Part shown: positions 1 to 64,000 of the stretch, piece by piece | How positions within the stretch are numbered: the first letter of the stretch is position 1 | How the letters are laid out: each line of letters starts with the position of its first letter | Assembly: GCA_013214025.1 (NCBI GenBank) | Contig: JABSRN010000006.1 | Coordinates: 96,715 to 160,714 of the forward strand | Source of the DNA: Polyangiaceae bacterium | GTDB lineage: Bacteria; Myxococcota_A; Polyangia; Polyangiales; Polyangiaceae | Reading direction: 5' to 3' | DNA: 64,000 nt | Program-made: the position numbers and the translations under genes | Notes under the pieces: generated by a model | Told to the model about the DNA's origin: nothing | What the model saw: the letters and a program-made list of their open reading frames with translations, nothing else | Database searches by the model: none

Positions 1-982
1 CTTCGCCTGGCCGCGGCCCCTCGCGATTCTCTGTAATACCCCCAGCGAGGTAGACCGCTTGGCGAGTCGCTTGACCCACCACGGTGACGTTGTTCAGCGA
101 TATCACGAAGACATGCGACCGGGAGAACGCGTAGCCGCGTGGCTCGAGTTTCAAGCGGCTGAGGACGAAGCGATATTGATCGCAACTAGTGCCCTCGCCC
201 ACCACGACCGCTCCCTGAACTCCGACGACACCACAGAAGCCGTACCCGAGCGATTCGGCCGGGCTCTACAACACGGGGGCTTGCGCACACTCGTAGTGGC
301 GGAGGCTCCGAGTTCCATGAGCCAATTCTATCGGGAGCTCATACTCTGCACGCAGCTTCCGGGAGCCATCCCGCCCCGTGCGGTACTCCTCTACGATCCA
401 AGCGACCGGCTCTCCATCGATGCGATTCGAGCCACCCGTCGCATCCCGAGAGCCCAACTACTGCGCTTCGGCGAAGCTGTCGACCTCATAGCGGGCGGCG
501 GAGCCAGTGCCACCGTTGAGTCCCTGGCGATGGAAAGCCACCTCAGTTCTCAGACCACCCTCCGATTCGCACGGCTGCTCGCCAGCGCCGGCATGCTCGA
601 CAATCGCGGAGGTTGGATCCGCAGCCAGCCGCACTCGGAGAGTTTAGCTGGCCGGCTCCGGCTCCTCGCCGACGCTCTGGATCATCACGATTCGGCGGCA
701 TCAGCTGCCTTCGATGCTGTCGCCGAATTCACGACACCTCCGCGCTGCCGCATGCAACTGCTCTGTCGCCCGCTAGGATCCGATGTCCCGGCCTGCGGCC
801 GTTGCGACGTCTGCGACCCGAGCCGTGCACAAGGAAACCTCGACCGGGCTGAGAAAACCCGACAGTCAACCGCCCGACGATTTCATGTGGACGTCACGGA
901 GGAACACAACAACCGCAGTGCCCACTCGGAGCATCACCGACCGAGCGCTTCTCCTCTGACCGCCCGAATGGGCGACTACTGA
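1..982 (+). CDS. RecQ-like helicase, C-terminal part (5' end lies outside the window); helicase motif VI looks degenerate
   Basis: The frame is open from nt 2. ..ILCNTPSEVDRLASRL.., YH..R..WL.F, ATSA.. and LLYDPSD follow the RecQ helicase-C pattern. CRMQLL..ACGRCDVCD resembles the RecQ Zn-binding motif. RELILCTQLPG replaces the expected QExGRxGRDG. Confidence 0.5.
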   Translation, partial: FAWPRPLAILCNTPSEVDRLASRLTHHGDVVQRYHEDMRPGERVAAWLEFQAAEDEAILIATSALAHHDRSLNSDDTTEAVPERFGRALQHGGLRTLVVAEAPSSMSQFYRELILCTQLPGAIPPRAVLLYDPSDRLSIDAIRATRRIPRAQLLRFGEAVDLIAGGGASATVESLAMESHLSSQTTLRFARLLASAGMLDNRGGWIRSQPHSESLAGRLRLLADALDHHDSAASAAFDAVAEFTTPPRCRMQLLCRPLGSDVPACGRCDVCDPSRAQGNLDRAEKTRQSTARRFHVDVTEEHNNRSAHSEHHRPSASPLTARMGDY

Positions 983-1037
983 CTGGGTTTGGGGCCCGAG
1001 CCCCGCGCGGGCACAACCCGGAAGCAGGCGCTAACTT

Positions 1038-2117
1038 TTACTGCTCGATCAAGCCCACTTCTGAGGCGTGGAAGTTGATGTAAAACCACCAACCGGGAGT
1101 GCCATCTTCGAGCTCATCTAGATCGCTGTCGGGGGCGCCGGAAACACAGCCGCCGCCGCCTTTGAGCAGTTCCCAAAGAGGCTCACCGCGGACCGGCGCC
1201 GGGATGGGCTCCCGATCCGGCAGAATCGTGTTTATCGCAGAGTCTTCGGTAATGAAACCGCGAATGAGCCCGCCTTGGAGCTCCTTGTTGGTCGCGCCAT
1301 CTACGATGGTGCCGGCGAACTGAGCCTGAGCCAGCACCAGCTCGATACCCGAGATGGTGAGTACCACGGCCGCCGGCTCCGTCACGACACAGGGGCCGTT
1401 GACGGCGTCCACGGTATAGTTGCTCGTCCCCGGCACGGTGCCCAAACACAGCTCGTTGGTGGTGACCGTGTTGAACACGAGGGGCGTGCTTGGCGGAACA
1501 CTCTCGCAATATGCGGGTGGAAACTCCCACACGTTGGTCCCGGCGGGAATTGCTTCGCAAGACCCCGTCAGCAATGCTCCTGGGTAACTAGCCGCCGTCA
1601 GGTCGGCGCCTTCGGGATCTAACAAGAACGAGGTATCGAACTTACCGTCAGCCGGATTGAAATCGTCGCTGAAAGCATCGTTGAAGACGTCATTCACCAA
1701 GTCTGTGGACTCGAGACAGCCGAGCAACGGGATACTCACCATGACGAGGGGGTCTCGAAGGTTGATGTTGTCGACCAGAAAGGCCAGGCGCGTGGTCACG
1801 TCAGGCGGGATGCCGCCGGAGCCAGCGTTGCCAGCCGCTCCGACACCTCCTGCTGTTCCGCTTGTACCCGACCCGCCGGCACTATTAGGAACACCACCGG
1901 TCGCGCCGGTCGCTCCGCCTGACTCGGTGAGCGTGCCGCCCGTGGCAGTACTCCCGCCGCCGGCGGTCCCCGACGTGCCAGTACCGCCGTCCGCGCCGAT
2001 GGGGGACGGACCCGACCCAACGATCTGGCCGGTAGCGTTCTCGCTGTTGTTTCGGCAGGCCATCGCGCAAGTCAGCGCTAAACTGCCCACACTCCACTTA
2101 CTAAAACGCATCTTCAT
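1038..2117 (-). CDS. Secreted or lipoprotein of unknown function with a Gly/Thr/Ser-rich linker
   Basis: The N-terminal signal-like sequence MKMRFSKWSVGSLALTCAMAC is followed by a long GGTGTSGTAGGGSTATGG low-complexity linker and then a globular Cys-containing domain. This is the only long ORF with protein-like composition in the interval. Confidence 0.6.
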   Translation of the reverse strand: MKMRFSKWSVGSLALTCAMACRNNSENATGQIVGSGPSPIGADGGTGTSGTAGGGSTATGGTLTESGGATGATGGVPNSAGGSGTSGTAGGVGAAGNAGSGGIPPDVTTRLAFLVDNINLRDPLVMVSIPLLGCLESTDLVNDVFNDAFSDDFNPADGKFDTSFLLDPEGADLTAASYPGALLTGSCEAIPAGTNVWEFPPAYCESVPPSTPLVFNTVTTNELCLGTVPGTSNYTVDAVNGPCVVTEPAAVVLTISGIELVLAQAQFAGTIVDGATNKELQGGLIRGFITEDSAINTILPDREPIPAPVRGEPLWELLKGGGGCVSGAPDSDLDELEDGTPGWWFYINFHASEVGLIEQ

Positions 2118-2288
2118 CTGATTCCGAGACTCTTCGTCTGATTACGACACATCTGGTTCTAAGACGCAGTGCCGCACCGCCGCTCGCGCGTGCTGCGCTC
2201 AAGATATCACCATCCGTAGAATAGTCGGCCAATACCCGCGGCCAGCGATTGTTCCAGTATCTCAGTAATTGCGACCTACACTGTAGAC

Positions 2289-3163
2289 TTAATCCCACAC
2301 CATGAAGCCCGACACCGACGTAGACGGCTGGCTGTCGCAATCGTCACGGTCGCGACACAAGCGGATCTCAGCAATGGGACTCGGATCCCAGGACGTTTTG
2401 CACTGAGAATGGGTGACCCCGTAATTTAGGTAGCCGTAGAACTCCGCCAACCCGTCGCAGCAAACCTCGGACCCCGGACGGTTGTGACGACCCGAACACT
2501 CGAAGGTGGCAGCGACATTACAACATCCACATTCTGTCGCGACGACCGCCAGGTTGTTGAAACCAACGCCACAACACTTCCGGGAGCCTCCGCAGTCTTT
2601 CGGCCCATGACAGGCCAACGACACATCGCATTCTCTTGCGCTGTCCGCACACTCCGTAGTCGAGCCGTATGCGCAGCATACTTCCCCGGTGCCAACCGGG
2701 CACCAATCAGCGCCGCAATGCAGGAAACCGTCCGCGGGCAGTATCCCGGAATCGCTCTCCGTCGTATCGGAGCCGTCGGCGCCTGTGTCCGGGCTGCCGA
2801 TTTCGGGCGTCCAGCCGCTATCGATGGGTGTTCCACCCGTCGACAAGCCACCGGCCCAAACACCGCTCTCGAGTCCCGGGCCCTAGGGACCACCGAAGAG
2901 CGTCCCGCCTTGAGCCTTCCGCCCCTGCTGCGCCGCTGCGGCGCCCACCACGCTGCGCCGGATCCGATACCGCCCGTCGCGACCGTCCCGCCGGCGTCCC
3001 CGACGCTGCTAGCACCAAAAAGATTGCTGTCAGCATCCGAACAACCCGCGAATGCTAGTCCAACTAATAATCCTTTTAGTAACTTTATATCCCCGCGCCC
3101 TATAGCTTGCCCAACGTCGCAAAAAACGCGCTCTACCAAGGTTCGGCCCGCGGTAACCGCCAA
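2289..3163 (-). pseudogene. Cys-rich lipoprotein, apparently disrupted by one frameshift and an in-frame TAG
   Basis: A lipoprotein signal (IKLLKGLLVGLAFAGC SDADSN..GGIGSGA) is read in the frame of ORF 2426..3163. The Gly-rich linker and the >20-Cys domain lie in the frame of ORF 2289..2846. That frame carries TAG at 2883..2885 (..TLFGGP*GPGLESG..). The architecture matches the intact lipoproteins at 1038..2117 and 10835..11431. Confidence 0.45.
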
Positions 3164-3310
3164 TCCGTGGGACGTCGAGCGTCATCGGGTCGTGAAAACT
3201 CCCATCACAGACCGGGCATTCGCGGAGAAGGCAGCTATACCTGAGCCATGTCCCTCACCACACTTCGGCGCTCTCGCCGGGGCCCGCCCGCCCAAGGCCC
3301 CCGGGATAAA

Positions 3311-5230
3311 ATGCGCTTTCTTCCCACAACTCGGGAGGAAATGACGGCGAGGGGCATCGATCAGCTCGATATCCTGATCGTCACAGGCGACGCCTACGTC
3401 GACCACGCAGCCTTCGGACCGATATTGATCGCGCGGTTTCTAGAGGGACGCGGCTACAAGGTCGGTGTGGTCGCCCAACCGAAATGGGACGATCCCAGCG
3501 ATATTGCGCGCATGGGCGCCCCACGGCTTTTTGTCGGAGTCAGTGCGGGCAACCTCGACTCCATGCTGGGCAAACTCACGTCCCAACTGAAGACTCGCAG
3601 CGAAGACCAATATACACCCGGCGGCGAACGAAACCAACGCCCCAATCGAGCCACCCTCGTCTATTCGAATCTGTGCCGCGCGGCCTTTCCCGGAGTCCCC
3701 ATCGTGCTCGGAGGCATCGAAGCGTCACTTCGCCGGATCGCTCACTACGACTACTGGTCCGACAAGGTTCGCCGCAGCATGCTGCTCGATGCCAAGGCAG
3801 ATCTGCTGGTTTTCGGCATGGGGGAAAAACCCGCGTGGGAAATCGCCCAGCGCCTGGACGCAGGCAAACCGCTATCGGCCCTGCGAGATATCCGCGGCAC
3901 CGCCCACGTATTGAACAGCCCCAAAGAGTGGCGACCCTTCGCCGACGAGCCGAGCCGCAACGTCAAAGACGGAAAGGTACTGCTGCTGCCCTCCTACGAA
4001 GAGGTGCGTGGCGACCGTTTGGCATTCGCAAAAATGACGGGCACCTTCCAGAAAGAAACCAACCCGGGAAATGCTCGCCCGCTGCTGCAGGTGCACGGCG
4101 ACCAGGCGGTGTATTTCAACCCGCCGGCTCATCCCCTCAAAGAAGAGGAGATGGATGAGCTCTACGACCTACCGTTCCAACGGCTCCCCCATCCCACGTA
4201 CAAGCAGGGCGTGCCAGCCTACAAGACCGTCAAGGATTCCATCGTCACCATGCGGGGTTGTTTCGGCGGCTGCACGTTCTGTAGCATCACCGAACACGAG
4301 GGGCGCATCATCCAAAGCCGCTCCGAGTCCAGCGTGCTTCGGGAAATCCGTCAGCTGTCTCGCATGAACAGCTTCAGCGGGACGCTCACGGACATCGGTG
4401 GCCCCACTGCGAACATGTACAAAGTTCGATGCAAGAGCGAGAAGATCGAGACAGCCTGCCGTAGGCTTTCCTGTTTACACCCCAAGGTTTGTAGCAACCT
4501 CAACACGGACCACACGCCCCTGCTCGATTTGCTCGGCAAAGTCCGGAAGAACAAGGACGTCAAACACGCCTACATCGCGTCAGGCATTCGTTACGATCTG
4601 GCGGAAAAGAGCCCTGAGTTCATTCGCGTACTCGCTCAACATCACACAGGTGGGCAGGTCAGCGTAGCCCCCGAGCACAACAACCCCGACGTGCTCGACA
4701 AGATGAAGAAGCCACCCATCGAAGCCTACGAGCGCTTCGTCAGTAGCTTCTGCGACGCCAGCGAAAAAGCTGGCAAAGAGCAACACTTGGTACCTTATCT
4801 AATCACTGGGCACCCGGGCTCAACGCTGAGCGATGCCGTCGATCTCGCGCTGTACCTCAAACGACAAGGCATGCGACCGCGCCAAGTCCAGGACTTCATC
4901 CCGACTCCCATGGCCATCGCCACGGCGATGTATCACACCGGCTACGACCCCTTCACCCTCGAACCCGTCTACTCGGCCAAGAAGCTGCGCGAAAAACGCA
5001 TGATGAAAGCGCTCGTTTTTTACTGGGACGAACAGCACTGGCCCCTGGCGCGAGAGGCGCTCTTGTCCCTAGGCAAGGGCCATTTGATTGGCCGAGCGGC
5101 AGACTGTTTGGTCCCCCCGGACTACGGCAAGACCAAGAGCACCGCAGGCAAACGTTCACCGCAGGGCCCGCGATCCGGCCCCCCCAGAGGACCGCGATCC
5201 GGCACACCCCGCGGACGCAAACCAAACTGA
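3311..5230 (+). CDS. ygiQ: YgiQ-family radical SAM protein (UPF0313)
   Basis: The N-terminus MRFLPTTREEM..GIDQLDILIVTGDAYVDH, plus ..QYTPGGERNQRPNRAT.. and the CFGGCTFCSIT CxxxCxxC cluster motif, are typical of YgiQ. I placed the start at the internal ATG 3311. Confidence 0.85.
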   Translation: MRFLPTTREEMTARGIDQLDILIVTGDAYVDHAAFGPILIARFLEGRGYKVGVVAQPKWDDPSDIARMGAPRLFVGVSAGNLDSMLGKLTSQLKTRSEDQYTPGGERNQRPNRATLVYSNLCRAAFPGVPIVLGGIEASLRRIAHYDYWSDKVRRSMLLDAKADLLVFGMGEKPAWEIAQRLDAGKPLSALRDIRGTAHVLNSPKEWRPFADEPSRNVKDGKVLLLPSYEEVRGDRLAFAKMTGTFQKETNPGNARPLLQVHGDQAVYFNPPAHPLKEEEMDELYDLPFQRLPHPTYKQGVPAYKTVKDSIVTMRGCFGGCTFCSITEHEGRIIQSRSESSVLREIRQLSRMNSFSGTLTDIGGPTANMYKVRCKSEKIETACRRLSCLHPKVCSNLNTDHTPLLDLLGKVRKNKDVKHAYIASGIRYDLAEKSPEFIRVLAQHHTGGQVSVAPEHNNPDVLDKMKKPPIEAYERFVSSFCDASEKAGKEQHLVPYLITGHPGSTLSDAVDLALYLKRQGMRPRQVQDFIPTPMAIATAMYHTGYDPFTLEPVYSAKKLREKRMMKALVFYWDEQHWPLAREALLSLGKGHLIGRAADCLVPPDYGKTKSTAGKRSPQGPRSGPPRGPRSGTPRGRKPN

Positions 5231-5494
5231 CGCCGTCGGGAGCGCCGCAGCTGGCTGCCCCCACGGCCAATCAATCAAGCGCTTAAGCCAAGCAACCCAT
5301 CACTGTGTCAAGCCAATGACACCCAGACAGTCCGCACGCGCAGGACACCCATGAACGTATCTGCGCTCACCGCTGCGGCTGTGGACAACACCGTGGATGA
5401 TGAAACTTTTCCGCAAGTCTCGCTATTCCCGCAGCTGATTCGCTAACCAGCATGTGCTCCTTCACCGTTCGGCACTATTCTATTACTAACAATC

Positions 5495-6157
5495 ATGACG
5501 ATGGCTAAGGGGACACTGACGCTCGCGCACTATCACGGCGCTCCCATTCGCGTGCATTGGTCGGTACCCATCGCCGCCCTGGTATTCAGTCGTTTTCGTT
5601 TCGCCCCAGCCTTCTGGGCGGGCTTCTTCGGACTCATTGTCATTCACGAACTGGGGCATGCACTACTCGTTCGACGCTTCGGACTGACCCTGCACTCGAT
5701 CACCGTGCATGGGCTCGGCGGCTCCTGCTCCTACTCCGGCATGCCCTCCCGGCGCCAAGGAGCGTTGATTGCGTGGGGCGGTGTCTGGGCCCAAGCCTTA
5801 CTCCTCGGCACTACCCTCGCGACGTGGACCTTCCTCGGCCCTTTCAGCGGCGTGCACGCCGCCGAATTGTACGGGGTACTAGTTTATACCAATCTACTTA
5901 TCATCGGGCTGAATCTAATTCCCCTCGAACCCCTCGATGGCGCCCAGGCTTGGCCGCTGCTGGGAATGCTCGGTAGAGACGTCAAGCGTCGATCCCGGGC
6001 CCGCCGCCACGCCGTTCAGGTAAAACGCAGCGTGAGCGACGAGCTCCGAGAATTCGACGCCGCGACCCAAGATCCCGAGCGTCTCAAAGAAGCTGATAAA
6101 GCCATCCAAGACATACTTCGGGACGTCGATCGCGCCGACAGCAAATCGACTGATTGA
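5495..6157 (+). CDS. M50-family (site-2 protease-like) membrane metalloprotease
   Basis: It has the HELGHALLVRRFG HExxH motif inside a hydrophobic segment, several TM helices, and a ..NLIPLEPLDG.. second motif. Confidence 0.7.
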   Translation: MTMAKGTLTLAHYHGAPIRVHWSVPIAALVFSRFRFAPAFWAGFFGLIVIHELGHALLVRRFGLTLHSITVHGLGGSCSYSGMPSRRQGALIAWGGVWAQALLLGTTLATWTFLGPFSGVHAAELYGVLVYTNLLIIGLNLIPLEPLDGAQAWPLLGMLGRDVKRRSRARRHAVQVKRSVSDELREFDAATQDPERLKEADKAIQDILRDVDRADSKSTD

Positions 6158-6195
6158 AACCACATCTCGCGCGGGCAGCGCGTTAGGCTCGCTGC

Positions 6196-6912
6196 ATGAG
6201 CGCGAACATCATGATTACAGGCATCAGCCGAGGCATCGGCCGAGCGTTGGCCGAACACTGCTTGGGGCGCGGGGATGCCGTATTCGGCATCAGCCGAAGT
6301 TCCGTGAATCTCACGTCTCCTCCCGGTACCCTGAGAACAGTTCAGCACGACCTGTCTGATCTCGACGGCATTAAGACCCAACTGTTCGCACTACTGGACG
6401 GCCAACGCGAGTTGGACTTGCTCGTATTAAACGCGGGCATACTCGGTCCTATCCGCGACATGGTCGATACCCCGCTGAGCGATATCCGGCAACAGATGGA
6501 AGTGAACACCTGGGCCAACAAGACGATTCTCGACGGCTTGTTCAACAACGGCGTCCGGGTGCGACAAGTCGTTGGGCTGTCGTCCGGCGCAGCGGTGAGC
6601 GGCAGCCGGGGATGGGGAGGCTACGCGCTGTCCAAAGCAACCTTTCTCATGATGCTCAAGCTGTACGCAGCGGAAATCCCTGACACACATTTTTGCTCCT
6701 TGGCTCCCGGCTTGGTGGATACAAGTATGCAAGACTACCTGTGCGGTCTCGAAGCGAGCTACGGCGCAAAATTCCCGACCGTGGCGCGAATTCAGAGCGC
6801 CCGGGGCACGGACGGCATGCCTTCGCCTGAACAGCTCGCGCCTCGCTTACTGGACAAAATCGGAGAGCTATTAAAGGAGCCGAGCGGATCTTTTATCGAC
6901 ATCCGTCACTAA
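6196..6912 (+). CDS. Short-chain dehydrogenase/reductase (SDR)
   Basis: It has an ITGISRGIGRALA TGxxxGxG-type cofactor motif and a YALSKA YxxxK catalytic motif. Confidence 0.8.
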   Translation: MSANIMITGISRGIGRALAEHCLGRGDAVFGISRSSVNLTSPPGTLRTVQHDLSDLDGIKTQLFALLDGQRELDLLVLNAGILGPIRDMVDTPLSDIRQQMEVNTWANKTILDGLFNNGVRVRQVVGLSSGAAVSGSRGWGGYALSKATFLMMLKLYAAEIPDTHFCSLAPGLVDTSMQDYLCGLEASYGAKFPTVARIQSARGTDGMPSPEQLAPRLLDKIGELLKEPSGSFIDIRH

Positions 6913-6931
6913 GCCGCCTCAGTCAGCGGCC

Positions 6932-9031
6932 TCAGTCACCGAGCATTTTTAGCAAGGTGGACTCATCGAGCACGTTGACGCCCAACTTCTCGGCCTTCGC
7001 CAGTTTGCTGCCCGCGTCTTGCCCTGCCACAAGAAAGTCCGTCTTCTTCGAAACGGAACCCGAAACCTTGCCACCAGCCTTCTTGATGCGGTCTCCGGCG
7101 TCAGTTCGCTTCAACGTAGGAAGAGTGCCCGTGAGCACAAAAGTTTTTCCATCCACACCCTCTACAGACACGAGCTGACTTTCGAGGACATCGAGCCGGA
7201 CCCCCGCGGCCCTCAAGCCTTCGAAAATGCCCCGCAACTGAGCCGAGTTGAGCTCCGCGAAGATACTGTCCGCAGATTTTCGAGCCAAACCTTCGATGAC
7301 GCCCCGGTCGGTGGATTTGTCAGGAGCCACGAGCTGCACCGCATCGTCATCGCCATCACAGTACCGTTCGGCGAACGAGAGCAAGGCGGTCGCGGCTTCG
7401 AAGTGAGTCGCCAAATCCTCAGCCATGCTTGTGCCTACATGACGAATCGAGAGCCCGGTCAACACCTTGGACAGGCCTCGCTCCTTCGCGGCTGCTAAAC
7501 CAGCCATTGCGTTGTCCGCGCTCTTTTTGCCCATGCGCTCCAAGCCCGACAGCTGCTCTGTAGTCAGAGAGAACAACTGGTCCGGCCGCGAGACATCTAA
7601 AGCCGACACGACTTGATCGACCAGCACCGCGCCAAAGCCCTCGATGTCCATGGCGATCCGGCTAGCGAAATGACGCAACCGCTCACGCACTTGGTCCGGA
7701 CACTCGGGGTTGGGGCAGTAAATGAAGATGTCCTCTTCCACCACCGCGGTGGCACAGGTGGGACAATCAGCGGGCCGCTTGATTCGACACGTCCCCTTCG
7801 GCCGTAATTCCGGAACGACAGCCACCACCTGAGGAATGATCTCCCCCGCCTTCTCCACCAGGACCGTGTCCTTGATGCGAACGTCCTTGCGCTCCAGCTC
7901 AACAAAGTTGTGCAACGAGGCACGAGACACCTGGGTGCCGCCCACAAACACTGGCTCCAACTCGGCGACGGGCGTCAACTTGCCGCTCTTGCCGACCTGA
8001 ACGCTGACGCCGAGCAACTTCGTGGGCTTCTGTTCCGGCGGGAACTTATAGGCGACGCCCCAGTGCGGATGGTGGCCTGTGCCCCCGAGCCGGTCGTAGC
8101 AAGACAGGTCGTCAATTTTGATGACCATCCCGTCGATGTCGAACTCCAGCGTCAAACGCCGCTCGTGATAACCCTCGCAATATTCGAAGGCGGCATCCGC
8201 GTTTCCGGCTCGCAGGAACTCGTCGGAATATACCGGCGCGCCGAGCTCCGCGAGCCAATCCAACACTCCCGATTGAGTTTCCGGCAATTGGATGCCCTCG
8301 GCCCACGCCACTTGGTACAGAAAAGCCGCGATGCCCACATCCCCGAGCCCGCTGGGATCCTTGCGCTTCATCATCCCGGCGCAACCATTGCGCGGGTTCA
8401 CAATTGTCTTGTCGCCGCTGGCTCGAAGTTTCTCGTTGTAAGCGCCAAACGCCGAGCGCGGCCAGTAAAGCTCACCACGAATCTCAAAGTTGCCCCGCTT
8501 GCCCAGGCGTTCGGGCACGGCACCGGAGGCCCGCACCTGGCGAGTGATATCATCGCCCTTTTTCCCATCGCCACGCGTGACAGCACGCACCAGTCGGCCC
8601 TTCTCGTACAAGAGCGACGCACTGATGCCGTCGATCTTCGGCTCGACCACGAGCTCCAAGGCCGCGTCCTCTGCCAAGTCCAAATCTTTTCGACGCCGCA
8701 GGTACCACGCGTCCAGTTGATCGGAGATGGACACGAGCTCGCCGTGACTGTCCCGACGGTTGGGACTCAACTTCTCCAAACTGAGCATGGGGATCCGATG
8801 CTCGACTGTAACAAATCCGTCTGAATGGTCTGCTCCGGGCCGAGCGTCCACCCGCTGGCGCGCGTCCACACCGAGTTCGTCCGCCAACTGACGATAGCTA
8901 TCCCAAATCTCATCGAAGGCTGCGTCAGATATCTCGGGCTCCCCCGCACGATACCGCTCTTCGTGATGATCGATCTGCTGAGCGAGCTGCTCGAGTTGCT
9001 TAGCCGCCTTCTGCCCTGTCATGACCACCAC
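6932..9031 (-). CDS. ligA: NAD-dependent DNA ligase
   Basis: It has the adenylation motif EPKIDGISASLLYEKG (KxDG), the Zn-finger CPTC..CPNPECP, HhH regions and a C-terminal BRCT-like segment (GKTFVLTGTL). Length is 699 aa. Confidence 0.95.
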   Translation of the reverse strand: MVVMTGQKAAKQLEQLAQQIDHHEERYRAGEPEISDAAFDEIWDSYRQLADELGVDARQRVDARPGADHSDGFVTVEHRIPMLSLEKLSPNRRDSHGELVSISDQLDAWYLRRRKDLDLAEDAALELVVEPKIDGISASLLYEKGRLVRAVTRGDGKKGDDITRQVRASGAVPERLGKRGNFEIRGELYWPRSAFGAYNEKLRASGDKTIVNPRNGCAGMMKRKDPSGLGDVGIAAFLYQVAWAEGIQLPETQSGVLDWLAELGAPVYSDEFLRAGNADAAFEYCEGYHERRLTLEFDIDGMVIKIDDLSCYDRLGGTGHHPHWGVAYKFPPEQKPTKLLGVSVQVGKSGKLTPVAELEPVFVGGTQVSRASLHNFVELERKDVRIKDTVLVEKAGEIIPQVVAVVPELRPKGTCRIKRPADCPTCATAVVEEDIFIYCPNPECPDQVRERLRHFASRIAMDIEGFGAVLVDQVVSALDVSRPDQLFSLTTEQLSGLERMGKKSADNAMAGLAAAKERGLSKVLTGLSIRHVGTSMAEDLATHFEAATALLSFAERYCDGDDDAVQLVAPDKSTDRGVIEGLARKSADSIFAELNSAQLRGIFEGLRAAGVRLDVLESQLVSVEGVDGKTFVLTGTLPTLKRTDAGDRIKKAGGKVSGSVSKKTDFLVAGQDAGSKLAKAEKLGVNVLDESTLLKMLGD

Positions 9032-9115
9032 TATTTAGACGAGCACCCGGCGAAGCGCTAGCTTGACGGGTGGGCTTGGGTCGTCGTCTGGGACGATTCT
9101 GCTCGGTCCCGAGGA

Positions 9116-9994
9116 CTACTCGGCGCCCTGGCGGCGACGTCCCCAGGCTGCAAAGGCGCCGGCGAGCATTAGGAAGCCCGCCGCCCCGGTTCCCGTGGAG
9201 GCCGCAGCCGGCTGACCGAGTTGGCACGAGGCAGACGCTTCGGCTTCGCCTTCGGCTTCACACACTCCGTCGGCACAACCAGCACTACCGCTCGCAGTAG
9301 CGCTGGTATCTACCGCGGCAGCCAAGATGGCTCCGAGGGCCGTAACGCAACTCTCTGCGTTCCCGCCATGATCAACGTATTCGCCATCGCAAAAGAGTGC
9401 GCCCTCGGGGGTAGAACAGCTCCCCGTGCACTCAAGTTCCAAGTTCGCTTCGCATTCTGCGGTGGCGGTCCCTTGGCAACTGATCTGACAGTCCAAATTC
9501 GGGCTGACCGAACAGGAACCTTCACAGGAGGCAGCACAATTCCCGGAACACTCCACCGGCGCGCCATCGCAACTGGCCGAGCAATGACCGGAGCAACTGG
9601 CCTTGCAAGAGGTCTTGCACTCGCTCTTGTTGTCGTGGGACTCACACTCCGCCTCACAATTGGTGTCGCAGGTTCCCTCACAGTCAGCGCTACAGCTAAA
9701 GTCGGGGTTCGCGCCACACTCAGCTTCGCAACTGGCTTCGCAACTGCCTGAGCAATCTACCGAAGGCAGCTCGGTGCATTCAGTAGCGCAATGATCGACG
9801 TTAACTTGAGCAGTACAAGCGGCCTGAAACGACACCGCAGAACATTGCACTTCGCAACCGCCCGATATCTCGGTTTTGCATTCGGCAGACGCCTCCACGT
9901 CGATATCGCCGCAATCGGCTACTGAGGCGGCGTTTGCGTAGCTCGCGCCGAGGAGAATGAGTGAAGCGATGGATGCGGAAAATGCTCGTTTCAT
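9116..9994 (-). CDS. Secreted Cys-ladder (C-x3-C repeat) protein with a MYXO-CTERM-like C-terminal sorting signal
   Basis: I chose the internal ATG at 9994 (MKRAFSASIASLILLGASYANA signal peptide). Blocks include CSGSCEASCEAEC, CSADCEGTCDTNCEAEC, CKTSCKASCSGHCSASC and CSGNCAASCEGSC. The C-terminus has ..SCQLG.., a hydrophobic stretch GAAGFLMLAGAFAAW, then GRRRQ. Confidence 0.7.
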   Translation of the reverse strand: MKRAFSASIASLILLGASYANAASVADCGDIDVEASAECKTEISGGCEVQCSAVSFQAACTAQVNVDHCATECTELPSVDCSGSCEASCEAECGANPDFSCSADCEGTCDTNCEAECESHDNKSECKTSCKASCSGHCSASCDGAPVECSGNCAASCEGSCSVSPNLDCQISCQGTATAECEANLELECTGSCSTPEGALFCDGEYVDHGGNAESCVTALGAILAAAVDTSATASGSAGCADGVCEAEGEAEASASCQLGQPAAASTGTGAAGFLMLAGAFAAWGRRRQGAE

Positions 9995-10213
9995 GATGTG
10001 CCTGCTGAAGTCTCGAGAGGTGGATAAGAAGGCTACCGCCGCCGATACGAGGGTGTCCAACTTCTGATACCCGGAACGACATCCAATTCTTCCCTGATGG
10101 GAAGCGAGCAGTGACCCTACTGCCGAGGCCGCGCGACCTACACCCCGGGGCACGGACGGAGAGATCCGTCCGTGGATTAGCCTAATAGAGCCAGTCCGCT
10201 GAGCCAGCGCGGG

Positions 10214-10726
10214 CTAGGAGGCGGGCGCAGTCGGCGGCGGTTTGCCATCCAGCCCCGCAGCAGCGGCGGGCAACGGCATGACCATCATGGCCGCGTCGGC
10301 CGTCACGACCACCCGCCCCTCGCCGTCCTTGATGTCACAACTGACCACAATCATTCGAGAACCCGTATGTTTGGCGGTCGCTGTGGCGGTCACCTCAGTT
10401 CCTTTAGCGTTGGCCAGGTAACGGACATGCAGGTCCGTGGTCACCATGCTTTGGCGCTTCTCGATCACTTTTCCTGCCTGGGCGGCTGCCACGCCGCACA
10501 CCACGTCCACCAGCGTCGCGTAGGCGCCACCGTGCACTCGGCCCCGATTCCCCACGGAATCCGCGCTGACTGGCATCGTCACCACCGCTCGTTCCGCGCT
10601 GCGTTCAACTATCTTCATACCAAGAAGCCGATGCAACGGGATCTCGTCGAAAGGAACGGGCATTTGAAGCTCAGAGGCTCGCGGGCGATCTGTCGGGGTA
10701 GTCATCTCCCGGAGGGTTAGCGGCAT
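10214..10726 (-). CDS. PaaI/hotdog-fold thioesterase
   Basis: ..LLGMKIVERSAERAVVTMPV....GRVHGGAYATLVDVVCG.. is a typical PaaI-family core. Confidence 0.75.
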   Translation of the reverse strand: MPLTLREMTTPTDRPRASELQMPVPFDEIPLHRLLGMKIVERSAERAVVTMPVSADSVGNRGRVHGGAYATLVDVVCGVAAAQAGKVIEKRQSMVTTDLHVRYLANAKGTEVTATATAKHTGSRMIVVSCDIKDGEGRVVVTADAAMMVMPLPAAAAGLDGKPPPTAPAS

Positions 10727-10834
10727 CAGTCAGTCCCGCCAAGCTGGATGATCTCGGAAAAATATTCAAAAAACAGAACGCGGAAGATGCGTTGGGTCTA
10801 GCCACCGGCCGGCTTGTTTTGTATGAGGTGCCCC

Positions 10835-11431
10835 ATGAAACGAACTTTTGCCGCTTGGATTGTGCCCGTTGCTTGTCTCTTTGCCCTACAGGCTTGTGGG
10901 TCGTCCGAAGAAAATTCGGCGACGGACACTGACGGGGGCACCACTACCACCACCGCTACAGGCGGCACCGGATCGGGCGGCACCAGCGCCACGGGTGGAG
11001 GCGGCGCCGGCGGCGGCGCAACGGACGGGGTCATCGTTTGTGGCCCAGATCCCTGCACAGCCGTGGCCAACTGTTGTACCACCGACACTAACGAGTGCGG
11101 CTCCGACGCCCAGGGCGAATGCACCACCCGTGACGATTTGTTCTCCAACTTCGACGACCCCGACATCGATCTCGACCCCAGCTGCCCGGAGACCCCGGCC
11201 CTGTTCGGCGGCACGATGCGAGCCGGCTGTTGCATGGAAGGCATCTGCGGCGCCGAGGGCAGCCTCGCCAGCGTCTGTATTCCTGTAACGGACGAAGCCT
11301 TGCCGGAGAAGGAATGCCGCGGCGGCCCCAGCGCCTTTGACTCTGGCGCTCCCGCCCCCGTAGACAGCGGAAGCACCGCCCCCGTAGACAGCGGCACAGC
11401 CGATAGCGGCGATAGCGGCGACGCTGGCTGA
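10835..11431 (+). CDS. Lipoprotein with a Thr/Gly linker and a Cys-rich domain
   Basis: MKRTFAAWIVPVACLFALQAC is a signal peptide with a lipobox. It is followed by a GGTTTTTATGGTGSGG linker, a Cys-rich segment, and tandem APVDSGST repeats at the C-terminus. The start could instead be 10814. Confidence 0.65.
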   Translation: MKRTFAAWIVPVACLFALQACGSSEENSATDTDGGTTTTTATGGTGSGGTSATGGGGAGGGATDGVIVCGPDPCTAVANCCTTDTNECGSDAQGECTTRDDLFSNFDDPDIDLDPSCPETPALFGGTMRAGCCMEGICGAEGSLASVCIPVTDEALPEKECRGGPSAFDSGAPAPVDSGSTAPVDSGTADSGDSGDAG

Positions 11432-11552
11432 TTTCCTGAATGCCTAAGCGTCCTGCTGGGCGCTGACCAACGCCGGTCGAATGTCGCTCTCGCGGCCCCT
11501 CGATCGGCGTTTTTCAATTTGTACGCCCCGAAACAACGCCCTCCGGCAGGAC

Positions 11553-12737
11553 ATGCGCCGCCTGCGCCCCCCACCGCCGGCAACAGGGTACGCTAGGATT
11601 CGAGGCGATTTGGAACCGCAGTCTGTCGATGTAGTGGTGGTGGGTGCTGGACTCATCGGGCTCGCCTGCGCCGCTCCCCTCGCCGCGAGCGGGCTCAGGG
11701 TGGTGCTAGTAGAACAGCACGCGTCGGCCGGCACCGAGACGTCCAGTCGCAACAGCGGCGTGATTCATGCGGGCCTTTACTACCCGCCGGGGTCGCTCAA
11801 GGCCGAGTGTTGTGTCGAAGGGGCCCACGCGCTCTACGAACTGTGCAGTCGCCACGGAGTGTCCTACAGACGAACCGGCAAACTGATCGTCGCCACCACC
11901 TCGGACGAAGAACGAGTCTTGACGGAATTGCTCGAGCGTGGACAACTCTGTGGGGCGCAGGGGATCGAGCTACTGGGCGGCGCCGAACTACGACGCCGGG
12001 AACCGCGGGTGCGCGCAACCGCCGCACTCTGGTCGCCGAACACCGGCATCATCGACCCCCACGAGCTGGTGCGTTTCTACCAAAATCAGTGCGCCGAAGC
12101 CGGCGTCACGCTGGCGTTTCGTAGCCAAGTCACAGCACTGCAATCAACTCCGACAGGATGGCTGGTAGACGTGCGGTCTGGGGACGAGACGCTGCAGCTG
12201 CGAAGTCGCTACCTGATCAACGCGGCGGGTCTACAGGGGCAACAATTGGCGGAAGCGGCTGGACTCGACACCCGGGCTCTTGGTTACGAACTGCATTATT
12301 GTCGCGGCGAGTACTTCAGCTTGGCCCCGTCCCTCGGCGCCTTGACTCGCCATCTAGTTTATCCCGTGCCCCAAACAGCGGGACTGGGCATCCATGTGAC
12401 CTTCGATCTCGGTGGGCGCTACACAGCCGGTCCCGACGCAAACTACGTAAACGCCATTGACTATCGGATCGATGAGACCGCCCGCAGCGCGTTTGCCCGG
12501 TCCTTGGCGCGATATCTGCCGGAAATTACCGAGGCACACCTCACGCCAGACTACGTGGGGATCCGTCCGAAGCTCCAAGGGCCGGACGACGAATTTCGAG
12601 ACTTCGTGATTCGCGAAGAGTCAAAACAGGGCGCCCCAGGGTTCGTCAACCTGCTCGGGATCGAATCGCCAGGATTGACTGCAAGTCCGAGCATCGCCCA
12701 ACGCGTAACTCAGTTGGTGGTATCTGGCGCGGTCTGA
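11553..12737 (+). CDS. FAD-dependent oxidoreductase (L-2-hydroxyglutarate oxidase LhgO-like)
   Basis: It has VDVVVVGAGLIGLA (GxGxxG) ..TSSRNSGVIHAGLYY.. The start is uncertain (11481, 11553 or TTG 11610). Confidence 0.7.
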   Translation: MRRLRPPPPATGYARIRGDLEPQSVDVVVVGAGLIGLACAAPLAASGLRVVLVEQHASAGTETSSRNSGVIHAGLYYPPGSLKAECCVEGAHALYELCSRHGVSYRRTGKLIVATTSDEERVLTELLERGQLCGAQGIELLGGAELRRREPRVRATAALWSPNTGIIDPHELVRFYQNQCAEAGVTLAFRSQVTALQSTPTGWLVDVRSGDETLQLRSRYLINAAGLQGQQLAEAAGLDTRALGYELHYCRGEYFSLAPSLGALTRHLVYPVPQTAGLGIHVTFDLGGRYTAGPDANYVNAIDYRIDETARSAFARSLARYLPEITEAHLTPDYVGIRPKLQGPDDEFRDFVIREESKQGAPGFVNLLGIESPGLTASPSIAQRVTQLVVSGAV

Positions 12738-13207
12738 ACACCCGGAAGCGTCAACACGGCGGGCCGCGCAACCACCCCTCGTACGCGAGCTGGCCTGTAG
12801 TGAAGACGAATTATTCAGCAGATCCTAGAATCAGCGCGGGCGCCCTGACGGAATCGACCCGCGGGCTGGCAACGCCTGGAAATCAGGCTGATTCCGGCGG
12901 TATTGCGGCGCAAAATGGGTTCCCCTCGCCCGCCGGAGGTTCTAAAGCATTTACAGAGCTCGTGAGGGGCGCACCACTCGCGGAGATCCTGTGTTCATAG
13001 CCAAACCTGTTGTCAAACCGCCGACGCCCCCAGCAGAAACTCTTCGCGATGCGCGCATATTGGCCGCAGAGCTGCCGCAACGCTGGCCCCCGATCGCAGC
13101 CGCCAAAACCCAGCCTGGCCAACACGATCGCCGATGCCCCAACACTCCTCCGAGCTCAGAAGACTGACCGCTGAACTCGCCTCAACATCCCGAAAGCTTT
13201 CCCAACG

Positions 13208-14854
13208 ATGAGCACCGAAACTGAATTAGCTGGCGCCACCGGCACCAGTAACCGCTCTTCCCGACGCGTCTCCCGGCGCTTAAAACTGGCGGCTAGCGCT
13301 CTGATCACCGGCGCTATCCTCGGTATCACCTCCGCCGCCTCGGCCTCCCCAGTTTTCGAACTCTTTGGCGACACTCTCGGTTCCGGTGGGCTCAACCCGC
13401 GATTCAATTCACCCGGCCCCGCGTCGACCTACTTCAACCCTTCCCTGCTGCCCCTAGAGCACGGCGCCGAAGGTGCTTTCGGTCTGTTGATCATGAAGCA
13501 GTCCATCGGTATTGAACTCGGCGCCCGAGTTCAGGCCAACGACGTACCCGTAGAAAAACGCAGCGCGGCCCCCGGACCGCTCGACGAAGTACGGTACCAA
13601 GACGCGGGCGGCTTCGGCTACTTCGGCACCATGCCGACGACGTACATCGTCGATGGTTGTGACCCCAAGGGCACCGCAACTCCAACCGGGGTCGAAGAGT
13701 GCTCTCGCGGCCGTGAACCAGGCGGTCCCCGCCAAAGCAACGGCAGCGGCGAGGCGACCTGGATATATACCCCCATCGGCTTGGTCCAGCCCCTCATCGA
13801 TCAGTATCTGGTGTTCGGCTTCTATGGCATCATGGGCATGGCAAAGTATCGCCTCCACGCATTCCATGTAGACGAGATGGAGCAATTTTTTACCAACAGC
13901 CTGCATCCGGAAATGTACTCGGACCGCATGACCGCCCAGGCCATCTCCTTTGGCTTCGGCAGCCAACTCGCGGACTGGGTATCCGTCGGCATCAGCTTCA
14001 GCCTGAACATCAACACGGTGGCCCACGGCAACGCTTTTATTTTTGACGCCGAGGACCAGAACGGCTCGCTTCGTCTATCGACAGACGCCAAAACCGAGAC
14101 GGGAATGAAACCCCATTTCGGCATCACCTTCCTGCCATCCGAAGATTTCATGCTCACGGCCACGGTACAGACGGAAACCTCTTTCCAGCTGACCACCCAC
14201 ATCGGCAACGACCTGCCTGACGGCGAGCACCAAGAGGCAGAACGCTTCAACGTTCACGATTTTATGCCCAACCAGGTGAGCTTCGGCGGCAGCTACACCA
14301 TCCCCTTCGAGGACAGTGATGGCGCTGTGAACATCACCGCCGGTGCGACCCGCAACCAGTGGACCGACTACATTGATCGACAGGGCGTTAACCCGACCGG
14401 CACCTACGCGTGGAGAAACACGTGGAATGTGAGTGCTGGCCTCCGCTACATCGTCGGAGACACCACTGTCTTCAGCGATATCCGCTACGTGCCCACGCCC
14501 GTTCCCCTGCAAACTGGCCGGACCAACTACGTCGACAACGACCGCACGGACGTGGTCGGCGGTCTCACACAACTCTTCGAAGCCGGCGGCCTGCTGCTGC
14601 GCGTCGGCGCCAACTTGCGAGGCTACATTCTTCACAGGCGGGCTCAAGACAAACTCCCCCCGGATACCAAAGCACTCAACGATGTCGACGAGGAACTGGT
14701 ATTCGATGAGTTCCCCGACGGTGCCATCGACAAGGCCCGAGGCGACGAATACGAGCGCTCGGACGGACTGCAAACGAACAACCCGGGCTGGCCGGGATTC
14801 GCCAGCAGCGGGGCACTGGTCGGCGGTGGCCTATCGCTCGCCATTCTGTACTAA
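13208..14854 (+). CDS. Putative outer-membrane beta-barrel protein
   Basis: It has a signal peptide (..ALITGAILGITSAASA|SP), alternating beta-strand-like segments, and a C-terminal ..GGGLSLAILY ending in an aromatic residue. Confidence 0.5.
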   Translation: MSTETELAGATGTSNRSSRRVSRRLKLAASALITGAILGITSAASASPVFELFGDTLGSGGLNPRFNSPGPASTYFNPSLLPLEHGAEGAFGLLIMKQSIGIELGARVQANDVPVEKRSAAPGPLDEVRYQDAGGFGYFGTMPTTYIVDGCDPKGTATPTGVEECSRGREPGGPRQSNGSGEATWIYTPIGLVQPLIDQYLVFGFYGIMGMAKYRLHAFHVDEMEQFFTNSLHPEMYSDRMTAQAISFGFGSQLADWVSVGISFSLNINTVAHGNAFIFDAEDQNGSLRLSTDAKTETGMKPHFGITFLPSEDFMLTATVQTETSFQLTTHIGNDLPDGEHQEAERFNVHDFMPNQVSFGGSYTIPFEDSDGAVNITAGATRNQWTDYIDRQGVNPTGTYAWRNTWNVSAGLRYIVGDTTVFSDIRYVPTPVPLQTGRTNYVDNDRTDVVGGLTQLFEAGGLLLRVGANLRGYILHRRAQDKLPPDTKALNDVDEELVFDEFPDGAIDKARGDEYERSDGLQTNNPGWPGFASSGALVGGGLSLAILY

Positions 14855-14856
14855 CA

Positions 14857-14880
14857 GGCCCGCAGAATCCGGCGCGGGCC
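14857..14880 (+). terminator. GC-rich hairpin just after the OMP stop codon
   Basis: GGCCCGC (14857..14863) pairs with GCGGGCC (14874..14880) across a 10-nt loop. There is no clear U-tract. Confidence 0.3.
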
Positions 14881-14946
14881 GCACGGACCCGCACAGCCAT
14901 TCCTTAGCCTATGGTCCCACCAGGCCGACCGAGCTACGATTCCGTG

Positions 14947-15141
14947 ATGGAGAGCCCCTGCATCCGAAATTGCTGCCTGCGCGACGATGACATTTGCATG
15001 GGTTGCTACCGTAGCCTCGACGAAATCAAGGGGTGGTCTGCGGCCAGCGAGGCTTTGAAGCACGAGTATTGCCGCAAAGCCGAAGCCCGTCGCGAACTCG
15101 CAGTTCGTTCCGGAACAGCGCCCCCCGTACTACGCCGCTAG
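14947..15141 (+). CDS. DUF1289-family small Cys-rich protein
   Basis: MESPCIRNCCLRDDDICMGCYRSLDEIKGW matches the SPCI..C....CxGCxR..xEIxxW signature. Confidence 0.75.
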   Translation: MESPCIRNCCLRDDDICMGCYRSLDEIKGWSAASEALKHEYCRKAEARRELAVRSGTAPPVLRR

Positions 15142-15229
15142 TGTGCGAATCTGGCACAGCTCTAAACGACGTGCTGTCAGGAAACGCTCGGTGGAGTAAC
15201 GCAGCCCAAGGGCTTTCCTGTTAGTCGGG

Positions 15230-16254
15230 TTGATCGGACCGGATAACGACAACGACGTCGAGTCAGCGGTGAACGGCGGCGCCCAAGAGCCGTTGGTTGC
15301 CGCCGTCCTCCACCAAGTGGTGGAACTAACCCACGCGCTCGAAGACCGCCGTCTGGGCCTGCTCGCCGAGTTCCCGAAGACAGAGCTCCTAAGCGTCAAC
15401 GCGTTGATCGAACTGCTCACCGATGTCGGCGTAGAGGACAGCGACGAAGGACTCAGCGACGGTATAGTTTGGCTCGGCGAAAACCAAGCCATCGTATACG
15501 CGAACCGCACCGCCATATCTTTGCTCGGCTATCGAAACCCGGGCGAAATCGTCCAGGAATCTGCCCGCAAACTATTGGGTCCGGTACTACATCTCGACAC
15601 CAACGAACCGCAAGAGCTAACCCCTCCTCGACCGGACGGGCTGGAGTTCACTCGCGACGTCATGGTCAGCGTCGGGGACGACAGCCCCACCGCATTTGGT
15701 CATCCACGACATCACCTTACAGAAAGCTCTCGAAAAGGAGCTACAGGCGTCCCGGGATCGCGCACTCGAACTGGCGCAATCCAAGTCGGACTTTCGCGCC
15801 TACATGAGCCACGAAATCCGAACTCCCATGAATGGCGTAATCGGAATGATCGACGCATTGCTGGAGACGGAGCTCACCGAGGAACAGAAGGAGCTCACAC
15901 GCGACGGATGCGCAGCTCGCGATTATGAACGACATACTCGGCTTTTCGAAACCCGAAAGCGGGCGAGTCGTTCTCGATTGGTTGGCCTTCAACGTTCATC
16001 GGAACGGCTGAGCTGCACAGTACAGATTGCTGACAACGGTCGCGTCGCCACCGAAATATACGAAAACGATGAATACGATTTGGTTCTAATGGCTTGCCAA
16101 ATTCCGGAGCTGGAAGGATTTGACGCCACCCGAGAAATTCGCCGTTCAGCGAAAGACCGAAGGTCCCGGCCCGGGCAACTGCATCACCACGCCATTCAAG
16201 AAAGAACAGCTCCTGGCCACGTTGACTCAATGCTCCGATGCCGCTGCAGGCTGA
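15230..16254 (+). pseudogene. Relic of a PAS - HisKA - (HATPase deleted) - receiver hybrid histidine kinase
   Basis: The PAS-like N-terminus is in frame 2. HisKA ([23 protein letters not shown]) is in frame 0. The second helix ([24 protein letters not shown]) is in frame 1 and ends at TGA 16009..16011. No HATPase_c domain is present. The receiver fragment ([36 protein letters not shown]) has Asp replaced by Ala. The tail [14 protein letters not shown] is in frame 1 and ends at TGA 16252..16254. Confidence 0.8.
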
Positions 16255-16266
16255 CGCCGCTGTGGA

Positions 16267-17262
16267 CTATTGAGGCAACCAGTTTTCGTTGTCCAAGAAC
16301 GACTTTACGCGGCGCATGCCTTCGTCGAGATCCACAGTCGGTGAGTAACCTAAGACTCGTTTTGCCTTTTCCACCGAGTACGGCTCAGGACGAAGCATGA
16401 AATTCAACGTATCGGAATCTGCTTCCGAGGGCTTTCCGACCAGGCGGAAACCAATATCGAGGCACCACAGCAGCGCTCGCATGACAGGAATCGGCACTTC
16501 ACGATAGCTGCGGCCCAAACAACCGCTCAGCCGTGAAAAATAGTCTGCAAACGTTGTCTCCGCGTCGTCTGTCACATTGAAGGTTTCGCCGCCTGCGTCC
16601 TTTTCGATAGCCAACATGACAGCATCGATCAAATTGTCGATGTACACATGATTCATGATGGCGTGCGCGCCTCCCGCATTCACGAACATTCCCTTGGCCA
16701 TGAAACTCGCGGGTCGAGTGACCCAAGGTTTCGATCCTGGCCCGTACACATCGCCTGGACGAATCACGATGACATCGAAATTGCCAGGATCGTGCATAAC
16801 GCCCAGAGCGGCTTCACTCTCGATCTTGGTCTGGCAGTAGGGATTATTTTCACCACGCAAAGGACCGTCCTCGGTGACGAAACGCGGAAACTGAAATCCG
16901 TAGACCATCACGGAGGAAAGGTGAACGAAACAACTGACCCCAGCGCTTCGGGCCTGCTCCGCCATATTCTTCGCGCCGCCTACATTGATCTTGCGAAACA
17001 GACCCATGTCACCGACAGCCTCAACGATGGCGGCAGTATGGAAAACAATGTCAGCGCCCTCGCACAGTCGAGCCGCGTCCTGCTCTGACGTAATGTCTCC
17101 AACAAAACAATCTGCTCCCAAGGCTTTCACTCGCTCCAACGCTGGCTCACTGAGATCCAGCCCCTTCACGGTCATGCCCCCGGCCTTCGCCATTTCCGCC
17201 ATGCGAAATCCGATGAAACCGCCGACGCCCGTGATCGCTATCGTCTTTCCTGTTAGCTCCAT
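16267..17262 (-). CDS. NAD-dependent epimerase/dehydratase (3-beta-HSD-like extended SDR)
   Basis: It has [14 protein letters not shown] (GxxGxxG), ..VFHTAA.., ..YCQTKIESE (YxxxK). Length is 331 aa. Confidence 0.8.
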
Positions 17263-17521
17263 GACTCCCTCCTATCACCGCTACTACTACAACGGGACAA
17301 TAAACCGGAGCCCGTACCCTATTCCGCTCTCACAACAGCCATCGCGCCACAACCCCCGTAAAAACGCAAAACAAAGCCAGGCGACCACCTAGGCACTTGC
17401 GGCAGCATCCGCCTTTGCCGACCACTGGACCGGGCAAACGATGTAGTCTCCCCGCCATCAGACGCCATCCGACAACAACCACCTGCCGGATTGATCCGCT
17501 GCCGACAGCGACGAACCTCGG

Positions 17522-18150
17522 CTCAAGAGCTGGTTCAGCTCGGCCGACAAGCTTCGTTGGACGCGGCGGGTGGAGCTGCTCACGAACGCTATTGCTCCGG
17601 GACAACACGTGCTCGAGCTCGGCTGCGAATACAGGACGCTGACTGCTGCGCTTGCCGATCGGGAACCCAGTATAACCCCGGCAGATACGTCTGTCGCCTA
17701 CGTCCGTCAGGCGGCGCGGAAGGTTGAGTTTGAACACGTCAAGTTCTTGACGCTGAACCCAAGCGCGATGCCTTTCAAAACCGACAACTTTGATCTCGCC
17801 GGCGACATCTCTTTCATCTATCGCTGCCGGCCGGGTGTGCGGACACAATTGGCCCGTGCACTGCGACCCGGCGGTCGCGCGCTGTTCGCGGAGCCCAACC
17901 TGCTGAATCCACACATCGCCACCCGACAACCCACGCGACTCCGCCGAGATCACTACCAAAAGGCCTTCGGTTGGCTTTGCGCCACCACATTCTGTAGGCG
18001 GGATTCGGTAGTGTCACTATCACGCCCTTTGACTTTCTCCACCCTGGGCTGCCTCCCGAGTTCGTTGCTCTGGGGGACGATTGGGCAAGAAAACTTGAGC
18101 GGGTTCCACTGCTCCGAGAACTCCGCGGCTCGTTAATTATTGACACGCGG
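17522..18150 (+). pseudogene. Class I SAM-dependent methyltransferase, frameshifted with an in-frame TAG
   Basis: Frame 2 reads ..GQHVLELGCEYRTLTAALA (degenerate motif I) ..LRPGGRALFAEPNLLNP. The C-terminal part AGFGSVTITPFDFLHPGLPPEFVALGDDWARKLERVPLLRELRGSLIIDTR is in frame 1, directly after TAG 17995..17997. The intermediate segment RDSAEITTKR is in the third frame. Confidence 0.6.
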
Positions 18151-18200
18151 CTCAGAGCTCAGAGCTTGCCAAGCGCGCGGGACAATGACACATTTTCTTC

Positions 18201-18545
18201 ATGCTCGAACTCATCTGCAAACGGACCTGAAGCACCTGTCGCAAAGCGGTCGCTTTGCTGGAGGAAAACGCTATCGAGTATCGGTACCGCGACTACACCC
18301 AGGAGCCCCTCAGTCGGACTGAGCTCAAAAAAGTGTTTCAGCTGCTGGGAAAAAAGCCGGCCGAGCTATTGCGAAAAAACGACAAGGCCTACAAAGAATT
18401 AGGGCTCACCGGCGAAGAGTCCAATGCAAAACTGATCGCCCATATGGCGGAGCACCCCACCCTGCTCCAACGTCCCATCGGTATATTGAATGGCAAGGCA
18501 GCCGTCGGTCGGCCTGTTGAGAATTTGCTCGAACTCATCAAGTAG
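18201..18545 (+). CDS. ArsC/Spx-family (arsenate-reductase-like) redox protein with predicted selenocysteine (UxxC) at codon 10
   Basis: ATG 18201 is the first start after the upstream in-frame stop. Reading through TGA 18228..18230 gives MLELICKRT-U-STCRKAVALLEENAIEYRYRDY..LLRKNDKAYKELGL..HPTLLQRPI... The TGA aligns with the catalytic Cys of the ArsC/YffB N-terminal motif (..NCDTCRKA / ..PACGTSRN). The ORF track only reports the 3' part (18255..18545), in the same frame. Confidence 0.75.
18235..18264 (+). promoter_or_regulatory. Bacterial SECIS-like stem-loop downstream of UGA 18228
   Basis: The upper stem GCAAAGC (18241..18247) pairs perfectly with GCUUUGC (18252..18258). The apical loop is GGUC (18248..18251). 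Possible lower pairs are C18240-G18260 and U18239-G18261 (with U18259 bulged), and CCU 18235..18237 with AGG 18262..18264. The loop G-U lies about 21-22 nt from the U of UGA. Confidence 0.65.
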
Positions 18546-18624
18546 CGGTGCCTCTCCCGGTCCAAATCCCCAGGGGTCGTCGGGATTCTATTTGCTCTAC
18601 GGATCTAAAGCGCTAGAGTGCCCA

Positions 18625-19914
18625 ATGTCGATGAGGGCCATAACTACTCAGACGCTTGGGAACGATCGCGAGCCCAATCAACCAACGCCCAATCAGCCAA
18701 CACTTGCGTCGGCCTACCAACGCGTGCGCGCCGGAACCGAACACCTCAGCGCCCCGCTGAGTGCCGAGGATCAGACGGCCCAGAGCATGCAGGACGCCAG
18801 CCCCACCAAGTGGCACCGGGCACACACCACGTGGTTCTTCGAACAATTTGTCCTGGCGGTTCACGACCCCAGTTATGTACCGGACGCGCAGTCGTCGAAG
18901 CTGTTCAACAGCTACTACAATAGCGTCGGCACGCCCTTCCCGCGACACCAACGCGGGCTGTTGACGCGACCCAGTAGCGCTGAAGTCACGACGTACCGCC
19001 AGCGAGTGGACCGCGCGATGGTCTCGCTCCTGCGGGGAGACATCTCAACGTCGTTGGCTAGCATCGTTGTCTTAGGCTTCCACCACGAACAACAACACCA
19101 AGAGTTGTTGTTGACCGACGTCAAACACCTGTTGTCGCACCACCCAGATCAGCCAGCCTACATGAAGGTTGCAGCGCCTCCCGACGCCGACGAACGACCG
19201 CTCACCTACGCCCGCATACCCGGCGCCTGCTATCGGCTGGGCCATGCGGGCAAGGGCTTCGCCTTCGACAACGAAGGACCGCTTCACGACCGACTGATTG
19301 ACGAATTCGACATTGCTAGCCGACTGGTTTCCGAAGCGGAATACCAAGACTTTATCGATGACGGAGGCTACAGCCGACCCGAACTCTGGCTGAGCGCCGG
19401 TTGGGACGCCGTCCGGAAGCATGATTGGACAGCGCCTCTGTACTGGACGGCAAGCCGTGAGCAGTATCTATACACCATGAACGGTGCTCGGCCACTAGGC
19501 CGCCGCAGCCCCGTGACGCACGTCAGTTACTACGAGGCCGACGCCTATGCGCGTTGGTCGGATGCACGGCTGAGCACCGAATTTGAATGGGAGGTAGCAT
19601 GCCGCCACTTGAAGGAAACGCCTCCAATTGGGGGGGGGCCAGCGCTGCACCCGGAGACTCAGCAGACCGGAGCTGACTTTTTCGGCAGCTGTTGGCAATG
19701 GACTCAGTCCGACTACGCGCCCTACCCTCGCTTCCGCGCGTCGCCGGATGCCGTCGGCGAATACAACGGCAAATTCATGAGCGGGCAGTACGTATTACGC
19801 GGAAGCAGTGCGCTCACTCCGGACGGCCATGCCCGCCCGACCTACCGCAATTTTTTCCCGCCCACGGCACGCTGGCAATTTAGCGGCATTCGCCTAGCTA
19901 GAGACGTGCCTTGA
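18625..19914 (+). CDS. egtB: Ergothioneine biosynthesis sulfoxide synthase EgtB (DinB_2 + FGE-sulfatase domains)
   Basis: It has ..DASPTKWHRAHTTWFFEQFVL.., HHEQQHQELLLTDVKHLL, and a C-terminal FGE-like domain (..YYEADAYARW.., ..YVLRGSSALT..). I placed the start at ATG 18625. Confidence 0.85.
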   Translation: MSMRAITTQTLGNDREPNQPTPNQPTLASAYQRVRAGTEHLSAPLSAEDQTAQSMQDASPTKWHRAHTTWFFEQFVLAVHDPSYVPDAQSSKLFNSYYNSVGTPFPRHQRGLLTRPSSAEVTTYRQRVDRAMVSLLRGDISTSLASIVVLGFHHEQQHQELLLTDVKHLLSHHPDQPAYMKVAAPPDADERPLTYARIPGACYRLGHAGKGFAFDNEGPLHDRLIDEFDIASRLVSEAEYQDFIDDGGYSRPELWLSAGWDAVRKHDWTAPLYWTASREQYLYTMNGARPLGRRSPVTHVSYYEADAYARWSDARLSTEFEWEVACRHLKETPPIGGGPALHPETQQTGADFFGSCWQWTQSDYAPYPRFRASPDAVGEYNGKFMSGQYVLRGSSALTPDGHARPTYRNFFPPTARWQFSGIRLARDVP

Positions 19915-20903
19915 GCCTCAAATTTACGCCAACCGCTCCTTCCCAACTGAGCCCATCCGGCATTCTCGATCTGAGTCCCGAGGCGGGTGACTTGATCGCC
20001 GACGGCCTGGCGGGTCTGCAGCGATCGACCAAGACGCTCCCCAGCAAATACTTTTACGACAAGCGCGGGAGCGAGCTCTTCGAAACGATCACCACGCTGC
20101 CCGAATATTACGTCACTCGTACCGAACTCGACATCATGGCGGAGAGTGCGTCGGAGATGGGCGCACTGCTTGGCGAACACGGGCTGCTAATCGAGTTTGG
20201 TTCAGGATCCGGACAAAAGACACGTGAGCTACTCAGCGCCCTGCCAGAACCTGCCGGATGCATCCTGATCGACATCAGCAAGAGCGCATTGAGCGGCAGT
20301 ATCGAAAAACTCGAAGAAGCGTTTCCGTCGCTGCCCATCTTCGGTGTCTGCGCCGACTACACCCGTTCGCTCCAATTGCCAGAGGTCGGTACTAACGCGA
20401 AACGGCGCATCGCCTACTTCCCGGGCAGCACCCTAGGTAACTTCTCGAACCATGAGGCCCGAGTCTTTCTGCAGCGCACCGCAGCGCTCCTGGGGCCGGG
20501 CGGAGCACTACTGTTGGGTGTGGACCGGGTCAAAGCAGTAGGCCTCTTGGAAAGGGCCTACGACGACGCACGGGGGGTCACCGCAGCCTTCAATTTCAAC
20601 TTGCTGACTCAACTCAACGCCAACGGCGCCAACTTCGTTCTCGATCGCTTTCGGCATTCCGCGGTGTTCAACGCCGCTGAGTCGCGCGTCGAAATGCACT
20701 TGGTGAGTCAGGTCGAGCAGACGGTGGAACTGGGTAGCGCCACCATCCGATTCGACGCGGGCGAGTCGATCCGAACAGAGATGTCCCACAAGTACACACT
20801 AGAGGCTATCCGTGAACTCGCCGGCTCAGCGGACATGACCCTCGAACACCACTGGTCCGACAAGCAAGATTGGTTCTCCGTGTGTTATCTGAGTTGCCGC
20901 TGA
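19911..20903 (+). CDS. egtD: L-histidine N-alpha-methyltransferase EgtD
   Basis: It has ..LPSKYFYDKRGSELFETITTLPEYYVTRTELDIM.., IEFGSGSGQKT. The TTG start overlaps the egtB TGA (TTGA, 19911..19914). Confidence 0.85.
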   Translation: MSLKFTPTAPSQLSPSGILDLSPEAGDLIADGLAGLQRSTKTLPSKYFYDKRGSELFETITTLPEYYVTRTELDIMAESASEMGALLGEHGLLIEFGSGSGQKTRELLSALPEPAGCILIDISKSALSGSIEKLEEAFPSLPIFGVCADYTRSLQLPEVGTNAKRRIAYFPGSTLGNFSNHEARVFLQRTAALLGPGGALLLGVDRVKAVGLLERAYDDARGVTAAFNFNLLTQLNANGANFVLDRFRHSAVFNAAESRVEMHLVSQVEQTVELGSATIRFDAGESIRTEMSHKYTLEAIRELAGSADMTLEHHWSDKQDWFSVCYLSCR

Positions 20904-20936
20904 GCGGCGCGCCCCCGACTCGGTACTGATACAGCA

Positions 20937-20952
20937 CCGCGCCGGAAGGCGC
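20937..20952. terminator. Short GC hairpin between the convergent genes egtD and the acyl-CoA synthetase
   Basis: CGCGCC-GGAA-GGCGCG forms a 6-bp stem with a 4-nt loop. There is no U-tract on either strand. Confidence 0.25.
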
Positions 20953-20971
20953 GAGTACAAGGCTCAATAAT

Positions 20972-22756
20972 TCAGGGACTGAGCTGACCCGACTTCAGTT
21001 GCTTAAATAACTCGGCGTCAATGCGCACGTACTTATCTTTCTTCAAAAAGTACAGAGCGTCACTAACCTTGGCGGGGTCGTAGCCTTCCTCTTGATAGAG
21101 CTTCTTTTGATGCTTGAAGGTCGCTGTAATCGCCATCCCATCTTGCAGGCGCAAGAAGTATGGTCGCTGATACGCAGCTAGGTTCTTCACGACATAGGTG
21201 GCGAAGACATCAACATCGAAGCCGTCGCCGGTACAAATGCTGGCCATGCCCGCTCGGCCCTCAGCGCCCTCTACCTTCACGCCATAGACGTTGGTTTCCT
21301 CTACGCCATCAAAACCGTTCACGAGCTCAGCAACTTCGCCGGTCGACACATTTTCGCCTTTCCATCGAAACGTATCCCCCACGCGGTCCGCGAATGAGAG
21401 CCACTTATCCTCGTGCAAGTGAAGCAGGTCGCCCGTGTTGAAATACTTGTCGTCCTTAACGAATACGTCCGACATGACCTTCTTGTTGCTCGCCTTCTTA
21501 TCGAGGTAACCCTCGTAGGTGACGACCTTAGTGATAACCGACAGCAACAGCCCCTTCTCGCCCACCGATATAGTTTCGCAGAAGCCGGCAGAGTTTCGAA
21601 CCAGATCACCGCTGACGGGATCGCACTTGGCGAGCATCTGCCCTTTGCCTTGACGGCCGAGCATGCCGGGCTTGCCCTCAAAGTTCGCGATGAGGGCGTT
21701 CCCTTCGGTGGCGCCGTACATTTCGCAAATTTTCTCGATTTTGAATCGCTCCTGGAACGGTCCCCACACGTCCGGGCGCAAGCCGTTTCCGTAGGCCATT
21801 CGAACCTTGTGCCCTTTTTCTTCGGGACGTTCCGGTTGATTGACGAGATAGCGACACAGCTCCCCCACGTAGGGGACGAGAGTCACGCCGTGCTCCTGCA
21901 CGTCGGGCCAAAATTTAGATGCCGAAAACTTACGACGAAGGATCAATTTCGCACCTGTCACGAGCACGTTGCCCCAGGAACCTGTCAAGCCACTCACATG
22001 GTACAAGGGCAATGTCAGATACAAGACGTCGTCAGAGGTCGCCCGGGTCACCGCGCCACCAATTAGATACCCGGCCGCAACCCACCGCATGTTGGTCACA
22101 ATCGCCGCCTTCGGCAGACCTGTCGTGCCTGAGGTGTAAATGTAGACGGCGGCTTCCTTGATTACAGGATCCGTCATGCCCTCGGGGAGCGCGGTAGCTT
22201 GCTCGTTCACAGCGTCATCCATGGCCGGATACTTTTCGGTGTTCTCACCGGCCTGATCGGTCTGAGCCTGATCCGTCTGAGAGACCACCTTGGCGACGCC
22301 TTTCAGCGACTCTTCAATATCTGCGATACTGTCACTGTGTTCGCTACCGACGATGATGAGTTTCGGCTTCGCGAGAGTGATCGCATGAGTCAGACCTGCC
22401 CCCGATATGCTCGAATTGATAGCGGCGGCGATTGCCCGCAATCGGTTCAGCGCGGTCACAATGAACAGATAGTCCGCGCGATTGTCCATCAGCAGAGTGA
22501 CGACGTCGCCCTTGCCAATGCCTTCGGACTGAAACCAGCGAGCGTATTGATTCACCTTGGCGTTGATTTCAGCCCAGGTAAAATCCGTCCCCTCAAAGTG
22601 CAAACCGACGGAGTTGGGTGCGGTACTCGCGCGTTCTTCGAGAAGCTTCGCTGCGTTCCACGGAGCGGTCGGCATGAGCCGGCGAAAGTTCTTGTAGACC
22701 TGCCACATCGCGCTGGTCTGAATCCACGATGACTTAGCGCTTGAACGAAACCCCAT
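20972..22756 (-). CDS. Long-chain acyl-CoA synthetase / fatty-acid transport protein-like AMP-binding enzyme
   Basis: It has the AMP-binding motif YIYTSGTTGLPKAAIV, plus ..YGATEG.., ..FNTGDLL.., ..DRVGDTFRWKGENVST.. The exact start is uncertain. Confidence 0.8.
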   Translation of the reverse strand: MGFRSSAKSSWIQTSAMWQVYKNFRRLMPTAPWNAAKLLEERASTAPNSVGLHFEGTDFTWAEINAKVNQYARWFQSEGIGKGDVVTLLMDNRADYLFIVTALNRLRAIAAAINSSISGAGLTHAITLAKPKLIIVGSEHSDSIADIEESLKGVAKVVSQTDQAQTDQAGENTEKYPAMDDAVNEQATALPEGMTDPVIKEAAVYIYTSGTTGLPKAAIVTNMRWVAAGYLIGGAVTRATSDDVLYLTLPLYHVSGLTGSWGNVLVTGAKLILRRKFSASKFWPDVQEHGVTLVPYVGELCRYLVNQPERPEEKGHKVRMAYGNGLRPDVWGPFQERFKIEKICEMYGATEGNALIANFEGKPGMLGRQGKGQMLAKCDPVSGDLVRNSAGFCETISVGEKGLLLSVITKVVTYEGYLDKKASNKKVMSDVFVKDDKYFNTGDLLHLHEDKWLSFADRVGDTFRWKGENVSTGEVAELVNGFDGVEETNVYGVKVEGAEGRAGMASICTGDGFDVDVFATYVVKNLAAYQRPYFLRLQDGMAITATFKHQKKLYQEEGYDPAKVSDALYFLKKDKYVRIDAELFKQLKSGQLSP

Positions 22757-22970
22757 AACTCTTCCCTCGACTCCTGCCCGGGCGCTCCCGGAGACTTAAC
22801 AGATGGGCAATACCAGACTGTAGAGGACCGGGATTGCTCCAATTTCAGGAGATTTTCAATCTTTGAGCGCATGCCGACGCCGTTTGCGCTCAAACAGACA
22901 CAAATCGACTACCCCAACCCCGAAAACCCCCGATTTTCGAGCCTGAGGGTTTTGGGAAAAGACCACGCCC

Positions 22971-25319
22971 TCAATCCGCTAGGATTCGTTGATCGAGTCC
23001 GCGTACAGATCCGGAGCATGAGCCGGACGCCGTTCTCTCTACGGCCTCTAGCAACATCTGCGGGGAGATCGGTTTCTGGAGCACCCGATTCTGGATGCCC
23101 TTGAGGAATCGCAGCACTCGTTCGGTAAAAACCCCGCCCGTACAGAATACAATTCGATCAATCAATGTCTCATGGCTGGCGCGCAATCGCTCATAGACCA
23201 TGACGCCATCCCGGGACGGCATCATCAGATCACATAGAATGACATCAAACTCGCAGTCGAGGTCCAAGCGCTCCAACGCTCTATCTCCACCGAGCGCGGT
23301 CACCACTTCATGTCGCCGTCCCAGCATGCGCTCGTAACTTCTCAACACCAGCGGCTCATCATCGATCACGAGGATCCTCAAGCGTTCCGAACTGCTCGGC
23401 TCCGCCTCCGCGACCTGGCTGGGGAGCGCGAAACCATTATCCACCGGCAGCACTAGAGTAAACTGGCTACCGGTGCCCAGTTCCGTGCTGACGTCGATCC
23501 GACCAGCATGAGCTCTTGCAATGTCAAAGCAAAGAGACAGGCCGAGCCCTGTGCCTTTGCCCGCGCCCTTGGTAGTAAAGAAAGGCTCGAATAAGTTTCC
23601 CATGTGTTCTGGCTCAATGCCCGAGCCGGTGTCTTTCACCCTGACCAACAAACACCCATCCACATACCGGGTGCTGACGGTGACCACATTCTCATCGGCC
23701 GCGCCCTCTTCAATTGCTTGGGCGGCGTTGAGCAACAGATTCGTTATTACTCGACCGAGTTTCTCCCGATGAGCAACCAGAGGAGGCATGGGATCCAACT
23801 CCAAGATGACCCGCGCCCGATGCCGGAGTTCGTTGTCAGCCATCCGAACCGAAAACTTCACTACCGCGTTTAAATCTACATCGGATGCATCGTCGGACCC
23901 CGCGCGAACGAAGGGGAGCAACGCCTGAATGACGGACTCAATTCGGTCGACGCCCAGCTTGATGTCCTGGAACATGCCATCCACCACCGCGGGCGCCCCG
24001 TCAGCCCAGTACTGCGCAACAGCGCTTAGATTGGATTGAATGAACTGCAGGGGATTGTTTACTTCATGGGCCACGCCGGCGGCGAGCTGCCCTAGGGCGG
24101 CCAGTCGCGCCGTTGTTTCAAAATGACGCTGGGCCTGCTTCAGTTGTTCGTTGGTTCGGAGTACTTCCACCTCTCGCTCGACCTCCTCCGTCACATCGCG
24201 CAAAATAGCACAATCGAGTCGGCGATCACCCGCAAGGAAACTGGACATTCTAACGGTCACCCAGAACTCATTACCGTTCCGGTGCAACATCTTCAAACGC
24301 GGTTGAAGGGCGTGACCTGTCGTGCTCAATTCCTCTGATATCGCGGACACCACGATCTCTTCGTCCTGTGGACTCAACGCACGAGCGGTCAGCCTCAGGA
24401 ACTCGTCCCGGGAGTATCCGAACAATTCGCAGGCAGCCTTATTCACGTCGACGAAACGCCCACTTTCGAAATCGTTGACCGTGATCGCATCCCCCGCGGT
24501 ATCCACCAAGGTTCGGAAGTGTGACTCGGATGCAACCAAGCCGGACAATACGACGCGGATCGCCCGGGACATGTCGGAATCAAATTCGCCCAAACTGGGG
24601 GCGTCGCTCATCCGGGGCACCGGACGTTTCACCGCCACGATTTTGCGGAGCTCCCCGCCAGCGTCCATGAGTGGCGAAATCGTCGCTACTTCATAAAACG
24701 TCGAGCCGTCCTTACGCCCACCATTCAACGCGCCGCTCCAAGTCCGGCCGCGACTCACCGTTTTCCAGATGGCATCGTAAAAGGCCTGTTCGTGGCTGCC
24801 GCTTCTTAACAACTGCGCCGGCGTCTTACCCAGCACTTCTGTCTCGGAGTACAGCGTAACCCGCAGAAACTCCGGGTTCACGTATTCGATGCGACCGGTG
24901 GCATCTGTAATTTCCACGGTGTCGGACGAATGAAAAACCACCAGCCTCCGAGCAGCGTCCATCACTCGTTCCTCATAGGCAACCGCGGCAGCCGTAATGG
25001 TCGCCGTGGCGACCGCCGACGATACGTCAGACTCCAGAAAATAGTCGGCTCCGCGTCGAACGCTGTCTATGGCAGACTCAGCCGGTCCGACAACAATCAC
25101 CGACGGCCGAGGCGTCAACGGCTTCCGTTCCGCGGCAAACTCCGCCGTCCAAAATTCGTCTTGTACGACGAGTACTGAAAACGCCAACCCTTGGGTCGCT
25201 TCGATCAATTCGGTGGGCTGCTCAAAGTGAACGAGCTCGAAGCGGTGGGGCGCCGAGTCGGCGTCCTGATTGACCCATGGTGGCCCTGGACCCAGCAGCA
25301 ACCCTACCCTCGCCGACAC
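22971..25319 (-). CDS. Hybrid sensor histidine kinase (pseudo-receiver, 2 PAS, HisKA, HATPase, C-terminal receiver)
   Basis: It has the H-box GVAHEVNNPLQF, the HATPase G-boxes DTGSGI / GKGTGLGLS, and the receiver RILVIDDEPLVLRSYERML...ILCDLMMP. Confidence 0.85.
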   Translation of the reverse strand: MSARVGLLLGPGPPWVNQDADSAPHRFELVHFEQPTELIEATQGLAFSVLVVQDEFWTAEFAAERKPLTPRPSVIVVGPAESAIDSVRRGADYFLESDVSSAVATATITAAAVAYEERVMDAARRLVVFHSSDTVEITDATGRIEYVNPEFLRVTLYSETEVLGKTPAQLLRSGSHEQAFYDAIWKTVSRGRTWSGALNGGRKDGSTFYEVATISPLMDAGGELRKIVAVKRPVPRMSDAPSLGEFDSDMSRAIRVVLSGLVASESHFRTLVDTAGDAITVNDFESGRFVDVNKAACELFGYSRDEFLRLTARALSPQDEEIVVSAISEELSTTGHALQPRLKMLHRNGNEFWVTVRMSSFLAGDRRLDCAILRDVTEEVEREVEVLRTNEQLKQAQRHFETTARLAALGQLAAGVAHEVNNPLQFIQSNLSAVAQYWADGAPAVVDGMFQDIKLGVDRIESVIQALLPFVRAGSDDASDVDLNAVVKFSVRMADNELRHRARVILELDPMPPLVAHREKLGRVITNLLLNAAQAIEEGAADENVVTVSTRYVDGCLLVRVKDTGSGIEPEHMGNLFEPFFTTKGAGKGTGLGLSLCFDIARAHAGRIDVSTELGTGSQFTLVLPVDNGFALPSQVAEAEPSSSERLRILVIDDEPLVLRSYERMLGRRHEVVTALGGDRALERLDLDCEFDVILCDLMMPSRDGVMVYERLRASHETLIDRIVFCTGGVFTERVLRFLKGIQNRVLQKPISPQMLLEAVERTASGSCSGSVRGLDQRILAD

Positions 25320-25402
25320 GACGTAAGTATACGCGGGATATCGACCACCAGCCGAAACTTTCTCAGTACTAACCTGAAGTCAAAAATCCCCCAGGGCTTG
25401 TC

Positions 25403-25921
25403 ATGTGGCGCACGCCGTGTTTCATGCGCGGCATGGGCCTCGATCTTCAAGCACAAGTTGGCGACGACGTCGAGGTACAGGCCTTTCTCGATGAGGTCAT
25501 CGCACTCAATCTGAAACGCCAGTCGGACTCCCTAACGGGCTCCGAATTTAGTGCTGCCGCCCGTAAAATTGGCGCCCAACTGCCTCCGCTGCGCGCCAGC
25601 CGCGACTCGCAAGTATTCGGGCTGCGTTTCGTGATCTTCGTTATGGAGCGGCTTAAGACGGCGGATCTTGGGGAGCTCCTGAGTGGCACGAACGAATTGA
25701 TGACCCTGTGTGCTGTCGTCGGCCATGACGACTTCGATTTGATGGTCACCCCGCTGCAACTCGCCATCCCAGACCTCGTTCGGATGAGACAGGAGCCCTT
25801 TATCGGCCTGGCCGCCTCCTTCGTGACCCAGCTGGAACAACACGCGAGGCGAGTGTCGGACGAGGATCTGCAAGCGTGGACCGAGCACTATTTGGCTCAG
25901 CAACCCGGGGAAATGCCGTAG
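25403..25921 (+). CDS. Hypothetical protein
   Basis: This is a 172-aa ORF with balanced composition. I recognised no motif. Confidence 0.4.
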   Translation: MWRTPCFMRGMGLDLQAQVGDDVEVQAFLDEVIALNLKRQSDSLTGSEFSAAARKIGAQLPPLRASRDSQVFGLRFVIFVMERLKTADLGELLSGTNELMTLCAVVGHDDFDLMVTPLQLAIPDLVRMRQEPFIGLAASFVTQLEQHARRVSDEDLQAWTEHYLAQQPGEMP

Positions 25922-25984
25922 CTTCGTGAATCCCGCATCTCGCGGCCTCCGTGTAGACTGGTATCGACGAGAAAACCGCGTTAG

Positions 25985-26734
25985 GTGACGCCCTCGATGC
26001 CCGACGTCTCCGCGGTCCTGATCGCCTCCGCCGCGGGGCTAGGAGCCTTCCACACGCTGGTGGGTGTGGATCATTTTCTGCCGTTCGTCTTGATTGCGAA
26101 GGCACGCGACTGGAGCGTCCGCAAAACCCTCGGTGTTACGGCTGCTTGTGGCATCGCGCACGTTCTCTCGTCCGTGCTGCTGGGAACTGTCGGCATCGCC
26201 CTCGGGATGGCGGCCGATCGGATGGCCCTCTGGGAGGGCTATCGAGGAGACCTGGCCGGGTGGCTGTTGATCGCCTTCGGCACTGTGTACGCCGTATGGG
26301 GATTTCGCCACGGACGCGATAAAGCACACCGCCATGCTCACGTGCATCAGGACGGCACCGTGCATAGCCACGCACACGATCACCGCCATCCCGGCGGCGA
26401 ACGAATCGTGCACGCTGTGCACAATCATTCCGCGGCCAAACCATCCCACCTACCGACAACGGGCGCCCTGTTCGTCATTTTCGCGTTAGGCCCCTGCGAA
26501 GCGCTCATCCCGCTGCTCATCGGCCCCGCATTTGAGCGACAATACGCCACTATCGCGCTTGTGATGCTCGCGTTCGGAGTGGCCACACTCGGCATCATGC
26601 TGACGATGGTTGCGCTCGGTATTCGGGCAGCCCACGCGTTGCCCAAACTGCAGGGTCTCGAACGCTACGCTCACGGCCTAGCTGGCATCGGCATTGCGTT
26701 CAGCGGTCTTTCCGTCCGCTGGCTCGGCATTTAG
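25985..26734 (+). CDS. Polytopic membrane protein with a His-rich loop, putative Ni/Co-type metal transporter
   Basis: It has about 6 TM segments. GAFHTLVGVDHFLPF resembles the HupE/UreJ-type HxxxGxDH motif. The central loop is HRHAHVHQDGTVHSHAHDHRH. Confidence 0.45.
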   Translation: MTPSMPDVSAVLIASAAGLGAFHTLVGVDHFLPFVLIAKARDWSVRKTLGVTAACGIAHVLSSVLLGTVGIALGMAADRMALWEGYRGDLAGWLLIAFGTVYAVWGFRHGRDKAHRHAHVHQDGTVHSHAHDHRHPGGERIVHAVHNHSAAKPSHLPTTGALFVIFALGPCEALIPLLIGPAFERQYATIALVMLAFGVATLGIMLTMVALGIRAAHALPKLQGLERYAHGLAGIGIAFSGLSVRWLGI

Positions 26735-26747
26735 CTTCGATACTTTC

Positions 26748-27527
26748 CTAATAAGGAAACTCGTCCACGTAGTTTCCCACGGGAAAATAGTTGCACACCC
26801 ACACCTTGGTTACGTCGCCGCTACCGCTGGGACACGAGGCGTAGCCACACCCCACTTCACTCGAACCCCGCCAGACAATCTGAGTGTAGTGCCCGCACCC
26901 GCTCGCGAAGATCGCCTGGGTACAAGCCAAGTCGCAGTCGTTGGAACCAATTCTACCATAGGTGTAGCAATCAGCCTCCGCAGCCCAACCGTCCACGACA
27001 CCGAAGACATCCAAAGCCTCCGGGTCGTCGACAGCGCCATTCCAAAAGAAAATATTCTCCCCATAGGAATGATTTCCAGAATGGGGATCGGTTTGAGGCG
27101 GGAATGTGCACACGTCCGACCGAGTGACCAGCATATCGGCCCAAGCCTGAGCTACCGCCGCCATTTCGGGACTCCACACTAATGGTGGCAACGGGGCGGC
27201 CTGGCCCACATCCAGCTCGCGCCGCACACGATTGTGAGCCGCCGTGATCCCCCCAAGAGAATTCCCCTCCGGATATCCAGCCGGCTCCACTGAAGCGCTC
27301 GCTCCTCCATCACCGCTACCGGCGCTCGCTGCGCCGCCTGAACCCACTCCCCCCGTAGACATGCCAGCACCGCCTGAGTTGTTCCCCCCATCAATATTCG
27401 AGACCGATCCTCCGGATGATTGGCTCCTTCGCGGCGTGTCTCTCAATGGCGATGTCTCGGGATCCGGTGTGCAAGCAATGACCACAAGAATTGACACTCC
27501 ACAACGGTACCCAAGACGCGGCTGCAT
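26748..27527 (-). CDS. CAP/SCP/PR-1 domain lipoprotein
   Basis: I chose the internal start MQPRLGYRCGVSILVVIAC (lipobox). It has a Gly/Ser linker and a CAP core: ..AAHNRVR.., ..GENIF.., ..GHYTQIVWRGSSEVGCG.., ..VCNYFPVGN. Confidence 0.75.
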   Translation of the reverse strand: MQPRLGYRCGVSILVVIACTPDPETSPLRDTPRRSQSSGGSVSNIDGGNNSGGAGMSTGGVGSGGAASAGSGDGGASASVEPAGYPEGNSLGGITAAHNRVRRELDVGQAAPLPPLVWSPEMAAVAQAWADMLVTRSDVCTFPPQTDPHSGNHSYGENIFFWNGAVDDPEALDVFGVVDGWAAEADCYTYGRIGSNDCDLACTQAIFASGCGHYTQIVWRGSSEVGCGYASCPSGSGDVTKVWVCNYFPVGNYVDEFPY

Positions 27528-27755
27528 GTCAGCATGATGCCGGAGATCAGCGGAGCTCACCAGCCGCGCCCGGCTGCGCACAGCAACGACGCGACGACCA
27601 CTCCTTGTAGGCAACAAAGCCCAAGACTCCCCATTAAACCCTCGGTGCATGTGAGCGAAAATAAAGTTACTTTACCCGTTCCACAGAGACCTAGACAGTC
27701 AGAATAGACTGAACCGTTGCGTAGTTGGAATTACTGGGGATAACCTGGGGCACGG

Positions 27756-28280
27756 ATGTCTCGCTCAGCACACACTGCAGTTCGCGAAGTGGAAGCGGAT
27801 GTGTGTCTTTATCAAGGCACATGGATAGTCGAACGCGGGAGCCAACATCGTCGCTACCGGGTGAAACTCCGAGGCGACTGGCACGATCTCTCGCGCTTAC
27901 CGGCCTACGTACAAACGGCTAGAGACCCAGACGATAGGCAGAACGGCTCCCCTCACTTTCTCGAGAGCCCGCCTGGCTGCCAATATTGTATTCGCTACCA
28001 ACTAAGTCTCCCGGTTGGGACGGAGGTGGAACGAATCATCACCGCTCCCCGGGACGTCCGCCCGACGATGAGTTCCAAACCGCTGCTGGCCTGGCTCAAG
28101 TACGAGCGGCCCCCCCGCCACACCGTCTCCACGCTATTTCGGGTAAGCCGCAATGGTTCGCTACTGCCGGAGGCGCGATGGCATAGGCGAAAGCCGAAAG
28201 CCCATGTCGCGCCCCGCGTCACCGCTGAAAACTTTGAACTTGCCGGGCACATCGACGCTTACCTAAAGAGCGGCGACTAG
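27756..28280 (+). CDS. Hypothetical protein
   Basis: This is a 174-aa ORF. I recognised no motif. Confidence 0.35.
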   Translation: MSRSAHTAVREVEADVCLYQGTWIVERGSQHRRYRVKLRGDWHDLSRLPAYVQTARDPDDRQNGSPHFLESPPGCQYCIRYQLSLPVGTEVERIITAPRDVRPTMSSKPLLAWLKYERPPRHTVSTLFRVSRNGSLLPEARWHRRKPKAHVAPRVTAENFELAGHIDAYLKSGD

Positions 28281-28418
28281 GCGGCACGGCACCGCGCCTC
28301 GCCGTGGAAGTTTCCCTCGACCATTTGCCGAATGCCGCTGCGACCGGCGACGACTGGAGCCACGAAGTCCGCCTCGCAGAACGCAACTGGTGAAATGCTA
28401 TACTGCGGCGCTGTTCAG

Positions 28419-28715
28419 ATGACCAAAAAGAACCTACTCAAGCTCGTGCTGCTACTACTCCTGGGACTGACCGCCAACAATCGATGGGGAAACCACGGAT
28501 TTCTAGTAGACCAAGCAACGGCCAAGATTTGTCCCGCAGGCATCTGCGATTTCGAAGTCGTGCAAGAGAGTCGAAACATATTCGTCCACGACTTCACCTT
28601 CGACGCCGGCGAGCCTCGTCTGACTGAAGTTCGCTGTGCTCGCAGCTTGTGTCTAATTGGGTCCTACGGGTGTTACCGCCTTGACGTTGATGGCCATTGG
28701 AGAGACGGCCGCTAG
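28419..28715 (+). CDS. Small secreted or membrane-anchored hypothetical protein
   Basis: The internal ATG gives MTKKNLLKLVLLLLLGLTANN, a signal or anchor sequence, followed by a Cys-containing domain. Confidence 0.4.
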   Translation: MTKKNLLKLVLLLLLGLTANNRWGNHGFLVDQATAKICPAGICDFEVVQESRNIFVHDFTFDAGEPRLTEVRCARSLCLIGSYGCYRLDVDGHWRDGR

Positions 28716-28836
28716 CCACGCCCCAGCGTAATTCATACCCCGATGGCGCCTCTTGTGTCGTATCGGCGCAAGCCGCCAATTTCTTGACGAGTTCGCTCAC
28801 GGACTAAAGCGTCTAGCCGCTTAGTGTTGTGAGGGC

Positions 28837-29277
28837 ATGAAGTCTTCTCAGCGCGGGTTGAGCTCCGCACTGGTCACCCAGACAAATATCTCCAGGATGG
28901 AGGCTCAGAGGAACCTCAATCGTAACCAAAGAAACCTATCGAAAAGCGTTGGTCGGCTTTCCAGTGGGTTCCGTATCAACTCGGCAGCTGACGACGCTGT
29001 GGGGCTGGGCATCAGCGAAGGCATGAAGGCCAACATCGGTAGTTGACGTTGAGCAGTAGTTACACCGTTGCCGAGAGGAACGCATCCGATGGCATCTGAA
29101 TGGCGCAAAACCGCCGAAGGTGCACGAGGAGAGCTCCACGGAGTTTTGGGACGAGGGAGGGAACGGGTCTGCCAAGTTCAATGGGGAAGCTCTTATGGGA
29201 CGCCCCTGGCGCTGCTCCGGGCACGCGATTCTGACGATTTCGCTCAAGCATTGCCGCGGCGAACCGTTCTGAACTAA
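28837..29277 (+). pseudogene. Flagellin (FliC-type) N-terminal relic
   Basis: ..QTNISRMEAQRNLNRNQRNLSKSVGRLSSGFRINSAADDAVGLGISEGMKANIGS matches the flagellin_N signature (LSSGxRINxAxDDAAG). It ends at TGA 29044..29046. ERNASDGI follows in another frame (29070..29096), then TAEGARGELHGVLGRGRERVCQ back in the first frame. I could not recognise a C-terminal flagellin domain. Confidence 0.75.
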
Positions 29278-29565
29278 CACGCCCCCTGCGGGTGTTTCCC
29301 TCGCCGATGAACTCCGCACGCTCCAAGCTGACCACACTCGAGACCGAGCGTCCGTCGAGCACACCCGCGTCGAAACGCGGATGGCGTTCCCTGGAAAGCG
29401 AGCGGACCAGCAAGACCCTCCGTGAGCTCCAGATTTTTCGTCCAGAAGTGGAGCTCCGAGCCTACTTGCCATCCGTGCGCACCCCGGGCAACGACGCGGT
29501 GACCGTGCCGCCGCCGGCCGTCGTCCGACGACGCGCGCGCCAGCCATAACGAAACCGGGGACTGG

Positions 29566-29578
29566 GCCCCCCCCCCCC
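29566..29578. repeat. C13 homopolymer tract
   Basis: This is a run of 13 consecutive C residues, about 145 nt upstream of the mrpE start. Confidence 0.95.
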
Positions 29579-29721
29579 GACGGCCAGAGCGAGTGTCTTT
29601 TCCAGGTTCTCGTCGAGAAACTGCGCACAGGGGCCATGGCCTACGGTTCGGCCGGTTCGTCATCTCGGGGCTAAATGACAGCTGCGGAAAGAACGTATAA
29701 GCCCTCGATACGGGACATCTA

Positions 29722-30198
29722 GTGAAACGCGCGATCCCATCAAGCCTGCTGCTCTTCGCAATATGGCTCATGCTGTCCGGCCATTTCGAGCCCACCATAC
29801 TCGGTTTTGGCGTGGCATCGGTCGCGCTGGTTGTGTGGACTTCTCACCGGATGATGATCTTAGACGAAGAGGGACAACCATTTCACCTGGCCCTGAAGCT
29901 CATCGCCTTCCTCCCCTGGCTGATGTGGGAAATCGTTAAGGCGAATGTCGACGTCGCCAAAATTATCTGGTCGCCCCAACTGAAAATCAATAGCCAGACG
30001 GTACATGTCGACGCTACCCAAACCACACCGCTGGGGTACGTGATGCACGCCAACACGATCACCATCACTCCCGGCACGGTTTCGCTGGATGTTCGTGACC
30101 ACGCGATACTCATTCACTCCCTCACCGATGAGGCCGCCGCGATCGACCAATCAGGAATGATCGATCGTAAAATATGCGCCCTTGAGGGCAGCGCCTAA
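29722..30198 (+). CDS. mrpE: Cation/proton antiporter subunit E (MrpE/MnhE)
   Basis: It has ..LLFAIWLMLSG.., ..WEIVKANVDVAKIIW.., ..ANTITITPGTVSLDV.. The start is GTG. Confidence 0.8.
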   Translation: MKRAIPSSLLLFAIWLMLSGHFEPTILGFGVASVALVVWTSHRMMILDEEGQPFHLALKLIAFLPWLMWEIVKANVDVAKIIWSPQLKINSQTVHVDATQTTPLGYVMHANTITITPGTVSLDVRDHAILIHSLTDEAAAIDQSGMIDRKICALEGSA

Positions 30199-30473
30199 TG
30201 CTCACCGCTGGGATGATTGGCATTCTTGTCACCATGAGCATGGCGTTGCTGCGATGCGTTTTGGGACCGACGCCCTATGATCGAATTTTGGCGACAAATA
30301 TGTTCGGGACGAAAACCGTCCTGCTCATCGCTGTCGCCGGCTACTACTTCGGGCGCCCCGAATGGCTCGACCTCGCCATCGTCTACGCCCTCATGAATTT
30401 CATCGGGACCATCGCCGTCATGCGGTTCTCGCGATACGGCACTCTGGCCACCGACGACCAGGCCAAAGTATGA
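30198..30473 (+). CDS. mrpF: Cation/proton antiporter subunit F (MrpF/MnhF)
   Basis: This 91-aa protein has 3 TM segments and ..LLRCVLGPTPYDRILATNMFGTK.. Its ATG overlaps the mrpE TAA (TAATG). Confidence 0.8.
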   Translation: MLTAGMIGILVTMSMALLRCVLGPTPYDRILATNMFGTKTVLLIAVAGYYFGRPEWLDLAIVYALMNFIGTIAVMRFSRYGTLATDDQAKV

Positions 30474-30814
30474 CCGAAGCACTCGAAATTCTCGCGGGAG
30501 CGCTGGTGCTGCTAGGCACTTTTTTTTGCTTCACCGGTGGCATCGGCGTGCTTCGCTTCCCCGACTTTTATACGCGCCTGCATGCCGCCGGGATGACGGA
30601 CTCGATGGGGGCAGCTCTGATACTGGCTGGATTGGCCGTGCATCAGTGGACCGATTATGGCGCGGGCCTCAACCTGGGCCGCCTGGCTATCATTTGGTTC
30701 TTCCTGAACATTACCAGCGCTGCCTCGACCCACGCATTGGTGAAAGCAGCGTACGCAGGCGGCGTCCGGGTGAATGGGCCGACGGAGGATCGACGCAGTG
30801 TCGTTCCCAATTGA
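30470..30814 (+). CDS. mrpG: Cation/proton antiporter subunit G (MrpG/MnhG)
   Basis: It has ..GTFFCFTGGIGVLRFPDFYTRLHAAGMTDSMG.. The start overlaps mrpF as ATGA. Confidence 0.8.
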   Translation: MTEALEILAGALVLLGTFFCFTGGIGVLRFPDFYTRLHAAGMTDSMGAALILAGLAVHQWTDYGAGLNLGRLAIIWFFLNITSAASTHALVKAAYAGGVRVNGPTEDRRSVVPN

Positions 30815-31631
30815 AATCATCCTGTTCGGGTTCTTACTGGTGATCACCGTCACCATCATCCGGCTGCGGTCCTTATTCGCCGCCGGCATGATGACAGGCG
30901 CCTTCAGCCTATTGTCCGCTGGACTATTTACACTCATGGATGCCGTCGACGTCGCCTTCACCGAGGCAGCGGTCGGTGCAGGCGTTTCGACTATCCTCTT
31001 CTTGTCAACGCTGTCGATTACGAAGAAGCAAGAACGCAAGAGCCCCAACTTGCACTGGCCGGCCCTGGCGGTGTGCCTTGTGACCGGAGCGGTCTTGGTT
31101 TACGGAACACTGGATATGCCGGCCTACGGCGATCCTAACGCGCCCATCCACGCACACGTCGCCCCCCGTTATATCAATGAGTCTCCGAAAGAGATCGGAC
31201 TGCCCAACTTTGTGACGTCTGTGCTTGCGAGCTATCGGGGCTACGACACCTTTGGCGAACTCGGCGTCATTTTCACAGCTGGGGTCAGCGTCATGTTGCT
31301 ACTCGGCGGTGCGCCCGCCGGAGTCGCCGGAGCGACCCGCCGCGAGGAACCCAGCTTCGACGACGAAGAGCGCCCGGACTTCGACGACGAAGAGTGGGAC
31401 GGCTCCGAGTCAACCCCCGGCGATGAATCCGCGATCGCCCAAGGCTATTCCGCGACCGACAATGGCGAACGCGCCAGCGAATTCCCCGCCGAAAATGACA
31501 ACGCCGAGAGCCAACCCAGCTCGGCGCCGAGTATGTCAGATGAGCCTCCCCCACCGAATACTGGTGAAGCTCAATCCAATCCAATAGGGTTTAGGACAGG
31601 GGCCGAACCCACGGGCGGAGAACGATCATGA
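30798..31631 (+). CDS. MrpA C-terminal-like / DUF4040 (MbhD/E-like) subunit with a long acidic low-complexity tail
   Basis: GTG 30798 is preceded by GGAGGA; ATG 30774 is an alternative start. The TM core has ..DAVDVAFTEAAVGAGVSTILF.. and ..VTSVLASYRGYDTFGE.. The last ~100 aa are rich in D/E/S/P. Confidence 0.65.
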   Translation: MSFPIEIILFGFLLVITVTIIRLRSLFAAGMMTGAFSLLSAGLFTLMDAVDVAFTEAAVGAGVSTILFLSTLSITKKQERKSPNLHWPALAVCLVTGAVLVYGTLDMPAYGDPNAPIHAHVAPRYINESPKEIGLPNFVTSVLASYRGYDTFGELGVIFTAGVSVMLLLGGAPAGVAGATRREEPSFDDEERPDFDDEEWDGSESTPGDESAIAQGYSATDNGERASEFPAENDNAESQPSSAPSMSDEPPPPNTGEAQSNPIGFRTGAEPTGGERS

Positions 31632-32149
31632 GTGCCCCCCGTAAACAACAGGTCCATGAGCTGCTCGTCCTCCGGGCTACCGCGAAACTCCTGATCCCGT
31701 TCATTTTACTCTTTGCTCTGTACGTACAGTTCCACGGCGACTTCGGTCCGGGAGGCGGCTTCCAGGCCGGCGTGATCTTCGCCGCCGGCCTGATCTTGTA
31801 CGGTCTGGTTTGGGGACCCGAAGCTCTCAAGCGTGTGGTTCCACCGCGGGTAGTGGAAGCGTTGGTCGCGTCTGGTCTGCTCCTCTATGGCGGCGTCGGA
31901 ATTTTTTCGCTCGGAAGGAGAAAAAACTTTCTCGACTACGCCGCTCTCGATCCACAGCATCCTCAACACGGTCAACACCTCGGCATCTTGCTCGTGGAAC
32001 TCGGCGTCGGCGTGACCGTCTGCTGCGTTATGCTCGCCATCTACTTCGCCTTTGCAGATCGCGCTCTCTACCACGCGGCGTATCACCCCACAGCCAGTGC
32101 CGTGCCGGCTCAGAGCCCCTTCGACCAGCCCCGGGAGTCGAAACGATGA
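31628..32149 (+). CDS. mrpB: Cation/proton antiporter subunit B (MrpB/MnhB)
   Basis: It has ..LIPFILLFALYVQFHGDFGPGGGFQAGVI.. The start overlaps the previous gene as ATGA. Confidence 0.8.
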   Translation: MSAPRKQQVHELLVLRATAKLLIPFILLFALYVQFHGDFGPGGGFQAGVIFAAGLILYGLVWGPEALKRVVPPRVVEALVASGLLLYGGVGIFSLGRRKNFLDYAALDPQHPQHGQHLGILLVELGVGVTVCCVMLAIYFAFADRALYHAAYHPTASAVPAQSPFDQPRESKR

Positions 32150-32511
32150 GCGGCTACTTAGGACTCTGGCACTACTGGGCGACCATCGCCTTGTCCATGC
32201 TCGGGCTCTACACGCTCATTGCGAAGAACAACTTGGTCAAAAAGATGATGGGCCTGAGCATATTCCAGGTCTCCGTCATCATGCTGTACGTATCGATGGC
32301 CAAGGTCACAGGCGGCACCGCGCCGATCCTGCGAACCGACATTGAAAACCCCGTTTATTCCAATCCGCTCCCGCACGTATTGATGCTCACGGCGATCGTC
32401 GTCGGGGTGGCCACCACCGCCGTCGGCCTCTCGTTGATAGTGCGCATCCGAGAAGAATACGGCACCAGCGAGGATGACGAGATTCGTGCCATTGACCGGG
32501 AGGCGATGTGA
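32146..32511 (+). CDS. mrpC: Cation/proton antiporter subunit C (MrpC/MnhC, NuoK-like)
   Basis: It has ..LIAKNNLVKKMMGLSIFQVSVIMLY.., ..PLPHVLMLTAIVVGVA.. The start overlaps mrpB as ATGA. Confidence 0.8.
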   Translation: MSGYLGLWHYWATIALSMLGLYTLIAKNNLVKKMMGLSIFQVSVIMLYVSMAKVTGGTAPILRTDIENPVYSNPLPHVLMLTAIVVGVATTAVGLSLIVRIREEYGTSEDDEIRAIDREAM

Positions 32512-34073
32512 ATCACCTCCCAGTACTCCAGGTCATAGTTCCCCTACTGGCTGCTCCGATATGCCTGTTACTTCGCCATGGCGGACTCGCGAGGGTTCTC
32601 GCTACCTGCGTCGCTTGGAGCAGCTTTGCGATGGCTCTCATCTCCCTGGACCAGGTCGCCCAGCTCGGCACGCTGACTTACTACCTAGGCGGCTGGGAGC
32701 CCCCTTGGGGCATTGAGTACCGAATCGATCGCACCAGCGCACTGGTACTGGTTGTAGTGACAGGCATAGCTTCCGCGGTGATTCCCATTGGCCCGGGAGA
32801 AAAGAGCTATCAGATCCCCGGGCACCGCCACGCCATGTACTACGCGGCGTTTCTCCTGTGTCTGTGCGGCTTGCTCGGTATGACCGTGACGGCCGACGCC
32901 TTCAACGTGTTCGTGTTTCTCGAAATTTCGTCGTTGTCGACCTACACACTGATCGGCCTCGGCTCCAACCGACGAGCACTGACTGCCGCCTTCAACTATC
33001 TCATCATGGGAACGGTCGGCGGCACGTTTTACTTGATCGGCGTGGGCTTACTCTACCAAATGACCGGCAGCCTCAACATGGCCGACATCGCCACTCGGTT
33101 GAGCGAAATGCAGAGCACCCGGACCGTCGTGGTGGCCTTTGCGTTCGTCACTATGGGGCTGGCGGTAAAACTGGCCGTGTTCCCCGTCCACCAATGGCTG
33201 CCCAACGCCTACGCCTACTCTCCCAGCGCCGTATCGGCATTCCTCGCGGGTACGGGCACCAAGGTCGTCTACTACCTGCTCGCTAGGATTTTGATGACCG
33301 TGTTCGGCGCCGCTTTCGTGTTCGACATCCTGGGTTTCGACCGCCTGTTGATGCCCATATCGTTGGTCGCCATGTTCGCGGGGAGCGTGGCCGCGATCTA
33401 CCAAACCGATCTCAAACGGTTGCTCGCCTATTCCTCCATCGCGCAAGTCGGATACCTAACCTTGGCGCTGAGCCTCGGGACCACGGAGGGCATCGCGGCT
33501 GGGCTACTACATATGTTCAACCACGCTCTCATGAAGGGTGGTTTGTTCCTTGTGGTGGCGTGCATCGTTTGTCGCACAGGCTCTTCGCAGATCTCTGAGC
33601 TCGGCGGGCTCGCCCGTCGCATGCCCATGACTTTTGCCGCCCTGATTGTCGGCGGCTTTGGGTTGATCGGTGTGCCCAGTACCGTTGGCTTCATCAGCAA
33701 GTGGTACCTAGTTAGTGCCGCACTCGGTTCCGGCTCTTACGTAGTCGCCGCGCTGATTCTAGCCAGCTCCCTGCTCGCGGTGGTCTACGTCTGGAAAATT
33801 GTGGAGGCCTGCGTTTTCGGAAAAGCACCGGAAGGCGCACCGCAGGAGGAGGCCCCCCTGGGTATGCTAATTCCCACTTGGGCCCTGCTAGGCGCCACAT
33901 TGGTGTTCGGCTTATCCGCCGACTTTACCACCCATGCAGCGACCAGCGCCGCAGAGCAGCTGTCAAACGGCGTCAAGACCGCCAAGCTCATCTCCCGTGA
34001 ACGGCGACAACTACACGCTCACACCCTGGCAGAACCGAATGCTGTCACCCCAGCCCAAGAGAGCGGGCAATGA
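32508..34073 (+). CDS. mrpD: Antiporter-like subunit D1 (MrpD / NuoM-N family)
   Basis: This 521-aa polytopic protein has ..FPVHQWLPNAYAYSPSAVSAFL.., ..KRLLAYSSIAQVGY.., ..HALMKGGLFL.. Confidence 0.8.
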   Translation: MNHLPVLQVIVPLLAAPICLLLRHGGLARVLATCVAWSSFAMALISLDQVAQLGTLTYYLGGWEPPWGIEYRIDRTSALVLVVVTGIASAVIPIGPGEKSYQIPGHRHAMYYAAFLLCLCGLLGMTVTADAFNVFVFLEISSLSTYTLIGLGSNRRALTAAFNYLIMGTVGGTFYLIGVGLLYQMTGSLNMADIATRLSEMQSTRTVVVAFAFVTMGLAVKLAVFPVHQWLPNAYAYSPSAVSAFLAGTGTKVVYYLLARILMTVFGAAFVFDILGFDRLLMPISLVAMFAGSVAAIYQTDLKRLLAYSSIAQVGYLTLALSLGTTEGIAAGLLHMFNHALMKGGLFLVVACIVCRTGSSQISELGGLARRMPMTFAALIVGGFGLIGVPSTVGFISKWYLVSAALGSGSYVVAALILASSLLAVVYVWKIVEACVFGKAPEGAPQEEAPLGMLIPTWALLGATLVFGLSADFTTHAATSAAEQLSNGVKTAKLISRERRQLHAHTLAEPNAVTPAQESGQ

Positions 34074-35614
34074 ATCCCCAACTACTCATCGCCTTGGCCC
34101 TGCTCACGCCCACCGCGGGCGCTGGACTGGTCGCGCTCACCGGTCGCTCCCCCAATCGACGCGATAGCATGACGATCCTGGCGACAATCTTGACGGCATT
34201 CTTCGTCTGGAATCTGGCGCCCATCGTCGCCGACGGCGGCCGTCCCGAACTCGTCTTGTTCGAGATCGTGCCCGGGCTGGAAATCGCCTTTGGCCTCGAG
34301 CCCCTGGGCATGCTGTTCAGCCTAGTCGCGGCGAGCCTCTGGGGGCTGACGAGCGTCTACGCGATTGGATATATGCGTGGGCACAATGAGGAGAACCAAA
34401 CCAGGTTCTTCGTGTGTTTCGCGTTGGCAATATCAGCGGCTCTCGGAATCGCCTTCGCCCGGAACCTGATCACGCTGTTTCTCTTCTACGAGCTACTGAC
34501 GTTCTCCACCTACCCCCTGGTAACCCATCACGGCACCGCCCAGGCCAAAAGAGCTGGCCGGATTTATCTAGGCATTCTGGTCTCCACTTCGGTGGCGTTC
34601 CTACTCTTTGCCATCCTCTGGACCTACCACCTGACCGGCACCACCGAGTTCCGACCGGGAGGGATCTTGGCGGGCAAGGCCGACAACATGACCGTCGGCA
34701 TCCTACTGGCCCTCTTCGCCTTCGGCACCGGGAAGGCCGCGTTGATGCCCTTTCACCGGTGGCTACCCAACGCCATGGTGGCGCCGACGCCGGTGAGCGC
34801 GCTTCTACACGCGGTAGCAGTAGTCAAAGCCGGTGTGTTCACCGTGCTAAAAATCGTGACCTATATCTTCGGCATCGATCTTTTGGCGGACACGGGCATG
34901 TCTGTGTGGCTCATGTATGTCGCTGCCACCACCATCGTGTTCTCCTCAATCGTCGCTATCACGCTCGATAATTTGAAGGCGCGACTCGCCTATTCCACCA
35001 TCAGCCAACTCGCATACATCGTGCTGGGCGCGGCGCTCGCCACCAAGTCGGGCATCTTGGGGAGCGGCATGCACATCGCCATGCACGCCGTCGGAAAAAT
35101 CACGCTGTTTTTCTGCGCCGGTGCCATTTACGTCGGCGCCCACAAGACCCTCGTCAGCGAGCTCGACGGCTTGGGCCGCAAGATGCCATTCACCTTTGGA
35201 GCATTTTTCATCGGCTCCCTTTCGATCATCGGCTTGCCGCCCTTCGGCGGGGCCTGGAGCAAGTGGTTCCTGGCCCTCGGCGCCGCCGACGGTCACCAAT
35301 ACGTGTTCACCGCAGTATTCATGCTCAGCAGCATCCTCTCCATCGCCTACCTCATGCCGGTGGTCGGGCGCGCGTTTTTTCTTAGCCCCGAGCTGGAGGC
35401 GCCCGACGACCAATTAGCGGCGGCGCACGCAGCCGACGAACCCGGAGACTCAAGCAGCGACGGAGACTCAAGCAGCGACGGCATCTTCGCCAACCTGCAC
35501 GAGGCTCCGCTCTTGTGCGTGCTACCGCTGTGTTGCACGGCCGCTGGTTGCCTCGCCCTCTTCTTTCTGGCAGAGCGAATCCACTCCCTACTGACTCCGA
35601 TTGTGGGGGGCTGA
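34070..35614 (+). CDS. Antiporter-like subunit D2 (MrpD / NuoM-N family)
   Basis: It has ..MPFHRWLPNAMVAPTPVSALLHAVAVVKAG.., ..ARLAYSTISQLAY.. The C-terminal tail has an 18-bp tandem duplication (DSSSDG x2, 35444..35479). Confidence 0.8.
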   Translation: MNPQLLIALALLTPTAGAGLVALTGRSPNRRDSMTILATILTAFFVWNLAPIVADGGRPELVLFEIVPGLEIAFGLEPLGMLFSLVAASLWGLTSVYAIGYMRGHNEENQTRFFVCFALAISAALGIAFARNLITLFLFYELLTFSTYPLVTHHGTAQAKRAGRIYLGILVSTSVAFLLFAILWTYHLTGTTEFRPGGILAGKADNMTVGILLALFAFGTGKAALMPFHRWLPNAMVAPTPVSALLHAVAVVKAGVFTVLKIVTYIFGIDLLADTGMSVWLMYVAATTIVFSSIVAITLDNLKARLAYSTISQLAYIVLGAALATKSGILGSGMHIAMHAVGKITLFFCAGAIYVGAHKTLVSELDGLGRKMPFTFGAFFIGSLSIIGLPPFGGAWSKWFLALGAADGHQYVFTAVFMLSSILSIAYLMPVVGRAFFLSPELEAPDDQLAAAHAADEPGDSSSDGDSSSDGIFANLHEAPLLCVLPLCCTAAGCLALFFLAERIHSLLTPIVGG

Positions 35615-35925
35615 TGGCAACTTCCGACTCCCCCAACGAGCCGCCCCGGTCGGACAGTGAGGGTCCAAGCACCGAGGCAGAATCCTCCTCTCAGCCCTTT
35701 CTCGATAGAACATCGACCCACAACGCCATCTTCTACATTCTGGCCGGTCTGTGTGTTGGGCTATTCGCCGGCGATGCCCTTTACCACAAGCACACTCACT
35801 TCGAATTCGAGGGTTGGTTTGGGTACTACGCCTTCTTCGGATTCTTCGCCTACATGGGCATTGTTTTCATTGCCAAGGCATTGCGCACCGTTCTGAAACG
35901 CGAGGAGGACTACTACGGTGAATAG
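35614..35925 (+). CDS. Small membrane protein embedded in the mrp-like cluster
   Basis: This 103-aa protein has an acidic/Ser-rich N-terminus followed by two hydrophobic helices (IFYILAGLCVGLFAG, YYAFFGFFAYMGIVFIA). Its start overlaps the stop of D2 and its stop overlaps the start of D3. Confidence 0.55.
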   Translation: MATSDSPNEPPRSDSEGPSTEAESSSQPFLDRTSTHNAIFYILAGLCVGLFAGDALYHKHTHFEFEGWFGYYAFFGFFAYMGIVFIAKALRTVLKREEDYYGE

Positions 35926-37606
35926 TCTGCCTCCCGGATTCATTCTAATCCTCGGCGCCTTCCTGATCCCGTTCTTGAAGGGACGGGCTCGACAAGCGCT
36001 CATTCTGGCATTGCCCTGCTTGAGCCTCGGGCACCTGCTCAGTCTGCCCAGCGATCACATCGTGACCGCGCAGATGTTCGACTATCAGCTGGCTCCGATA
36101 CGCGTCGACAAGCTCTCCCTAGTCTGGGGTTATGTCTTCCACATCGCCGCTGGACTGACCGCGCTCTATTCGGTCCATGAAAAGAACAGCCTCGGTCATG
36201 TCGCCGGTCTGTCCTATGCCGGCAGCGCGATCGCGGCAGCCTTCGCCGCGGACTGGATTACGCTGTTTGTTTTTTGGGAACTCACCGCCATCACCAGCGT
36301 CTTCCTGATCTGGGCACGTCGCACCAAACGCGCGTACACCGTCGGACTCCGTTACCTGCTCATTCAGGTCGGCTCCGGTGTCATTCTACTGGCCGGGGTG
36401 CTGATCCATGTAAGCCAAGGTGGCTCCCTGTTGATTCATCGCATGGGGGTGGACAGTCTCGGCGGCAAACTCATCTTTCTCGCATTCGGTATCAAGTGCG
36501 CCTTCCCCCTGCTGCACAACTGGCTGCAAGACGCCTACCCAGAAGCCACCGTCAGTGGTGCCGTCTTTTTGTCTGCGTTCACCACCAAGCTGGCAATCTA
36601 CGCGCTCGCCCGCGTCTTTCCAGGTACAGAAATCCTGATCCCCATCGGTATCACGATGACGCTGTTCCCTATCCTTTTCGCAGTGATCGAGAACGATCTA
36701 AGACGAGTATTGGCCTACAGCCTCAACAATCAGTTGGGATACATGGTCGTCGGCGTTGGCATCGGCACCGAACTCTCCCTCAACGGCACGGCCGCGCACG
36801 CCTTCGCGCACATTCTCTACAAGGGCCTCCTGTTCATGGCCATGGGAGCGGTGCTGTTTCGAGTCGGGACCGTCAAGGCCAACAAGCTCGGCGGGCTGTA
36901 CAAGTCCATGCCTTGGACGACGGTGTTTTGCATCATCGGTTCCTTGTCGATTTCCGGCTTCCCGCTGTTTAGTGGATTTGTCACCAAGTCGATGACCCTC
37001 ACCGCCGTCAGCGAAGCCCACCTGGCAATTTACGCCGTGCTGTTACTCATCGCCTCCGCTGGCGTGGTCGATCACTCCGGCATCAAGATCCCCTTCTTCG
37101 CGTTCTTCGCCCACGACAACGGACACAGAGTCAAAGAGGCCCCGCTCAACATGCTGCTGGCCATGGGCGGGGCTGCCGCTCTCTGCATTGGTCTCGGGCT
37201 CTACCCAGCTCCGCTTTACAAGATCCTGCCCTACCCGGTTGACTACGCTCCCTACACAGTTTCCCACGTCGTAAATAGTCTTCAGCTTTTGTTGTTCGCG
37301 GCGTTGGCCTTCGGCATTCTGTGGCGGACGCGAATTTATCCCCCTGAGATCGACGCGATCAACCTCGACACCGATTGGATTTACCGTAAAGCAGCGCCAC
37401 CAGTGGTCGTCGCCATCGGGCGCGTTTGCGCCGCGATCCACAAGGCTGTCGTCGGGACCGGTGCGCAGCTCGGCAAGGCCGTGCTTGGCGGCCTCGAGAA
37501 AACCCACGCCCCCCCCGGGGTCATGGGCGAACCCTGGGGAACCGGCGCCACGTCCCTCTGGGCAGCAGCGCTGCTCGGCTTCTGTCTGATGATCTACTAC
37601 TTATAG
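35918..37606 (+). CDS. Antiporter-like subunit D3 (MrpD/MrpA/NuoL family)
   Basis: This 562-aa polytopic protein has ..FPLLHNWLQDAYPEATVSGAVFLSAFTTK.., ..RVLAYSLNNQLGYM.., ..HILYKGLLFM.. Confidence 0.8.
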   Translation: MNSLPPGFILILGAFLIPFLKGRARQALILALPCLSLGHLLSLPSDHIVTAQMFDYQLAPIRVDKLSLVWGYVFHIAAGLTALYSVHEKNSLGHVAGLSYAGSAIAAAFAADWITLFVFWELTAITSVFLIWARRTKRAYTVGLRYLLIQVGSGVILLAGVLIHVSQGGSLLIHRMGVDSLGGKLIFLAFGIKCAFPLLHNWLQDAYPEATVSGAVFLSAFTTKLAIYALARVFPGTEILIPIGITMTLFPILFAVIENDLRRVLAYSLNNQLGYMVVGVGIGTELSLNGTAAHAFAHILYKGLLFMAMGAVLFRVGTVKANKLGGLYKSMPWTTVFCIIGSLSISGFPLFSGFVTKSMTLTAVSEAHLAIYAVLLLIASAGVVDHSGIKIPFFAFFAHDNGHRVKEAPLNMLLAMGGAAALCIGLGLYPAPLYKILPYPVDYAPYTVSHVVNSLQLLLFAALAFGILWRTRIYPPEIDAINLDTDWIYRKAAPPVVVAIGRVCAAIHKAVVGTGAQLGKAVLGGLEKTHAPPGVMGEPWGTGATSLWAAALLGFCLMIYYL

Positions 37607-37644
37607 CCGCCGTGACAGCGCCCTCACACAGCAGCCAACGCGAT

Positions 37645-37672
37645 CAGGGGTCCCTGTCGACGGACACCCCTG
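37645..37672 (+). terminator. Hairpin about 40 nt after the last mrp gene
   Basis: CAGGGGT (37645..37651) pairs with ACCCCTG (37666..37672). There is no U-tract. Confidence 0.3.
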
Positions 37673-38152
37673 AGAGACCACCACGGCGCCTGGTCCGGTT
37701 TCGGAGACCATTTCGGCCCCCTGGGCGTCCGGATCTCAAGTTTCTTCAAAAATGCTGCACATTTGATGACTGAAACCCTTGCCCACCGCAGCAGCATCCG
37801 CTAATCGTCTCCGCCCAATATGTCGAACCGAGCACTCTGGAACATCCGCCTACGTCACGTCTGGCTCTCAACGCCCCTAAAGCGCAAGCGCATGAAACGC
37901 CGCGACCGCCTTCGCTGCGCGCTCCAGGATGCCCTGGACCGCAAGGCTACCAAGGCCGGCGACCAGTCCGCCGACGCCAGCTGAGCTAGGCCAGGCACGG
38001 CGCGCCGAGCGCACTACCGACGAGTCTGTACGCCGCAACGACTCTCGCCATACCGGTCGCCTACTCTGGCGAGTCGCCCTTGCCCTCGCTGGAATTCCGG
38101 CGGGGGCGTAGTTAGTTGTGCTAGCCGGCCGAGAGCTGGTACTTGAACGGTC

Positions 38153-38656
38153 GTGCGCCACCTCAAAGTCTGCTGGCTAATTCCCTGCCTCACACTCGGC
38201 TGTTTCGGCGACGGCGACGCTCGCATCCCCGGCGAACTGCTCGGCACCTTCACCGCCGAAGCCGTCACCCAAGAAAATGGCTGTGGCCCCCAGCCCTTCG
38301 ATGCCGCCGACAACCCGGTGTTCGAAATTCAACTGAGTGAGGACGCCCCAAAATTGTATTGGATCACGTCATCATCGGCGCCGACGACCGGCACCCTTGC
38401 TGAAGACGGTTCCTTTTCCTTCGAGACGGTTTCCCGGCACACCCCCGCCGAAGGATGCGTCATTGATCGCGGGGATGCGTTTATCGGGGCCTTCGCCGAC
38501 GGCGACATGCACAGCGGAGCCCTCGACGGTGTGTTGACCTACTCCTACGCGCTAGCCGAACAGTCCGATTGTTCCGCACTGATCGGCGAAGTGGGTGGAG
38601 TTTCAGAGCTTCCCTGCAGTATCAGTTACTCGGTATCCGCGACGACTCAAGAGTAG
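38153..38656 (+). CDS. Lipoprotein, unknown function
   Basis: MRHLKVCWLIPCLTLGC is a signal peptide with a lipobox. The start is GTG. Confidence 0.55.
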   Translation: MRHLKVCWLIPCLTLGCFGDGDARIPGELLGTFTAEAVTQENGCGPQPFDAADNPVFEIQLSEDAPKLYWITSSSAPTTGTLAEDGSFSFETVSRHTPAEGCVIDRGDAFIGAFADGDMHSGALDGVLTYSYALAEQSDCSALIGEVGGVSELPCSISYSVSATTQE

Positions 38657-38907
38657 GCACCGGTCGGCCGGTTCACCTTCGCTGCGGGGCGCCGTGATAC
38701 TCTTGAGCTTCACGTGCAGGTTGGGGGCTTCCCCTCGGGGCGCGCCGAATGAATGCAGGCAATCGAACGACTCGATAGATCCGCTTGTCGATCTCTAGCG
38801 CTACCGGGTCTCCGGGTGACCCCCTGGATCGCCTGTCGACGACGCACGTTGCGTCCAAGGCAGTAACTGCCGCTTCGGATTTCCGATGTAGGGGCTTTCA
38901 ACGGTGC

Positions 38908-38933
38908 GGCGGGGTGCCCTCGGGTACCCCGCC
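38908..38933. other. Very stable GC-rich hairpin in a 440-nt intergenic region
   Basis: GGCGGGGTGCC-CTCG-GGTACCCCGCC forms about 11 pairs including one G-T. It is followed on the + strand by a moderately T-containing stretch, CGCTCTATCTTGT. Confidence 0.5.
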
Positions 38934-39093
38934 CGCTCTATCTTGTGCGACGTCTCCCCAGTTCTGTGGCGCCTCGCGGAGTGGTCTCGACATCTAGCTC
39001 GCCCCCGTGATGTAACGGGAATTGCCGTTCTGGGTTCCCCTGAGGCGCTCTAGCCGCTAGCTTCGCCGCGCCGACCGGCAGGAAGACTCGCCC

Positions 39094-40803
39094 TTGGCTG
39101 TTACAGAATTAATCGAAGCATTCTCCGCGCTCCAACTCGGGGCTGGTAGTCCTCTAGATTTCCTGTTCGAACCCTGGTCGTTCCACTTCGGCAAAGGCGA
39201 TATCTTCGCCAAGAACCGGTGGAACAGCATCATGAACGGCGCCAAAATCGGCACAGCGTTTGTCGCCGCCGGTTTCTTGCTTCTGGAGATCCGTGCGCGC
39301 CGTCTCGGTTCGCCAATCCCCAAGGTTTGGGCGAAACGGATCTACTTGGCCCTAGTCGTATTCTCGACCTGGCTTTACTTCGACGGTTTCAACCCCAACG
39401 TCCGGTACGTCAACTACTACCACCGCCACGAGCTGTTTCACTACTACCTGGGCAGCAAGTACTTCAAAGAAGTCGGGTACCCCCGGCTCTACGAATGTGC
39501 AGCGGTCGCAGAAACAGAACTCGTCGGCAAGAACCGCATGAAGGATCGCGAAATTCGCGACCTCGGCGTCAACCTCGTCAAGCCGATGTCGAAGACGTAC
39601 ATCTTCGACATCCCAGAGAATTGCAAAGATCACTTTTCCGGCGAACGGTGGGACGCCTTCAAGGCAGACGTCAAATGGATCGAGCAAAGCGCGCGAGGTC
39701 AATACTGGAAGGACATGTTCAAGGACCACGGCTACAACCCGCCCCCGGTCTGGACGATGACCGGACATCTGCTGAGCAGTATCGATGTAGCGTCGGACAG
39801 CTTCTTCAAGAAACTCGCCCTGCTCGACGTGATCTTGCACATAGGCGTAATTTCCATGCTGGGTTGGGCCTTCGGCTTCCGCGCAATGATGATCGGCGCC
39901 GTGTTTTGGGGGTGCAACGCGCCCGCCAACTTCTATTGGACTGGCGGCGCCTTCATGCGCATGGACTGGATCTTCCTTCTGGTCAGCGCCACAGCTTTCG
40001 CCAAGAAGCGATACTTCGCCCTCGCCGGAGCTGCCCTCGCCTGGTCCGCACTGCTGCGGGTGTTTCCAGCGATCTTATTCGGTGGTTGGGTCGCAATGGG
40101 AGCTTGCTTCTGGCTCAAACATCGCCGCGCGATGCCCGAGCTCAAGCGGGCTCTTGGCGGCGTCATCGTCGCTGTCGGAATTCTCGTACCCGCCAGCATG
40201 GCGGTCTGCGGCCCGGACTCTTACGCCCAATTCAAGCACCACATCTCGACCCACAAGAGCACACCGCTGACGAACCACATGGGTCTAGAAACCATCCTGA
40301 CCCACAACTGGGAGGGGCGGATGCGATTTTCCCGGGACGATCGCTTGGACGACGGCTTTCAGCCTTGGAAGGATGGACGCACCCAACGCAAGGAGGAGCG
40401 CCGCCCGCTCTTCTATCTGGTCTGGGCGCTCACCGCGGGTTGGATCGGCTGGGCGCTGCGGCGTACGCGATTGATTTGGATTGCGATCCCCATGGGGGTG
40501 CCCATGGTCATCGCCCTGCTCAATCTGACTTGTTATTACTATTCGGTATTCATCCCCATCGCGGCACTGGCGACAGTGCGCCGGAGCCTCGGGCCGGCAT
40601 TGCTGACCACCGCCGGAGCGAGCCAGGTACTGTTGGGTCCGCCCAATTGGTCAACGTTCTATTGGATCGACGACCGCTACACCGCGCTCAGTTACCTCTT
40701 CTGGCTCATGGCGTTACTGACGCTGTACGCCTATTCGCGGCCGCTCACTCCCGAGCGATTACGCGCCTGGTGGGCTGGGCGAGCTGAGCCAAGAGCGAAC
40801 TAA
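39094..40803 (+). CDS. Large polytopic membrane protein, unknown function (possibly GT-C-like)
   Basis: This 569-aa protein has many TM helices and aromatic-rich loops (YYHRHELFHYYLGSKYF, DHGYNPPPVW). The overlapping 522-aa ORF in another frame is Arg-rich and I rejected it. Confidence 0.55.
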   Translation: MAVTELIEAFSALQLGAGSPLDFLFEPWSFHFGKGDIFAKNRWNSIMNGAKIGTAFVAAGFLLLEIRARRLGSPIPKVWAKRIYLALVVFSTWLYFDGFNPNVRYVNYYHRHELFHYYLGSKYFKEVGYPRLYECAAVAETELVGKNRMKDREIRDLGVNLVKPMSKTYIFDIPENCKDHFSGERWDAFKADVKWIEQSARGQYWKDMFKDHGYNPPPVWTMTGHLLSSIDVASDSFFKKLALLDVILHIGVISMLGWAFGFRAMMIGAVFWGCNAPANFYWTGGAFMRMDWIFLLVSATAFAKKRYFALAGAALAWSALLRVFPAILFGGWVAMGACFWLKHRRAMPELKRALGGVIVAVGILVPASMAVCGPDSYAQFKHHISTHKSTPLTNHMGLETILTHNWEGRMRFSRDDRLDDGFQPWKDGRTQRKEERRPLFYLVWALTAGWIGWALRRTRLIWIAIPMGVPMVIALLNLTCYYYSVFIPIAALATVRRSLGPALLTTAGASQVLLGPPNWSTFYWIDDRYTALSYLFWLMALLTLYAYSRPLTPERLRAWWAGRAEPRAN

Positions 40804-40880
40804 GCACCCGCACAAGTCGGACCCTGCGTGTTGACGCCGCTCCCCCCCAGAAGTGGGCCGGGGTCAGTATCTACTGCCGC

Positions 40881-41528
40881 TCAAAGATGAGAGTTCAGGC
40901 CACTCAGCGCGGTTCCCAGACCCTGTTCCAACACACTCAACAGGATATCAACGTGGCCGCTGTCCGTTTGAACGCCTTTCACCGTTACGAAGGGCGTGAT
41001 CATGCCGATGATCGCCAAGGCTTTGGGGTTTTTAGCGATAGCGGGATGTTTCATCAGATCAATCACGATGGCGTCGCCTTCGGCATCAATCACCATCGGC
41101 GGGCGCTTGCTCAAGAACTTCAAGAGATCCCCCGGGCGGCTGAGATCCAGTGAACCTGACTCCAACAGGGCCTTGAGGGGCGAATCCGAATGCTTCGGGA
41201 GCTCAACAGACACATCCGTCAATCGGAACGCGAAACGCAGCTCGGAACTGTTCAAAGAAACCTCGTCCACGAACAGCGTCACGCCGGCTCGCGCGGGTGT
41301 CCCCTTAATGTCCACCGTGCACGCCACACGGACTCCTGGCGGAACCGCTTCCACCACAATATCGCTGGGGGCCTTTTTACCCTTCACTTGCGCCGCCAAC
41401 CAACGCAGCGCGGCGAGCGGCACGCCAATTCGGAGCTTGGTTACGTTCTTCGCGGCGTGGAGCAACGCTTCGGGGTTACGCGCAAGATAACTGACAGCTC
41501 CTTCGAGCGCTTGTCGGGGACGAATCAT
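40881..41528 (-). CDS. Hypothetical protein
   Basis: I chose the internal ATG (MIRPRQALEG..) because the longer ORF would overlap the divergent lat gene. I recognised no motif. Confidence 0.45.
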   Translation of the reverse strand: MIRPRQALEGAVSYLARNPEALLHAAKNVTKLRIGVPLAALRWLAAQVKGKKAPSDIVVEAVPPGVRVACTVDIKGTPARAGVTLFVDEVSLNSSELRFAFRLTDVSVELPKHSDSPLKALLESGSLDLSRPGDLLKFLSKRPPMVIDAEGDAIVIDLMKHPAIAKNPKALAIIGMITPFVTVKGVQTDSGHVDILLSVLEQGLGTALSGLNSHL

Positions 41529-41712
41529 TGACCCCACGATAGTCCGAAGTCCGCGAAACTGGGGGCCGATTTGGGTCCCGGGCGCTACCGAAGCAAGGAT
41601 CCCGGGGCGGAGAAGTAGGTTTCTGCGGTAGCAACAACCCACCGACGCTACGCGCCGCATCAGCCCGCGAGGGCCTCTCAGCAGCGACCGAGGGAAAAAC
41701 GAGCTAAACTCG

Positions 41713-43200
41713 TTGATGGCCTCAGTTCTCCCCTCCGCCCCGGCGCCCAGCAGTCGCCCACCTGCGTCTATCGGTCCGCGCCACATTGCCGCCGCCGACG
41801 TGCACGAGTCGCTCAACGAACACCTTTTGGTCGACGGCTACCCGCTGGTCGTCGACCTCGACAAGAGCCACGGCTCGTATCTCTACGATGCCAAGTCCGG
41901 GCACGAGTACCTCGACTTTTTCACATTCTTTTCCTCGAACCCCATCGGCTTCAACCACCCCCGCATGCATTCTGCGGATTTTTCACAACGCTTGCTGAGA
42001 GCCGCTCGGACCCGGGTTTCGAATTCGGATGTGTACACGAGCCTGATGGCAGAATTTGTCACCACTTTGGAGCGGACCGCCGGACTGCCTGAACTGCCGT
42101 ACTATTTTTTCGTGGATGGCGGCGCCCTAGCGGTCGAAAACGCGATGAAAGCCGCCTTCGACTGGAAGCGCCGAAAAAACATTGCGGCGGGTCGCTCGGC
42201 CCTCGGCGAAAAGATCCTGCACTTCGAACACGCATTCCATGGGCGCTCTGGCTACACCTTGAGCGTCACCAATACAGATCCCGTCAAGACAGACTACTTT
42301 CCGCAGTTCATTTGGCCGCGGGTACCCAGCCCTGCCATCAGCTTCCCCTTCCGCGCCCATCAAGACGAAGTTCTCGCTCGGGAAGCCGCATGCCTGACGG
42401 CCATCGAGGACGAATTTGACCGAGGGCGTAACGAAATCGCTGGCATCCTGATCGAACCTATTCAGAGCGAAGGCGGGGACCGTCACTTCCGTTCCGAATT
42501 CCTCGCAGAACTTCGGAAACTGGCCGACACCCGTGAAGCACTGCTGATATTCGACGAGGTTCAGACGGGACTGGGCTCGACCGGTCGATGGTGGGCCAGC
42601 CAGTACCATGGCGTCACGCCGGACCTTCTCTGTTTCGCCAAGAAACTACAAGTCGGGGGGCTCTTTGCGTCTCGCCGTTTGGACGACGTCGAAGACCATG
42701 TGTTCGCAAAGTCCGGCCGCATCAACAGCACCTGGGGCGGCTCTCTCACTGACATGGTGCGAGCTACCCAAATCCTTCGAATCATCGAAGACGAGGCTCT
42801 GTTGAACAACGCTCGTCAACGTGGACACGAACTTCACGTAGGCCTCCAGGCCCTCGAACTCAGATGGCCGGACCACTTAAGCAACGCGCGCGGCGCAGGA
42901 CTGATCTGCGCGATCGACCTGCGGACGCCAGCTTTACGAGACGCGGTCATCGCTGCCGCCATGGCCGAACACATGTTGGTCCTAGCGTGCGGTACCACCT
43001 CGCTCCGCTTCCGCCCAGCTCTAAACGTGAGTTGCGTCGCTATCGCAGAAGGGCTCGGACGGCTCGAAGCGGCGCTACTCCGGACCTTGGGTCGGCCGGA
43101 ACCCAAGATCACCAATGCCCGGGGTGGAACACCCGCCGGTCCTCGCCGAGCCAGCGATGGAAACGTGCGCAACTTGCGTGGAAGACGCTCCCGCCGCTAA
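41713..43200 (+). CDS. lat: Class III aminotransferase, L-lysine 6-transaminase-like
   Basis: It has ..LLVDGYPLVVDLDKSHGSYLYDAKSGHEYLDFFTFFSSNPIGFNHP.., ..FDEVQTGLGSTG.., ..FAKKLQVGG.. It also has an Arg-rich C-terminal extension. Confidence 0.65.
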   Translation: MMASVLPSAPAPSSRPPASIGPRHIAAADVHESLNEHLLVDGYPLVVDLDKSHGSYLYDAKSGHEYLDFFTFFSSNPIGFNHPRMHSADFSQRLLRAARTRVSNSDVYTSLMAEFVTTLERTAGLPELPYYFFVDGGALAVENAMKAAFDWKRRKNIAAGRSALGEKILHFEHAFHGRSGYTLSVTNTDPVKTDYFPQFIWPRVPSPAISFPFRAHQDEVLAREAACLTAIEDEFDRGRNEIAGILIEPIQSEGGDRHFRSEFLAELRKLADTREALLIFDEVQTGLGSTGRWWASQYHGVTPDLLCFAKKLQVGGLFASRRLDDVEDHVFAKSGRINSTWGGSLTDMVRATQILRIIEDEALLNNARQRGHELHVGLQALELRWPDHLSNARGAGLICAIDLRTPALRDAVIAAAMAEHMLVLACGTTSLRFRPALNVSCVAIAEGLGRLEAALLRTLGRPEPKITNARGGTPAGPRRASDGNVRNLRGRRSRR

Positions 43201-43276
43201 ATCTCTAGCGGCGGAGGGACCTCCTAGCGAACCGGGTGCGCTGTCCACGAAAAGATGCTAGTTCGGCTCGATCCCC

Positions 43277-45667
43277 GTGCCAGACCCTCGTGTGAACCCG
43301 CCGTCCGATCCTCCTACTTTGGAGCCTGAGCTCCAGTCCGTCCTGGAACAGGAAGAAGAGTGCCTGCAACGGGTGCTGACCCACGACATCGAGCGCCGTG
43401 GCCGCGAAGACGATCGCCGAGAAGTCGACTACGACACACAGCTGCTCGACCTGCGCGACGAAATCGCCGCATCGCGCGCCGAAGATGCACCGCCGCTGCT
43501 CGAGCAGATGGAGCGCCTCCAGGCCATCGCCACACAACAACGAAAGTTCACCAAGGGAACCATCGATCCTCGATGCCCCTACTTTGGGCGCATGGTCTTG
43601 ACGGAAGAGGATCGGAAACGAGAGGTCCTAGTGGGGCGCTCGACCTATCTCGACACCAAGAGTGACATTCGAATCGTCGACTGGCGCGACGCGCCCGTGA
43701 GCCGCCTCTTTTACCGCTACCGCGAAGGCGACGAATACGAAGAGGAGTTCGGTGGACGAGACGTGGATGGTGTCGTGACCGTTCGCCGCAGCGTATCCAT
43801 CGTCGACCAGGAGCTGCGCCGCGTGGTCTCCCCTCAGGGCACGCTCATTCGGGACCGCAGCAATACATGGCGTGCTGGCGGCAATAATCTCAAATTGAAA
43901 GGCGGCGAAGGCACGGCAGCCCGCGCCGACAGCCTGCGCAAACCCGGCAAGCTCGGCGTCGGCGAGTCCGGGGATATCAGCGATGACAAACACCTCAAAG
44001 AGATCACCGCGCTCATCGACCCCAAACAATTCGATGTGATCACTCAGCCCGACTCGGGCCTCGTGGTAATTCAGGGCGGCGCCGGGAGCGGCAAGACAAC
44101 CATCGGTCTCCATCGTCTCGCCTACCTCGCCTATCGAGATCCCCGCCGTTTTCGACCGGACCGCATGCTCATCGTCGTCTTCAATGACGCACTGGCGCGC
44201 TACATCTCGCAAATCCTTCCAGCTTTGGACGTGGAAGGCGTCGCCGTCACCACCTACGAAAGCCTCGCGGCCGAACAACGCAAGAACCAACTCCCGGAAC
44301 TCCCCAAGGGCTACTCCGACGAAACGCCGCCGGCTGTGACCCGGGTCAAAAAACATCCTGCCCTGCTCCGCGCCTTGGACAACTACGTCAGCGCACTGGA
44401 ATTGGAATTTGAGGGGCGCGTCGCAGGGGTTCTCGAAGGTGACGATCCGGCCGCGCTGGATGCCGCACGCGGCACCTGGCAACACGGCGAAGGTCGCCCC
44501 ACCGTTCACCGCCTCAATGCCTTCAACCGCTGGCTATCGGATCGGCCGCGGGAAGTGTCTCGTAAACAACGCACCTCCCTCCACCGCGAAGTCGGGCTCT
44601 TCCTCGAGCGAGCGAAAGATGTCGTCGGCGCCTGGGCAGAGGTGCTCGGCAACGGGCCCGAACTCGCCAAGGTGTTCGAGCAGCATTCGCCCGGCGAGCT
44701 CACCGAACAACAACTGAGCCGTGCCCACACCTGGTGCACGAACCGCTGCGCGCTCATCCTCAACAAACTCGAGGAAGACGCCGAACCCGCGTCCCCCGAC
44801 GACGAGGGCGACGAGACCGAATTCGTTGACGGCGTCGCAGCCGAAGTCATTCGTCTGGACACAGAGGATGACAGCCTGTTGTTGCGCCTCTGGCAAAAGC
44901 TCCGGGGACCGATGATGAAGCCGCGGAAACGCGAGGCTATCATTTACGAACATGTACTGATCGATGAAGCCCAAGATCTGAGCCCCATCGAACTGGCTGT
45001 TGTCATGGGCATGGTGAGCCGAGCCCAGAGTGTGACCCTCGCGGGAGACGTCGCCCAGCGGCTCCACATGGACAATGGCTTCACCGGCTGGACGAATCTG
45101 CTCGGCGAACTGGGACTAGACCACACAGAAGTGGCGCCTCTGAAGGTGAGCTATCGTTCCACGGCGGAAATTATCGAATTTTCTCGCGAAGTCCTCGGCG
45201 ATCTAGCGCCAGAAGAAGAGCCCGAAGCCATTCGTAACGGCGCGCCCGTCGAACTGTTTCGCTTCGCCCACATTGGGGACGCCGCGGGGTTCCTCGCCGA
45301 AGCGCTGAGCGAACTGATTCAAAATGAACCCCGCGCCTCCGTGGCGGTGATCGCTCGCCACCCCGAGCAGGCCGACATGATTTACGACGGATTGCAAAAG
45401 GCCGAGACGCCCAATTTGCGCCGCGTCGCAGATCAAGACTTCCTCTTCCGCCCAGGCATCGATGTGACCGATGTCCGCCAGGTTAAGGGACTGGAATTCG
45501 ACTACGTCGTGGTTGTCGAATGCTCAGACTCCAGCTTTCCCACCGACGCCGCTTCCCGTCACCTGCTGCATATCGCGGCAACGCGGGCAGCGCACCAGCT
45601 GTGGCTCGTCACCAGCTCGAAGCCGAGCCAATTGCTGCCCCAGTCTCTTCGAGACCGAGGATTCTAG
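43277..45667 (+). CDS. UvrD/Rep-superfamily helicase, HelD (helicase IV)-like
   Basis: It has Walker A VIQGGAGSGKTT, motif II HVLIDEAQD, and ..VSYRST.., ..VKGLEFDYVVV.. The long N-terminal domain is typical of HelD. Confidence 0.75.
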   Translation: MPDPRVNPPSDPPTLEPELQSVLEQEEECLQRVLTHDIERRGREDDRREVDYDTQLLDLRDEIAASRAEDAPPLLEQMERLQAIATQQRKFTKGTIDPRCPYFGRMVLTEEDRKREVLVGRSTYLDTKSDIRIVDWRDAPVSRLFYRYREGDEYEEEFGGRDVDGVVTVRRSVSIVDQELRRVVSPQGTLIRDRSNTWRAGGNNLKLKGGEGTAARADSLRKPGKLGVGESGDISDDKHLKEITALIDPKQFDVITQPDSGLVVIQGGAGSGKTTIGLHRLAYLAYRDPRRFRPDRMLIVVFNDALARYISQILPALDVEGVAVTTYESLAAEQRKNQLPELPKGYSDETPPAVTRVKKHPALLRALDNYVSALELEFEGRVAGVLEGDDPAALDAARGTWQHGEGRPTVHRLNAFNRWLSDRPREVSRKQRTSLHREVGLFLERAKDVVGAWAEVLGNGPELAKVFEQHSPGELTEQQLSRAHTWCTNRCALILNKLEEDAEPASPDDEGDETEFVDGVAAEVIRLDTEDDSLLLRLWQKLRGPMMKPRKREAIIYEHVLIDEAQDLSPIELAVVMGMVSRAQSVTLAGDVAQRLHMDNGFTGWTNLLGELGLDHTEVAPLKVSYRSTAEIIEFSREVLGDLAPEEEPEAIRNGAPVELFRFAHIGDAAGFLAEALSELIQNEPRASVAVIARHPEQADMIYDGLQKAETPNLRRVADQDFLFRPGIDVTDVRQVKGLEFDYVVVVECSDSSFPTDAASRHLLHIAATRAAHQLWLVTSSKPSQLLPQSLRDRGF

Positions 45668-45723
45668 CTCTTCGAGACCGACGCTCTGCGGCCTCGGGAA
45701 CTGAGCGAATGCGCTGAGGACGT

Positions 45724-46602
45724 CTAGGACGGCGCCATCTGCAGCTGACGCTTACCCAGCTCGCCGAGCCGCATGTGCATACGGTGGTCGATCCCTACCA
45801 CCTCGCCCTCGGCCAACTTGAACCACACATTCTCACCGGACAACTCTTCGCTAGATACCAGCAGGTGATTCACAAATCCAGTCGCGCTAGGCGCCTCACA
45901 TTCCGGAGACAGGCTCGGGCACACATCGCGGTCCGGGCAGCGGTGCTTGTGACTGGACCACAGGAGCTCTTTACCGCCATGGACCGCAGCCATCAATTGG
46001 CCGTCGGTGATCATCATGGTTAGCAGCGAGCGTTCCTTGTCGCCCAAAGTCTGCCCCTCTGGGCAGGGTGGGTCACAGACACGACGCACAATCTGTGCGG
46101 TGGCGTCGATGGCGGCGAACACGTCCGCCAGCTCATGAGGCCGACCGAGCGGGCCAAAACGTTCCAACTGAGTCAACAGAAGATAGAAAATGCACTCGCT
46201 ATCGGTGTCCCCCAAGATGTATCGGCGCAACCGAGGAGCCAGCTCCGCCAACAACAATTCACGCTTCTTGGCGAAACCAGGGATGTCGCCGTTGTGCGCG
46301 AACACCCAGCGGCCGTATTGAAACGGGTGACAGTTGAGCACCGAATTGGTTCCCTGGGTGGCCTTGCGGACATGGGCTACAACGGTTTCGCTAGCCACCA
46401 CCCCGCTCAACCGATGAAACAGCTGATCTCCGAGCGCCGTGGCCGGGCTGCGGGTTAAGTGAGGCGCGCCATCCACGTAGTACGCAACGCCCCAACCGTC
46501 CGGGTGGTCATTGCTCTGGGTCCCCAGCGCATTGTCCGCTGCTAACAGCGAACGGTGCACTTGACTCTGAATGACGCTACGAAAACCAAATAATCGACAC
46601 AT
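45724..46602 (-). CDS. Class II (Ntn) glutamine amidotransferase, YafJ-like
   Basis: It has the N-terminal MCRLFGF nucleophile Cys, plus ..HPDGWGVAYY.., ..HVRKAT.., ..NCHPF.. Confidence 0.75.
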   Translation of the reverse strand: MCRLFGFRSVIQSQVHRSLLAADNALGTQSNDHPDGWGVAYYVDGAPHLTRSPATALGDQLFHRLSGVVASETVVAHVRKATQGTNSVLNCHPFQYGRWVFAHNGDIPGFAKKRELLLAELAPRLRRYILGDTDSECIFYLLLTQLERFGPLGRPHELADVFAAIDATAQIVRRVCDPPCPEGQTLGDKERSLLTMMITDGQLMAAVHGGKELLWSSHKHRCPDRDVCPSLSPECEAPSATGFVNHLLVSSEELSGENVWFKLAEGEVVGIDHRMHMRLGELGKRQLQMAPS

Positions 46603-46703
46603 AAATTATACGGGGAGCGGGCATCGGTAGTGATAGGAGCCCCCATGCCTGGCGTAAAGCGCGGCCGGAATATCTGATTATTCTAGGGCTACGGCGACAC
46701 TTC

Positions 46704-48750
46704 ATGGCGGCGAGACCCCTCAGTGGTGCCTCGCCACCACGCCAGACGGGGAGAAGCCGACGGCCCTGCCCCAGAACTAAGCCGCGGCGTCCCCCGGAGC
46801 TACACCACTTCACCATGCGAAAACGGGGCGTCATCGTGGACACCGCCCACGACGGCGAAGAGGCTTGGACCCTCGCGCGGAACTATCCCTATGCGGTACT
46901 TGCCGCCGATCTCCTGATGCCGGGACTCGACGGGCTCCGCTTGATCGAAAAAGTAACCGTTCTGCATCGCCGGCCCTCTTGCGTGCTGATTACCGGAGCG
47001 GCCCGAGACCGTGTCGACCCCCAAGGCAGTCGGAAGCCTGGATGTCGTCAACGTCATCAGTAAACCGTGGGACAACAACCAGCTCGAAACGGTGCTGTCG
47101 GACGCTATCGAAGAATACCAATCTCGCAGTGACGCCGAACGCATCTCCCTGCTGTCGCCAATCACGGAGGTCGGTCCCGCCATCTTGATTGTCAACGCGG
47201 AACAAGACTCACGAGCCCACCAACGCTCACTTTTGGCGACCGTCGAAGGCGCCGCCTACACTTGCCGCTCAGCCGACTCAATTGCTCAAGCAATTGAGTC
47301 GATTGAGGCAGACTCCTACGATGCCATACTCATCGATCCCCAGCTAGCCGATGCGAGGGGTTACCACGCCATCGCCAGCGTGCATGCAGCCGCTTCCGAT
47401 ATTCCGCTGATCGCCATCGGTGCCAGCGATGATGACGAGTTCGCCGTCAGCGTCGTACAAGCGCGCGCTCAGGACTATATCCCCAGATTCGTCCTGAGCG
47501 CGCCAGCGCTGCACCGCGCGATCGGCTACGCCATCGAACGAAAGAGAACCGAGCAAAAGCTCACTCATTTGGCTCACCACGATCCGCTGACGCAGCTAGC
47601 CAACCGTTCCTTGCTCGACGAGCGCTTGGAGCAAGCGCTGATTCGCGCCCGACGTCGAAACTCGATGGTCGCCGTATTTTATCTCGACCTCGACCGTTTC
47701 AAGAGCATCAACGACACCCTTGGACACCATTGCGGCGACACTCTACTGGCGGACGTCGCCCGCCGACTCGTTGGCAGCGTCCGGGAGTCAGACACAGTGG
47801 CGGGCTTGGGGGGCGACGAATTCGCCATCTTGCTCGAAGAGCTGCACGGAGCGAACGAAGCCACTCGCTTGGCCCAACGAGTGCTGAATTCCTTCGCGAC
47901 TCCGTTCCGACTCAGAGGTCAGGGCATCAACGCCACCACCAGCATCGGCATCGCCGTCTATCCAGAAAACGGAGAGACCCCAACGGCACTCCTCAAGAGT
48001 GCCGTTTCGGCGATGTATCGTGCCAAGGAAATCGGGCGAAACAACTATCAGTATTTCAGCAACGAACTGCATCAGAAAGCGGTCCGGCGATTCGAGCTAG
48101 AAACGTCCCTGGGCAACGCCATAAAAAAGCGTCAGTTCACACTGTACCTGCAGCCACAGCTGGGGCTGCAGGTCGGCAACATCGAATGTGTAGAAGCCCT
48201 CCTTCGATGGCGTCGAGATGACGGCTCTGTCTATTACCCAGACGAGTTCCTAGAAATACTGGATGAGACCGGCATCTCCGCGGAGGTCGGCTACTGGACC
48301 GTCGAGCAGGCGTCTCTGCTCTGGCCTCGACTCGTCGACGAATTCGGGGCGGCACCTCGCATCGCCATCAATATCAGCCCCCGACTACTCGATGATCCTC
48401 ACTTTGCGACGAGCGTGAACGCCATCTTCGACAAACACGATGTGAAGGGCTCCAACTTTGAGTTCGAGGTCTCGGAAAAATCCGTGATGGCCGATCCCGA
48501 ACGCGTGAGCGAAATGTTGACACACCTCAGCCAACTAGGAATCGTGCTCACGATCGACAACTTCGGGACGAGTTATTCTTCGGTGTCCTACCTGCCACGC
48601 TTCCCTGTCCAGCGTCTAAAACTGGACAGCTCGTTGATGGCAGACGTCGAACACGACTCGGACGCTCGTGCGATGGCAGCCGCCCTCCTCGGCGACGACC
48701 AGCAACTTCGCTTTGCCGTCGAGCATGGCTGCGCGAGTGCCCAGGGCTAG
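46704..48750 (+). pseudogene. REC - REC-like - GGDEF - EAL signalling protein, decayed
   Basis: The first receiver lacks beta1 and the acidic pocket in frame. A frameshift at about 46998..47010 joins ..CVLITGAA to ..ETVSTPKAVGSLDVVNVISKPWD. The GGDEF motif is intact (GLGGDEFAI). The EAL domain has EALLRW but IDNFG instead of DDFG, and lacks the segment where AEGVE is expected. TAG 48748..48750 replaces the Tyr of ..AQG-Y-LIRRP, and the frame then continues to TAG 48895..48897. Confidence 0.6.
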
Positions 48751-48991
48751 CTGATCCGACGCCCCTCAGCCATTGGCCCACTTAGCAGTTGGTTGTACAA
48801 TGCCTGCGAGGCCGTGGTGCGCAAACAAAGTCCTCCTCACCTCGCTCGGGGACCGGTGCCTGAACCCACCGAGCCCGACGTCACGGGCGCCGCCTAGAAA
48901 ACCTCAGCTCGCGTTGGGGCAACACACGAGGCGCCGGGCTTCCCCGCGCCCACACGTTGACGACGGCATGCTGCTGCCCAATAACATCAGC

Positions 48992-49909
48992 ATGCGATTC
49001 TCTGTGCCTCTATTTCCCTACGATCGCTGGGGCGGAATCGACAATATCCGGAGCGCGGTCTGCCTCGCTGACCGTCTCGGCTTTTACGGCGTGACGATTC
49101 CCGACCACATCGTGATGCCAGTCAAGGAGGGCAAAGATCCGATCGCCACCGTCTGGTACGACAACTTCGTGCTCGCCTCCCATCTAGCGAGCGTAACGGA
49201 ACAAATCCGAATGGTCTTCCACGTGCTCGTCCTGCCTTACCGCTCGGCGCTGCACACCGCAAAGATGGCCTCCACGCTGGATCAAATCTCCAACGGCCGC
49301 GTAGTACTCGGGGTCGGAACGGGGTGGATGAAGGCAGAATTTCGAGCGCTTGAAGTACCCTTCGAAAATCGCGGCATACGAAGCGACGAGACCCTCGAGG
49401 CGATGGTCCGCTGTTGGACAGACGAGCGGCCTCGGATAGAAGGCGACTACGTCAATTTCGACAAGCTCGCCTTCGAACCAAAATGCGTCCAAAGTCCCCA
49501 CATCCCGCTTTGGGTGGGAGGCTCGGGAACCCGCGCCTTGGCTCGCGCCGCGCGATTTGGCGCGGGCTGGTGCCCTATGGACGGCAATCTCGAACAGCTG
49601 CGCCAAGGAGCCCAAGAGCTATTGGAGATGCTGGAAACTAACGGGCGCGCCCAGGAAGACTTCGCCTTCTCTCACAGCATTTCGGTAGGCGCGCCAGACG
49701 AGACCGTTTCTAAAGCCCGCGGCCATGCCACCGGCGACGGCGCGCAGTTGGAACTCGCTCAGGATCCGGAGGCCATCGCGAACTTGGTCGCCAGCTACAA
49801 GGAAGTCGAATTCAACCACCTTGGATTGAGCTTCGACTGGAAAAGCCCCGCGGAATATCACGACAAACTGGAGTGGTTTGCGTCGGCGGTCATGCCGCTG
49901 TGCAGCTGA
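48992..49909 (+). CDS. LLM-class (luciferase-like) flavin/F420-dependent oxidoreductase
   Basis: It has MRFSVPLFPYDRWGG.., ..GFYGVTIPDHIVMP.., ..LDQISNGRVVLGVGTGW.. The start is 48968 or 48992. Confidence 0.7.
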   Translation: MRFSVPLFPYDRWGGIDNIRSAVCLADRLGFYGVTIPDHIVMPVKEGKDPIATVWYDNFVLASHLASVTEQIRMVFHVLVLPYRSALHTAKMASTLDQISNGRVVLGVGTGWMKAEFRALEVPFENRGIRSDETLEAMVRCWTDERPRIEGDYVNFDKLAFEPKCVQSPHIPLWVGGSGTRALARAARFGAGWCPMDGNLEQLRQGAQELLEMLETNGRAQEDFAFSHSISVGAPDETVSKARGHATGDGAQLELAQDPEAIANLVASYKEVEFNHLGLSFDWKSPAEYHDKLEWFASAVMPLCS

Positions 49910-49978
49910 GCCCCACGGCGCCCAGCAATTGTCCAAACGTATGTTTGTCACGTCTTCGGAATCAGGGATACTCCGCTA

Positions 49979-51943
49979 ATGGCTGTCACCCAACGACGAG
50001 CGCGCGCCCTATCCATCCTCCCCGTTGCAGCGGCCGTCCTCACGGCCGGGCTCGGTTGCAGTGACGGGACCAGCGCGACCCCGCCCTCAGACGCAAGCCC
50101 CGCGCCCACCACAGCCCCGGCAGAGGCCATCATCGTGGAGAACGGCCCGACGGGCATTGTTACAGCCAACCTAGCGCACGCGGGACTGAACGCTGGAGAC
50201 GTGGTAGGTGGCGCGATGGTGACCTTCGTGCTCGACGACCCGAGCCCCGGCATCGAAGGCGATCCACGAGCGCCCCGCATCACCGTATTCACCAACGCCG
50301 CGGGTCGCTACCGGATGCCCACACTCGCCGCCGGAACCTACGTCATACGCAGCCACCTGTTGGGATTTGAGGACCAACTAAGAGAGGCCGTGGAGGTCGC
50401 GCTCGACTCGGCCGGTACGGCGCTACCGGGCAATTTCGACTTGGTGCTATCTCCGACCAGCGATCTCACGGCTCAGCTGCCAGCGAACTACTTCTACGGC
50501 CGCGTCGACTTCGCTCTGGGCGCCTTCGCCCCCACAGAACTTCGAGCTCTCACCGAAGCGGAAAAAGCCGAAATGAGCCCAGCGGGCATCGCTGCCTACG
50601 AAGAAGAACAAACACTTCTCCAAGCAATGACGCCCGCCGAGTTGGAAGCGGAAGACTCCCGCCGAGCCGCGACCGTGGTCAAAATGCTCGGCGACTTCAC
50701 CCGCTCGTGCGGGGGGTGCCATCAAATCGGGGACGAAAAGTTCCGTAGAACCCGCAGTGTTGAAGAATGGCAAGAAGTTCTCGCGCTGATGAAGTCTCGG
50801 GTCCCTCCGTTCTTCAGTGACACCGCCCGGTACATGGAAACTGCTATTCTCAATGCCTTCGGACCGGACGCCGCGCCCTACGAATTCGATATCCCCACCG
50901 CCCCCAGCGGGCGCGACACCCGAGTGGTGATCACCGAATGGGATATCGATCCCGACTTCAATCCGTCCTGCCACGATCTTGAGATCGGGCTCGACGGCCA
51001 GGTTTACACGGTGGGCGGCATGTACGCCGTCAACACCGTCACCGGCGAGCGAAGCCGGTACCCCCTAGAGGGCGGCGGGCACTCCATCGAAATGGACTCT
51101 GCCGGCGACATGTGGATCACAGCCCCCGGCCCCGATCAGTTGATCAGGCTCGACGTCGGAACCTCCACCACTGGCTCACCCAGCTTCACGCGTTACGACC
51201 ACCCGACCATCGGAATCGACGAGCCAGATTACCCCCATACCCTCCGCTTCGATCAACAGGGTCGTATTTGGGAAACGCTGACGGAATCGAACCACGTCGC
51301 CATGTTCGACCCCGCTCAGACCGACGATGCTAACGGCGGTTTCAAGTACTACCGCCTACCACCAGCAGACCCGGCAATCAGCGGCATCCCGATCGCGGTC
51401 GCCTACGGTCTAGATATCGCGCCGGATCAGTCGGTCTGGTGGTCCCAGCTCATGGGCAATCACATCGGGCGCATCGACCCCGAAAGCGGCGCAATCACGT
51501 CCTGGCAAACTCCTTTCATCGCGCCTCGTCGGCTCCACGTAGGTCCTAACAACCGAGTCTGGGTCCCGTTTTATGGCGCGTCTCGGATTGGACGACTGGA
51601 TCCCACCACCGAGAGCTGGGACATCTACGAGCTACCCGTGGATCCGGTGGGAAGCGATTTCGTGTACGCGTTAAACGTGCACCCGATCACCGGAGAGGTG
51701 TGGTCCAACGGCACGAACTCCGACTCCCTGTACCGACTGAATCCAGAGACTGAGGAGTGGACTCGCTACCGATATCCATCGATGCAGAGCTACACCCGAG
51801 AGGTCGAGTTCCACCCGGATGGAAGCGTATGGACATGCACCAGCGACACCGAACGACGGCCGGGCATGACGCCGACAGGTCGAATCGTCCGCTTTCAGCC
51901 ACTGATGGATGAACCCGTGCTGACGCCCCCCCCAACCAACTGA
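49979..51943 (+). CDS. Lipoprotein with a carboxypeptidase-regulatory-like domain, a CxxCH motif and a Vgb-like beta-propeller
   Basis: It has the lipobox LTAGLGC, ..GAMVTFVLDD..TNAAGRYRM.., SCGGCHQIGDEKF (CxxCH), and repeated ..G.VW../..D..G.iW.. propeller-like units. Confidence 0.6.
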   Translation: MAVTQRRARALSILPVAAAVLTAGLGCSDGTSATPPSDASPAPTTAPAEAIIVENGPTGIVTANLAHAGLNAGDVVGGAMVTFVLDDPSPGIEGDPRAPRITVFTNAAGRYRMPTLAAGTYVIRSHLLGFEDQLREAVEVALDSAGTALPGNFDLVLSPTSDLTAQLPANYFYGRVDFALGAFAPTELRALTEAEKAEMSPAGIAAYEEEQTLLQAMTPAELEAEDSRRAATVVKMLGDFTRSCGGCHQIGDEKFRRTRSVEEWQEVLALMKSRVPPFFSDTARYMETAILNAFGPDAAPYEFDIPTAPSGRDTRVVITEWDIDPDFNPSCHDLEIGLDGQVYTVGGMYAVNTVTGERSRYPLEGGGHSIEMDSAGDMWITAPGPDQLIRLDVGTSTTGSPSFTRYDHPTIGIDEPDYPHTLRFDQQGRIWETLTESNHVAMFDPAQTDDANGGFKYYRLPPADPAISGIPIAVAYGLDIAPDQSVWWSQLMGNHIGRIDPESGAITSWQTPFIAPRRLHVGPNNRVWVPFYGASRIGRLDPTTESWDIYELPVDPVGSDFVYALNVHPITGEVWSNGTNSDSLYRLNPETEEWTRYRYPSMQSYTREVEFHPDGSVWTCTSDTERRPGMTPTGRIVRFQPLMDEPVLTPPPTN

Positions 51944-52070
51944 TCCGCCTTGAGACTCTGCTGACCAGCCCGCCCGCCGGGGAAACTCGAACAACGAACA
52001 ACGAACCCACAGAGCGTGGTAAGCCGGAACTCCCTCTCGGCCGCTGGTCGATTGCAATGGATCCGGAGCT

Positions 52071-52754
52071 ATGACTGAAAACGCAGACCTGTTTCTGAAA
52101 CAAATCGCTGTTGGACCGATGGCGAACTTCGTCTACCTGATCGGCAGCAAACGCACTCGAGAGTGCCTCATCGTTGACCCAGCGTGGGACACAGACGCCA
52201 TTGTCGCCGTCGCAGAAGAGGACGACATGAACGTGGTGGGTGCCCTAGTCACGCACTACCACCCGGACCATGTCGGTGGAGGCATGGGGGGCTTCGACGT
52301 ACCCAGTGGTGTCTCAGACCTGTTGGCACGCGGCAACGCTAAAATTCATGTCAACAAACATGAAGCAGAGGGGCTCAAACTGGTCACCAAGATCAGTGAC
52401 GGCGACATGGTGCAGCACGATGCGGGCGACGTGGTCGAAATTGGAGACGTCAAGATCACGCTTTTGCACACACCCGGACACACACCCGGAAGCCAATGTT
52501 TCCTAGTGCACGACCATCTGGTAGCCGGCGATACCTTGTTCGTTAACGGCTGCGGGCGCGTCGACTTACCCGGCAGCGAGCCGGATCAAATGTACGACAG
52601 CCTCCAGACTCTGGGTAAGCTGGAAGACCATGTCCGCCTCTACCCTGGGCACCATTACGGCGGTGCTCCTTCGAGCACCATGGGCGAACAAAAACGCACG
52701 AATAGTCACCTGAAGGCGTCGAGCCTTGAGCAGTGGCGCGCCATGATGGGCTAA
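52071..52754 (+). CDS. MBL-fold metallo-hydrolase (glyoxalase II-like)
   Basis: It has the THYHPDHVGG (HxHxDH) motif, plus ..TPGHTPGS.., ..GDTLF.. Confidence 0.8.
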   Translation: MTENADLFLKQIAVGPMANFVYLIGSKRTRECLIVDPAWDTDAIVAVAEEDDMNVVGALVTHYHPDHVGGGMGGFDVPSGVSDLLARGNAKIHVNKHEAEGLKLVTKISDGDMVQHDAGDVVEIGDVKITLLHTPGHTPGSQCFLVHDHLVAGDTLFVNGCGRVDLPGSEPDQMYDSLQTLGKLEDHVRLYPGHHYGGAPSSTMGEQKRTNSHLKASSLEQWRAMMG

Positions 52755-52808
52755 CTGGACACTTGCCCCACTAAGAACCACTCAGAGAACTCCGAGCTCC
52801 AGAGCCAG

Positions 52809-52849
52809 CACTGTCTGCAGACACACCGCTGCAGACAGTGCTGCAGACA
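52809..52849. repeat. Three direct CTGCAGACA repeats containing a perfect 12-bp inverted repeat
   Basis: CTGCAGACA occurs at 52815, 52829 and 52841. CACTGTCTGCAG (52809..52820) is the reverse complement of CTGCAGACAGTG (52829..52840). Confidence 0.9.
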
Positions 52850-52924
52850 ACAGTCAGGAACCCATTTTCAGTTCTGCGCTAAGGGGCTGAAATCACGGGC
52901 GCCGTCTGCTACGGTGCAGGCTCC

Positions 52925-54667
52925 ATGAGCGACCAACGCGCCACATCAACTGGAAAGTTGGCGGATCGTTCCTTGCCGGAGCTCATCTACGCCCTGGCCG
53001 CTCGTAAGTCCACGGGGTCCATGATCTTGGAGGCCCCCGGCGGAAAGCGCAGCGCCGTCGGCATTGTGAACGGCTCCGTCACGAAGGTTCAGAGTGCCGA
53101 AGCCGTTCACCGCTTGGGCGCCGTGCTTCACGAGATGGACGCGGTCAGTCCGATGGCTCTCAGTAAAGCGCTGAAGGCGGCCCAAAAGGCCGAGCGGCTA
53201 CTCGGGGAAGAGCTCGTCTCCCGCGAACTGATAGACGATTTGGCGCTCCAAGAAGCTCTGCAAACCCAGCTCCAACAAAAATTCTGCTGGGCGGCGGCTC
53301 TGCCCCCTGAAACGGTCTATGGCTACTACGATAATGTGGACTACTTGCAGAGCGCACACGGTCCGGATGCCCCGCCCCTCTGCCTCCCGCTGCTCTGGCA
53401 GAGCGTTCGGGACGCTGAAGTTTCCGCCCGCGCATCCGGCATGCTCGACAAGGCGGGTAGCCATCTACTCAAGTTAGGCGACAGCCGAGTACTCGCCCCT
53501 TTCAACTTCGCTAAAGAAGAGCTCGACCTGCTATCCAAAATGGACGGAGAGCCCAAGACGCTGCCGGTCCTCTTGACTCTAGGCGATCCTGAACTACTCG
53601 CGAAAATGGCGTACTGGCTGCTGGTGACCCGACAACTCACTGTGCACCGGGCCGCGGCGCCGCCAGAGCCCGACTCCACATCCGACGGCGCCGACCCGGA
53701 CGCCACCCCCCAATCGCAACCGCCTGTGAATCGCCAAGCTGCAGTCAAAGCTACCCAGCCCGCGGCTGTGCCCAACGACAAACCTCCGGTACAGAAGTCG
53801 AAGGCAGCGCCTGCGTTGCCAAAGAAAAAGCCCCGCCCACCGGTGCCCAGTAAAGCCCCCACCCAGGACGCGGCCACACCATCCGCGGGATCCGTCGCCA
53901 CGATGGCCGCCATGAAAGCGGAAGCAGAAAAACTATTGTCTAGTTACGACGATCTCAACCACTACGAGATTCTCGGGGTCGGGCAAAAGGTGTCCAAGGA
54001 GGTCATCGGAAAGGCTTTTATCGCCCTGGCGCGCAACTGGCACCCCGACAAGCTGCCAGCCGACTTCGGCTCCATCAAGGGCCTGGCTACCCAAGTCTTC
54101 GGGCGAATGAGCGAAGCCGCCAAAGCTCTGCAAAACGAACACTCCCGTAAAGACCACGACATACTCGTTGAACAAGGCGGGGCGACGGTCGCCGAGCAAA
54201 AACTCGTCCAGAAGGCCTTCGACGCCGCGATGGCCTTCGACGCCGCAGAAGAGGCTCTAAAGAAGGGCTATCTGGACGTAGCCTTCAAAGAAATCGACAA
54301 GGCGACATCGCTCGACGACACTCGCGCCGAATACGCGGCTCTGAAAGTATGGCTGCACTCCCACGATCGGAAACGCCGCGAGTCCGCCGACTATGATGAT
54401 CTCATCCCTCTGATGAACAGTGCATGTGACCTCCATCCGGAGAACATCACGGCCCGAATGTATCGCGCACAACTGCTCAAACTGTCCGGCCGCGCAGACC
54501 AGGCGTTGAGCGACTACATGTTCGTCTACAGGGCCAACCCGCATAATCTCGACGCCAAGCGGGAAATTCGCCTGCACAAGATGCGCAGAGAAGAGAACGC
54601 GGGAACCAAGTCCGACCCCAAAGGCAAAAGCAAAGGCAAAGGCATCCTGGGTTTCTTCAAACGGTGA
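52925..54667 (+). CDS. DnaJ (J-domain) protein with a PatA/DUF4388-like N-terminus, a Pro-rich linker and a TPR-like C-terminus
   Basis: The J domain is NHYEILGVGQKVSKEVIGKAFIALARNWHPDK (HPD). The N-terminus has ..LADRSLPELIYALAARKSTGSMILE.. Confidence 0.75.
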   Translation: MSDQRATSTGKLADRSLPELIYALAARKSTGSMILEAPGGKRSAVGIVNGSVTKVQSAEAVHRLGAVLHEMDAVSPMALSKALKAAQKAERLLGEELVSRELIDDLALQEALQTQLQQKFCWAAALPPETVYGYYDNVDYLQSAHGPDAPPLCLPLLWQSVRDAEVSARASGMLDKAGSHLLKLGDSRVLAPFNFAKEELDLLSKMDGEPKTLPVLLTLGDPELLAKMAYWLLVTRQLTVHRAAAPPEPDSTSDGADPDATPQSQPPVNRQAAVKATQPAAVPNDKPPVQKSKAAPALPKKKPRPPVPSKAPTQDAATPSAGSVATMAAMKAEAEKLLSSYDDLNHYEILGVGQKVSKEVIGKAFIALARNWHPDKLPADFGSIKGLATQVFGRMSEAAKALQNEHSRKDHDILVEQGGATVAEQKLVQKAFDAAMAFDAAEEALKKGYLDVAFKEIDKATSLDDTRAEYAALKVWLHSHDRKRRESADYDDLIPLMNSACDLHPENITARMYRAQLLKLSGRADQALSDYMFVYRANPHNLDAKREIRLHKMRREENAGTKSDPKGKSKGKGILGFFKR

Positions 54668-54959
54668 CCACCGCTTGCGTGAAGCTCCGACAACCGAGGC
54701 CTGCTGTCGTACGTTGGCTTTCGCAGTCAGGGGGCGGTGCAAGAGATTCTCATGAACCTCAGGAAGCCAGCATCTCGGGCCGGTTCGTTGCCGGACATCA
54801 CTGCGTACTCGTTGGGTGAGGACTCCGCCAAGGAAATATCGCCGATATCAACCCGCGTCGACTGGAGGCTTCGCACTAGATTGAAGTGGACCCCAGTGTT
54901 TAGACCATTATCGGCTGTCGCTAAGGTGGACCCTGCTCACTGTTGTTGAATCCAATACC

Positions 54960-55574
54960 ATCACGCTGCGACCGACGCGAGTCCACATGATTCACGCAGG
55001 GCACGGGTATCAGTGGGGTCATTGCAGAGCCGGCATCGACGAATATCGACGCGACCAACTCTGGCCAGGGCAGCATCTAGTGCAGATTGGCAGCTCTGTA
55101 GAGTAGGGCCGCGCCTTTGGAGCCCTGGAAGAATCTACAGTTCCGAAACCAACCACCATCTATGGGCAGAGCAAGCTGGCCGGCACTAGAGCTCTCAGTC
55201 AAATCGTGGAGCGGCGCGGCCTACGCGCCATCTGCGTGCGCCCGTTTTCGCTGTTCGGGCCGGGTGAGGGCAAAGCCGGGGTCATTGAGGACCTCGTTCG
55301 GGCCGCAGAAGGCGTAGAATCCGTTCCTCTCAGTCGCGGTTTCGAGCGCCGAGACTTTTGCCATCTGGAAGAGGCGGCACGCTATGTACTGGCGTTGGGA
55401 CTCGTCACCTCCCCCGTCCACGCTACCGGATCGCGGCGTCGGCGCGGGAGGCGAAGGCAGGGACATGCGATGGCTGGCTCCAATGGACAGCCCATAGTAC
55501 TCGTCAAGGCTTCTCACTTCTACGCTGAGGACCACATTGCCCTCGGGAATGGACATTCGTCACCAGAGGGGTAA
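54960..55574 (+). pseudogene. NAD-dependent epimerase/dehydratase relic (N-terminal Rossmann part missing, in-frame TAG)
   Basis: One frame reads ..VHMIHAGH..LVQIGSSVE*GRAFGALEESTVPKPTTIYGQSKLAGTRAL..LRAICVRPFSLFGPGE..ERRDFCHLEEAARYVL. TAG 55104..55106 sits where the Tyr of SSxxvYG is expected. No GxxGxxG region lies upstream. Confidence 0.6.
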
Positions 55575-56021
55575 CTCGACTTCACGAAATCGGAGGCGGG
55601 TACCTTCGACAACTGTAGGCAACGTCAGGCCCACTGCGTAACCCGAAGCTGCGAGCTCGTTGGTGGAATGGCCCATGGCCTCGTTACAAATCTCCGCCCA
55701 ATATTCGTAGCCACAATTGGCGATGCCCTTGACAGCTTCCGGACACAACGCTTCGACCACAGTCTGTACGGCACAAAGCGCCAACGCTCCTCAAGCATTG
55801 GGCGCGACCATTCCGATGAATCCGCAACAGCTAGTTTCCCGCAGTTCCGACAGCTGCTTCAGAGTTCCAAGGGCTGCGTCCGGATAACCCACGGCGACAG
55901 CGACTGCCTTGGCAACGACGTCCACTGCCCGTGATTCGAACTCGGACGCTTCGCCGGAACGCGATGGCATCCCCTGGAGCAACACGTTGCGCTGCGCAAA
56001 GCCCTCAGTTCTGTTCGGCAT
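55560..56021 (-). CDS. Small ORF split by an in-frame TGA (55791..55793); either a Sec candidate or a nonsense mutation
   Basis: ORFs 55791..56237 and 55560..55784 share a frame and are separated only by TGA-GGA-GCG. A plausible start is ATG 56021, preceded by GGGGA. The product reads ..CCGFIGMVAPNA-*-GALALCAVQTVVEALCPEAV.. I recognised no family. Confidence 0.3.
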
Positions 56022-56119
56022 CAAATCCCCAACTATCTCTAGCGGACAGGGACCCGAATCACTTGAGGCGGAGCCCACAGGGCTGAACCCCCGCAGCGCA
56101 GCCCACCGGCCGAAACCTA

Positions 56120-57793
56120 TCAATGGCGATAGACTGCCCGTACCAGGGCCGGACAATCGGAAGCGCCATCGACGGCAGTCAGCCATTCCGGCGATGGCAG
56201 ATAGGCCGTGGAACTGTGGGCGAGCTTCAGCAACCACGCCTTCAGAACCTTCGTGTTTTGGCTACTCGCCGCACCAATCGTATCCAACTCAACTGAACCC
56301 GCCATCGACGCCCCCGAAAGGTCGAGAATCCAGCGCCGCCCGCCGGCATCCTTTCCGAGCCTCCACGGCTCCAAGCCAGGCAGGGAAATCGCGACTCTGC
56401 CCAAGCGGTCCATCGCGGTCGCAATGTCCCGGCAAGCGTTCCGAAAACCGTCTTCGGTGAATTTTCGGCCCTCCTGATCGCCCCGGGTGCCGACACCAGC
56501 CTCGCGCCTCAAGACCAAGTGAGGGCGCTTGCCGGTCTCGCTTCGGATGACAGTTGGCACCCCAGTACCTGCCGACCTCTCGTAGATGGCGGCCAACGAC
56601 TCGATAATGCCCGAATGCTCTTCGCTTCCCGATGCGACAAACACGGGAGCCCCGCAGATCGGATCGAACGCTTCGACAAACCGCATTGGAGGAAGTTTGG
56701 ACGGACTTCGTCCGAGAAAAAACAGGCGACCCAACCGCTCCTTGTCCAGCGCGCTAAGCCACCGCGCGGCATCGGATGCCTTAGGGTGCGCCTTCGACAA
56801 GGCGCTGAGCAGCCGTTTGGCATCCTTCTCTCGACTTGCGGCGAGCAGCCAAACGACCATCTTCATACCGGCCGCCGAATGTTCGCGCGGATCTCGGCTG
56901 AACGACTCCAAGAGCGCGGTCAGTCCTTGACCCGATGAGGCTGCCCCGCCGCGTGTTGCTTCCACCGCCAAAGAGAACAATCGCGCACGCACCGATGCCG
57001 GGTAAGCGCAGAGAGTCGCCCTCGGTGCCTGGATCATGTGTTGAATCCCGACTCTCAAATCCTGCACAGAACAGGGGTTGGGACGGTCATGCAAGACGAC
57101 AGCCTCAGCGGCCCGGAGGGGTAGCAGTACGCCCGCCAGTTCGTCCGGAAGCCCCTCGCTGCTGGAATCAAATATTTTCCGAAAGCTCGCGCTCCGCAGC
57201 AGCCCGAATAAAATTTGAGGACGTTGCTCATCGGTGAACAGCTCAACAATCAGGTCCAGCACTTTGCACATTTGCGCCGGCGAGATGGCATCAAAATCCA
57301 ACTGGGCCAGAGCCGTGTTGAGGGCCCCTGTCGCCTCCTGCTGAGCTGCCGACTCCTTGACCGACTCCAGGTAGAGCAGCAGATAGGTCACATCGGCCGA
57401 AAAACGAACGATGCCCTCCAGCATGCGGGTGCGCTCCACGGGACCGAGACGTTCGGCCGCTGACAAGACGCGCCCCTTGTCCAGCTTGCCGAGCAAGTGG
57501 CGGCAGATGCCCCGATGAGAAGGCTCCTTGACGCCATTCAACAACAGATCTTCCTGAGCGTTGAGGCTGAGTCGGAGCACCTTTCGGTGCCGTTTCAAAA
57601 ATTCAAAATGTTGCTTCATCGCCGACACCTCTGAGGGCGACAGCGGCGCATCGACCGGTTTCTCCTGAAGTGCCGTCTTGGGCTGCTTAAGTACCGCCGA
57701 AGCGGTCTTCGTCTCTGCGGGGTTTTTCTTGCCTCCGCGACGGCGCCGACGCTTGGGCTGCGATCCTTTCGGCAGGGATTTTCCGGGCTCCAT
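56120..57793 (-). CDS. Hypothetical 557-aa protein with a basic N-terminus, co-oriented downstream of the Ser/Thr kinase
   Basis: It has an N-terminal KRRRRRGGKK tract and a helical middle. The C-terminal ..ISLPGLEPWRLGKDAGGRRWILDLSGA.. faintly resembles a kinase-like catalytic/DFG region but lacks the catalytic residues. Confidence 0.5.
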   Translation of the reverse strand: MEPGKSLPKGSQPKRRRRRGGKKNPAETKTASAVLKQPKTALQEKPVDAPLSPSEVSAMKQHFEFLKRHRKVLRLSLNAQEDLLLNGVKEPSHRGICRHLLGKLDKGRVLSAAERLGPVERTRMLEGIVRFSADVTYLLLYLESVKESAAQQEATGALNTALAQLDFDAISPAQMCKVLDLIVELFTDEQRPQILFGLLRSASFRKIFDSSSEGLPDELAGVLLPLRAAEAVVLHDRPNPCSVQDLRVGIQHMIQAPRATLCAYPASVRARLFSLAVEATRGGAASSGQGLTALLESFSRDPREHSAAGMKMVVWLLAASREKDAKRLLSALSKAHPKASDAARWLSALDKERLGRLFFLGRSPSKLPPMRFVEAFDPICGAPVFVASGSEEHSGIIESLAAIYERSAGTGVPTVIRSETGKRPHLVLRREAGVGTRGDQEGRKFTEDGFRNACRDIATAMDRLGRVAISLPGLEPWRLGKDAGGRRWILDLSGASMAGSVELDTIGAASSQNTKVLKAWLLKLAHSSTAYLPSPEWLTAVDGASDCPALVRAVYRH

Positions 57794-57847
57794 CAGCGAT
57801 GAGTCACCCTGAGCCGGCTCTGGGTCAAGAAGCGAATCCAGCGCTCG

Positions 57848-59677
57848 CTAGCCCCCGTCCACTGGTCCAGAATATGCGAAGCAACGAAACCCAAGGAGTT
57901 CTCCGCGTTTCTGACGCGCCAGCGCGCCCCGCTTGGCAATTCGCACTTCGTTCCGCTCTGTCGCCGCCCAGCTCCCGCCCCGATATACGCGAGCACCGCT
58001 ACCGGCCCCGTAGTCGCTGGATGTCCATTCCGCGACCCCGCCGGACATATCTTGCACTCGCTCCGCGGTATCCCCCGTGGGAAAACTCCCGACGGGGCAG
58101 CTGCCCTCCCGAGTGCGTCCACCAGACCAACAGAGTTGCGTGCCAGGTTCCTGATTCCCCCAGGGAAAGCCAAATGCTCGAACGCCTCCGCGGCCCACCC
58201 ACTCCCATTCCGCCTCCGTAGGCAAGCGGCGCCCGTAAAACTCGCAGTAGCTCGCTGCCTCATCATTGGAGACGCAATTCATCGGGTGACGCAGCCGGTC
58301 GACATGACCGTAGGTAGCCGCCTGATCGCAGGCCACATCGAGTCGACCTCGATGTCCACCCGATGTGCCAAGAGCGCAACCCTGGCTTTCCACGCAATCA
58401 GCGAAATCCCCAGCCGTCACCTCGGTAAACTCCACGCATAGAGCGCTCACTGCCGCACTATTCTTGCTCACACGGAGTGTGAACTGTCCGCCCGCCACAT
58501 AGGCCATATCCCGAGGGCAGATCCCAGGCTGCGCCGCCACCGGAGGCTTCATTCCAGAACTCTGCCCCCGTTGGTGAACGGGCCCCGAGAAAATGGAGAT
58601 GGCAGCCAGAGCGACGGCCAGAACGACAACACCCCCTGCGATCCAAGTACCGCTCGCACCTCGCAGAGAGAGCGCCGGGTTGACCATCTCCGAATCAGAA
58701 AGAGTTTCCTCCAGCGGAGCGTCGGGGGCTTCGGACTGACCCGAGTCAAGAACACCCGCATCTGACGTCCGTACGGAATCTTCCCCGATTCCCAACGCCG
58801 GACCGAGCCCCGCCAGGGCCAGCGATGCGTCCGTGAACCGGCTACCGAGGTCCCGTGACAAACATCGGCGAAACCAAGAGTCGAACCCCCCAGAGAGGGC
58901 CGAACTCCCCCACTCCCGAGCGCGCGAAGAAGCCGGGGGAAGATCATCCAGGACCACCTCACGCAGAATGCCCACAGCCGTGCCACCAGGGTCGTTTCCC
59001 GCCCTCCAATACGATCGCCCTGTAAGCAACCTGAAGGCCAGCAGACCCAAGGCCCAGACATCGGTTCCTGGAAGGATTCGCGAACCGGCGACGGTCTGTT
59101 CCGGAGCCATATATAGCGGAGTCCCGACAGCCGCGGTGTTCGAGAGTCGCGCCTGCGCCAGCACCTTCGCGATGCCAAAGTCCAACAACTTGACTGTGTA
59201 GGGAACGTCAGCACGCAGGGACTTCGCAAGGAACACATTCTCCGGCTTCAAGTCACGGTGCACGATCCCAGCCCGGTGCGCGGCACCCAAGGCGTGGCAA
59301 ATTTGAACAAAAATCCGGTACACTTCCCTCGGCGGAATGTCGCCCCGCTGCCGAACAAACTCGGAGAGGGTCTCGCCCTCCAGAAGCTCCATAACCAGCC
59401 AGGGAATGCCTGAGAATTCATCCACCCCCGCCGCCAACACATGCACAACGTGGTCACTCTGAATCAACGCCCCGACACGGGCCTCCTGAATGAAACGCCG
59501 GCGTTGTTCCGCGTCCTCAACCAACGCCGGATGCATGACCTTCAAAGCCCGCTCGCGCCCCGTACTCAACTGCTCGACGACGTAGACAGCGCCCATGCCG
59601 CCTTCGCTGAGAGGGCGAATGACGCGGTAATCGCCGGCGAACGGCGTGCCTGGTGTGAGAGTGAACGGTACCGGCAT
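57848..59677 (-). CDS. Ser/Thr protein kinase fused through a TM segment to an FGE-sulfatase (SUMF1-like) domain
   Basis: The kinase motifs are GGMGAVYV, ALKVM, HRDLKPENVFL, DFGIAK and APE. The TM segment is IAGGVVVLAVALAAISIF. The FGE-like motifs are RLPTEAEWEW and YRGGSW. Confidence 0.85.
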   Translation of the reverse strand: MPVPFTLTPGTPFAGDYRVIRPLSEGGMGAVYVVEQLSTGRERALKVMHPALVEDAEQRRRFIQEARVGALIQSDHVVHVLAAGVDEFSGIPWLVMELLEGETLSEFVRQRGDIPPREVYRIFVQICHALGAAHRAGIVHRDLKPENVFLAKSLRADVPYTVKLLDFGIAKVLAQARLSNTAAVGTPLYMAPEQTVAGSRILPGTDVWALGLLAFRLLTGRSYWRAGNDPGGTAVGILREVVLDDLPPASSRAREWGSSALSGGFDSWFRRCLSRDLGSRFTDASLALAGLGPALGIGEDSVRTSDAGVLDSGQSEAPDAPLEETLSDSEMVNPALSLRGASGTWIAGGVVVLAVALAAISIFSGPVHQRGQSSGMKPPVAAQPGICPRDMAYVAGGQFTLRVSKNSAAVSALCVEFTEVTAGDFADCVESQGCALGTSGGHRGRLDVACDQAATYGHVDRLRHPMNCVSNDEAASYCEFYGRRLPTEAEWEWVGRGGVRAFGFPWGNQEPGTQLCWSGGRTREGSCPVGSFPTGDTAERVQDMSGGVAEWTSSDYGAGSGARVYRGGSWAATERNEVRIAKRGALARQKRGELLGFRCFAYSGPVDGG

Positions 59678-59739
59678 GACATTCCTAGGCTAGCTCGGAC
59701 CAGCGTCCATTCCGCGATCTGCAAGAATGGCTTCACGGC

Positions 59740-62292
59740 TCAATCGCCCTGCGGTCCGCCGGAACCGGCGGACCGAGCTTTCTTCGAATACATCACTCGA
59801 AGCAATGCCGGGAACAATACGAGATCCGCAAATAGCGCGGCGATGACCGTGAAACCGACGAGCAATCCAAAGTACTTCAGATTCGTAACCTCAGCGGTCA
59901 GGTAGACACCAAATCCCGCCAACAACAGGAGGCTGGTTGACATCATCGCGCGCCCCGCATGTCGAAATGACGCCGCCAGTGCTTCGTCGACGTCGCCTTC
60001 CAAGTCGTAATAGGCCTTGAATTGATGGGCGAAATGCACGGTGTCGTCTACCGCAATACCAATGGCGATGGACGCGATCAACAGAGTTGACATATCCAGG
60101 GGGATACCCGAATAACCCATGAGGCCCAGCACCATCAGAATCGGCAGCAAATTCGGAACCATCGAGACCATGCCGAGGCGAAAGTCTCGAAGTAACAAGA
60201 TGATCATCACGGTGATGACCAGCAACGCGCTGGCGAAACTCTTCACTAGATCCCACAGCAGCACCAAAATGACGGACACGTGGGTCAAGACGGTACCGGT
60301 CGGACGTACGCGATACTTCGGGCCGACGGCAGCCTCCGCCGCCGCTACGACATGGTCTACGAGCGGGGGGAAATCTCGAGCGTCTTTCAGGCGGACACGA
60401 ATCGTTATCAGCGCTTCGTTCAGATCGACGGTGACGAGTTTTCTCAAATCTTCCGGACTCGAATTCTCAAACAGAGTCATCATATCGACGACCCCGCGTT
60501 GGGTATCGGGCACACGATACGCGTCGTCGGCGTTTCCATGCGTCGCGCGATGGGTTTCTCGAACGACATCCAATACACTGATAACACTCGTCGCCATTTC
60601 CCCACCGGTCAGCGGGTCCCGATAGGCGAGGATCTCGCCCTCGAGTTTCGCCAAGGCCAACATGAACTCTCGGTTCTTGATGTTCCCGCCATCCTTGGCG
60701 TCGATCAACAAGCGAATATCGTCGACTCCACCGTACAACTCATCCGCCTGGTGGGTCGCGACCCGCGCCGGATGATCGAGGGGTAGGTATTCTACCCCCC
60801 CTTGGGACGGCGCCAATCTAGTTGCGCCGACGGTCGATACCAGTCCAACAAGCAGTCCCGTCAAGATGATAAAATTGCGCCCGCGAGTCGCCCCCCCTGA
60901 AGGAGAATGACTCACGCTGTCGCACCAGCCGAGCGCACGCGCGACGACGTCGCCGTCTTTGACGGCCGTCGCACCCAAAACGCTGCGGGTGTTGAAGCTC
61001 AACACAATGGGCAAGAAGACGACGGAGTGCAGTAGGGCCATCATCACGCCAAAGGCGCCAAACAGGCCCATGTCCCTCACGCTTTCTAGCTCACCCATTT
61101 GAAAGCTCAACAGCGCTACCGCGGTGGTCAGCGTCGTGTACACGATGGGGATGCCCGTTCCGCCCAGGGCGCGGACGATCGCTCGTCTGTTTTCCATCCC
61201 CTCGCGCCGATACTCTCGATACACCGACTGCAGATGAATCGAATCCCCGACGCCCACCGCGATCAGGAACGAGGGCAATACATTGCTGGTCATGGTGAGC
61301 GGAATGCCGCTCATGGCCATGGTGCCAAATGTCCAAATGGCGGCCTGCACGACAACCAAGAGCGGGCCCACGATTCCCATGGGGTGTCGAAACAGAAAAG
61401 CCAATATCACGAGAATGCCGAGCGTCGACAACGCAAACATTCGCTCAAAGTCCGCCTGTACGGTCCTGCCCAGCGCGGCGTTCAATGGTGGGCTGCCGCT
61501 CTGAGCCAGACGAAAATTCGGCGCCCGGTGCTTCTCAAGAATCGTCTCTAAGTGGGCCGACACCGAGTGCAAATCTGGTTCGTTCATGAACGCCGTACGG
61601 ATTACCAGGACCGAGCTCTTCCCCTCCCGATCCACCCAACGACGCACCATCCGATCATTTGACATGACCACACGTTTGAGTTCCGGCAGTTCGGCAGCCG
61701 TGGGCCAGTCATGCAGCCAGCCATCCGTCCGCAGGACGCCGTCTTTCCAGACAGTCCGGCGAAGATTGATGAGGGACAAGACCTCGTCCACCACGACCCC
61801 GCCGGCTTCGTCACCCCAACCCTCGGCGTCCGACCATTTCTCCCCTGCGAAATCGCCAAAGTCTTCGTCCCCGACCGGGCTGGCGGCGTGCGCCTCTTCA
61901 GCCGGCGGCAACCCGCGTTCACTCTTGCGTAGGCCCAGAGTTTTGAGCGGAATCGATATCGCTTCGACGTCTTTTTGGAGCGCCTTGAGCCGATTCAGAT
62001 AATCCATCGAAAAGACGTCGCCGGCCGCGACGATAAGAAAGGTCTCGTCCTGGCCGAAGTCGTCCCGCAAAATCTCTAGTGTCCGACCGGCTTCCGAGTC
62101 CGCCGCCAGGAGCGCCTCGGTACTCGCGTTGATGCGGAACCTCGTGACGACCTGGTGCACCATGAACGACGTCACCACCAACGTCAGCAACAACAGGGGC
62201 CATCGCCTTAGCAGAACCCACTCCGCCCACTTCTCGAACCGGAGACTCTGCGCAGAACGATTATTGAGCATTGTACGATGCAAATCGCACAC
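59740..62292 (-). CDS. RND-superfamily / MMPL-type transporter
   Basis: This ~850-aa protein has two 6-TM bundles separated by large soluble domains, with the typical ..GIPIVYTTLTTAVALLSF.. and ..AIGIAVDDTVHF.. motifs. The start is uncertain. Confidence 0.75.
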   Translation of the reverse strand: MCDLHRTMLNNRSAQSLRFEKWAEWVLLRRWPLLLLTLVVTSFMVHQVVTRFRINASTEALLAADSEAGRTLEILRDDFGQDETFLIVAAGDVFSMDYLNRLKALQKDVEAISIPLKTLGLRKSERGLPPAEEAHAASPVGDEDFGDFAGEKWSDAEGWGDEAGGVVVDEVLSLINLRRTVWKDGVLRTDGWLHDWPTAAELPELKRVVMSNDRMVRRWVDREGKSSVLVIRTAFMNEPDLHSVSAHLETILEKHRAPNFRLAQSGSPPLNAALGRTVQADFERMFALSTLGILVILAFLFRHPMGIVGPLLVVVQAAIWTFGTMAMSGIPLTMTSNVLPSFLIAVGVGDSIHLQSVYREYRREGMENRRAIVRALGGTGIPIVYTTLTTAVALLSFQMGELESVRDMGLFGAFGVMMALLHSVVFLPIVLSFNTRSVLGATAVKDGDVVARALGWCDSVSHSPSGGATRGRNFIILTGLLVGLVSTVGATRLAPSQGGVEYLPLDHPARVATHQADELYGGVDDIRLLIDAKDGGNIKNREFMLALAKLEGEILAYRDPLTGGEMATSVISVLDVVRETHRATHGNADDAYRVPDTQRGVVDMMTLFENSSPEDLRKLVTVDLNEALITIRVRLKDARDFPPLVDHVVAAAEAAVGPKYRVRPTGTVLTHVSVILVLLWDLVKSFASALLVITVMIILLLRDFRLGMVSMVPNLLPILMVLGLMGYSGIPLDMSTLLIASIAIGIAVDDTVHFAHQFKAYYDLEGDVDEALAASFRHAGRAMMSTSLLLLAGFGVYLTAEVTNLKYFGLLVGFTVIAALFADLVLFPALLRVMYSKKARSAGSGGPQGD

Positions 62293-62392
62293 TTCGGGGC
62301 CCTCGTCATCGCCTGATTCGCGACTTCCCCCGGCCGCAGCGCCCGTCGCGTTTGGGCTTGGAAGAAGCGAACTCCAGACTTAGGCTCTCTCG

Positions 62393-63943
62393 GTGCCAAG
62401 TCTACCTTTCCTTCGCCCCCCTCCCTGGCTGACCGCGGCCAGCACTCTCATCATCGCGACAGCGTGTAGCTCAGGAGACCCCACGACCTCGGTAGGCGTG
62501 GTCGCGCCACCTTCTCTATTGGACCTCGATCTGAGCAATGTCGAGACGCGACGCGCGGTGCTACCACGGCTTTCGCCGAGCGATAGTCGTAGCCCTAGCG
62601 ATATCACCAGCCAAACGGAGATGCTCTCGGAGGGCTACGGACAATGGGCCATGATTGAAGGCGAGACCCACCTCACGCTCACCCCGAACGGCGATCCAGC
62701 TCCCGCCGAAGCGGCAGCGCCCCGCTTGTTAGTGCGCTTCGCCCACGTGGCCGACCTGCAACTGACGGATGATGAGTCCCCCTCCCGTGTCGTAAGTGTT
62801 GATCTACCGTTCTTGCTCGACGGTGCCTACCGCCCGCAGGACGCTTACCTGTGCCATCTGACCAATGCCATCGTCACGACGCTCAATCGCGCGCACGCAA
62901 TGCTGCCACTAAATTTCGTGCTGCTTGGCGGAGACAACGCAGACAACGCTCAGGAAAATGAACATCAGTGGTTGATGTCCCTGCTCAACGGGACTCCGGA
63001 GATGCACTGCGATAGCGGCAGTGACGATGACCCGGTGCCGGGCCCGGGCAACGACCCGAAGGATTCATTCTCGGCGGTGGGTCTGGATGTTCCCTGGCTC
63101 TGGGTCACCGGCAACCACGACATACTGGTGCAAGGAAATTTTGTTCCTACCAGCGCAGACCAAAGCGTCAGCATCGGCACGCTCGCCGAGAACGGCACGC
63201 GGGATTGGTCCCAACCCCGCGGTCCGGTCATCGAAGGTGACGTAGCGGCTGACCCCTTACGGCGCTTTCTCAGCCCCCAAGAGATGCTCACGCGACTCGC
63301 CAACGACCAAGCCGGGCACGGATTAAACGCCAGCCAAGCCACCAGTGGTAAAGCGACATATCGTTATGACGTCGAGGACACGAATCTAAGCTTTGTGGTG
63401 ATCGACACGGCGAGCGCTACAGGTGGTGCCGAAGGCTTGATCCAAGAATCCGAGCTCCCGGGCATCGCTGCCTTACTGGACGAAACCCGAGCCGACGGCA
63501 AAACGGTGGTCCTCGCGTCCCACCACGCCGCCTCAGCTCTGGGAGTCGGAACGATGACGAGCGAGGGCGTCGCCGCCCCAGTGTTGGAAGACGACTGGCT
63601 CGAGTTTCTATCGAATTACCCCCATGTCGTATTCAGCATGGTGGGTCACGGCCACGTAAACCGAGCGCAACATCTCGGGCCCGCAGACGGCGGCTTCTGG
63701 GAAATCATGACGGCTGCGGTCGCTGACTATCCACATCAGGCCCGCCTTTTAGAAATTTGGGCTCACGACAACAGCTGGCTCATGCTGCGGGCGACGAGCG
63801 TCGATGTGGACGTCCAAGACAACGCCCTAGCCCAAGAAGGCTTGGAATTAGGCGTAATGGACCACGTTGCCGGCTGGAGTATTGACGGCCTGGGCGAAGC
63901 GACAGCCCGGAACGTTGAACTCTGGATTCCCCGACCCGAGTGA
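62393..63943 (+). CDS. Lipoprotein metallophosphoesterase
   Basis: It has the lipobox LIIATAC, plus ..HVADLQLTDDE.., ..LGGDNADN.., ..VTGNHD.., ..SHHA.., ..GHGH.. calcineurin-like motifs. Confidence 0.7.
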   Translation: MPSLPFLRPPPWLTAASTLIIATACSSGDPTTSVGVVAPPSLLDLDLSNVETRRAVLPRLSPSDSRSPSDITSQTEMLSEGYGQWAMIEGETHLTLTPNGDPAPAEAAAPRLLVRFAHVADLQLTDDESPSRVVSVDLPFLLDGAYRPQDAYLCHLTNAIVTTLNRAHAMLPLNFVLLGGDNADNAQENEHQWLMSLLNGTPEMHCDSGSDDDPVPGPGNDPKDSFSAVGLDVPWLWVTGNHDILVQGNFVPTSADQSVSIGTLAENGTRDWSQPRGPVIEGDVAADPLRRFLSPQEMLTRLANDQAGHGLNASQATSGKATYRYDVEDTNLSFVVIDTASATGGAEGLIQESELPGIAALLDETRADGKTVVLASHHAASALGVGTMTSEGVAAPVLEDDWLEFLSNYPHVVFSMVGHGHVNRAQHLGPADGGFWEIMTAAVADYPHQARLLEIWAHDNSWLMLRATSVDVDVQDNALAQEGLELGVMDHVAGWSIDGLGEATARNVELWIPRPE

Positions 63944-64000
63944 CCGCGCCAACGGCTGCCAGCTCTCGGGCTCCGGTGAACAAGATCAGCCCTTCGGAAA

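Follow-up and report, generated by a model that had tools for sequence, protein, structure and literature searches.

Arsenate reductase-like selenoproteins have been found in computational selenoproteome surveys, as the initial annotation of this DNA noted. The closest described system is the family entered as 'Arsenate reductase 2 (UxxC)' in the GOS supplement of Zhang & Gladyshev in 2008 (PMC2398784), which a 2022 review lists as 'Arsenate reductase-like protein, COG1393, UxxC' (PMC9312934). Its members in supplement file 3 include the reads JCVI_READ_1093018614276 (MLTLICKRTUTTCRKAVALLNEK...) and JCVI_READ_2161197 (MQLICTKTUSACRKAVALLDERG...), and the authors placed the UxxC family in cd03032, ArsC_Spx (PMC2398784). 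The same heading also takes in a second, clearly different subfamily (MVKKVDWYYMRGGUTTCTKASKF...; PMC2398784). Therefore, the published 'Arsenate reductase 2' family is heterogeneous. Besides, UxxS selenoproteins were described as 'Arsenate reductase (ArsC) 1' from the Sargasso Sea and GOS data, for example with HNPRUVTSRKA (PMC2398784), and 'ArsC-like' selenoproteins in Desulfotalea psychrophila and Desulfuromonas acetoxidans (PMC1794560). The bacterial SECIS is described as a hairpin with its apical loop 16–37 nt from the UGA (PMC10778597) and with conserved loop guanosines (PMC2398784; PMC10778597).

The window, which is the whole 64-kb stretch of DNA analysed here, carries a copy of the first of these groups in another genome. 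The window protein is 62% identical to JCVI_READ_1093018614276 over 113 residues without gaps, and U10 is found in both. The orthologous group, the Sec column, the UxxC motif and the length are shared, and nothing of substance differs. Like the UxxS ArsC selenoproteins, the protein has Sec in place of the catalytic Cys and an in-ORF SECIS, but it has a resolving Cys and belongs to a separate subfamily. Its orthologous group was already published in 2008 as a computational prediction and is not a new kind. Because a UxxC ArsC-like selenoprotein with an in-ORF SECIS was published then, the locus holds no surprise for a selenoprotein specialist. Our reading, to which we give a probability of about 0.9, is that 18201–18545 on the plus strand encodes a thioredoxin-fold protein of 114 residues, of the ArsC/Spx/YffB type, in which selenocysteine is inserted at the UGA of codon 10. 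The features on which the comparison is built are as follows.

18186–18188, plus strand: TGA, nearest in-frame stop upstream of the ATG (sequence and translation)
18201–18545, plus strand: complete CDS of the predicted Sec-containing ArsC-family protein, 114 codons and a TAG stop, Sec as codon 10
18201–18203, plus strand: start codon ATG, nine codons 5' of the Sec codon
18228–18230, plus strand: TGA read as selenocysteine U10, nucleophile position of U-S-T-C (conservation, Cys homologues, structure alignment)
18237–18239, plus strand: Cys13 (TGT), likely resolving residue of UxxC, invariant in alignments A1 and A3
18241–18258, plus strand: putative bacterial SECIS hairpin within the CDS (fold, covariation, RNAalifold, synonymous entropy)
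18255–18545, plus strand: truncated 96-aa ORF from TTG, same gene (ORF list)
18372–18374, plus strand: Arg58 codon, first invariant arginine (A1, A3; Arg in 3f0i)
18471–18473, plus strand: Arg91 codon, second invariant arginine, LLQRPI motif (A1, A3; Arg in 3f0i)
18510–18512, plus strand: Arg104 codon, third invariant arginine, GRP motif (A1, A3; Arg in 3f0i)
18543–18545, plus strand: stop codon TAG of the ArsC-like gene

The frame opened by the ATG at 18201 translates as MLELICKRT*STCRKAVALLEENAIEYRYRDY... and continues to the TAG. Only CAC ATT TTC TTC lies between the stop at 18186–18188 and this ATG. Therefore, ATG 18201 is the first start, as the initial annotation had stated. At this position, 68 of the 87 Sec-form sequences counted have ATG, and some others have GTG or TTG. 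The PF03960 score rises from 49 bits for the truncated ORF to 60.6 bits for the read-through product (cut-off 24), which also gains a Glutaredoxin N-terminal match and the β1-α1 region missing from the 96-aa ORF. The claim that the ORF lacks its N-terminus and that MLELICKRT-TGA supplies it thus agrees with both the translation and the domain score, and collinear orthologues at full length back the 114-codon gene model. No Shine-Dalgarno motif was found 5' of ATG 18201, and almost no window gene has one. The promoter and terminator scan upstream of the gene on the plus strand gave nothing useful.

A gene caller would propose instead that translation starts at TTG 18255 and yields the 96-aa protein, with the upstream 54 nt, TGA included, as an untranslated leader. 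This ORF is the only entry for the gene in the mechanical ORF list, just as the initial annotation had reported for the ORF track, and it still scores above the PF03960 cut-off. Orthologues are annotated in the same way in four GenBank and two JGI/IMG entries, where they are called short (94–98 aa), and 87 of the 120 best database homologues, counted as clusters, have no N-terminus. However, at the nine codons upstream of the TGA and at codons 11–18 the amino acids are conserved, with variation at the synonymous sites, and both stretches align residue by residue with the N-terminus of the Cys homologues. The short product would lack β1 and the first part of helix 1, and with them the entire redox motif of the fold. 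Besides, its 'start' varies among orthologues between ATG, TTG and another Leu codon, being simply Leu19/Leu20 of the full protein. We regard the leader model as extremely improbable. The short database entries are better read as the same truncation repeated. Four truncated clusters traced to their loci and one further cluster member all have TGA in the DNA, and the four GenBank entries are named 'arsenate reductase (glutaredoxin)' or 'ArsC/Spx/MgsR family protein'. None of the NCBIfam models matched by the window protein is specific to this selenoprotein. The whole orthologous group thus appears to be truncated in public annotation, and the earlier remark that standard gene callers miss such selenoproteins is illustrated by the GenBank and JGI/IMG entries.

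The TGA falls on the column of the redox nucleophile. U10 was aligned with the catalytic Cys of Vibrio cholerae ArsC (3f0i). In Spx, the counterparts of U10 and Cys13 are the two cysteines of the CxxC motif, Cys10 and Cys13. The placement of the TGA on the nucleophilic Cys in a U-S-T-C motif, as first proposed from the letters, is therefore upheld by the structure alignments. Among the motif instances in DNA the column reads TGA in 97 of 103 and TGC in the other 6, so that homologues with Cys instead of Sec are a minority there. In the full-length protein homologues the column is Cys in 32 of 33, as ICKKTCSTCRKA. The expectation of Cys or Sec at this position in orthologues is thus borne out, and the read-through product is recognised by PF03960. 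Among the orthologues in other genomes and metagenomes, 84 distinct DNA sequences carry the TGA. The MAGs that carry it are labelled as Myxococcales/Polyangiaceae/Deltaproteobacteria, Acidobacteriota, Gemmatimonadota, Calditrichota and Rickettsiales, and the cultured Enhygromyxa salina SWB007 also has a TGA-form orthologue, on contig NZ_PVNL01000135.1 within 184560–204898. A literature search on Sec in Enhygromyxa returned nothing. The peptide M[LI]ELICK[RK]T 5' of the TGA is conserved, and its synonymous sites vary.

Alternatively, an ordinary gene of the Cys type could have gained the TGA by a nonsense mutation, or seem to carry it through an error of sequencing or assembly, and would then be a pseudogene or an artefact. 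Cys-type homologues with TGC do exist (the 6 of 103 above), and TGC to TGA is a single substitution. Yet the same strain has been assembled independently from metagenomes six times (ENA), each time with the identical TGA and hairpin. Five of these assemblies are identical over the 135 nt compared, and the sixth (L027) departs from them only 5' of the ATG, at one base and in a stretch of N. The strain is contained in the BOEU19-1 / SAMN0976570x and SAMN0971060x metagenomes. All six read TGA at 18228–18230, where the initial annotation had named TGC/TGT or a frameshift as the alternative. The TGA column recurs in the 84 distinct sequences under several phylum labels, with the remainder of the gene under purifying selection, and the covarying hairpin described below is restricted to TGA forms and two apparently recent Cys converts. 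The account by mutation or error is effectively refuted already.

The hairpin 3' of the TGA has the form GCAAAGC-GGUC-GCUUUGC, with a 7-bp stem (18241–18247 paired with 18252–18258) and the loop GGUC at 18248–18251. The stem begins 10 nt and the loop 17 nt after the UGA. This agrees with the published description of the bacterial SECIS in both the loop distance and the GG at the start of the loop (PMC10778597, PMC2398784). Across the 84 sequences, 99.8% of the cells are paired. Three of the seven pairs have changed on both sides: one went from G-C to A-U (the window and L010), one from C-G to U-A (L067) and one from A-U to G-C (L109). In the shuffle control 0 of 500 reached the observed values, the compensatory changes being few (4 of 588 cells) in a highly conserved stem, where relatedness or horizontal transfer could inflate the support. 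When the partners were slid out of register, pairing fell to 28–57%. RNAalifold independently predicted the identical helix, and no conserved lower stem was detected below it with the same program. The synonymous entropy is 0–0.25 bit at codons 14–19 as compared with 1.2–1.8 bits at other invariant residues, and the Leu19 codon is TTG in 84 of 87 sequences. The hairpin is lost in four of the six Cys-form genes; the two that retain it are apparently recent converts. Folding of the 63 nt 3' of the UGA in the window sequence by itself was not significant (z = –1.35). No Rfam family reached the threshold in the window, and thus there is no curated SECIS match, although the scan is uninformative for a bacterial in-ORF SECIS. 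The SECIS-like hairpin at canonical distance noted by the initial annotation is therefore sustained by the 17-nt spacing, the covariation and the suppressed synonymous change. Neither a covariation nor a synonymous-site analysis of this kind was found in searches of the main text and supplement of Zhang & Gladyshev 2008 (PMC2398784).

The hairpin can be compared with a well-known element. As in the E. coli fdhF SECIS, a short hairpin follows the UGA at a short fixed distance and its loop opens with G. The fdhF loop is also GGUC, at a spacing of about 11 nt. On the other hand, the window hairpin pairs perfectly over 7 bp and has no bulged U.

The UGA could also be read through as Trp, Cys or Gly, by near-cognate suppression or reassignment, with the hairpin merely stimulating read-through. 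In favour of this, no Sec machinery was seen in the 64-kb window: ARAGORN found no tRNA of any kind there, hence no selC, and Pfam and NCBIfam sweeps of about 45 window ORFs found no SelA, SelB or SelD. The flanks of 39 related loci gave no tRNA-Sec either, which was expected and is uninformative. A Logan database entry (P0023) even has W at the U10 column. Nevertheless, TGA ends 16 of the 28 Pfam-supported genes in the window and is thus a normal stop rather than a reassigned codon. Homologues have Cys at this redox-nucleophile column, which gives the classic pairing of Sec with Cys, and the motif would be destroyed by Trp or Gly. The hairpin position and the loop starting with G fit the bacterial SECIS description. 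The W of P0023 would most simply be due to a caller using another translation table. Read-through without Sec is accordingly judged very unlikely, and decoding as selenocysteine is preferred. The literature search on the Sec-containing ArsC-like UxxC family found no experimental report of selenium incorporation. A search of the window for a second selenoprotein gene, by an in-frame TGA flanked by high GC3 together with a G-loop hairpin, gave 11 candidates, each of which resembled off-frame noise and was rejected.

If the UGA is decoded in this way, the following course may be proposed. The mRNA hairpin, 7 bp with its GGUC loop 10 nt after the UGA, would act as a bacterial SECIS and would bring SelB·GTP·Sec-tRNA(Sec) to a ribosome that has paused on this codon. 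Sec would then be inserted at codon 10 in place of termination. Both the insertion itself and its dependence on SelB are what we infer from the conserved codon and hairpin.

The window protein belongs to the ArsC family PF03960 in the thioredoxin-fold ArsC/Spx/YffB superfamily. The nucleophile position U10 and R58, R91 and R104 are all present and aligned to the Cys and the Arg residues of 3f0i. Arg58 presumably corresponds to R60 of R773 ArsC, whose three arginines we take to be R60, R94 and R107 in R773 numbering. A structure model was made for the Cys orthologue P0004, which is 72% identical to the window protein, and its pLDDT was 94.7. The model superposed on the ArsC structures 3rdw, 3f0i and 1jzw with a TM of 0.91. 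With glutaredoxin-coupled ArsC (R773 1i9d/1jzw, 3f0i, 3rdw) the window protein therefore has in common PF03960, the nucleophile position and the three arginines, and the Cys orthologue model gives a full-length fold match of TM 0.90–0.91. In contrast to R773-type ArsC, it is predicted to carry Sec for the catalytic Cys, it has UxxC with two redox residues where ArsC has CxxS, it is about 25 residues shorter than R773 ArsC, and it has no ars operon neighbours. Its score against TIGR00014, the arsC equivalog, is 90.6 bits, below the cut-off of 106.05. For this reason it was not classed as a genuine arsenate reductase. Arsenate is one possible substrate.

The protein might, from its motif, be a Sec-containing redox-sensing regulator of the Spx/MgsR type that binds RNA polymerase, and not an enzyme. 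It shares the superfamily with B. subtilis Spx (1z3e/3gfk), and both have the C-R-K-A arrangement at the N-terminus of helix 1. U10-S-T-C13 matches the Spx redox switch C10-T-S-C13, and the UxxC, with RKA after it, is of the Spx type (CxxC, as in CTSCRKA) and not the CxxS of R773-type ArsC. The assignment to cd03032, ArsC_Spx, by the GOS authors (PMC2398784) and the absence of an ars operon context point in the same direction. However, the TIGR00014 score exceeds that of TIGR01617 (Spx/MgsR), which is 60 bits and below its cut-off of 75.05. The Cys orthologue model reached a TM of 0.69–0.81 on Spx, with only 102–104 columns aligned, as against 0.91 on ArsC. The third arginine, in GRP, is present as in ArsC, whereas the Arg104 position is Tyr in Spx 3gfk. 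Finally, the 114-aa protein is without the C-terminal extension of the Spx chains (131–132 aa). A regulator of this type is thus unlikely, and an ArsC-like enzyme remains the preferred assignment.

For this enzyme the U10-S-T-C13 redox centre would lie at the N-terminus of helix 1 beside R58, R91 and R104, the counterparts of the arginines that bind the oxyanion in glutaredoxin-coupled ArsC. Most probably the selenolate would attack a substrate that is oxidised or an oxyanion, and Cys13 would resolve the intermediate to a selenenylsulfide, which may be re-reduced by cellular thiols through glutaredoxin/GSH or thioredoxin. The analysis itself shows the coding frame, the Sec/Cys column, the conserved TGA, the covarying RNA helix and the fold; substrate and reductant are inferred.

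The genomic context offers another candidate role. The neighbours of the ArsC-like gene in the window are a methyltransferase, egtB and egtD, and the gene ends 79 nt 5' of egtB-egtD on the same strand. Owing to this short distance and shared strand, it may be co-transcribed with the ergothioneine pathway. The protein would then be no arsenate reductase at all, but a selenol reductase recruited to ergothioneine chemistry, which could for example return oxidised ergothioneine, or an intermediate of the sulfoxide or sulfenic type, to its reduced state, or else a general Sec-dependent reductase of low-molecular-weight thiols. We consider this very improbable. The egtB/egtD linkage is present only in contigs of the window strain, and the ergothioneine link was therefore rejected as a family property. 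In 96 related loci, of which 41 exceed 6 kb, the recurrent neighbours were only antisense shadows of the gene itself, and no ars genes were found. Elsewhere in the window, the GATase at 45724–46602 was considered as EgtC and rejected (82 bits, cut-off 218). If the thiol-reductase reading were true, the near-invariant 18-nt SECIS across the labelled phyla would mark a horizontally mobile redox module.

The value of the finding is practical and lies in the annotation, in the systematic gap and in a usable signature. The correct call for the window gene is 18201–18545 with a transl_except for Sec at codon 10. For its orthologues, the 18-nt hairpin GCAAGGCGGUCGCCUUGC placed 10 nt after the UGA, together with its compensatory variants, is a compact signature that could be applied to fix the gene calls.

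The gene is arranged as a single reading frame that is interrupted by an early TGA. Its elements are as follows.

18186-18188, + strand: TGA, the closest in-frame stop upstream, seen in sequence and translation
18201, + strand: ATG, start of the coding sequence, in one frame with the TGA and TAG below
18228-18230, + strand: in-frame TGA, at the residue 10 column
18241-18258, + strand: hairpin GCAAAGC-GGUC-GCUUUGC, 10 nt after the UGA, with its loop starting 17 nt after the UGA
18543-18545, + strand: stop TAG, in the same frame as ATG 18201

Translation from ATG 18201 gives MLELICKRT*STCRKAVALLEENAIEYRYRDY...LLELIK*. Just CAC ATT TTC TTC lies between the upstream TGA and the ATG. Therefore, ATG 18201 is the first usable start. 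The sole ORF given for the gene by the mechanical ORF list is 96 aa long and begins at TTG 18255. The ATG, the TGA, the choice of start and the 96-aa ORF had all been described in the initial annotation, and every statement was correct when the DNA and the ORF list were re-read. A Shine-Dalgarno motif was recognisable in almost none of the 28 Pfam-supported window genes (20 nt upstream of starts). TGA is the normal stop of 16 of these genes (TAG 8, TAA 4), and therefore the codon is not reassigned.

The proposed 114-aa read-through product, with Cys written at the stop, was aligned to Pfam ArsC (PF03960) and scored 60.6 bits (cut-off 24), higher than the 96-aa ORF, which reached 49 bits and covered only profile positions 10-78. 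It additionally matches Glutaredoxin at the N-terminus. The top solved-structure match by sequence was Vibrio cholerae ArsC (3f0i, 8e-17), and Yersinia pestis 3rdw was also among the best; Spx (1z3e/3gfk) matched at about 8e-11 and R773 ArsC (1i9d) at 1.9e-10. The TGA had been assigned to the catalytic Cys position. Indeed, residue 10 aligns onto the catalytic Cys of 3f0i (KCSKSR) and onto Spx Cys10, and Cys13 onto Spx Cys13. The two-residue redox motif is Spx-like, and the arginine triad is that of ArsC: R58, R91 and R104 are invariant across the family and each aligns with an arginine of 3f0i, whereas Spx has Tyr in place of the third one (R104). The AlphaFold model of P0004, a database Cys orthologue with 72% identity (pLDDT 94.7), was superposed on ArsC structures with TM 0.90-0.91 over its full length, and on Spx with TM 0.69-0.81. 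The window protein scored 90.6 bits against the glutaredoxin-dependent ArsC equivalog (cut-off 106) and 60 bits against Spx/MgsR (cut-off 75). Clustering of ORFs within about 5 kb at 96 loci revealed neither conserved neighbours nor ars genes near the gene; the only families that recurred were shadows of the gene on the opposite strand. The protein belongs to the ArsC superfamily. Because the equivalog cut-offs were missed and there is no conserved neighbourhood, it is described as a putative selenol/thiol oxidoreductase built on the ArsC scaffold of the Grx type. Arsenate is a candidate substrate, and a role as an Spx-like regulator is a minority reading.

The protein search returned 547 homologues with bimodal lengths. 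The best 120 split into 33 full-length proteins (111-121 aa) and 87 short ones (94-100 aa, covering only 82-84% of the query); all of the short ones begin at the equivalent of Leu19/Leu20. The full-length proteins read M-I-E-L-I-C-K-K-T-C-S-T-C-R-K-A. The initial annotation had suggested looking for Cys or Sec orthologues in relatives, and both were found. Cys occupies the TGA column in 32 of the 33 full-length proteins, and the column codon in 103 LICxxT[C/*]xxC motif instances from genome and metagenome DNA is TGA in 97 and TGC in 6. Counted in the 97 are the window itself and six contigs from the same strain; 84 distinct Sec-form sequences are left after removal of these and de-duplication. 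The lone exception among the 33, P0023 (Logan assembly, 953-bp contig), has Trp at the Sec column (MIEIICRKTWNTCRKA), which is probably TGA translated by a gene caller with a different genetic code table. Four short proteins (P0032, P0068, P0092, and P0087 via cluster member P0121) were matched by inference, from the lengths of their contigs, to the DNA loci L001, L032, L002 and L003, and TGA is present in all four. The MAGs with Sec forms are labelled Myxococcales, Polyangiaceae, 'Deltaproteobacteria', Acidobacteriota (including two Candidatus Multivoradales assemblies of roughly 5 Mb each), Gemmatimonadota, Calditrichota and 'Rickettsiales', and a Sec form also occurs in cultured Enhygromyxa salina SWB007. 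Six independent metagenome assemblies from ENA also contain the strain of the window, and all of them share its TGA and hairpin; five are identical across the 135 nt compared, and L027 differs only 5' of the start codon. One Candidatus Multivoradales assembly (L002, Acidobacteriota, 5.2 Mb) carries two Sec-gene copies 6588 nt apart (L002:9891-10190 and L002:16479-16778); the two 300-nt repeats share 98% identity, and each has the TGA and hairpin.

The single-sequence fold of the hairpin region is unremarkable alone (z = -1.35). The loop of the E. coli fdhF SECIS is GGUC too. In the alignment of the 84 Sec-form sequences, the 7-bp helix keeps its pairing in 99.8% of cells, and three of the seven pairs have changed on both sides: G-C to A-U in the window and the Calditrichota locus L010 (via synonymous AAG>AAA and GCC>GCT), C-G to U-A in L067, and A-U to G-C in L109. 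A fourth variable pair shows only G-C to G-U. The observed helix values were reached in 0 of 500 shuffles, pairing fell to 28-57% when the 3' partners were slid, and RNAalifold returned exactly this helix and no other. Across R-K-A-V-A-L (codons 14-19) the entropy of synonymous codons is 0-0.25 bit, against 1.2-1.8 bits where Leu, Thr, Arg or Pro is invariant elsewhere in the protein; 84 of 87 sequences use TTG for Leu19, and Leu at other positions is mostly encoded by CTG or CTC. Four of the six Cys forms (L048, L075, L076, L090) have lost the helix, and the same codons vary in them by synonymous changes. The hairpin is still intact in the other two, L065 (1138) and L099 (317), as a recent conversion from Sec to Cys would predict. 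Nearly all Sec forms, under labels of several phyla, share the 18-nt hairpin GCAAGGCGGTCGCCTTGC unchanged (84 loci, alignment columns 13-32); constraint on RNA and protein together, horizontal spread of the gene, or both may account for this. Bacterial SECIS elements have 16-37 nt from the UGA to the apical loop (PMC10778597) and conserved loop guanosines (PMC2398784), and the geometry of the window hairpin agrees with this description. The claim of a SECIS-like hairpin at the canonical distance is thus upheld by the loop position, the compensatory pairs and the low synonymous entropy, and the comparative evidence for this putative element is strong.

No tRNA gene, Rfam match or recognisable second selenoprotein gene was found anywhere in the 64-kb window, and no SelA, SelB or SelD among the approximately 45 window ORFs scanned. 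From the comparative signature, we infer that Sec would be inserted at codon 10. The gene very probably does encode Sec and carries a SECIS inside its ORF (probability roughly 0.9).

Other genes of the window are as follows.

15230-15928 and 15696-16400, + strand: two overlapping ORFs, partial HisKA and partial receiver
17570-18136, + strand: SAM-dependent methyltransferase directly upstream of the Sec gene, ending in TAA
18625-19914, + strand: egtB (TIGR03440, 513 bits, above cut-off)
19911-20903, + strand: egtD (TIGR03438, 374 bits)
30774-37606, + strand: Mrp/Mbh-type antiporter or complex-I-like membrane subunit cluster (MbhD, Oxidored_q2, three Proton_antipo_M genes)
45724-46602, - strand: GATase_4, class-II glutamine amidotransferase with weak EgtC similarity
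57848-59677, - strand: Ser/Thr protein kinase domain fused to a C-terminal FGE-sulfatase (formylglycine-generating-enzyme-like) domain

The ergothioneine biosynthesis genes egtB-egtD lie downstream of the Sec gene in the same orientation, separated from it by 79 nt. This sole non-routine feature of the locus is confined to the strain of the window (contigs L024-L029) and is missing from the rest of the fetched loci, of which about 40 exceed 6 kb. A SenA identity for 18625-19914 was rejected (331 bits, cut-off 420), as was EgtC for 45724-46602 (82 bits, cut-off 218.65). The methyltransferase gave hits of about 20 bits to the NCBIfam selenoprotein 'exception' models NF047649 and NF041537; no in-frame TGA extension was seen, and the hits look like generic methyltransferase-domain similarity. 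The ORFs in 15230-16400 match only positions 2-40 of the 66 in the HisKA profile and 15-68 of the 111 in the receiver profile, lack a HATPase domain, and resemble a hybrid histidine kinase that has been frameshifted or degraded.

Two relevant families are listed in Table 1 of the GOS selenoproteome paper (PMC2398784). One of them, 'Arsenate reductase 2' (cd03032, UxxC), comprises 42 Sec sequences and 238 Cys homologues (PMC2398784), and a 2022 review relists the UxxC family with credit to that paper (PMC9312934). Under '#Arsenate reductase 2 UxxC', supplement file 3 gives JCVI_READ_1093018614276 (MLTLICKRTUTTCRKAVALLNEKSIPHTYREYTQEPLS...) and JCVI_READ_2161197 (MQLICTKTUSACRKAVALLDERG...) (PMC2398784). 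The window protein is 62% identical to the former over 113 ungapped residues, with U at residue 10 in both. It belongs to the same orthologous group as these reads, and the window gene therefore falls into a selenoprotein family that had already been published as a computational prediction. This kind of selenoprotein was already known, and its recognition in the initial annotation was correct, as was the remark that gene callers miss such genes: four GenBank entries (MCA9619628.1, HHH28070.1, MEQ9496631.1, MGD2115103.1) and two JGI/IMG entries (P0122, P0128) are truncated to 94-98 aa and named 'arsenate reductase (glutaredoxin)' or 'ArsC/Spx/MgsR family protein'. None of the NCBIfam models matched by the window protein is specific to this selenoprotein. 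The worth of the finding lies in the annotation of the gene and in a clean comparative characterisation of its putative SECIS.

Follow-up and report, generated by a model that had tools for sequence, protein, structure and literature searches.

Introduction

The first report of selenoproteins of the ArsC type came from the Sargasso Sea, under the name 'arsenate reductase, UxxS' (PMC1088965), and the subsequent GOS analysis divided them between the groups 'Arsenate reductase 1 (UxxS)' and 'Arsenate reductase 2 (UxxC)' (Zhang & Gladyshev 2008; PMC2398784). Under the heading 'Arsenate reductase 2 UxxC', supplement file 3 of that analysis (PMC2398784) contains two clear orthologs of the protein described here, JCVI_READ_1093018614276 and JCVI_READ_2161197, which read MLTLICKRTUTTCRKAVALLNEK...PTLLQRPIG... 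and MQLICTKTUSACRKAVALLDER..., respectively. The first of these is 62% identical to our protein over 113 residues (full length), and the GOS orthologs share with it the N-terminus MLxLICKRT-U-xTCRKAVALL and the PTLLQRPIG motif.

Bacterial SECIS elements, the hairpins that let a UGA be decoded as selenocysteine (Sec, U), present their apical loop 16-37 nt from the UGA (PMC10778597), and this loop is small and contains a G (PMC1088965). A preliminary description of the window (the whole 64-kb stretch of DNA analysed here) had proposed that a stem-loop of this kind, likened to the SECIS of the E. coli fdhF gene, serves a UGA at 18228. Conservation in orthologs, covariation and loss of the hairpin in genes with UGC or UGU in place of the UGA support this proposal, and with a probability of about 93% the hairpin at 18241-18258 is a bacterial SECIS that lets the UGA at 18228-18230 be decoded as selenocysteine.

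Results

The gene (18201-18545, forward strand) has an ATG start, 114 codons and a TAG stop at 18543-18545, and shares its frame with the UGA at 18228-18230 (codon 10), which is very probably read as selenocysteine. Its start at ATG 18201 is unambiguous, because an in-frame stop lies four codons upstream. The read-through translation begins MLELICKRT-U-STCRKAVALLEEN..., with the active-site motif T-U-S-T-C (UxxC). The partner cysteine of this motif, Cys13, is encoded by a TGT at 18237-18239 and is invariant in all 76 Sec genes compared below, where TGT and TGC are both used. Across the same 76 genes, the nine codons 5' of the UGA show conservation at the protein level with ordinary synonymous drift. 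A mechanical list of open reading frames gives, in the same frame as the TGA at 18228-18230, a 96-aa ORF that starts at TTG 18255. TGA is an ordinary stop, and the commonest, among the Pfam-supported genes of the window (16 of 28); the genetic code is thus no variant one, and the UGA at codon 10 reflects a local recoding.

When the Sec is written as C, the protein passes the Pfam model PF03960 (ArsC) at 60.6 bits (cutoff 24). The NCBIfam model that fits it best is TIGR00014 (glutaredoxin-type arsenate reductase), at 90.6 bits and under the cutoff of 106.05, while NF041106 yields 17.1 bits against a cutoff of 85, and membership in either family is ruled out by these scores. The closest solved structures, 3F0I and 3RDW, are arsenate reductases of 119-121 aa. 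In an alignment with R773 ArsC (sequence confirmed as identical to PDB 1I9D), Sec10 falls on the catalytic Cys12, and the family-invariant residues R58, R91 and R104 fall on the Arg60/Arg94/Arg107 triad. As judged from its sequence, the product is probably a 114-residue protein of the ArsC (thioredoxin-like) fold that would act as a Sec-dependent arsenate or related oxyanion/thiol reductase, since the arsenate-binding arginine triad is retained.

Homologs were searched for in a collection of 5.8 billion proteins and the best 120 matches were examined. Full-length homologs (111-121 aa) cover the whole query and carry TCSTC at the site, so that the UGA aligns with a cysteine and the reading frame runs on both sides of it. 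About 87 of these best 120 matches are proteins of 94-100 aa that start just after the UGA, some of them named 'arsenate reductase (glutaredoxin)' or 'ArsC/Spx/MgsR family protein', and the window's own contig is annotated in ENA with a 96-aa call (L089 831-1121). Shortened proteins of this class are what one expects from gene callers that start anew behind an in-frame TGA.

At the DNA level, a scan with one genome per GTDB species provided 80 of 185 confirmed loci, of which 79 could be read at codon 10. This codon is TGA in 75 of the 79 and TGC in the other four. The hosts belong to the Myxococcota (Polyangiaceae, Nannocystaceae), Acidobacteriota (Thermoanaerobaculia, Vicinamibacteria), Gemmatimonadota (including Longimicrobiales) and Calditrichota. 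The 75 TGA loci and the window make up the set of 76 Sec genes used throughout; these sequences are related, and counts over them are not counts of independent events. Two Sec-ArsC copies (L003 and L005) lie about 6.6 kb apart on contig CBDFLE010000006.1, from a Candidatus Multivoradales MAG. They are 96% identical across 479 nt, with the UGA and SECIS included, and there is a second duplicated segment of 606 nt; the pair looks like a recent local duplication of the selenoprotein gene.

The minimal hairpin occupies 18241-18258 on the forward strand, within codons R14-K-A-V-A-L-L20. Its 5' arm (GCAAAGC, 18241-18247) and 3' arm (GCUUUGC, 18252-18258) form seven Watson-Crick pairs (-8.7 kcal/mol), a stable upper stem as in bacterial SECIS elements, and enclose a GGUC apical loop at 18248-18251, whose G and U are the presumed contacts of SelB. 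Ten nt (18231-18240) separate the UGA from the stem and 17 nt (18231-18247) separate it from the loop, a distance inside the range of bacterial SECIS elements; the first loop G is nt 21 counting from the U of the UGA. The perfect 7-bp stem with GGUC ten nt past the UGA, and the distance of about 21 nt given for the loop, had therefore been described correctly, letter for letter in the case of the stem.

RNAfold of 18228-18275 returns a stable structure (-15.2 kcal/mol), as the preliminary description anticipated, in which the 7-bp hairpin is extended by lower pairs (U18239-G18260 and CCU18235-37/AGG18262-64, with U18259 unpaired) to span 18235-18264. These further pairs, suggested in the preliminary description, are thus present in the minimum free energy structure of the window but are specific to it: over the orthologs only 65.7% of the corresponding cells are paired, pair 18/45 is broken in 52 of 75 sequences and pair 21/42 in 41 of 75. 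RNAalifold of the 76 Sec genes returns exactly the 7-bp upper hairpin and does not keep the lower stem. The bulged U18259, which had been compared with the bulged U of fdhF, lies 3' of the stem as the second base of Leu20 and is invariant only as the second position of a leucine codon. Lower stem and bulged U are accordingly ruled out as parts of the element.

It had also been argued that a structure so regular is unlikely to arise by chance within a coding region, and on this point the single-sequence statistics do not agree. The 48-nt fold has z = -1.7, with 10 of 200 shuffles folding as well, and a 100-nt context has z = -0.6, while the 18-nt minimal hairpin reaches z = -3.4. The window contains ten perfect hairpins with a 7-bp stem and a 4-nt loop, against 4.6 +/- 1.8 in shuffled sequences. 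In the same shuffle test the bona fide SECIS of E. coli fdhF only reaches z = -0.94, and folding z-scores of single sequences were therefore set aside as uninformative. The hairpin alone is not statistically remarkable, and it is the comparative evidence that carries the case for a SECIS: the element stands above chance because of its fixed position after a conserved in-frame UGA, its conservation in orthologs and its covariation. The nine other perfect hairpins include those at 40490-40507, 10154-10171 and 6274-6291, and six more. One hairpin of the window, CCATGGG-GGTG-CCCATGG, lies 15 nt past a TGA in a nonsense peptide context. An Rfam scan of 17900-18600 at E <= 10 returned no SECIS family and three chance matches only.

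Across the 76 Sec genes a 63-nt region aligns with zero indels, so that the spacing of 17 nt between UGA and loop is invariant. The seven pairs of the upper stem are paired in 99.8% of cells, and the 4-nt loop reads GGUC in 76 of 76. The family consensus of the element is GCAAGGC-GGUC-GCCUUGC, 10 nt after the UGA, with a mean hairpin energy of -10.9 kcal/mol over the Sec forms, and the 18-nt sequence is almost identical at the nucleotide level across at least four phyla.

This conservation extends to positions at which the protein leaves a choice. Within-amino-acid codon entropy is 0-0.45 bit from R14 to L19, against 1.2-2.3 bit where Arg, Ala, Val and Leu are invariant in the rest of the gene. 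Arg14 is CGC in 75 of 75 sequences, Ala16 is GCG in 76 of 76 and Val17 is GTC in 76 of 76, whereas in the remainder of these genes the same codons account for 46% of Arg, 37% of Ala and 40% of Val codons. Similarly, Leu19 is TTG in 70 of 76 sequences (92%), although TTG makes up 10% of the leucine codons elsewhere in these genes. The GGUC loop covers the third position of an alanine codon and an entire valine codon (GCG GTC), yet it is invariant.

Two pairs of the stem covary. At the fifth pair, the window and a Calditrichota locus (L072) have AAA...GCU where the others have AAG...GCC, and G-U intermediates occur in L015 and L039. At the fourth pair, AGG...CUG replaces AAG...UUG in L027, L042 and a Longimicrobiales clade (L052/L065/L076), which couples a K-to-R substitution with a synonymous change in the leucine codon. 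On a neighbour-joining tree the covariant forms occur in five separate places, beside sequences of the common form, which indicates at least five independent compensatory double changes, and L010 has a G-U intermediate as well; the conservation and covariation of the stem that the preliminary description would lead one to expect are thus both found. A mismatch in the stem occurs in a single Sec gene (L074), where it affects the lowest pair. Together, the frozen synonymous sites and the covariation demonstrate that the hairpin is under selection at the RNA level.

Homologs that carry cysteine at codon 10 provide an internal comparison. Eleven such genes were available: the four of the genome scan and another seven retrieved through an exact protein look-up. 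Stem and GGUC are both kept in two of these 11 Cys forms, compared with 75 of 76 Sec forms (Fisher p = 1e-9, for related sequences and uncorrected for phylogeny). The remaining nine are without the stem and/or GGUC: one (L082) keeps the stem with a CGUC loop, and eight have broken stems and/or altered loops, while the peptide RKAVALL is unchanged in most. Synonymous positions of the hairpin are frozen in TGA-bearing genes and drift in the Cys forms. Since the peptide is kept in most Cys forms, part of the nucleotide conservation is due to the protein; first and second codon positions are also constrained in this way, and the case for the RNA is drawn from synonymous sites and covariation only. 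The synonymous freezing and the stem are nevertheless specific to genes that carry the UGA. The two Cys forms with an intact 7-bp stem and GGUC (L081 1501-1839 and L086 1501-1842) have TGC/TGT at codon 10, and their hairpins look like 'fossil' SECIS elements left by recent Sec-to-Cys conversions.

A tRNA search and Pfam scans of 40 large ORFs were negative for selA, selB, selD, tRNA-Sec, fdh and any other selenoprotein gene in the 64-kb window, which contains no tRNA at all. Further scans of the window, for TGA codons followed by a hairpin and for ORFs with redox motifs that read through a TGA, yielded noise only. Across other genes of 89 loci, a search for UGA codons with GGU-loop hairpins produced 24 candidates, all of which were discarded for their nonsense peptide contexts.

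The genes that flank the selenoprotein gene in the window encode an epimerase, a methyltransferase, EgtB, EgtD and an acyl-CoA synthetase and are unlinked to it in other loci. ORF clustering found no real neighbour common to more than five loci, and the larger clusters consist of spurious overlapping frames in high-GC DNA. Directly 3' of the gene (18490-20903, forward strand) lie an EgtB-like gene with an FGE-sulfatase domain and a gene for an EgtD-type histidine methyltransferase (PF10017, 334.8 bits), which look like an ergothioneine-type biosynthesis pair. The EgtB-like ORF, taken from ATG 18490, overlaps the 3' end of the ArsC gene, and its true start may lie further downstream. This adjacency is absent from all 80 other loci and is regarded as coincidental, as the neighbourhood is not conserved. 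Upstream (17570-18136, forward strand), a 188-aa methyltransferase ORF matches Pfam over residues 14-106 only and has an odd C-terminal half; the same call is made on ENA contigs, and the ORF may be degraded or mis-framed. Elsewhere, the window encodes a 609-aa protein with an N-terminal Ser/Thr protein kinase domain and a C-terminal FGE-sulfatase (formylglycine-generating-enzyme-like) domain (57848-59677, reverse strand), an Mrp/Mbh-type antiporter-like cluster with MbhD/MbhE, a NuoK-like subunit and three Proton_antipo_M proteins (30774-37606, forward strand), and also LigA, a DUF4388-DnaJ protein and Ser/Thr kinases. The best matches of LigA are 64-69% identical to it, and those with a named source come from MAGs of Sandaracinaceae, Polyangiaceae, Polyangiales and Myxococcota; in combination with the DUF4388-DnaJ protein and the kinases, this indicates a myxobacterium of the Polyangia type as host.

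Discussion

The arrangement of UGA, spacer and hairpin suggests a mechanism in which, given a host with the Sec machinery, a ribosome nearing the UGA at 18228-18230 would meet the GGUC loop displayed 17 nt downstream on its 7-bp stem. The C-terminal domain of SelB, carrying Sec-tRNA(Sec), would bind this loop, and the ternary complex, thereby tethered at the A site, would allow the UGA to be decoded as selenocysteine and not as a stop. In the resulting protein, Sec10 would stand in for the catalytic cysteine (Cys12 of R773 ArsC) and form the UxxC motif with Cys13.

Other readings of the hairpin and the UGA can be considered. The hairpin might be a passive by-product of the conserved peptide RKAVALL, which forms helix alpha-1 of the ArsC fold, and have no function as RNA, in which case the real gene would be the 96-aa ORF from TTG 18255. 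Such a reading would fit the conservation of the peptide in Cys-form homologs as well, and also the annotation record, in which most of the best 120 matches, and the ENA contig of the window itself, carry the short call. However, it would leave unexplained why the freezing of synonymous hairpin positions is confined to TGA-bearing genes, with drift in the Cys forms, why compensatory changes preserve the stem and why, in 76 genes, the nine codons before the UGA show conservation of the encoded protein; moreover, the 96-aa product would have no catalytic residue aligning with ArsC Cys12. We consider that it has next to no chance of being correct. Barely more probable than this is that the UGA is read through without a Sec pathway, for instance by a near-cognate tRNA for Trp or Cys, with the hairpin as a generic stimulator of pausing or read-through. 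Downstream hairpins can boost read-through in other systems, and no Sec machinery is seen within the window, both of which would agree with such a process. However, the UGA stands exactly at the redox-active cysteine position, the classic Sec/Cys signature, the GGUC loop is itself invariant and equals the loop of fdhF that contacts SelB, the spacing lies inside the SECIS range, and the family has already been catalogued among selenoproteins.

Since the stem-loop is stable, rich in GC and close to the 5' end of an mRNA, it could also be a regulatory RNA of another kind (an intrinsic terminator or attenuator, a site for RNase or an operator bound by a protein, for example) whose proximity to the UGA would be coincidental. 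A terminator is ruled out, as no U-run follows the hairpin on its 3' side and a terminator scan does not flag it on the forward strand. The presence of the hairpin follows the UGA rather than the gene, as it decays in the Cys forms, and its spacing from the UGA is invariant; the whole group of such explanations is extremely improbable. Decoding of the UGA as selenocysteine, directed by a SECIS at 18241-18258, is therefore the reading that we retain.

Beyond the function of the hairpin, its near-identity across phyla could mean that gene and hairpin spread jointly as a cassette by horizontal transfer. Another possibility is that the SelB-binding hairpin and helix alpha-1 (RKAVALL) have come to lock each other in place as a dual code. 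With its UxxC motif, the protein might moreover reduce arsenate through a selenenylsulfide and independently of glutaredoxin, unlike both known ArsC chemistries. A broader reading that combines the cassette or dual code with this UxxC chemistry, and in which the TIGR00014-like UxxC clade would be a third, separately evolved lineage of ArsC-fold selenoproteins, is unlikely.

The main value of the locus is for annotation. Fragments of 94-100 aa that are without the active site are widespread in the public protein collection, and family members are often mis-called as pieces of 94-97 aa. Since none of the selenoprotein-specific NCBIfam models recognises the subfamily, a model built for it would recover many genes in Myxococcota, Acidobacteriota and Gemmatimonadota. 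The precise gene model (18201-18545, with Sec at codon 10) and a family-specific SECIS consensus are by-products of the analysis. In addition, the locus is a clear textbook example of how constraints on protein and RNA overlap: synonymous sites are frozen, compensatory changes occur and Cys forms carry 'fossil' SECIS elements.

Comparison with known systems

The comparison with the E. coli fdhF SECIS made in the preliminary description was accurate as to the GGUC loop, and the fdhF sequence used for it was verified, as it occurs at 100% identity within the fdhF gene of 5419 E. coli genomes. Like the element described here, the fdhF SECIS lies inside the open reading frame immediately 3' of the Sec UGA and presents a GGUC tetraloop on a short GC-rich stem. 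The geometry differs by the 1 nt that had been noticed: counting from the U of the UGA, the loop occupies nt 22-25 in fdhF and nt 21-24 in the window, where it is 1 nt closer. The upper stems also differ, as that of the window is an uninterrupted 7-bp helix closed by C-G, whereas that of fdhF is shorter, is closed by A-U and has a bulged U on its 5' strand. This bulged U has a role in SelB binding, and the window stem has no bulge. The host gene and the lower stem of fdhF are unrelated to those of the window. The window element would act in the manner of the fdhF SECIS without being its copy.

Among ArsC-fold proteins, the window protein has the fold, the U-S-T-C motif and the similarity to members that place it in the GOS group 'Arsenate reductase 2 (UxxC)'. 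However, this group is heterogeneous: its majority type (MGN.VDWGYFRNSUKTC...) matches NF041106 (ArsC_rel_Se_1, 'ArsC family (seleno)protein') at 131.8 bits, and the type found in the window does not. The proteins of NF041106 share with the window protein the ArsC fold and a UxxC motif with Sec in first place, but the window protein belongs to a different subfamily. With TIGR00014 and R773 ArsC it has in common the active-site position, where Sec10 corresponds to Cys12, and the arginine triad, although proteins of the window type score 80-91 bits on TIGR00014 and remain under its equivalog cutoff of 106.05. A GOS UxxS selenoprotein, in contrast, just reaches that cutoff at 106.6 bits. At position +3 the window protein has a cysteine (UxxC), as do Spx-type CxxC proteins, where the UxxS selenoproteins have a serine; with this cysteine, an intramolecular selenenylsulfide could take the place of the glutathione/glutaredoxin relay. 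The selenoprotein family to which the gene belongs has thus been catalogued since 2008, its biology is ordinary, and the understanding of how bacteria decode selenocysteine is unchanged.

Follow-up and report, generated by a model that had tools for sequence, protein, structure and literature searches.

We conclude that the selenoprotein gene and the egtB–egtD pair described here are probably two independent, individually known units that an arrangement specific to this lineage has brought next to each other, the selenoprotein being neither a conserved nor a dedicated component of ergothioneine synthesis. Their adjacency occurs in one narrow lineage only, and hence the selenoprotein gene is most likely an ordinary neighbour rather than a dedicated pathway partner. 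The window, the whole 64,000-nucleotide stretch of Polyangiaceae DNA that was analysed, carries the three genes in one orientation between oppositely oriented genes for an NAD-epimerase and an AMP-binding enzyme, both on the minus strand (Table 1). The original prediction had named a co-oriented ArsC-like gene, egtB and egtD; the positions of the open reading frames confirm the orientation, and matches to PF03960, TIGR03440 and TIGR03438 confirm the identities. The SAM-methyltransferase reading frame further upstream, which gives generic methyltransferase Pfam matches only (residues ~9–114) and has no equivalent in the syntenic relative L135, is a generic or decaying neighbour.

Table 1. Features of the selenoprotein–egtB–egtD region, in window coordinates
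Feature	Position	Strand	Description or basis
ArsC/YfgD-clade selenoprotein gene	18201..18545	+	114 codons; motif C6-x3-U10-S-T-C13
UGA selenocysteine codon, residue 10	18228..18230	+	alignment with Cys of homologues
Bacterial SECIS hairpin	18241..18258	+	fold; conservation and covariation among homologous loci
Spacer, selenoprotein gene to egtB	18546..18630	+	alignment with relative L135
egtB, type II (cysteine-dependent) hercynine sulfoxide synthase, 427 aa	18631..19914	+	by TIGR03440 and structure matches
egtD, histidine N-alpha-methyltransferase, 330 aa	19911..20903	+	by TIGR03438 and PF10017
Generic class I SAM-methyltransferase ORF, 188 aa, upstream	17570..18136	+	outside the conserved block

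Judged by comparison of homologous loci, the in-frame TGA at codon 10 is a genuine site of selenocysteine recoding. With TGA translated as U, the reading frame runs from ATG 18201 through MLELICKRT, the TGA and STCRKA to a TAG stop at 18543–18545. The N-terminus M-[IL]-E-L-I-C-x-x-T is conserved, the nine codons 5' of the TGA being kept across phyla, and codon 10 reads TGA in 75 and TGC in 4 of 79 genome loci. The predicted hairpin begins 10 nt past the UGA, its 7-bp stem (GCAAAGC/GCUUUGC) being capped by a GGUC loop; at the nucleotide level it is kept in 75/75 Sec forms, and synonymous changes disrupt it in three of the four Cys forms. In the stem alignment 99.6% of the cells are paired, and compensatory changes occur at two pairs, one of them the A–U pair of the window itself. 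The genome also encodes selA (428 bits), selB (311 bits), selD (255 bits) and tRNA-Sec (selC, at C1:16019–16118). It is the conserved N-terminus, the cysteine in a minority of homologues, the covarying SECIS and this machinery together that lead us to regard the selenoprotein as real, in agreement with the original prediction.

Were the TGA instead a true stop, the product would be a 96-aa protein from TTG 18255, in frame with the ATG 18201 reading, or the gene would be a pseudogene. Annotation speaks for this, as gene callers would start at that TTG and have annotated only a 94–97-aa ORF here and in many other genomes; the 547 homologues comprise truncated (Sec) forms of ~95 aa and Cys forms of 112–117 aa. 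We consider a true stop extremely improbable, given codons conserved across phyla ahead of the TGA, the replacement of Sec by Cys in some homologues, a hairpin with synonymous-site conservation and covariation, and a complete Sec machinery; the 96-aa product would moreover be devoid of the catalytic N-terminus.

The selenoprotein matches the ArsC family PF03960 at 60.6 bits, above the gathering threshold of 24. Its best NCBIfam match, TIGR00014 (arsC, glutaredoxin type), scores 90.6 bits and remains below the equivalog cut-off of 106.05, as do TIGR01617 (Spx/MgsR; 60 bits, cut-off 75.05) and NF041106 ('arsenate reductase-like' (seleno)protein; 17.1 bits, cut-off 85) with respect to theirs. Residues U10, R58, R91 and R104 align with C12, R60, R94 and R107 of R773 ArsC, the sequence used having 141 aa, the length found in 1I9D. 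At the same time, U10 and C13 coincide with the CxxC of Spx, U10 corresponding to Cys10 (PDB 1Z3E). These sequence matches to solved ArsC and Spx structures suffice to establish the fold. Cys6, Cys13 and the three arginines are invariant in the family, and the invariant triad points to a substrate that is anionic or oxyanion-like.

Could the selenoprotein be a bona fide arsenate reductase serving arsenic detoxification, unconnected with ergothioneine? The top NCBIfam match, the nucleophile position and the invariant counterparts of Arg60, Arg94 and Arg107 are all in keeping with such a role, and the closest solved structures, 3F0I and 3RDW, are annotated as arsenate reductases. These are YfgD-like proteins, however, and are not known to function as arsenate reductases. 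The score below the equivalog cut-off also argues against the assignment, as does the combination of an additional invariant Cys6 with Cys13 into a Spx-like UxxC centre that is absent from glutaredoxin-coupled ArsC. No ars-operon context was seen in any of 79 selenoprotein loci, and the genome has no ACR3 (best match 27 bits, cut-off 283); a search for ArsB returned weak superfamily-level matches at 49 bits, with an E. coli control that also gave no match. More generally, clustering of the ORFs within 4 kb revealed no conserved neighbourhood, the largest cluster covering 7/79 loci, and genomic context thus offers no functional clue to the selenoprotein. On balance we consider a bona fide arsenate reductase unlikely, even though ArsC-type selenoproteins have been catalogued as 'arsenate reductase' (PMC1088965, PMC2398784).

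The two egt genes form a module of a well-defined type. EgtB scores 513 bits against TIGR03440 (cut-off 360), and EgtD 374 bits against TIGR03438 (cut-off 290.9) and 335 bits against PF10017. EgtB matches Chloracidobacterium EgtB (6QKI, 6O6L, 8QF6) at 398 bits as opposed to 113 bits for the type I enzyme 4X8B, and it contains the NSYY tyrosine pair, FNSYY being conserved. By homology, it is a cysteine-using type II enzyme and not a gamma-Glu-Cys-dependent type I enzyme, which accounts for the lack of egtA and egtC and leaves no gap in the pathway to be filled on their account. A profile search of the neighbouring genes found none of egtA, egtC and egtE adjoining the pair, as had been remarked from the sequence, and in the genome at large no dedicated EgtE was detected (best match 55 bits, cut-off 400). 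Assignment of EgtB as the selenoneine synthase SenA was rejected: its score against NF041186, 331 bits, lies below the cut-off of 420, and its neighbours are egtD and unrelated genes, with neither senB nor senC.

The start of egtB could be refined by comparison with the closest relative, in which ATG 18625 is replaced by ACG, making ATG 18631 the conserved start; P0123, at 427 aa, agrees with this choice. A longer ORF, 18490–19914, which overlaps the 3' end of the selenoprotein gene, was discarded as egtB, as homologues align from about its residue 26 and the relative starts at the position of 18631. The predicted TTGA overlap between the two egt genes is present as described, the egtB stop occupying 19912–19914 and the egtD TTG start lying at 19911, and L135 has the same 4-nt overlap. 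Among metagenomic egtB loci, egtD adjoins egtB in 66/80; no conserved accessory gene surrounds egtBD in these 80 loci, the largest cluster comprising 4. The egtBD genes are a self-contained pair.

Based on the co-orientation of the three genes between oppositely oriented neighbours and the absence of a terminator from the 85 nt ahead of egtB, their co-transcription is plausible. The gap of 79 nt given originally holds for ATG 18625, whereas measurement to the conserved start yields 85 nt. The accompanying claim that no terminator intervenes stands: a terminator scan found no site on the plus strand of the spacer, the fold of which is unremarkable (z=+0.72), and an Rfam scan of 17900–19000 returned no relevant family. 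The first ~30 nt of the spacer are poorly conserved and the last ~45 nt (18576–18619) are ~91% identical to L135; this 3' part may hold a promoter or leader for egtB. A promoter scan detected no plus-strand site over threshold. Candidate promoters can be read by eye from conserved blocks, TTGCCA-17-CACATT upstream of the selenoprotein gene (weak) and TTGCTC-16-TAGAGT upstream of egtB.

Across genomes, the selenoprotein and egt genes are not linked. Neither egtB nor egtD lies near the selenoprotein gene in 79 loci of other genomes, in 28 loci of the same phylum, or on six metagenomic contigs that carry the nearest homologues (72–79% identity) beside unrelated genes. In the two genomes of the same family that possess both genes (G027 and G008), these are on different contigs. 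Conversely, an ArsC-like gene was found at none of 109 egtB loci (29 from relatives, 80 metagenomic). Co-occurrence is likewise unremarkable, with egtD present in 21/38 selenoprotein-positive and 165/363 selenoprotein-negative genomes (Fisher p=0.31), 17 of the 38 positive genomes thus having the selenoprotein without egtD. Outside the window, the trio exists on the L135 contig only, at 81% DNA identity, and there synteny extends across both flanks, with flanking proteins 94–95% identical. The block's origin was explored through the downstream AMP-binding gene, whose orthologues in 60 relatives reach no more than 52% identity and are non-syntenic. A conserved cluster of ArsC-like gene, egtB and egtD would be expected to recur in independent lineages, or its genes to co-occur across genomes, and we found neither. 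These counts and the co-occurrence test speak against the original proposal of a UxxC protein dedicated to EgtB and EgtD as redox partner; the neighbourhood comparison put forward with it shows conservation no wider than genus-level synteny.

It is conceivable that the selenoprotein was recruited to the pathway within this genus, being co-transcribed with egtBD and perhaps reducing ergothioneine sulfenic acid or disulfide. There is a chemical rationale, in that an EgtE-type lyase frees ergothioneine sulfenic acid and a reductant is needed after C–S cleavage; PMC4493562 names no dedicated enzyme for this step. Co-orientation, the lack of a terminator and preservation of the arrangement in L135 fit such a recruitment. 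A further hint comes from a sister egtBD clade of the same order (EgtB 57–58% identity), in which a CPFC glutaredoxin-like gene has independently come to overlap the 3' end of egtD. That protein, encoded at 6233–6787 of L168, is 184 aa long and carries a classic CPFC glutaredoxin domain behind an N-terminal domain of unknown kind. The overlapping egtB–egtD–glutaredoxin-like arrangement occurs in seven genomes of one genus and in two further loci, L166 and L168. The genome of the window has neither this gene nor a dedicated EgtE, and under recruitment the selenoprotein would be a functional analogue of the glutaredoxin-like protein.

We nevertheless judge recruitment quite unlikely. The adjacency is seen only at the level of genus synteny, where unrelated flanking genes are kept as well; it is missing from the 107 other loci of the selenoprotein family, from the contigs of the nearest homologues and from the 109 other egtB loci, and the selenoprotein frequently occurs without egtD. 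The glutaredoxin-like gene itself adjoins the pair in just 7/17 egtD-positive genomes of its genus, and the promoter- or leader-like conservation of the 3' half of the spacer would permit independent transcription of egtB. A broader version, in which type II egtBD modules recruited a small thioredoxin-fold protein at least twice (a UxxC ArsC-like and a CPFC glutaredoxin-like one) as the missing reductant that returns ergothioneine sulfenic acid or disulfide to the thione, appears to us more doubtful still; if it held, no enzyme before the selenoprotein would have been assigned to this reduction. Thioredoxin-fold redox proteins make up roughly 1–2% of bacterial genes; on this rough estimate, a few percent of independent egtBD lineages should have a redox neighbour. 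Two such lineages among the ~110 egtB loci sampled are what chance predicts. For any single lineage, the chance adjacency of the selenoprotein gene and egtB is improbable (~2/gene number), and this pair was picked post hoc.

We therefore return to two independent units and propose the following model for their function. UGA-10 would be read as selenocysteine by means of the products of selA, selB, selC and selD and of the hairpin that begins 10 nt further on. By homology, Sec10, at the N-terminal end of helix 1, would be the nucleophile, and Cys13, at the Spx-like CxxC position, would resolve the adduct to a selenenylsulfide, presumably re-reduced by a thioredoxin-type system. The selenoprotein would serve as a stand-alone, general-purpose thioredoxin-fold reductase of the ArsC/YfgD clade with no fixed genomic partner. 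Separately, EgtD is predicted to trimethylate histidine and EgtB to join hercynine directly to cysteine with O2, after which a non-dedicated PLP C–S lyase and cellular thiols may complete the pathway. In the genus of the window and L135, the three genes could well be transcribed together.

What would a functional link have meant? Ergothioneine synthesis ends in a reduction that is currently ascribed to unspecified thiols of the cell; a real link would put an enzyme to this step and give a widespread, uncharacterised selenoprotein clade its first physiological role. The analysis corrects the annotation of a selenoprotein that gene callers have shortened here and in many other genomes, and it classes the egtBD pair as a cysteine-dependent type II module. 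It also provides a worked example of a striking adjacency that is plain genus-level synteny.

Compared with known systems, the egt pair is conventional. EgtB shares with the type II enzyme of Chloracidobacterium thermophilum (6QKI, 6O6L) the NSYY pair and a match over its full length at 398 bits, and the locus has the two-gene egtB–egtD layout, without egtA or egtC, of type II modules, from which it differs in nothing essential, only in the lineage-specific selenoprotein gene upstream. Like the sister-clade operon, it places a small thioredoxin-fold, dithiol-type protein beside type II egtBD. Beyond the fold, however, the two proteins are not homologous, and the glutaredoxin-like gene follows egtD, with an overlap, whereas the selenoprotein gene lies upstream of egtB; the former arrangement is limited to part of one genus.

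The selenoprotein can be set beside several relatives. ArsC-type selenoproteins, known from bioinformatics alone (PMC1088965, PMC2398784, PMC13188914), include the UxxS TIGR00014 type, the GOS 'Arsenate reductase 2' (UxxC, cd03032) and NF041106 (UxxC), and have in common the ArsC/Spx fold, Sec at the position of the catalytic Cys and a SECIS immediately 3' of the UGA. The clade described here combines a TIGR00014-like body and Arg triad with UxxC in place of UxxS and an extra invariant Cys6; with the GOS type it was compared by description. R773 ArsC (1I9D) and the YfgD-like proteins (3F0I, 3RDW) share its fold, nucleophile position and Arg60/Arg94/Arg107 triad. Unlike them, the selenoprotein has Sec for Cys12 and a resolving Cys in the +3 position that Ser or Thr occupies in ArsC, besides standing outside any ars operon and below the equivalog cut-off. 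With Spx/MgsR (1Z3E) it shares the fold and an N-terminal CxxC falling exactly at U10-x-x-C13; in contrast to Spx it is shorter, at 114 aa, lacks the Spx C-terminal region and keeps the Arg triad of ArsC.

The ArsC-like gene lying directly upstream of egtB and egtD, a position confirmed by ORF and frame reading, encodes, on the sequence evidence, a real selenoprotein. With translation table 11 the sole ORF is one of 96 aa starting at TTG 18255. Database searches returned 547 homologues, which comprise entries of ~95 aa versus entries of 112–117 aa; the latter carry Cys at the position of the window's TGA, and the former are truncated gene calls. Sampling 79 genome loci from Myxococcota, Acidobacteriota, Gemmatimonadota and others gave TGA at codon 10 in 75 and TGC in the other 4; the nine codons before it show conservation, and so do Cys6 and Cys13. 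Every Sec form conserves the SECIS hairpin at the nucleotide level, and in three of the four Cys forms the synonymous positions of the hairpin have drifted. In the hairpin alignment, 99.6% of cells are paired, with compensatory changes at two pairs, one of them a replacement of G-C by A-U in the window itself; the SECIS of L135, the nearest relative contig with the same trio, is identical to the window's. The genome (5.77 Mb, 184 contigs) also contains the Sec machinery, namely selB (311 bits), selD (255 bits), selA (428 bits) and tRNA-Sec. Conserved codons, hairpin covariation and this machinery jointly support the selenocysteine recoding put forward in the original prediction. The selD match (C152:28915–29862, L009) sits within a 773-aa open frame, suggestive of a selenophosphate synthetase fused to another domain.

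Loss of the N-terminus from the ArsC-like selenoprotein is a systematic annotation gap: most public assemblies (L011–L089) annotate only a 94–97-aa form lacking it, labeled "arsenate reductase" or "ArsC/Spx/MgsR family protein". One in-frame TGA is likewise present in many stand-alone glutaredoxin-domain matches from the same phylum (e.g., G411:C879:2201–2479, G113:C16:32742–32996 and G184:C31:11593–11862), and these are probably Grx-like selenoproteins shortened by gene callers.

Features of the selenoprotein–egtB–egtD locus and of related loci (window positions unless a contig is named)
Feature	Position	Strand	Remarks
NAD-epimerase	flanking gene	-	
SAM-methyltransferase ORF, generic, 188 aa	17570-18136, upstream	+	generic domain matches only, first ~114 residues
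Selenoprotein ORF, 114 codons	ATG 18201 to TAG 18543-18545	+	TGA-readthrough translation MLELICKRT-TGA(18228-18230)-STCRKAVALLEEN...
SECIS hairpin	starts ten nt 3' of UGA		7-bp stem, GGUC loop
egtB	conserved start ATG 18631, TGA 19912-19914	+	TIGR03440, 513 bits (cut-off 360)
egtD	start TTG 19911	+	TIGR03438, 374 bits (cut-off 290.9)
AMP-binding enzyme	flanking gene	-	
selB, selA, tRNA-Sec	contig C1:12644-16118 (selB 12644-14599, selA 14596-16074, tRNA-Sec 16019-16118)	-	one cluster
Grx-like gene, sister clade	L166:6223-6783, L168:6233-6787; also L106, L169-L175		overlaps egtD 3' end

Pfam and NCBIfam profile matches uphold the assignments of all three genes. EgtB keeps the NSYY tyrosine pair and scores 398 bits against the cysteine-dependent type II enzyme of Chloracidobacterium thermophilum, versus 113 bits against the mycobacterial gamma-glutamylcysteine-dependent enzyme. 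Because a type II EgtB does not need egtA and egtC, their absence is expected. A dedicated EgtE was not found in the genome (best match 55 bits versus 400), and egtBD-only organisms usually do without one. At 66 of the 80 metagenomic egtB loci sampled, egtD adjoins egtB, and any other recurring gene is limited to four loci at most. A SelD-like gene lies directly 5' of an EgtB homologue at three metagenomic loci, one of them L199 (2212–3417), an arrangement that may represent a selenoneine-type cluster; L199 also holds a second, distant EgtB-like gene.

The egtB stop codon is overlapped by the egtD start in the TTGA junction that had been described. The proposed 79-nt gap to the selenoprotein gene is correct from the first egtB ATG (18625); in L135, the closest relative, this codon reads ACG, and the conserved start is therefore the second ATG. 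That start gives 427 aa, as in the database protein P0123, and widens the gap to 85 nt. A 474-aa ORF from 18490, considered as egtB, draws no support from homologues. As anticipated, no terminator-like site was found on the plus strand of the spacer; its fold is not unusual (z = +0.72), and it has no Rfam match. The 3' 45 nt (18576–18619), which include TTGCTC-16-TAGAGT upstream of egtB, are ~91% identical to L135, compared with ~50% for the ~30 nt after the selenoprotein stop, a pattern from which we infer that this segment may be an egtB-proximal promoter or leader. Further upstream, the SAM-methyltransferase ORF is missing from the otherwise syntenic L135 and therefore probably reflects an indel or gene decay.

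The proposal that the selenoprotein is a dedicated redox partner of EgtB and EgtD is not supported by its neighborhoods in relatives, where no conserved adjacency extends beyond genus-level synteny. egtB or egtD lies within 6 kb of the selenoprotein gene in 0 of 79 cross-phylum loci and within 1.5 kb in 0 of 28 loci fetched from same-phylum genomes, and an ArsC-like gene occurs at none of 29 egtB loci of relatives and none of the 80 metagenomic ones. The selenoprotein is carried by 38 of 401 same-phylum genomes, with egtD present in 21 of these and in 165 of the 363 others (Fisher p = 0.31); 17 genomes thus keep the selenoprotein without egtD. Its nearest homologues (72–79% identity) adjoin unrelated genes (TPM-phosphatase, pseudouridine synthase, HD_4/methyltransferase, DUF1990/DLH), and L011, a locus at 75% identity, has no egt genes. 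Within the same family, only 2 of 36 genomes have an orthologue, both with egtB on a different contig. The trio recurs on just two contigs: L137, which is 99.9% identical and hence the same organism, and L135, at 81% DNA identity with both flanking genes syntenic (94–95% protein identity). The latter recurrence is genus-level synteny and is uninformative on selection for linkage. EgtB identity drops from 82% in L135 to 58% in the next homologue, which marks the lineage as isolated.

Could the selenoprotein have been recruited to the ergothioneine pathway in this lineage alone? We consider this improbable. Ergothioneine sulfenic acid, the species that the EgtE reaction sets free, requires a reductant, assumed in vivo to be unspecified thiols (PMC4493562). 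The three genes make up an island of one orientation with no terminator in it, but the 3' conservation in the spacer fits a promoter or leader belonging to egtB. In the sister clade, the next-closest egtBD clade (contigs L166 and L168 together with seven genomes that belong to one genus of the same order), the start of a 184-aa protein (184–186 aa across loci) overlaps the egtD end; it consists of a ~95-aa N-terminal domain of no known family and a C-terminal CPFC glutaredoxin domain, and the window genome has no homologue of it. However, this gene adjoins egtD in only 7 of the 17 egtD-positive genomes of its genus, a ~52% homologue being located elsewhere in five further genomes of that genus, and none of the 80 metagenomic loci shows the adjacency. 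Since by our estimate ~1–2% of genes encode thioredoxin-fold redox proteins, two such neighbors in ~110 egtB loci is roughly chance. The best explanation, which we hold with good confidence, is that the selenoprotein and egtBD are two individually known units, juxtaposed in one narrow lineage.

The full selenoprotein matches Pfam ArsC (PF03960, 60.6 bits) and, weakly, Glutaredoxin. Its top NCBIfam model, arsC TIGR00014, scores 90.6 bits, below the cut-off of 106, and it also falls under the cut-offs for Spx/MgsR (60 versus 75 bits) and NF041106 "ArsC family (seleno)protein" (17 versus 85 bits). We do not favor a classical arsenic-resistance enzyme, as ars genes are absent from the selenoprotein neighborhoods at 79 loci and ACR3 was not found in the genome. 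A search of the genome for ArsB gave weak, superfamily-level matches (49 bits). ArsC-type selenoproteins have been on record since 2005/2008, as "arsenate reductase" (UxxS) and "arsenate reductase 2" (UxxC) (PMC1088965, PMC2398784), and appear in a 2026 review (PMC13188914); the literature on them yielded no experimentally tested function and no ergothioneine link. Among solved structures, the nearest are 3F0I and 3RDW, YfgD-like proteins labeled "arsenate reductases"; Spx and R773 ArsC come next. In alignment, Sec10 takes the position of Cys12 in R773 ArsC, and Arg58, Arg91 and Arg104, which are invariant in the family, match the arsenate-binding Arg60, Arg94 and Arg107 of R773 ArsC; the CxxC of Spx lines up with Sec10 and Cys13. 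Based on these alignments, the selenoprotein is predicted to join an anion pocket of the ArsC type to a UxxC center resembling that of thioredoxin. By analogy with the chemistry of ArsC- and Spx-type families, Sec10 would attack the substrate, Cys13 would resolve the adduct to a selenenylsulfide, and a thioredoxin-type system would regenerate the protein.
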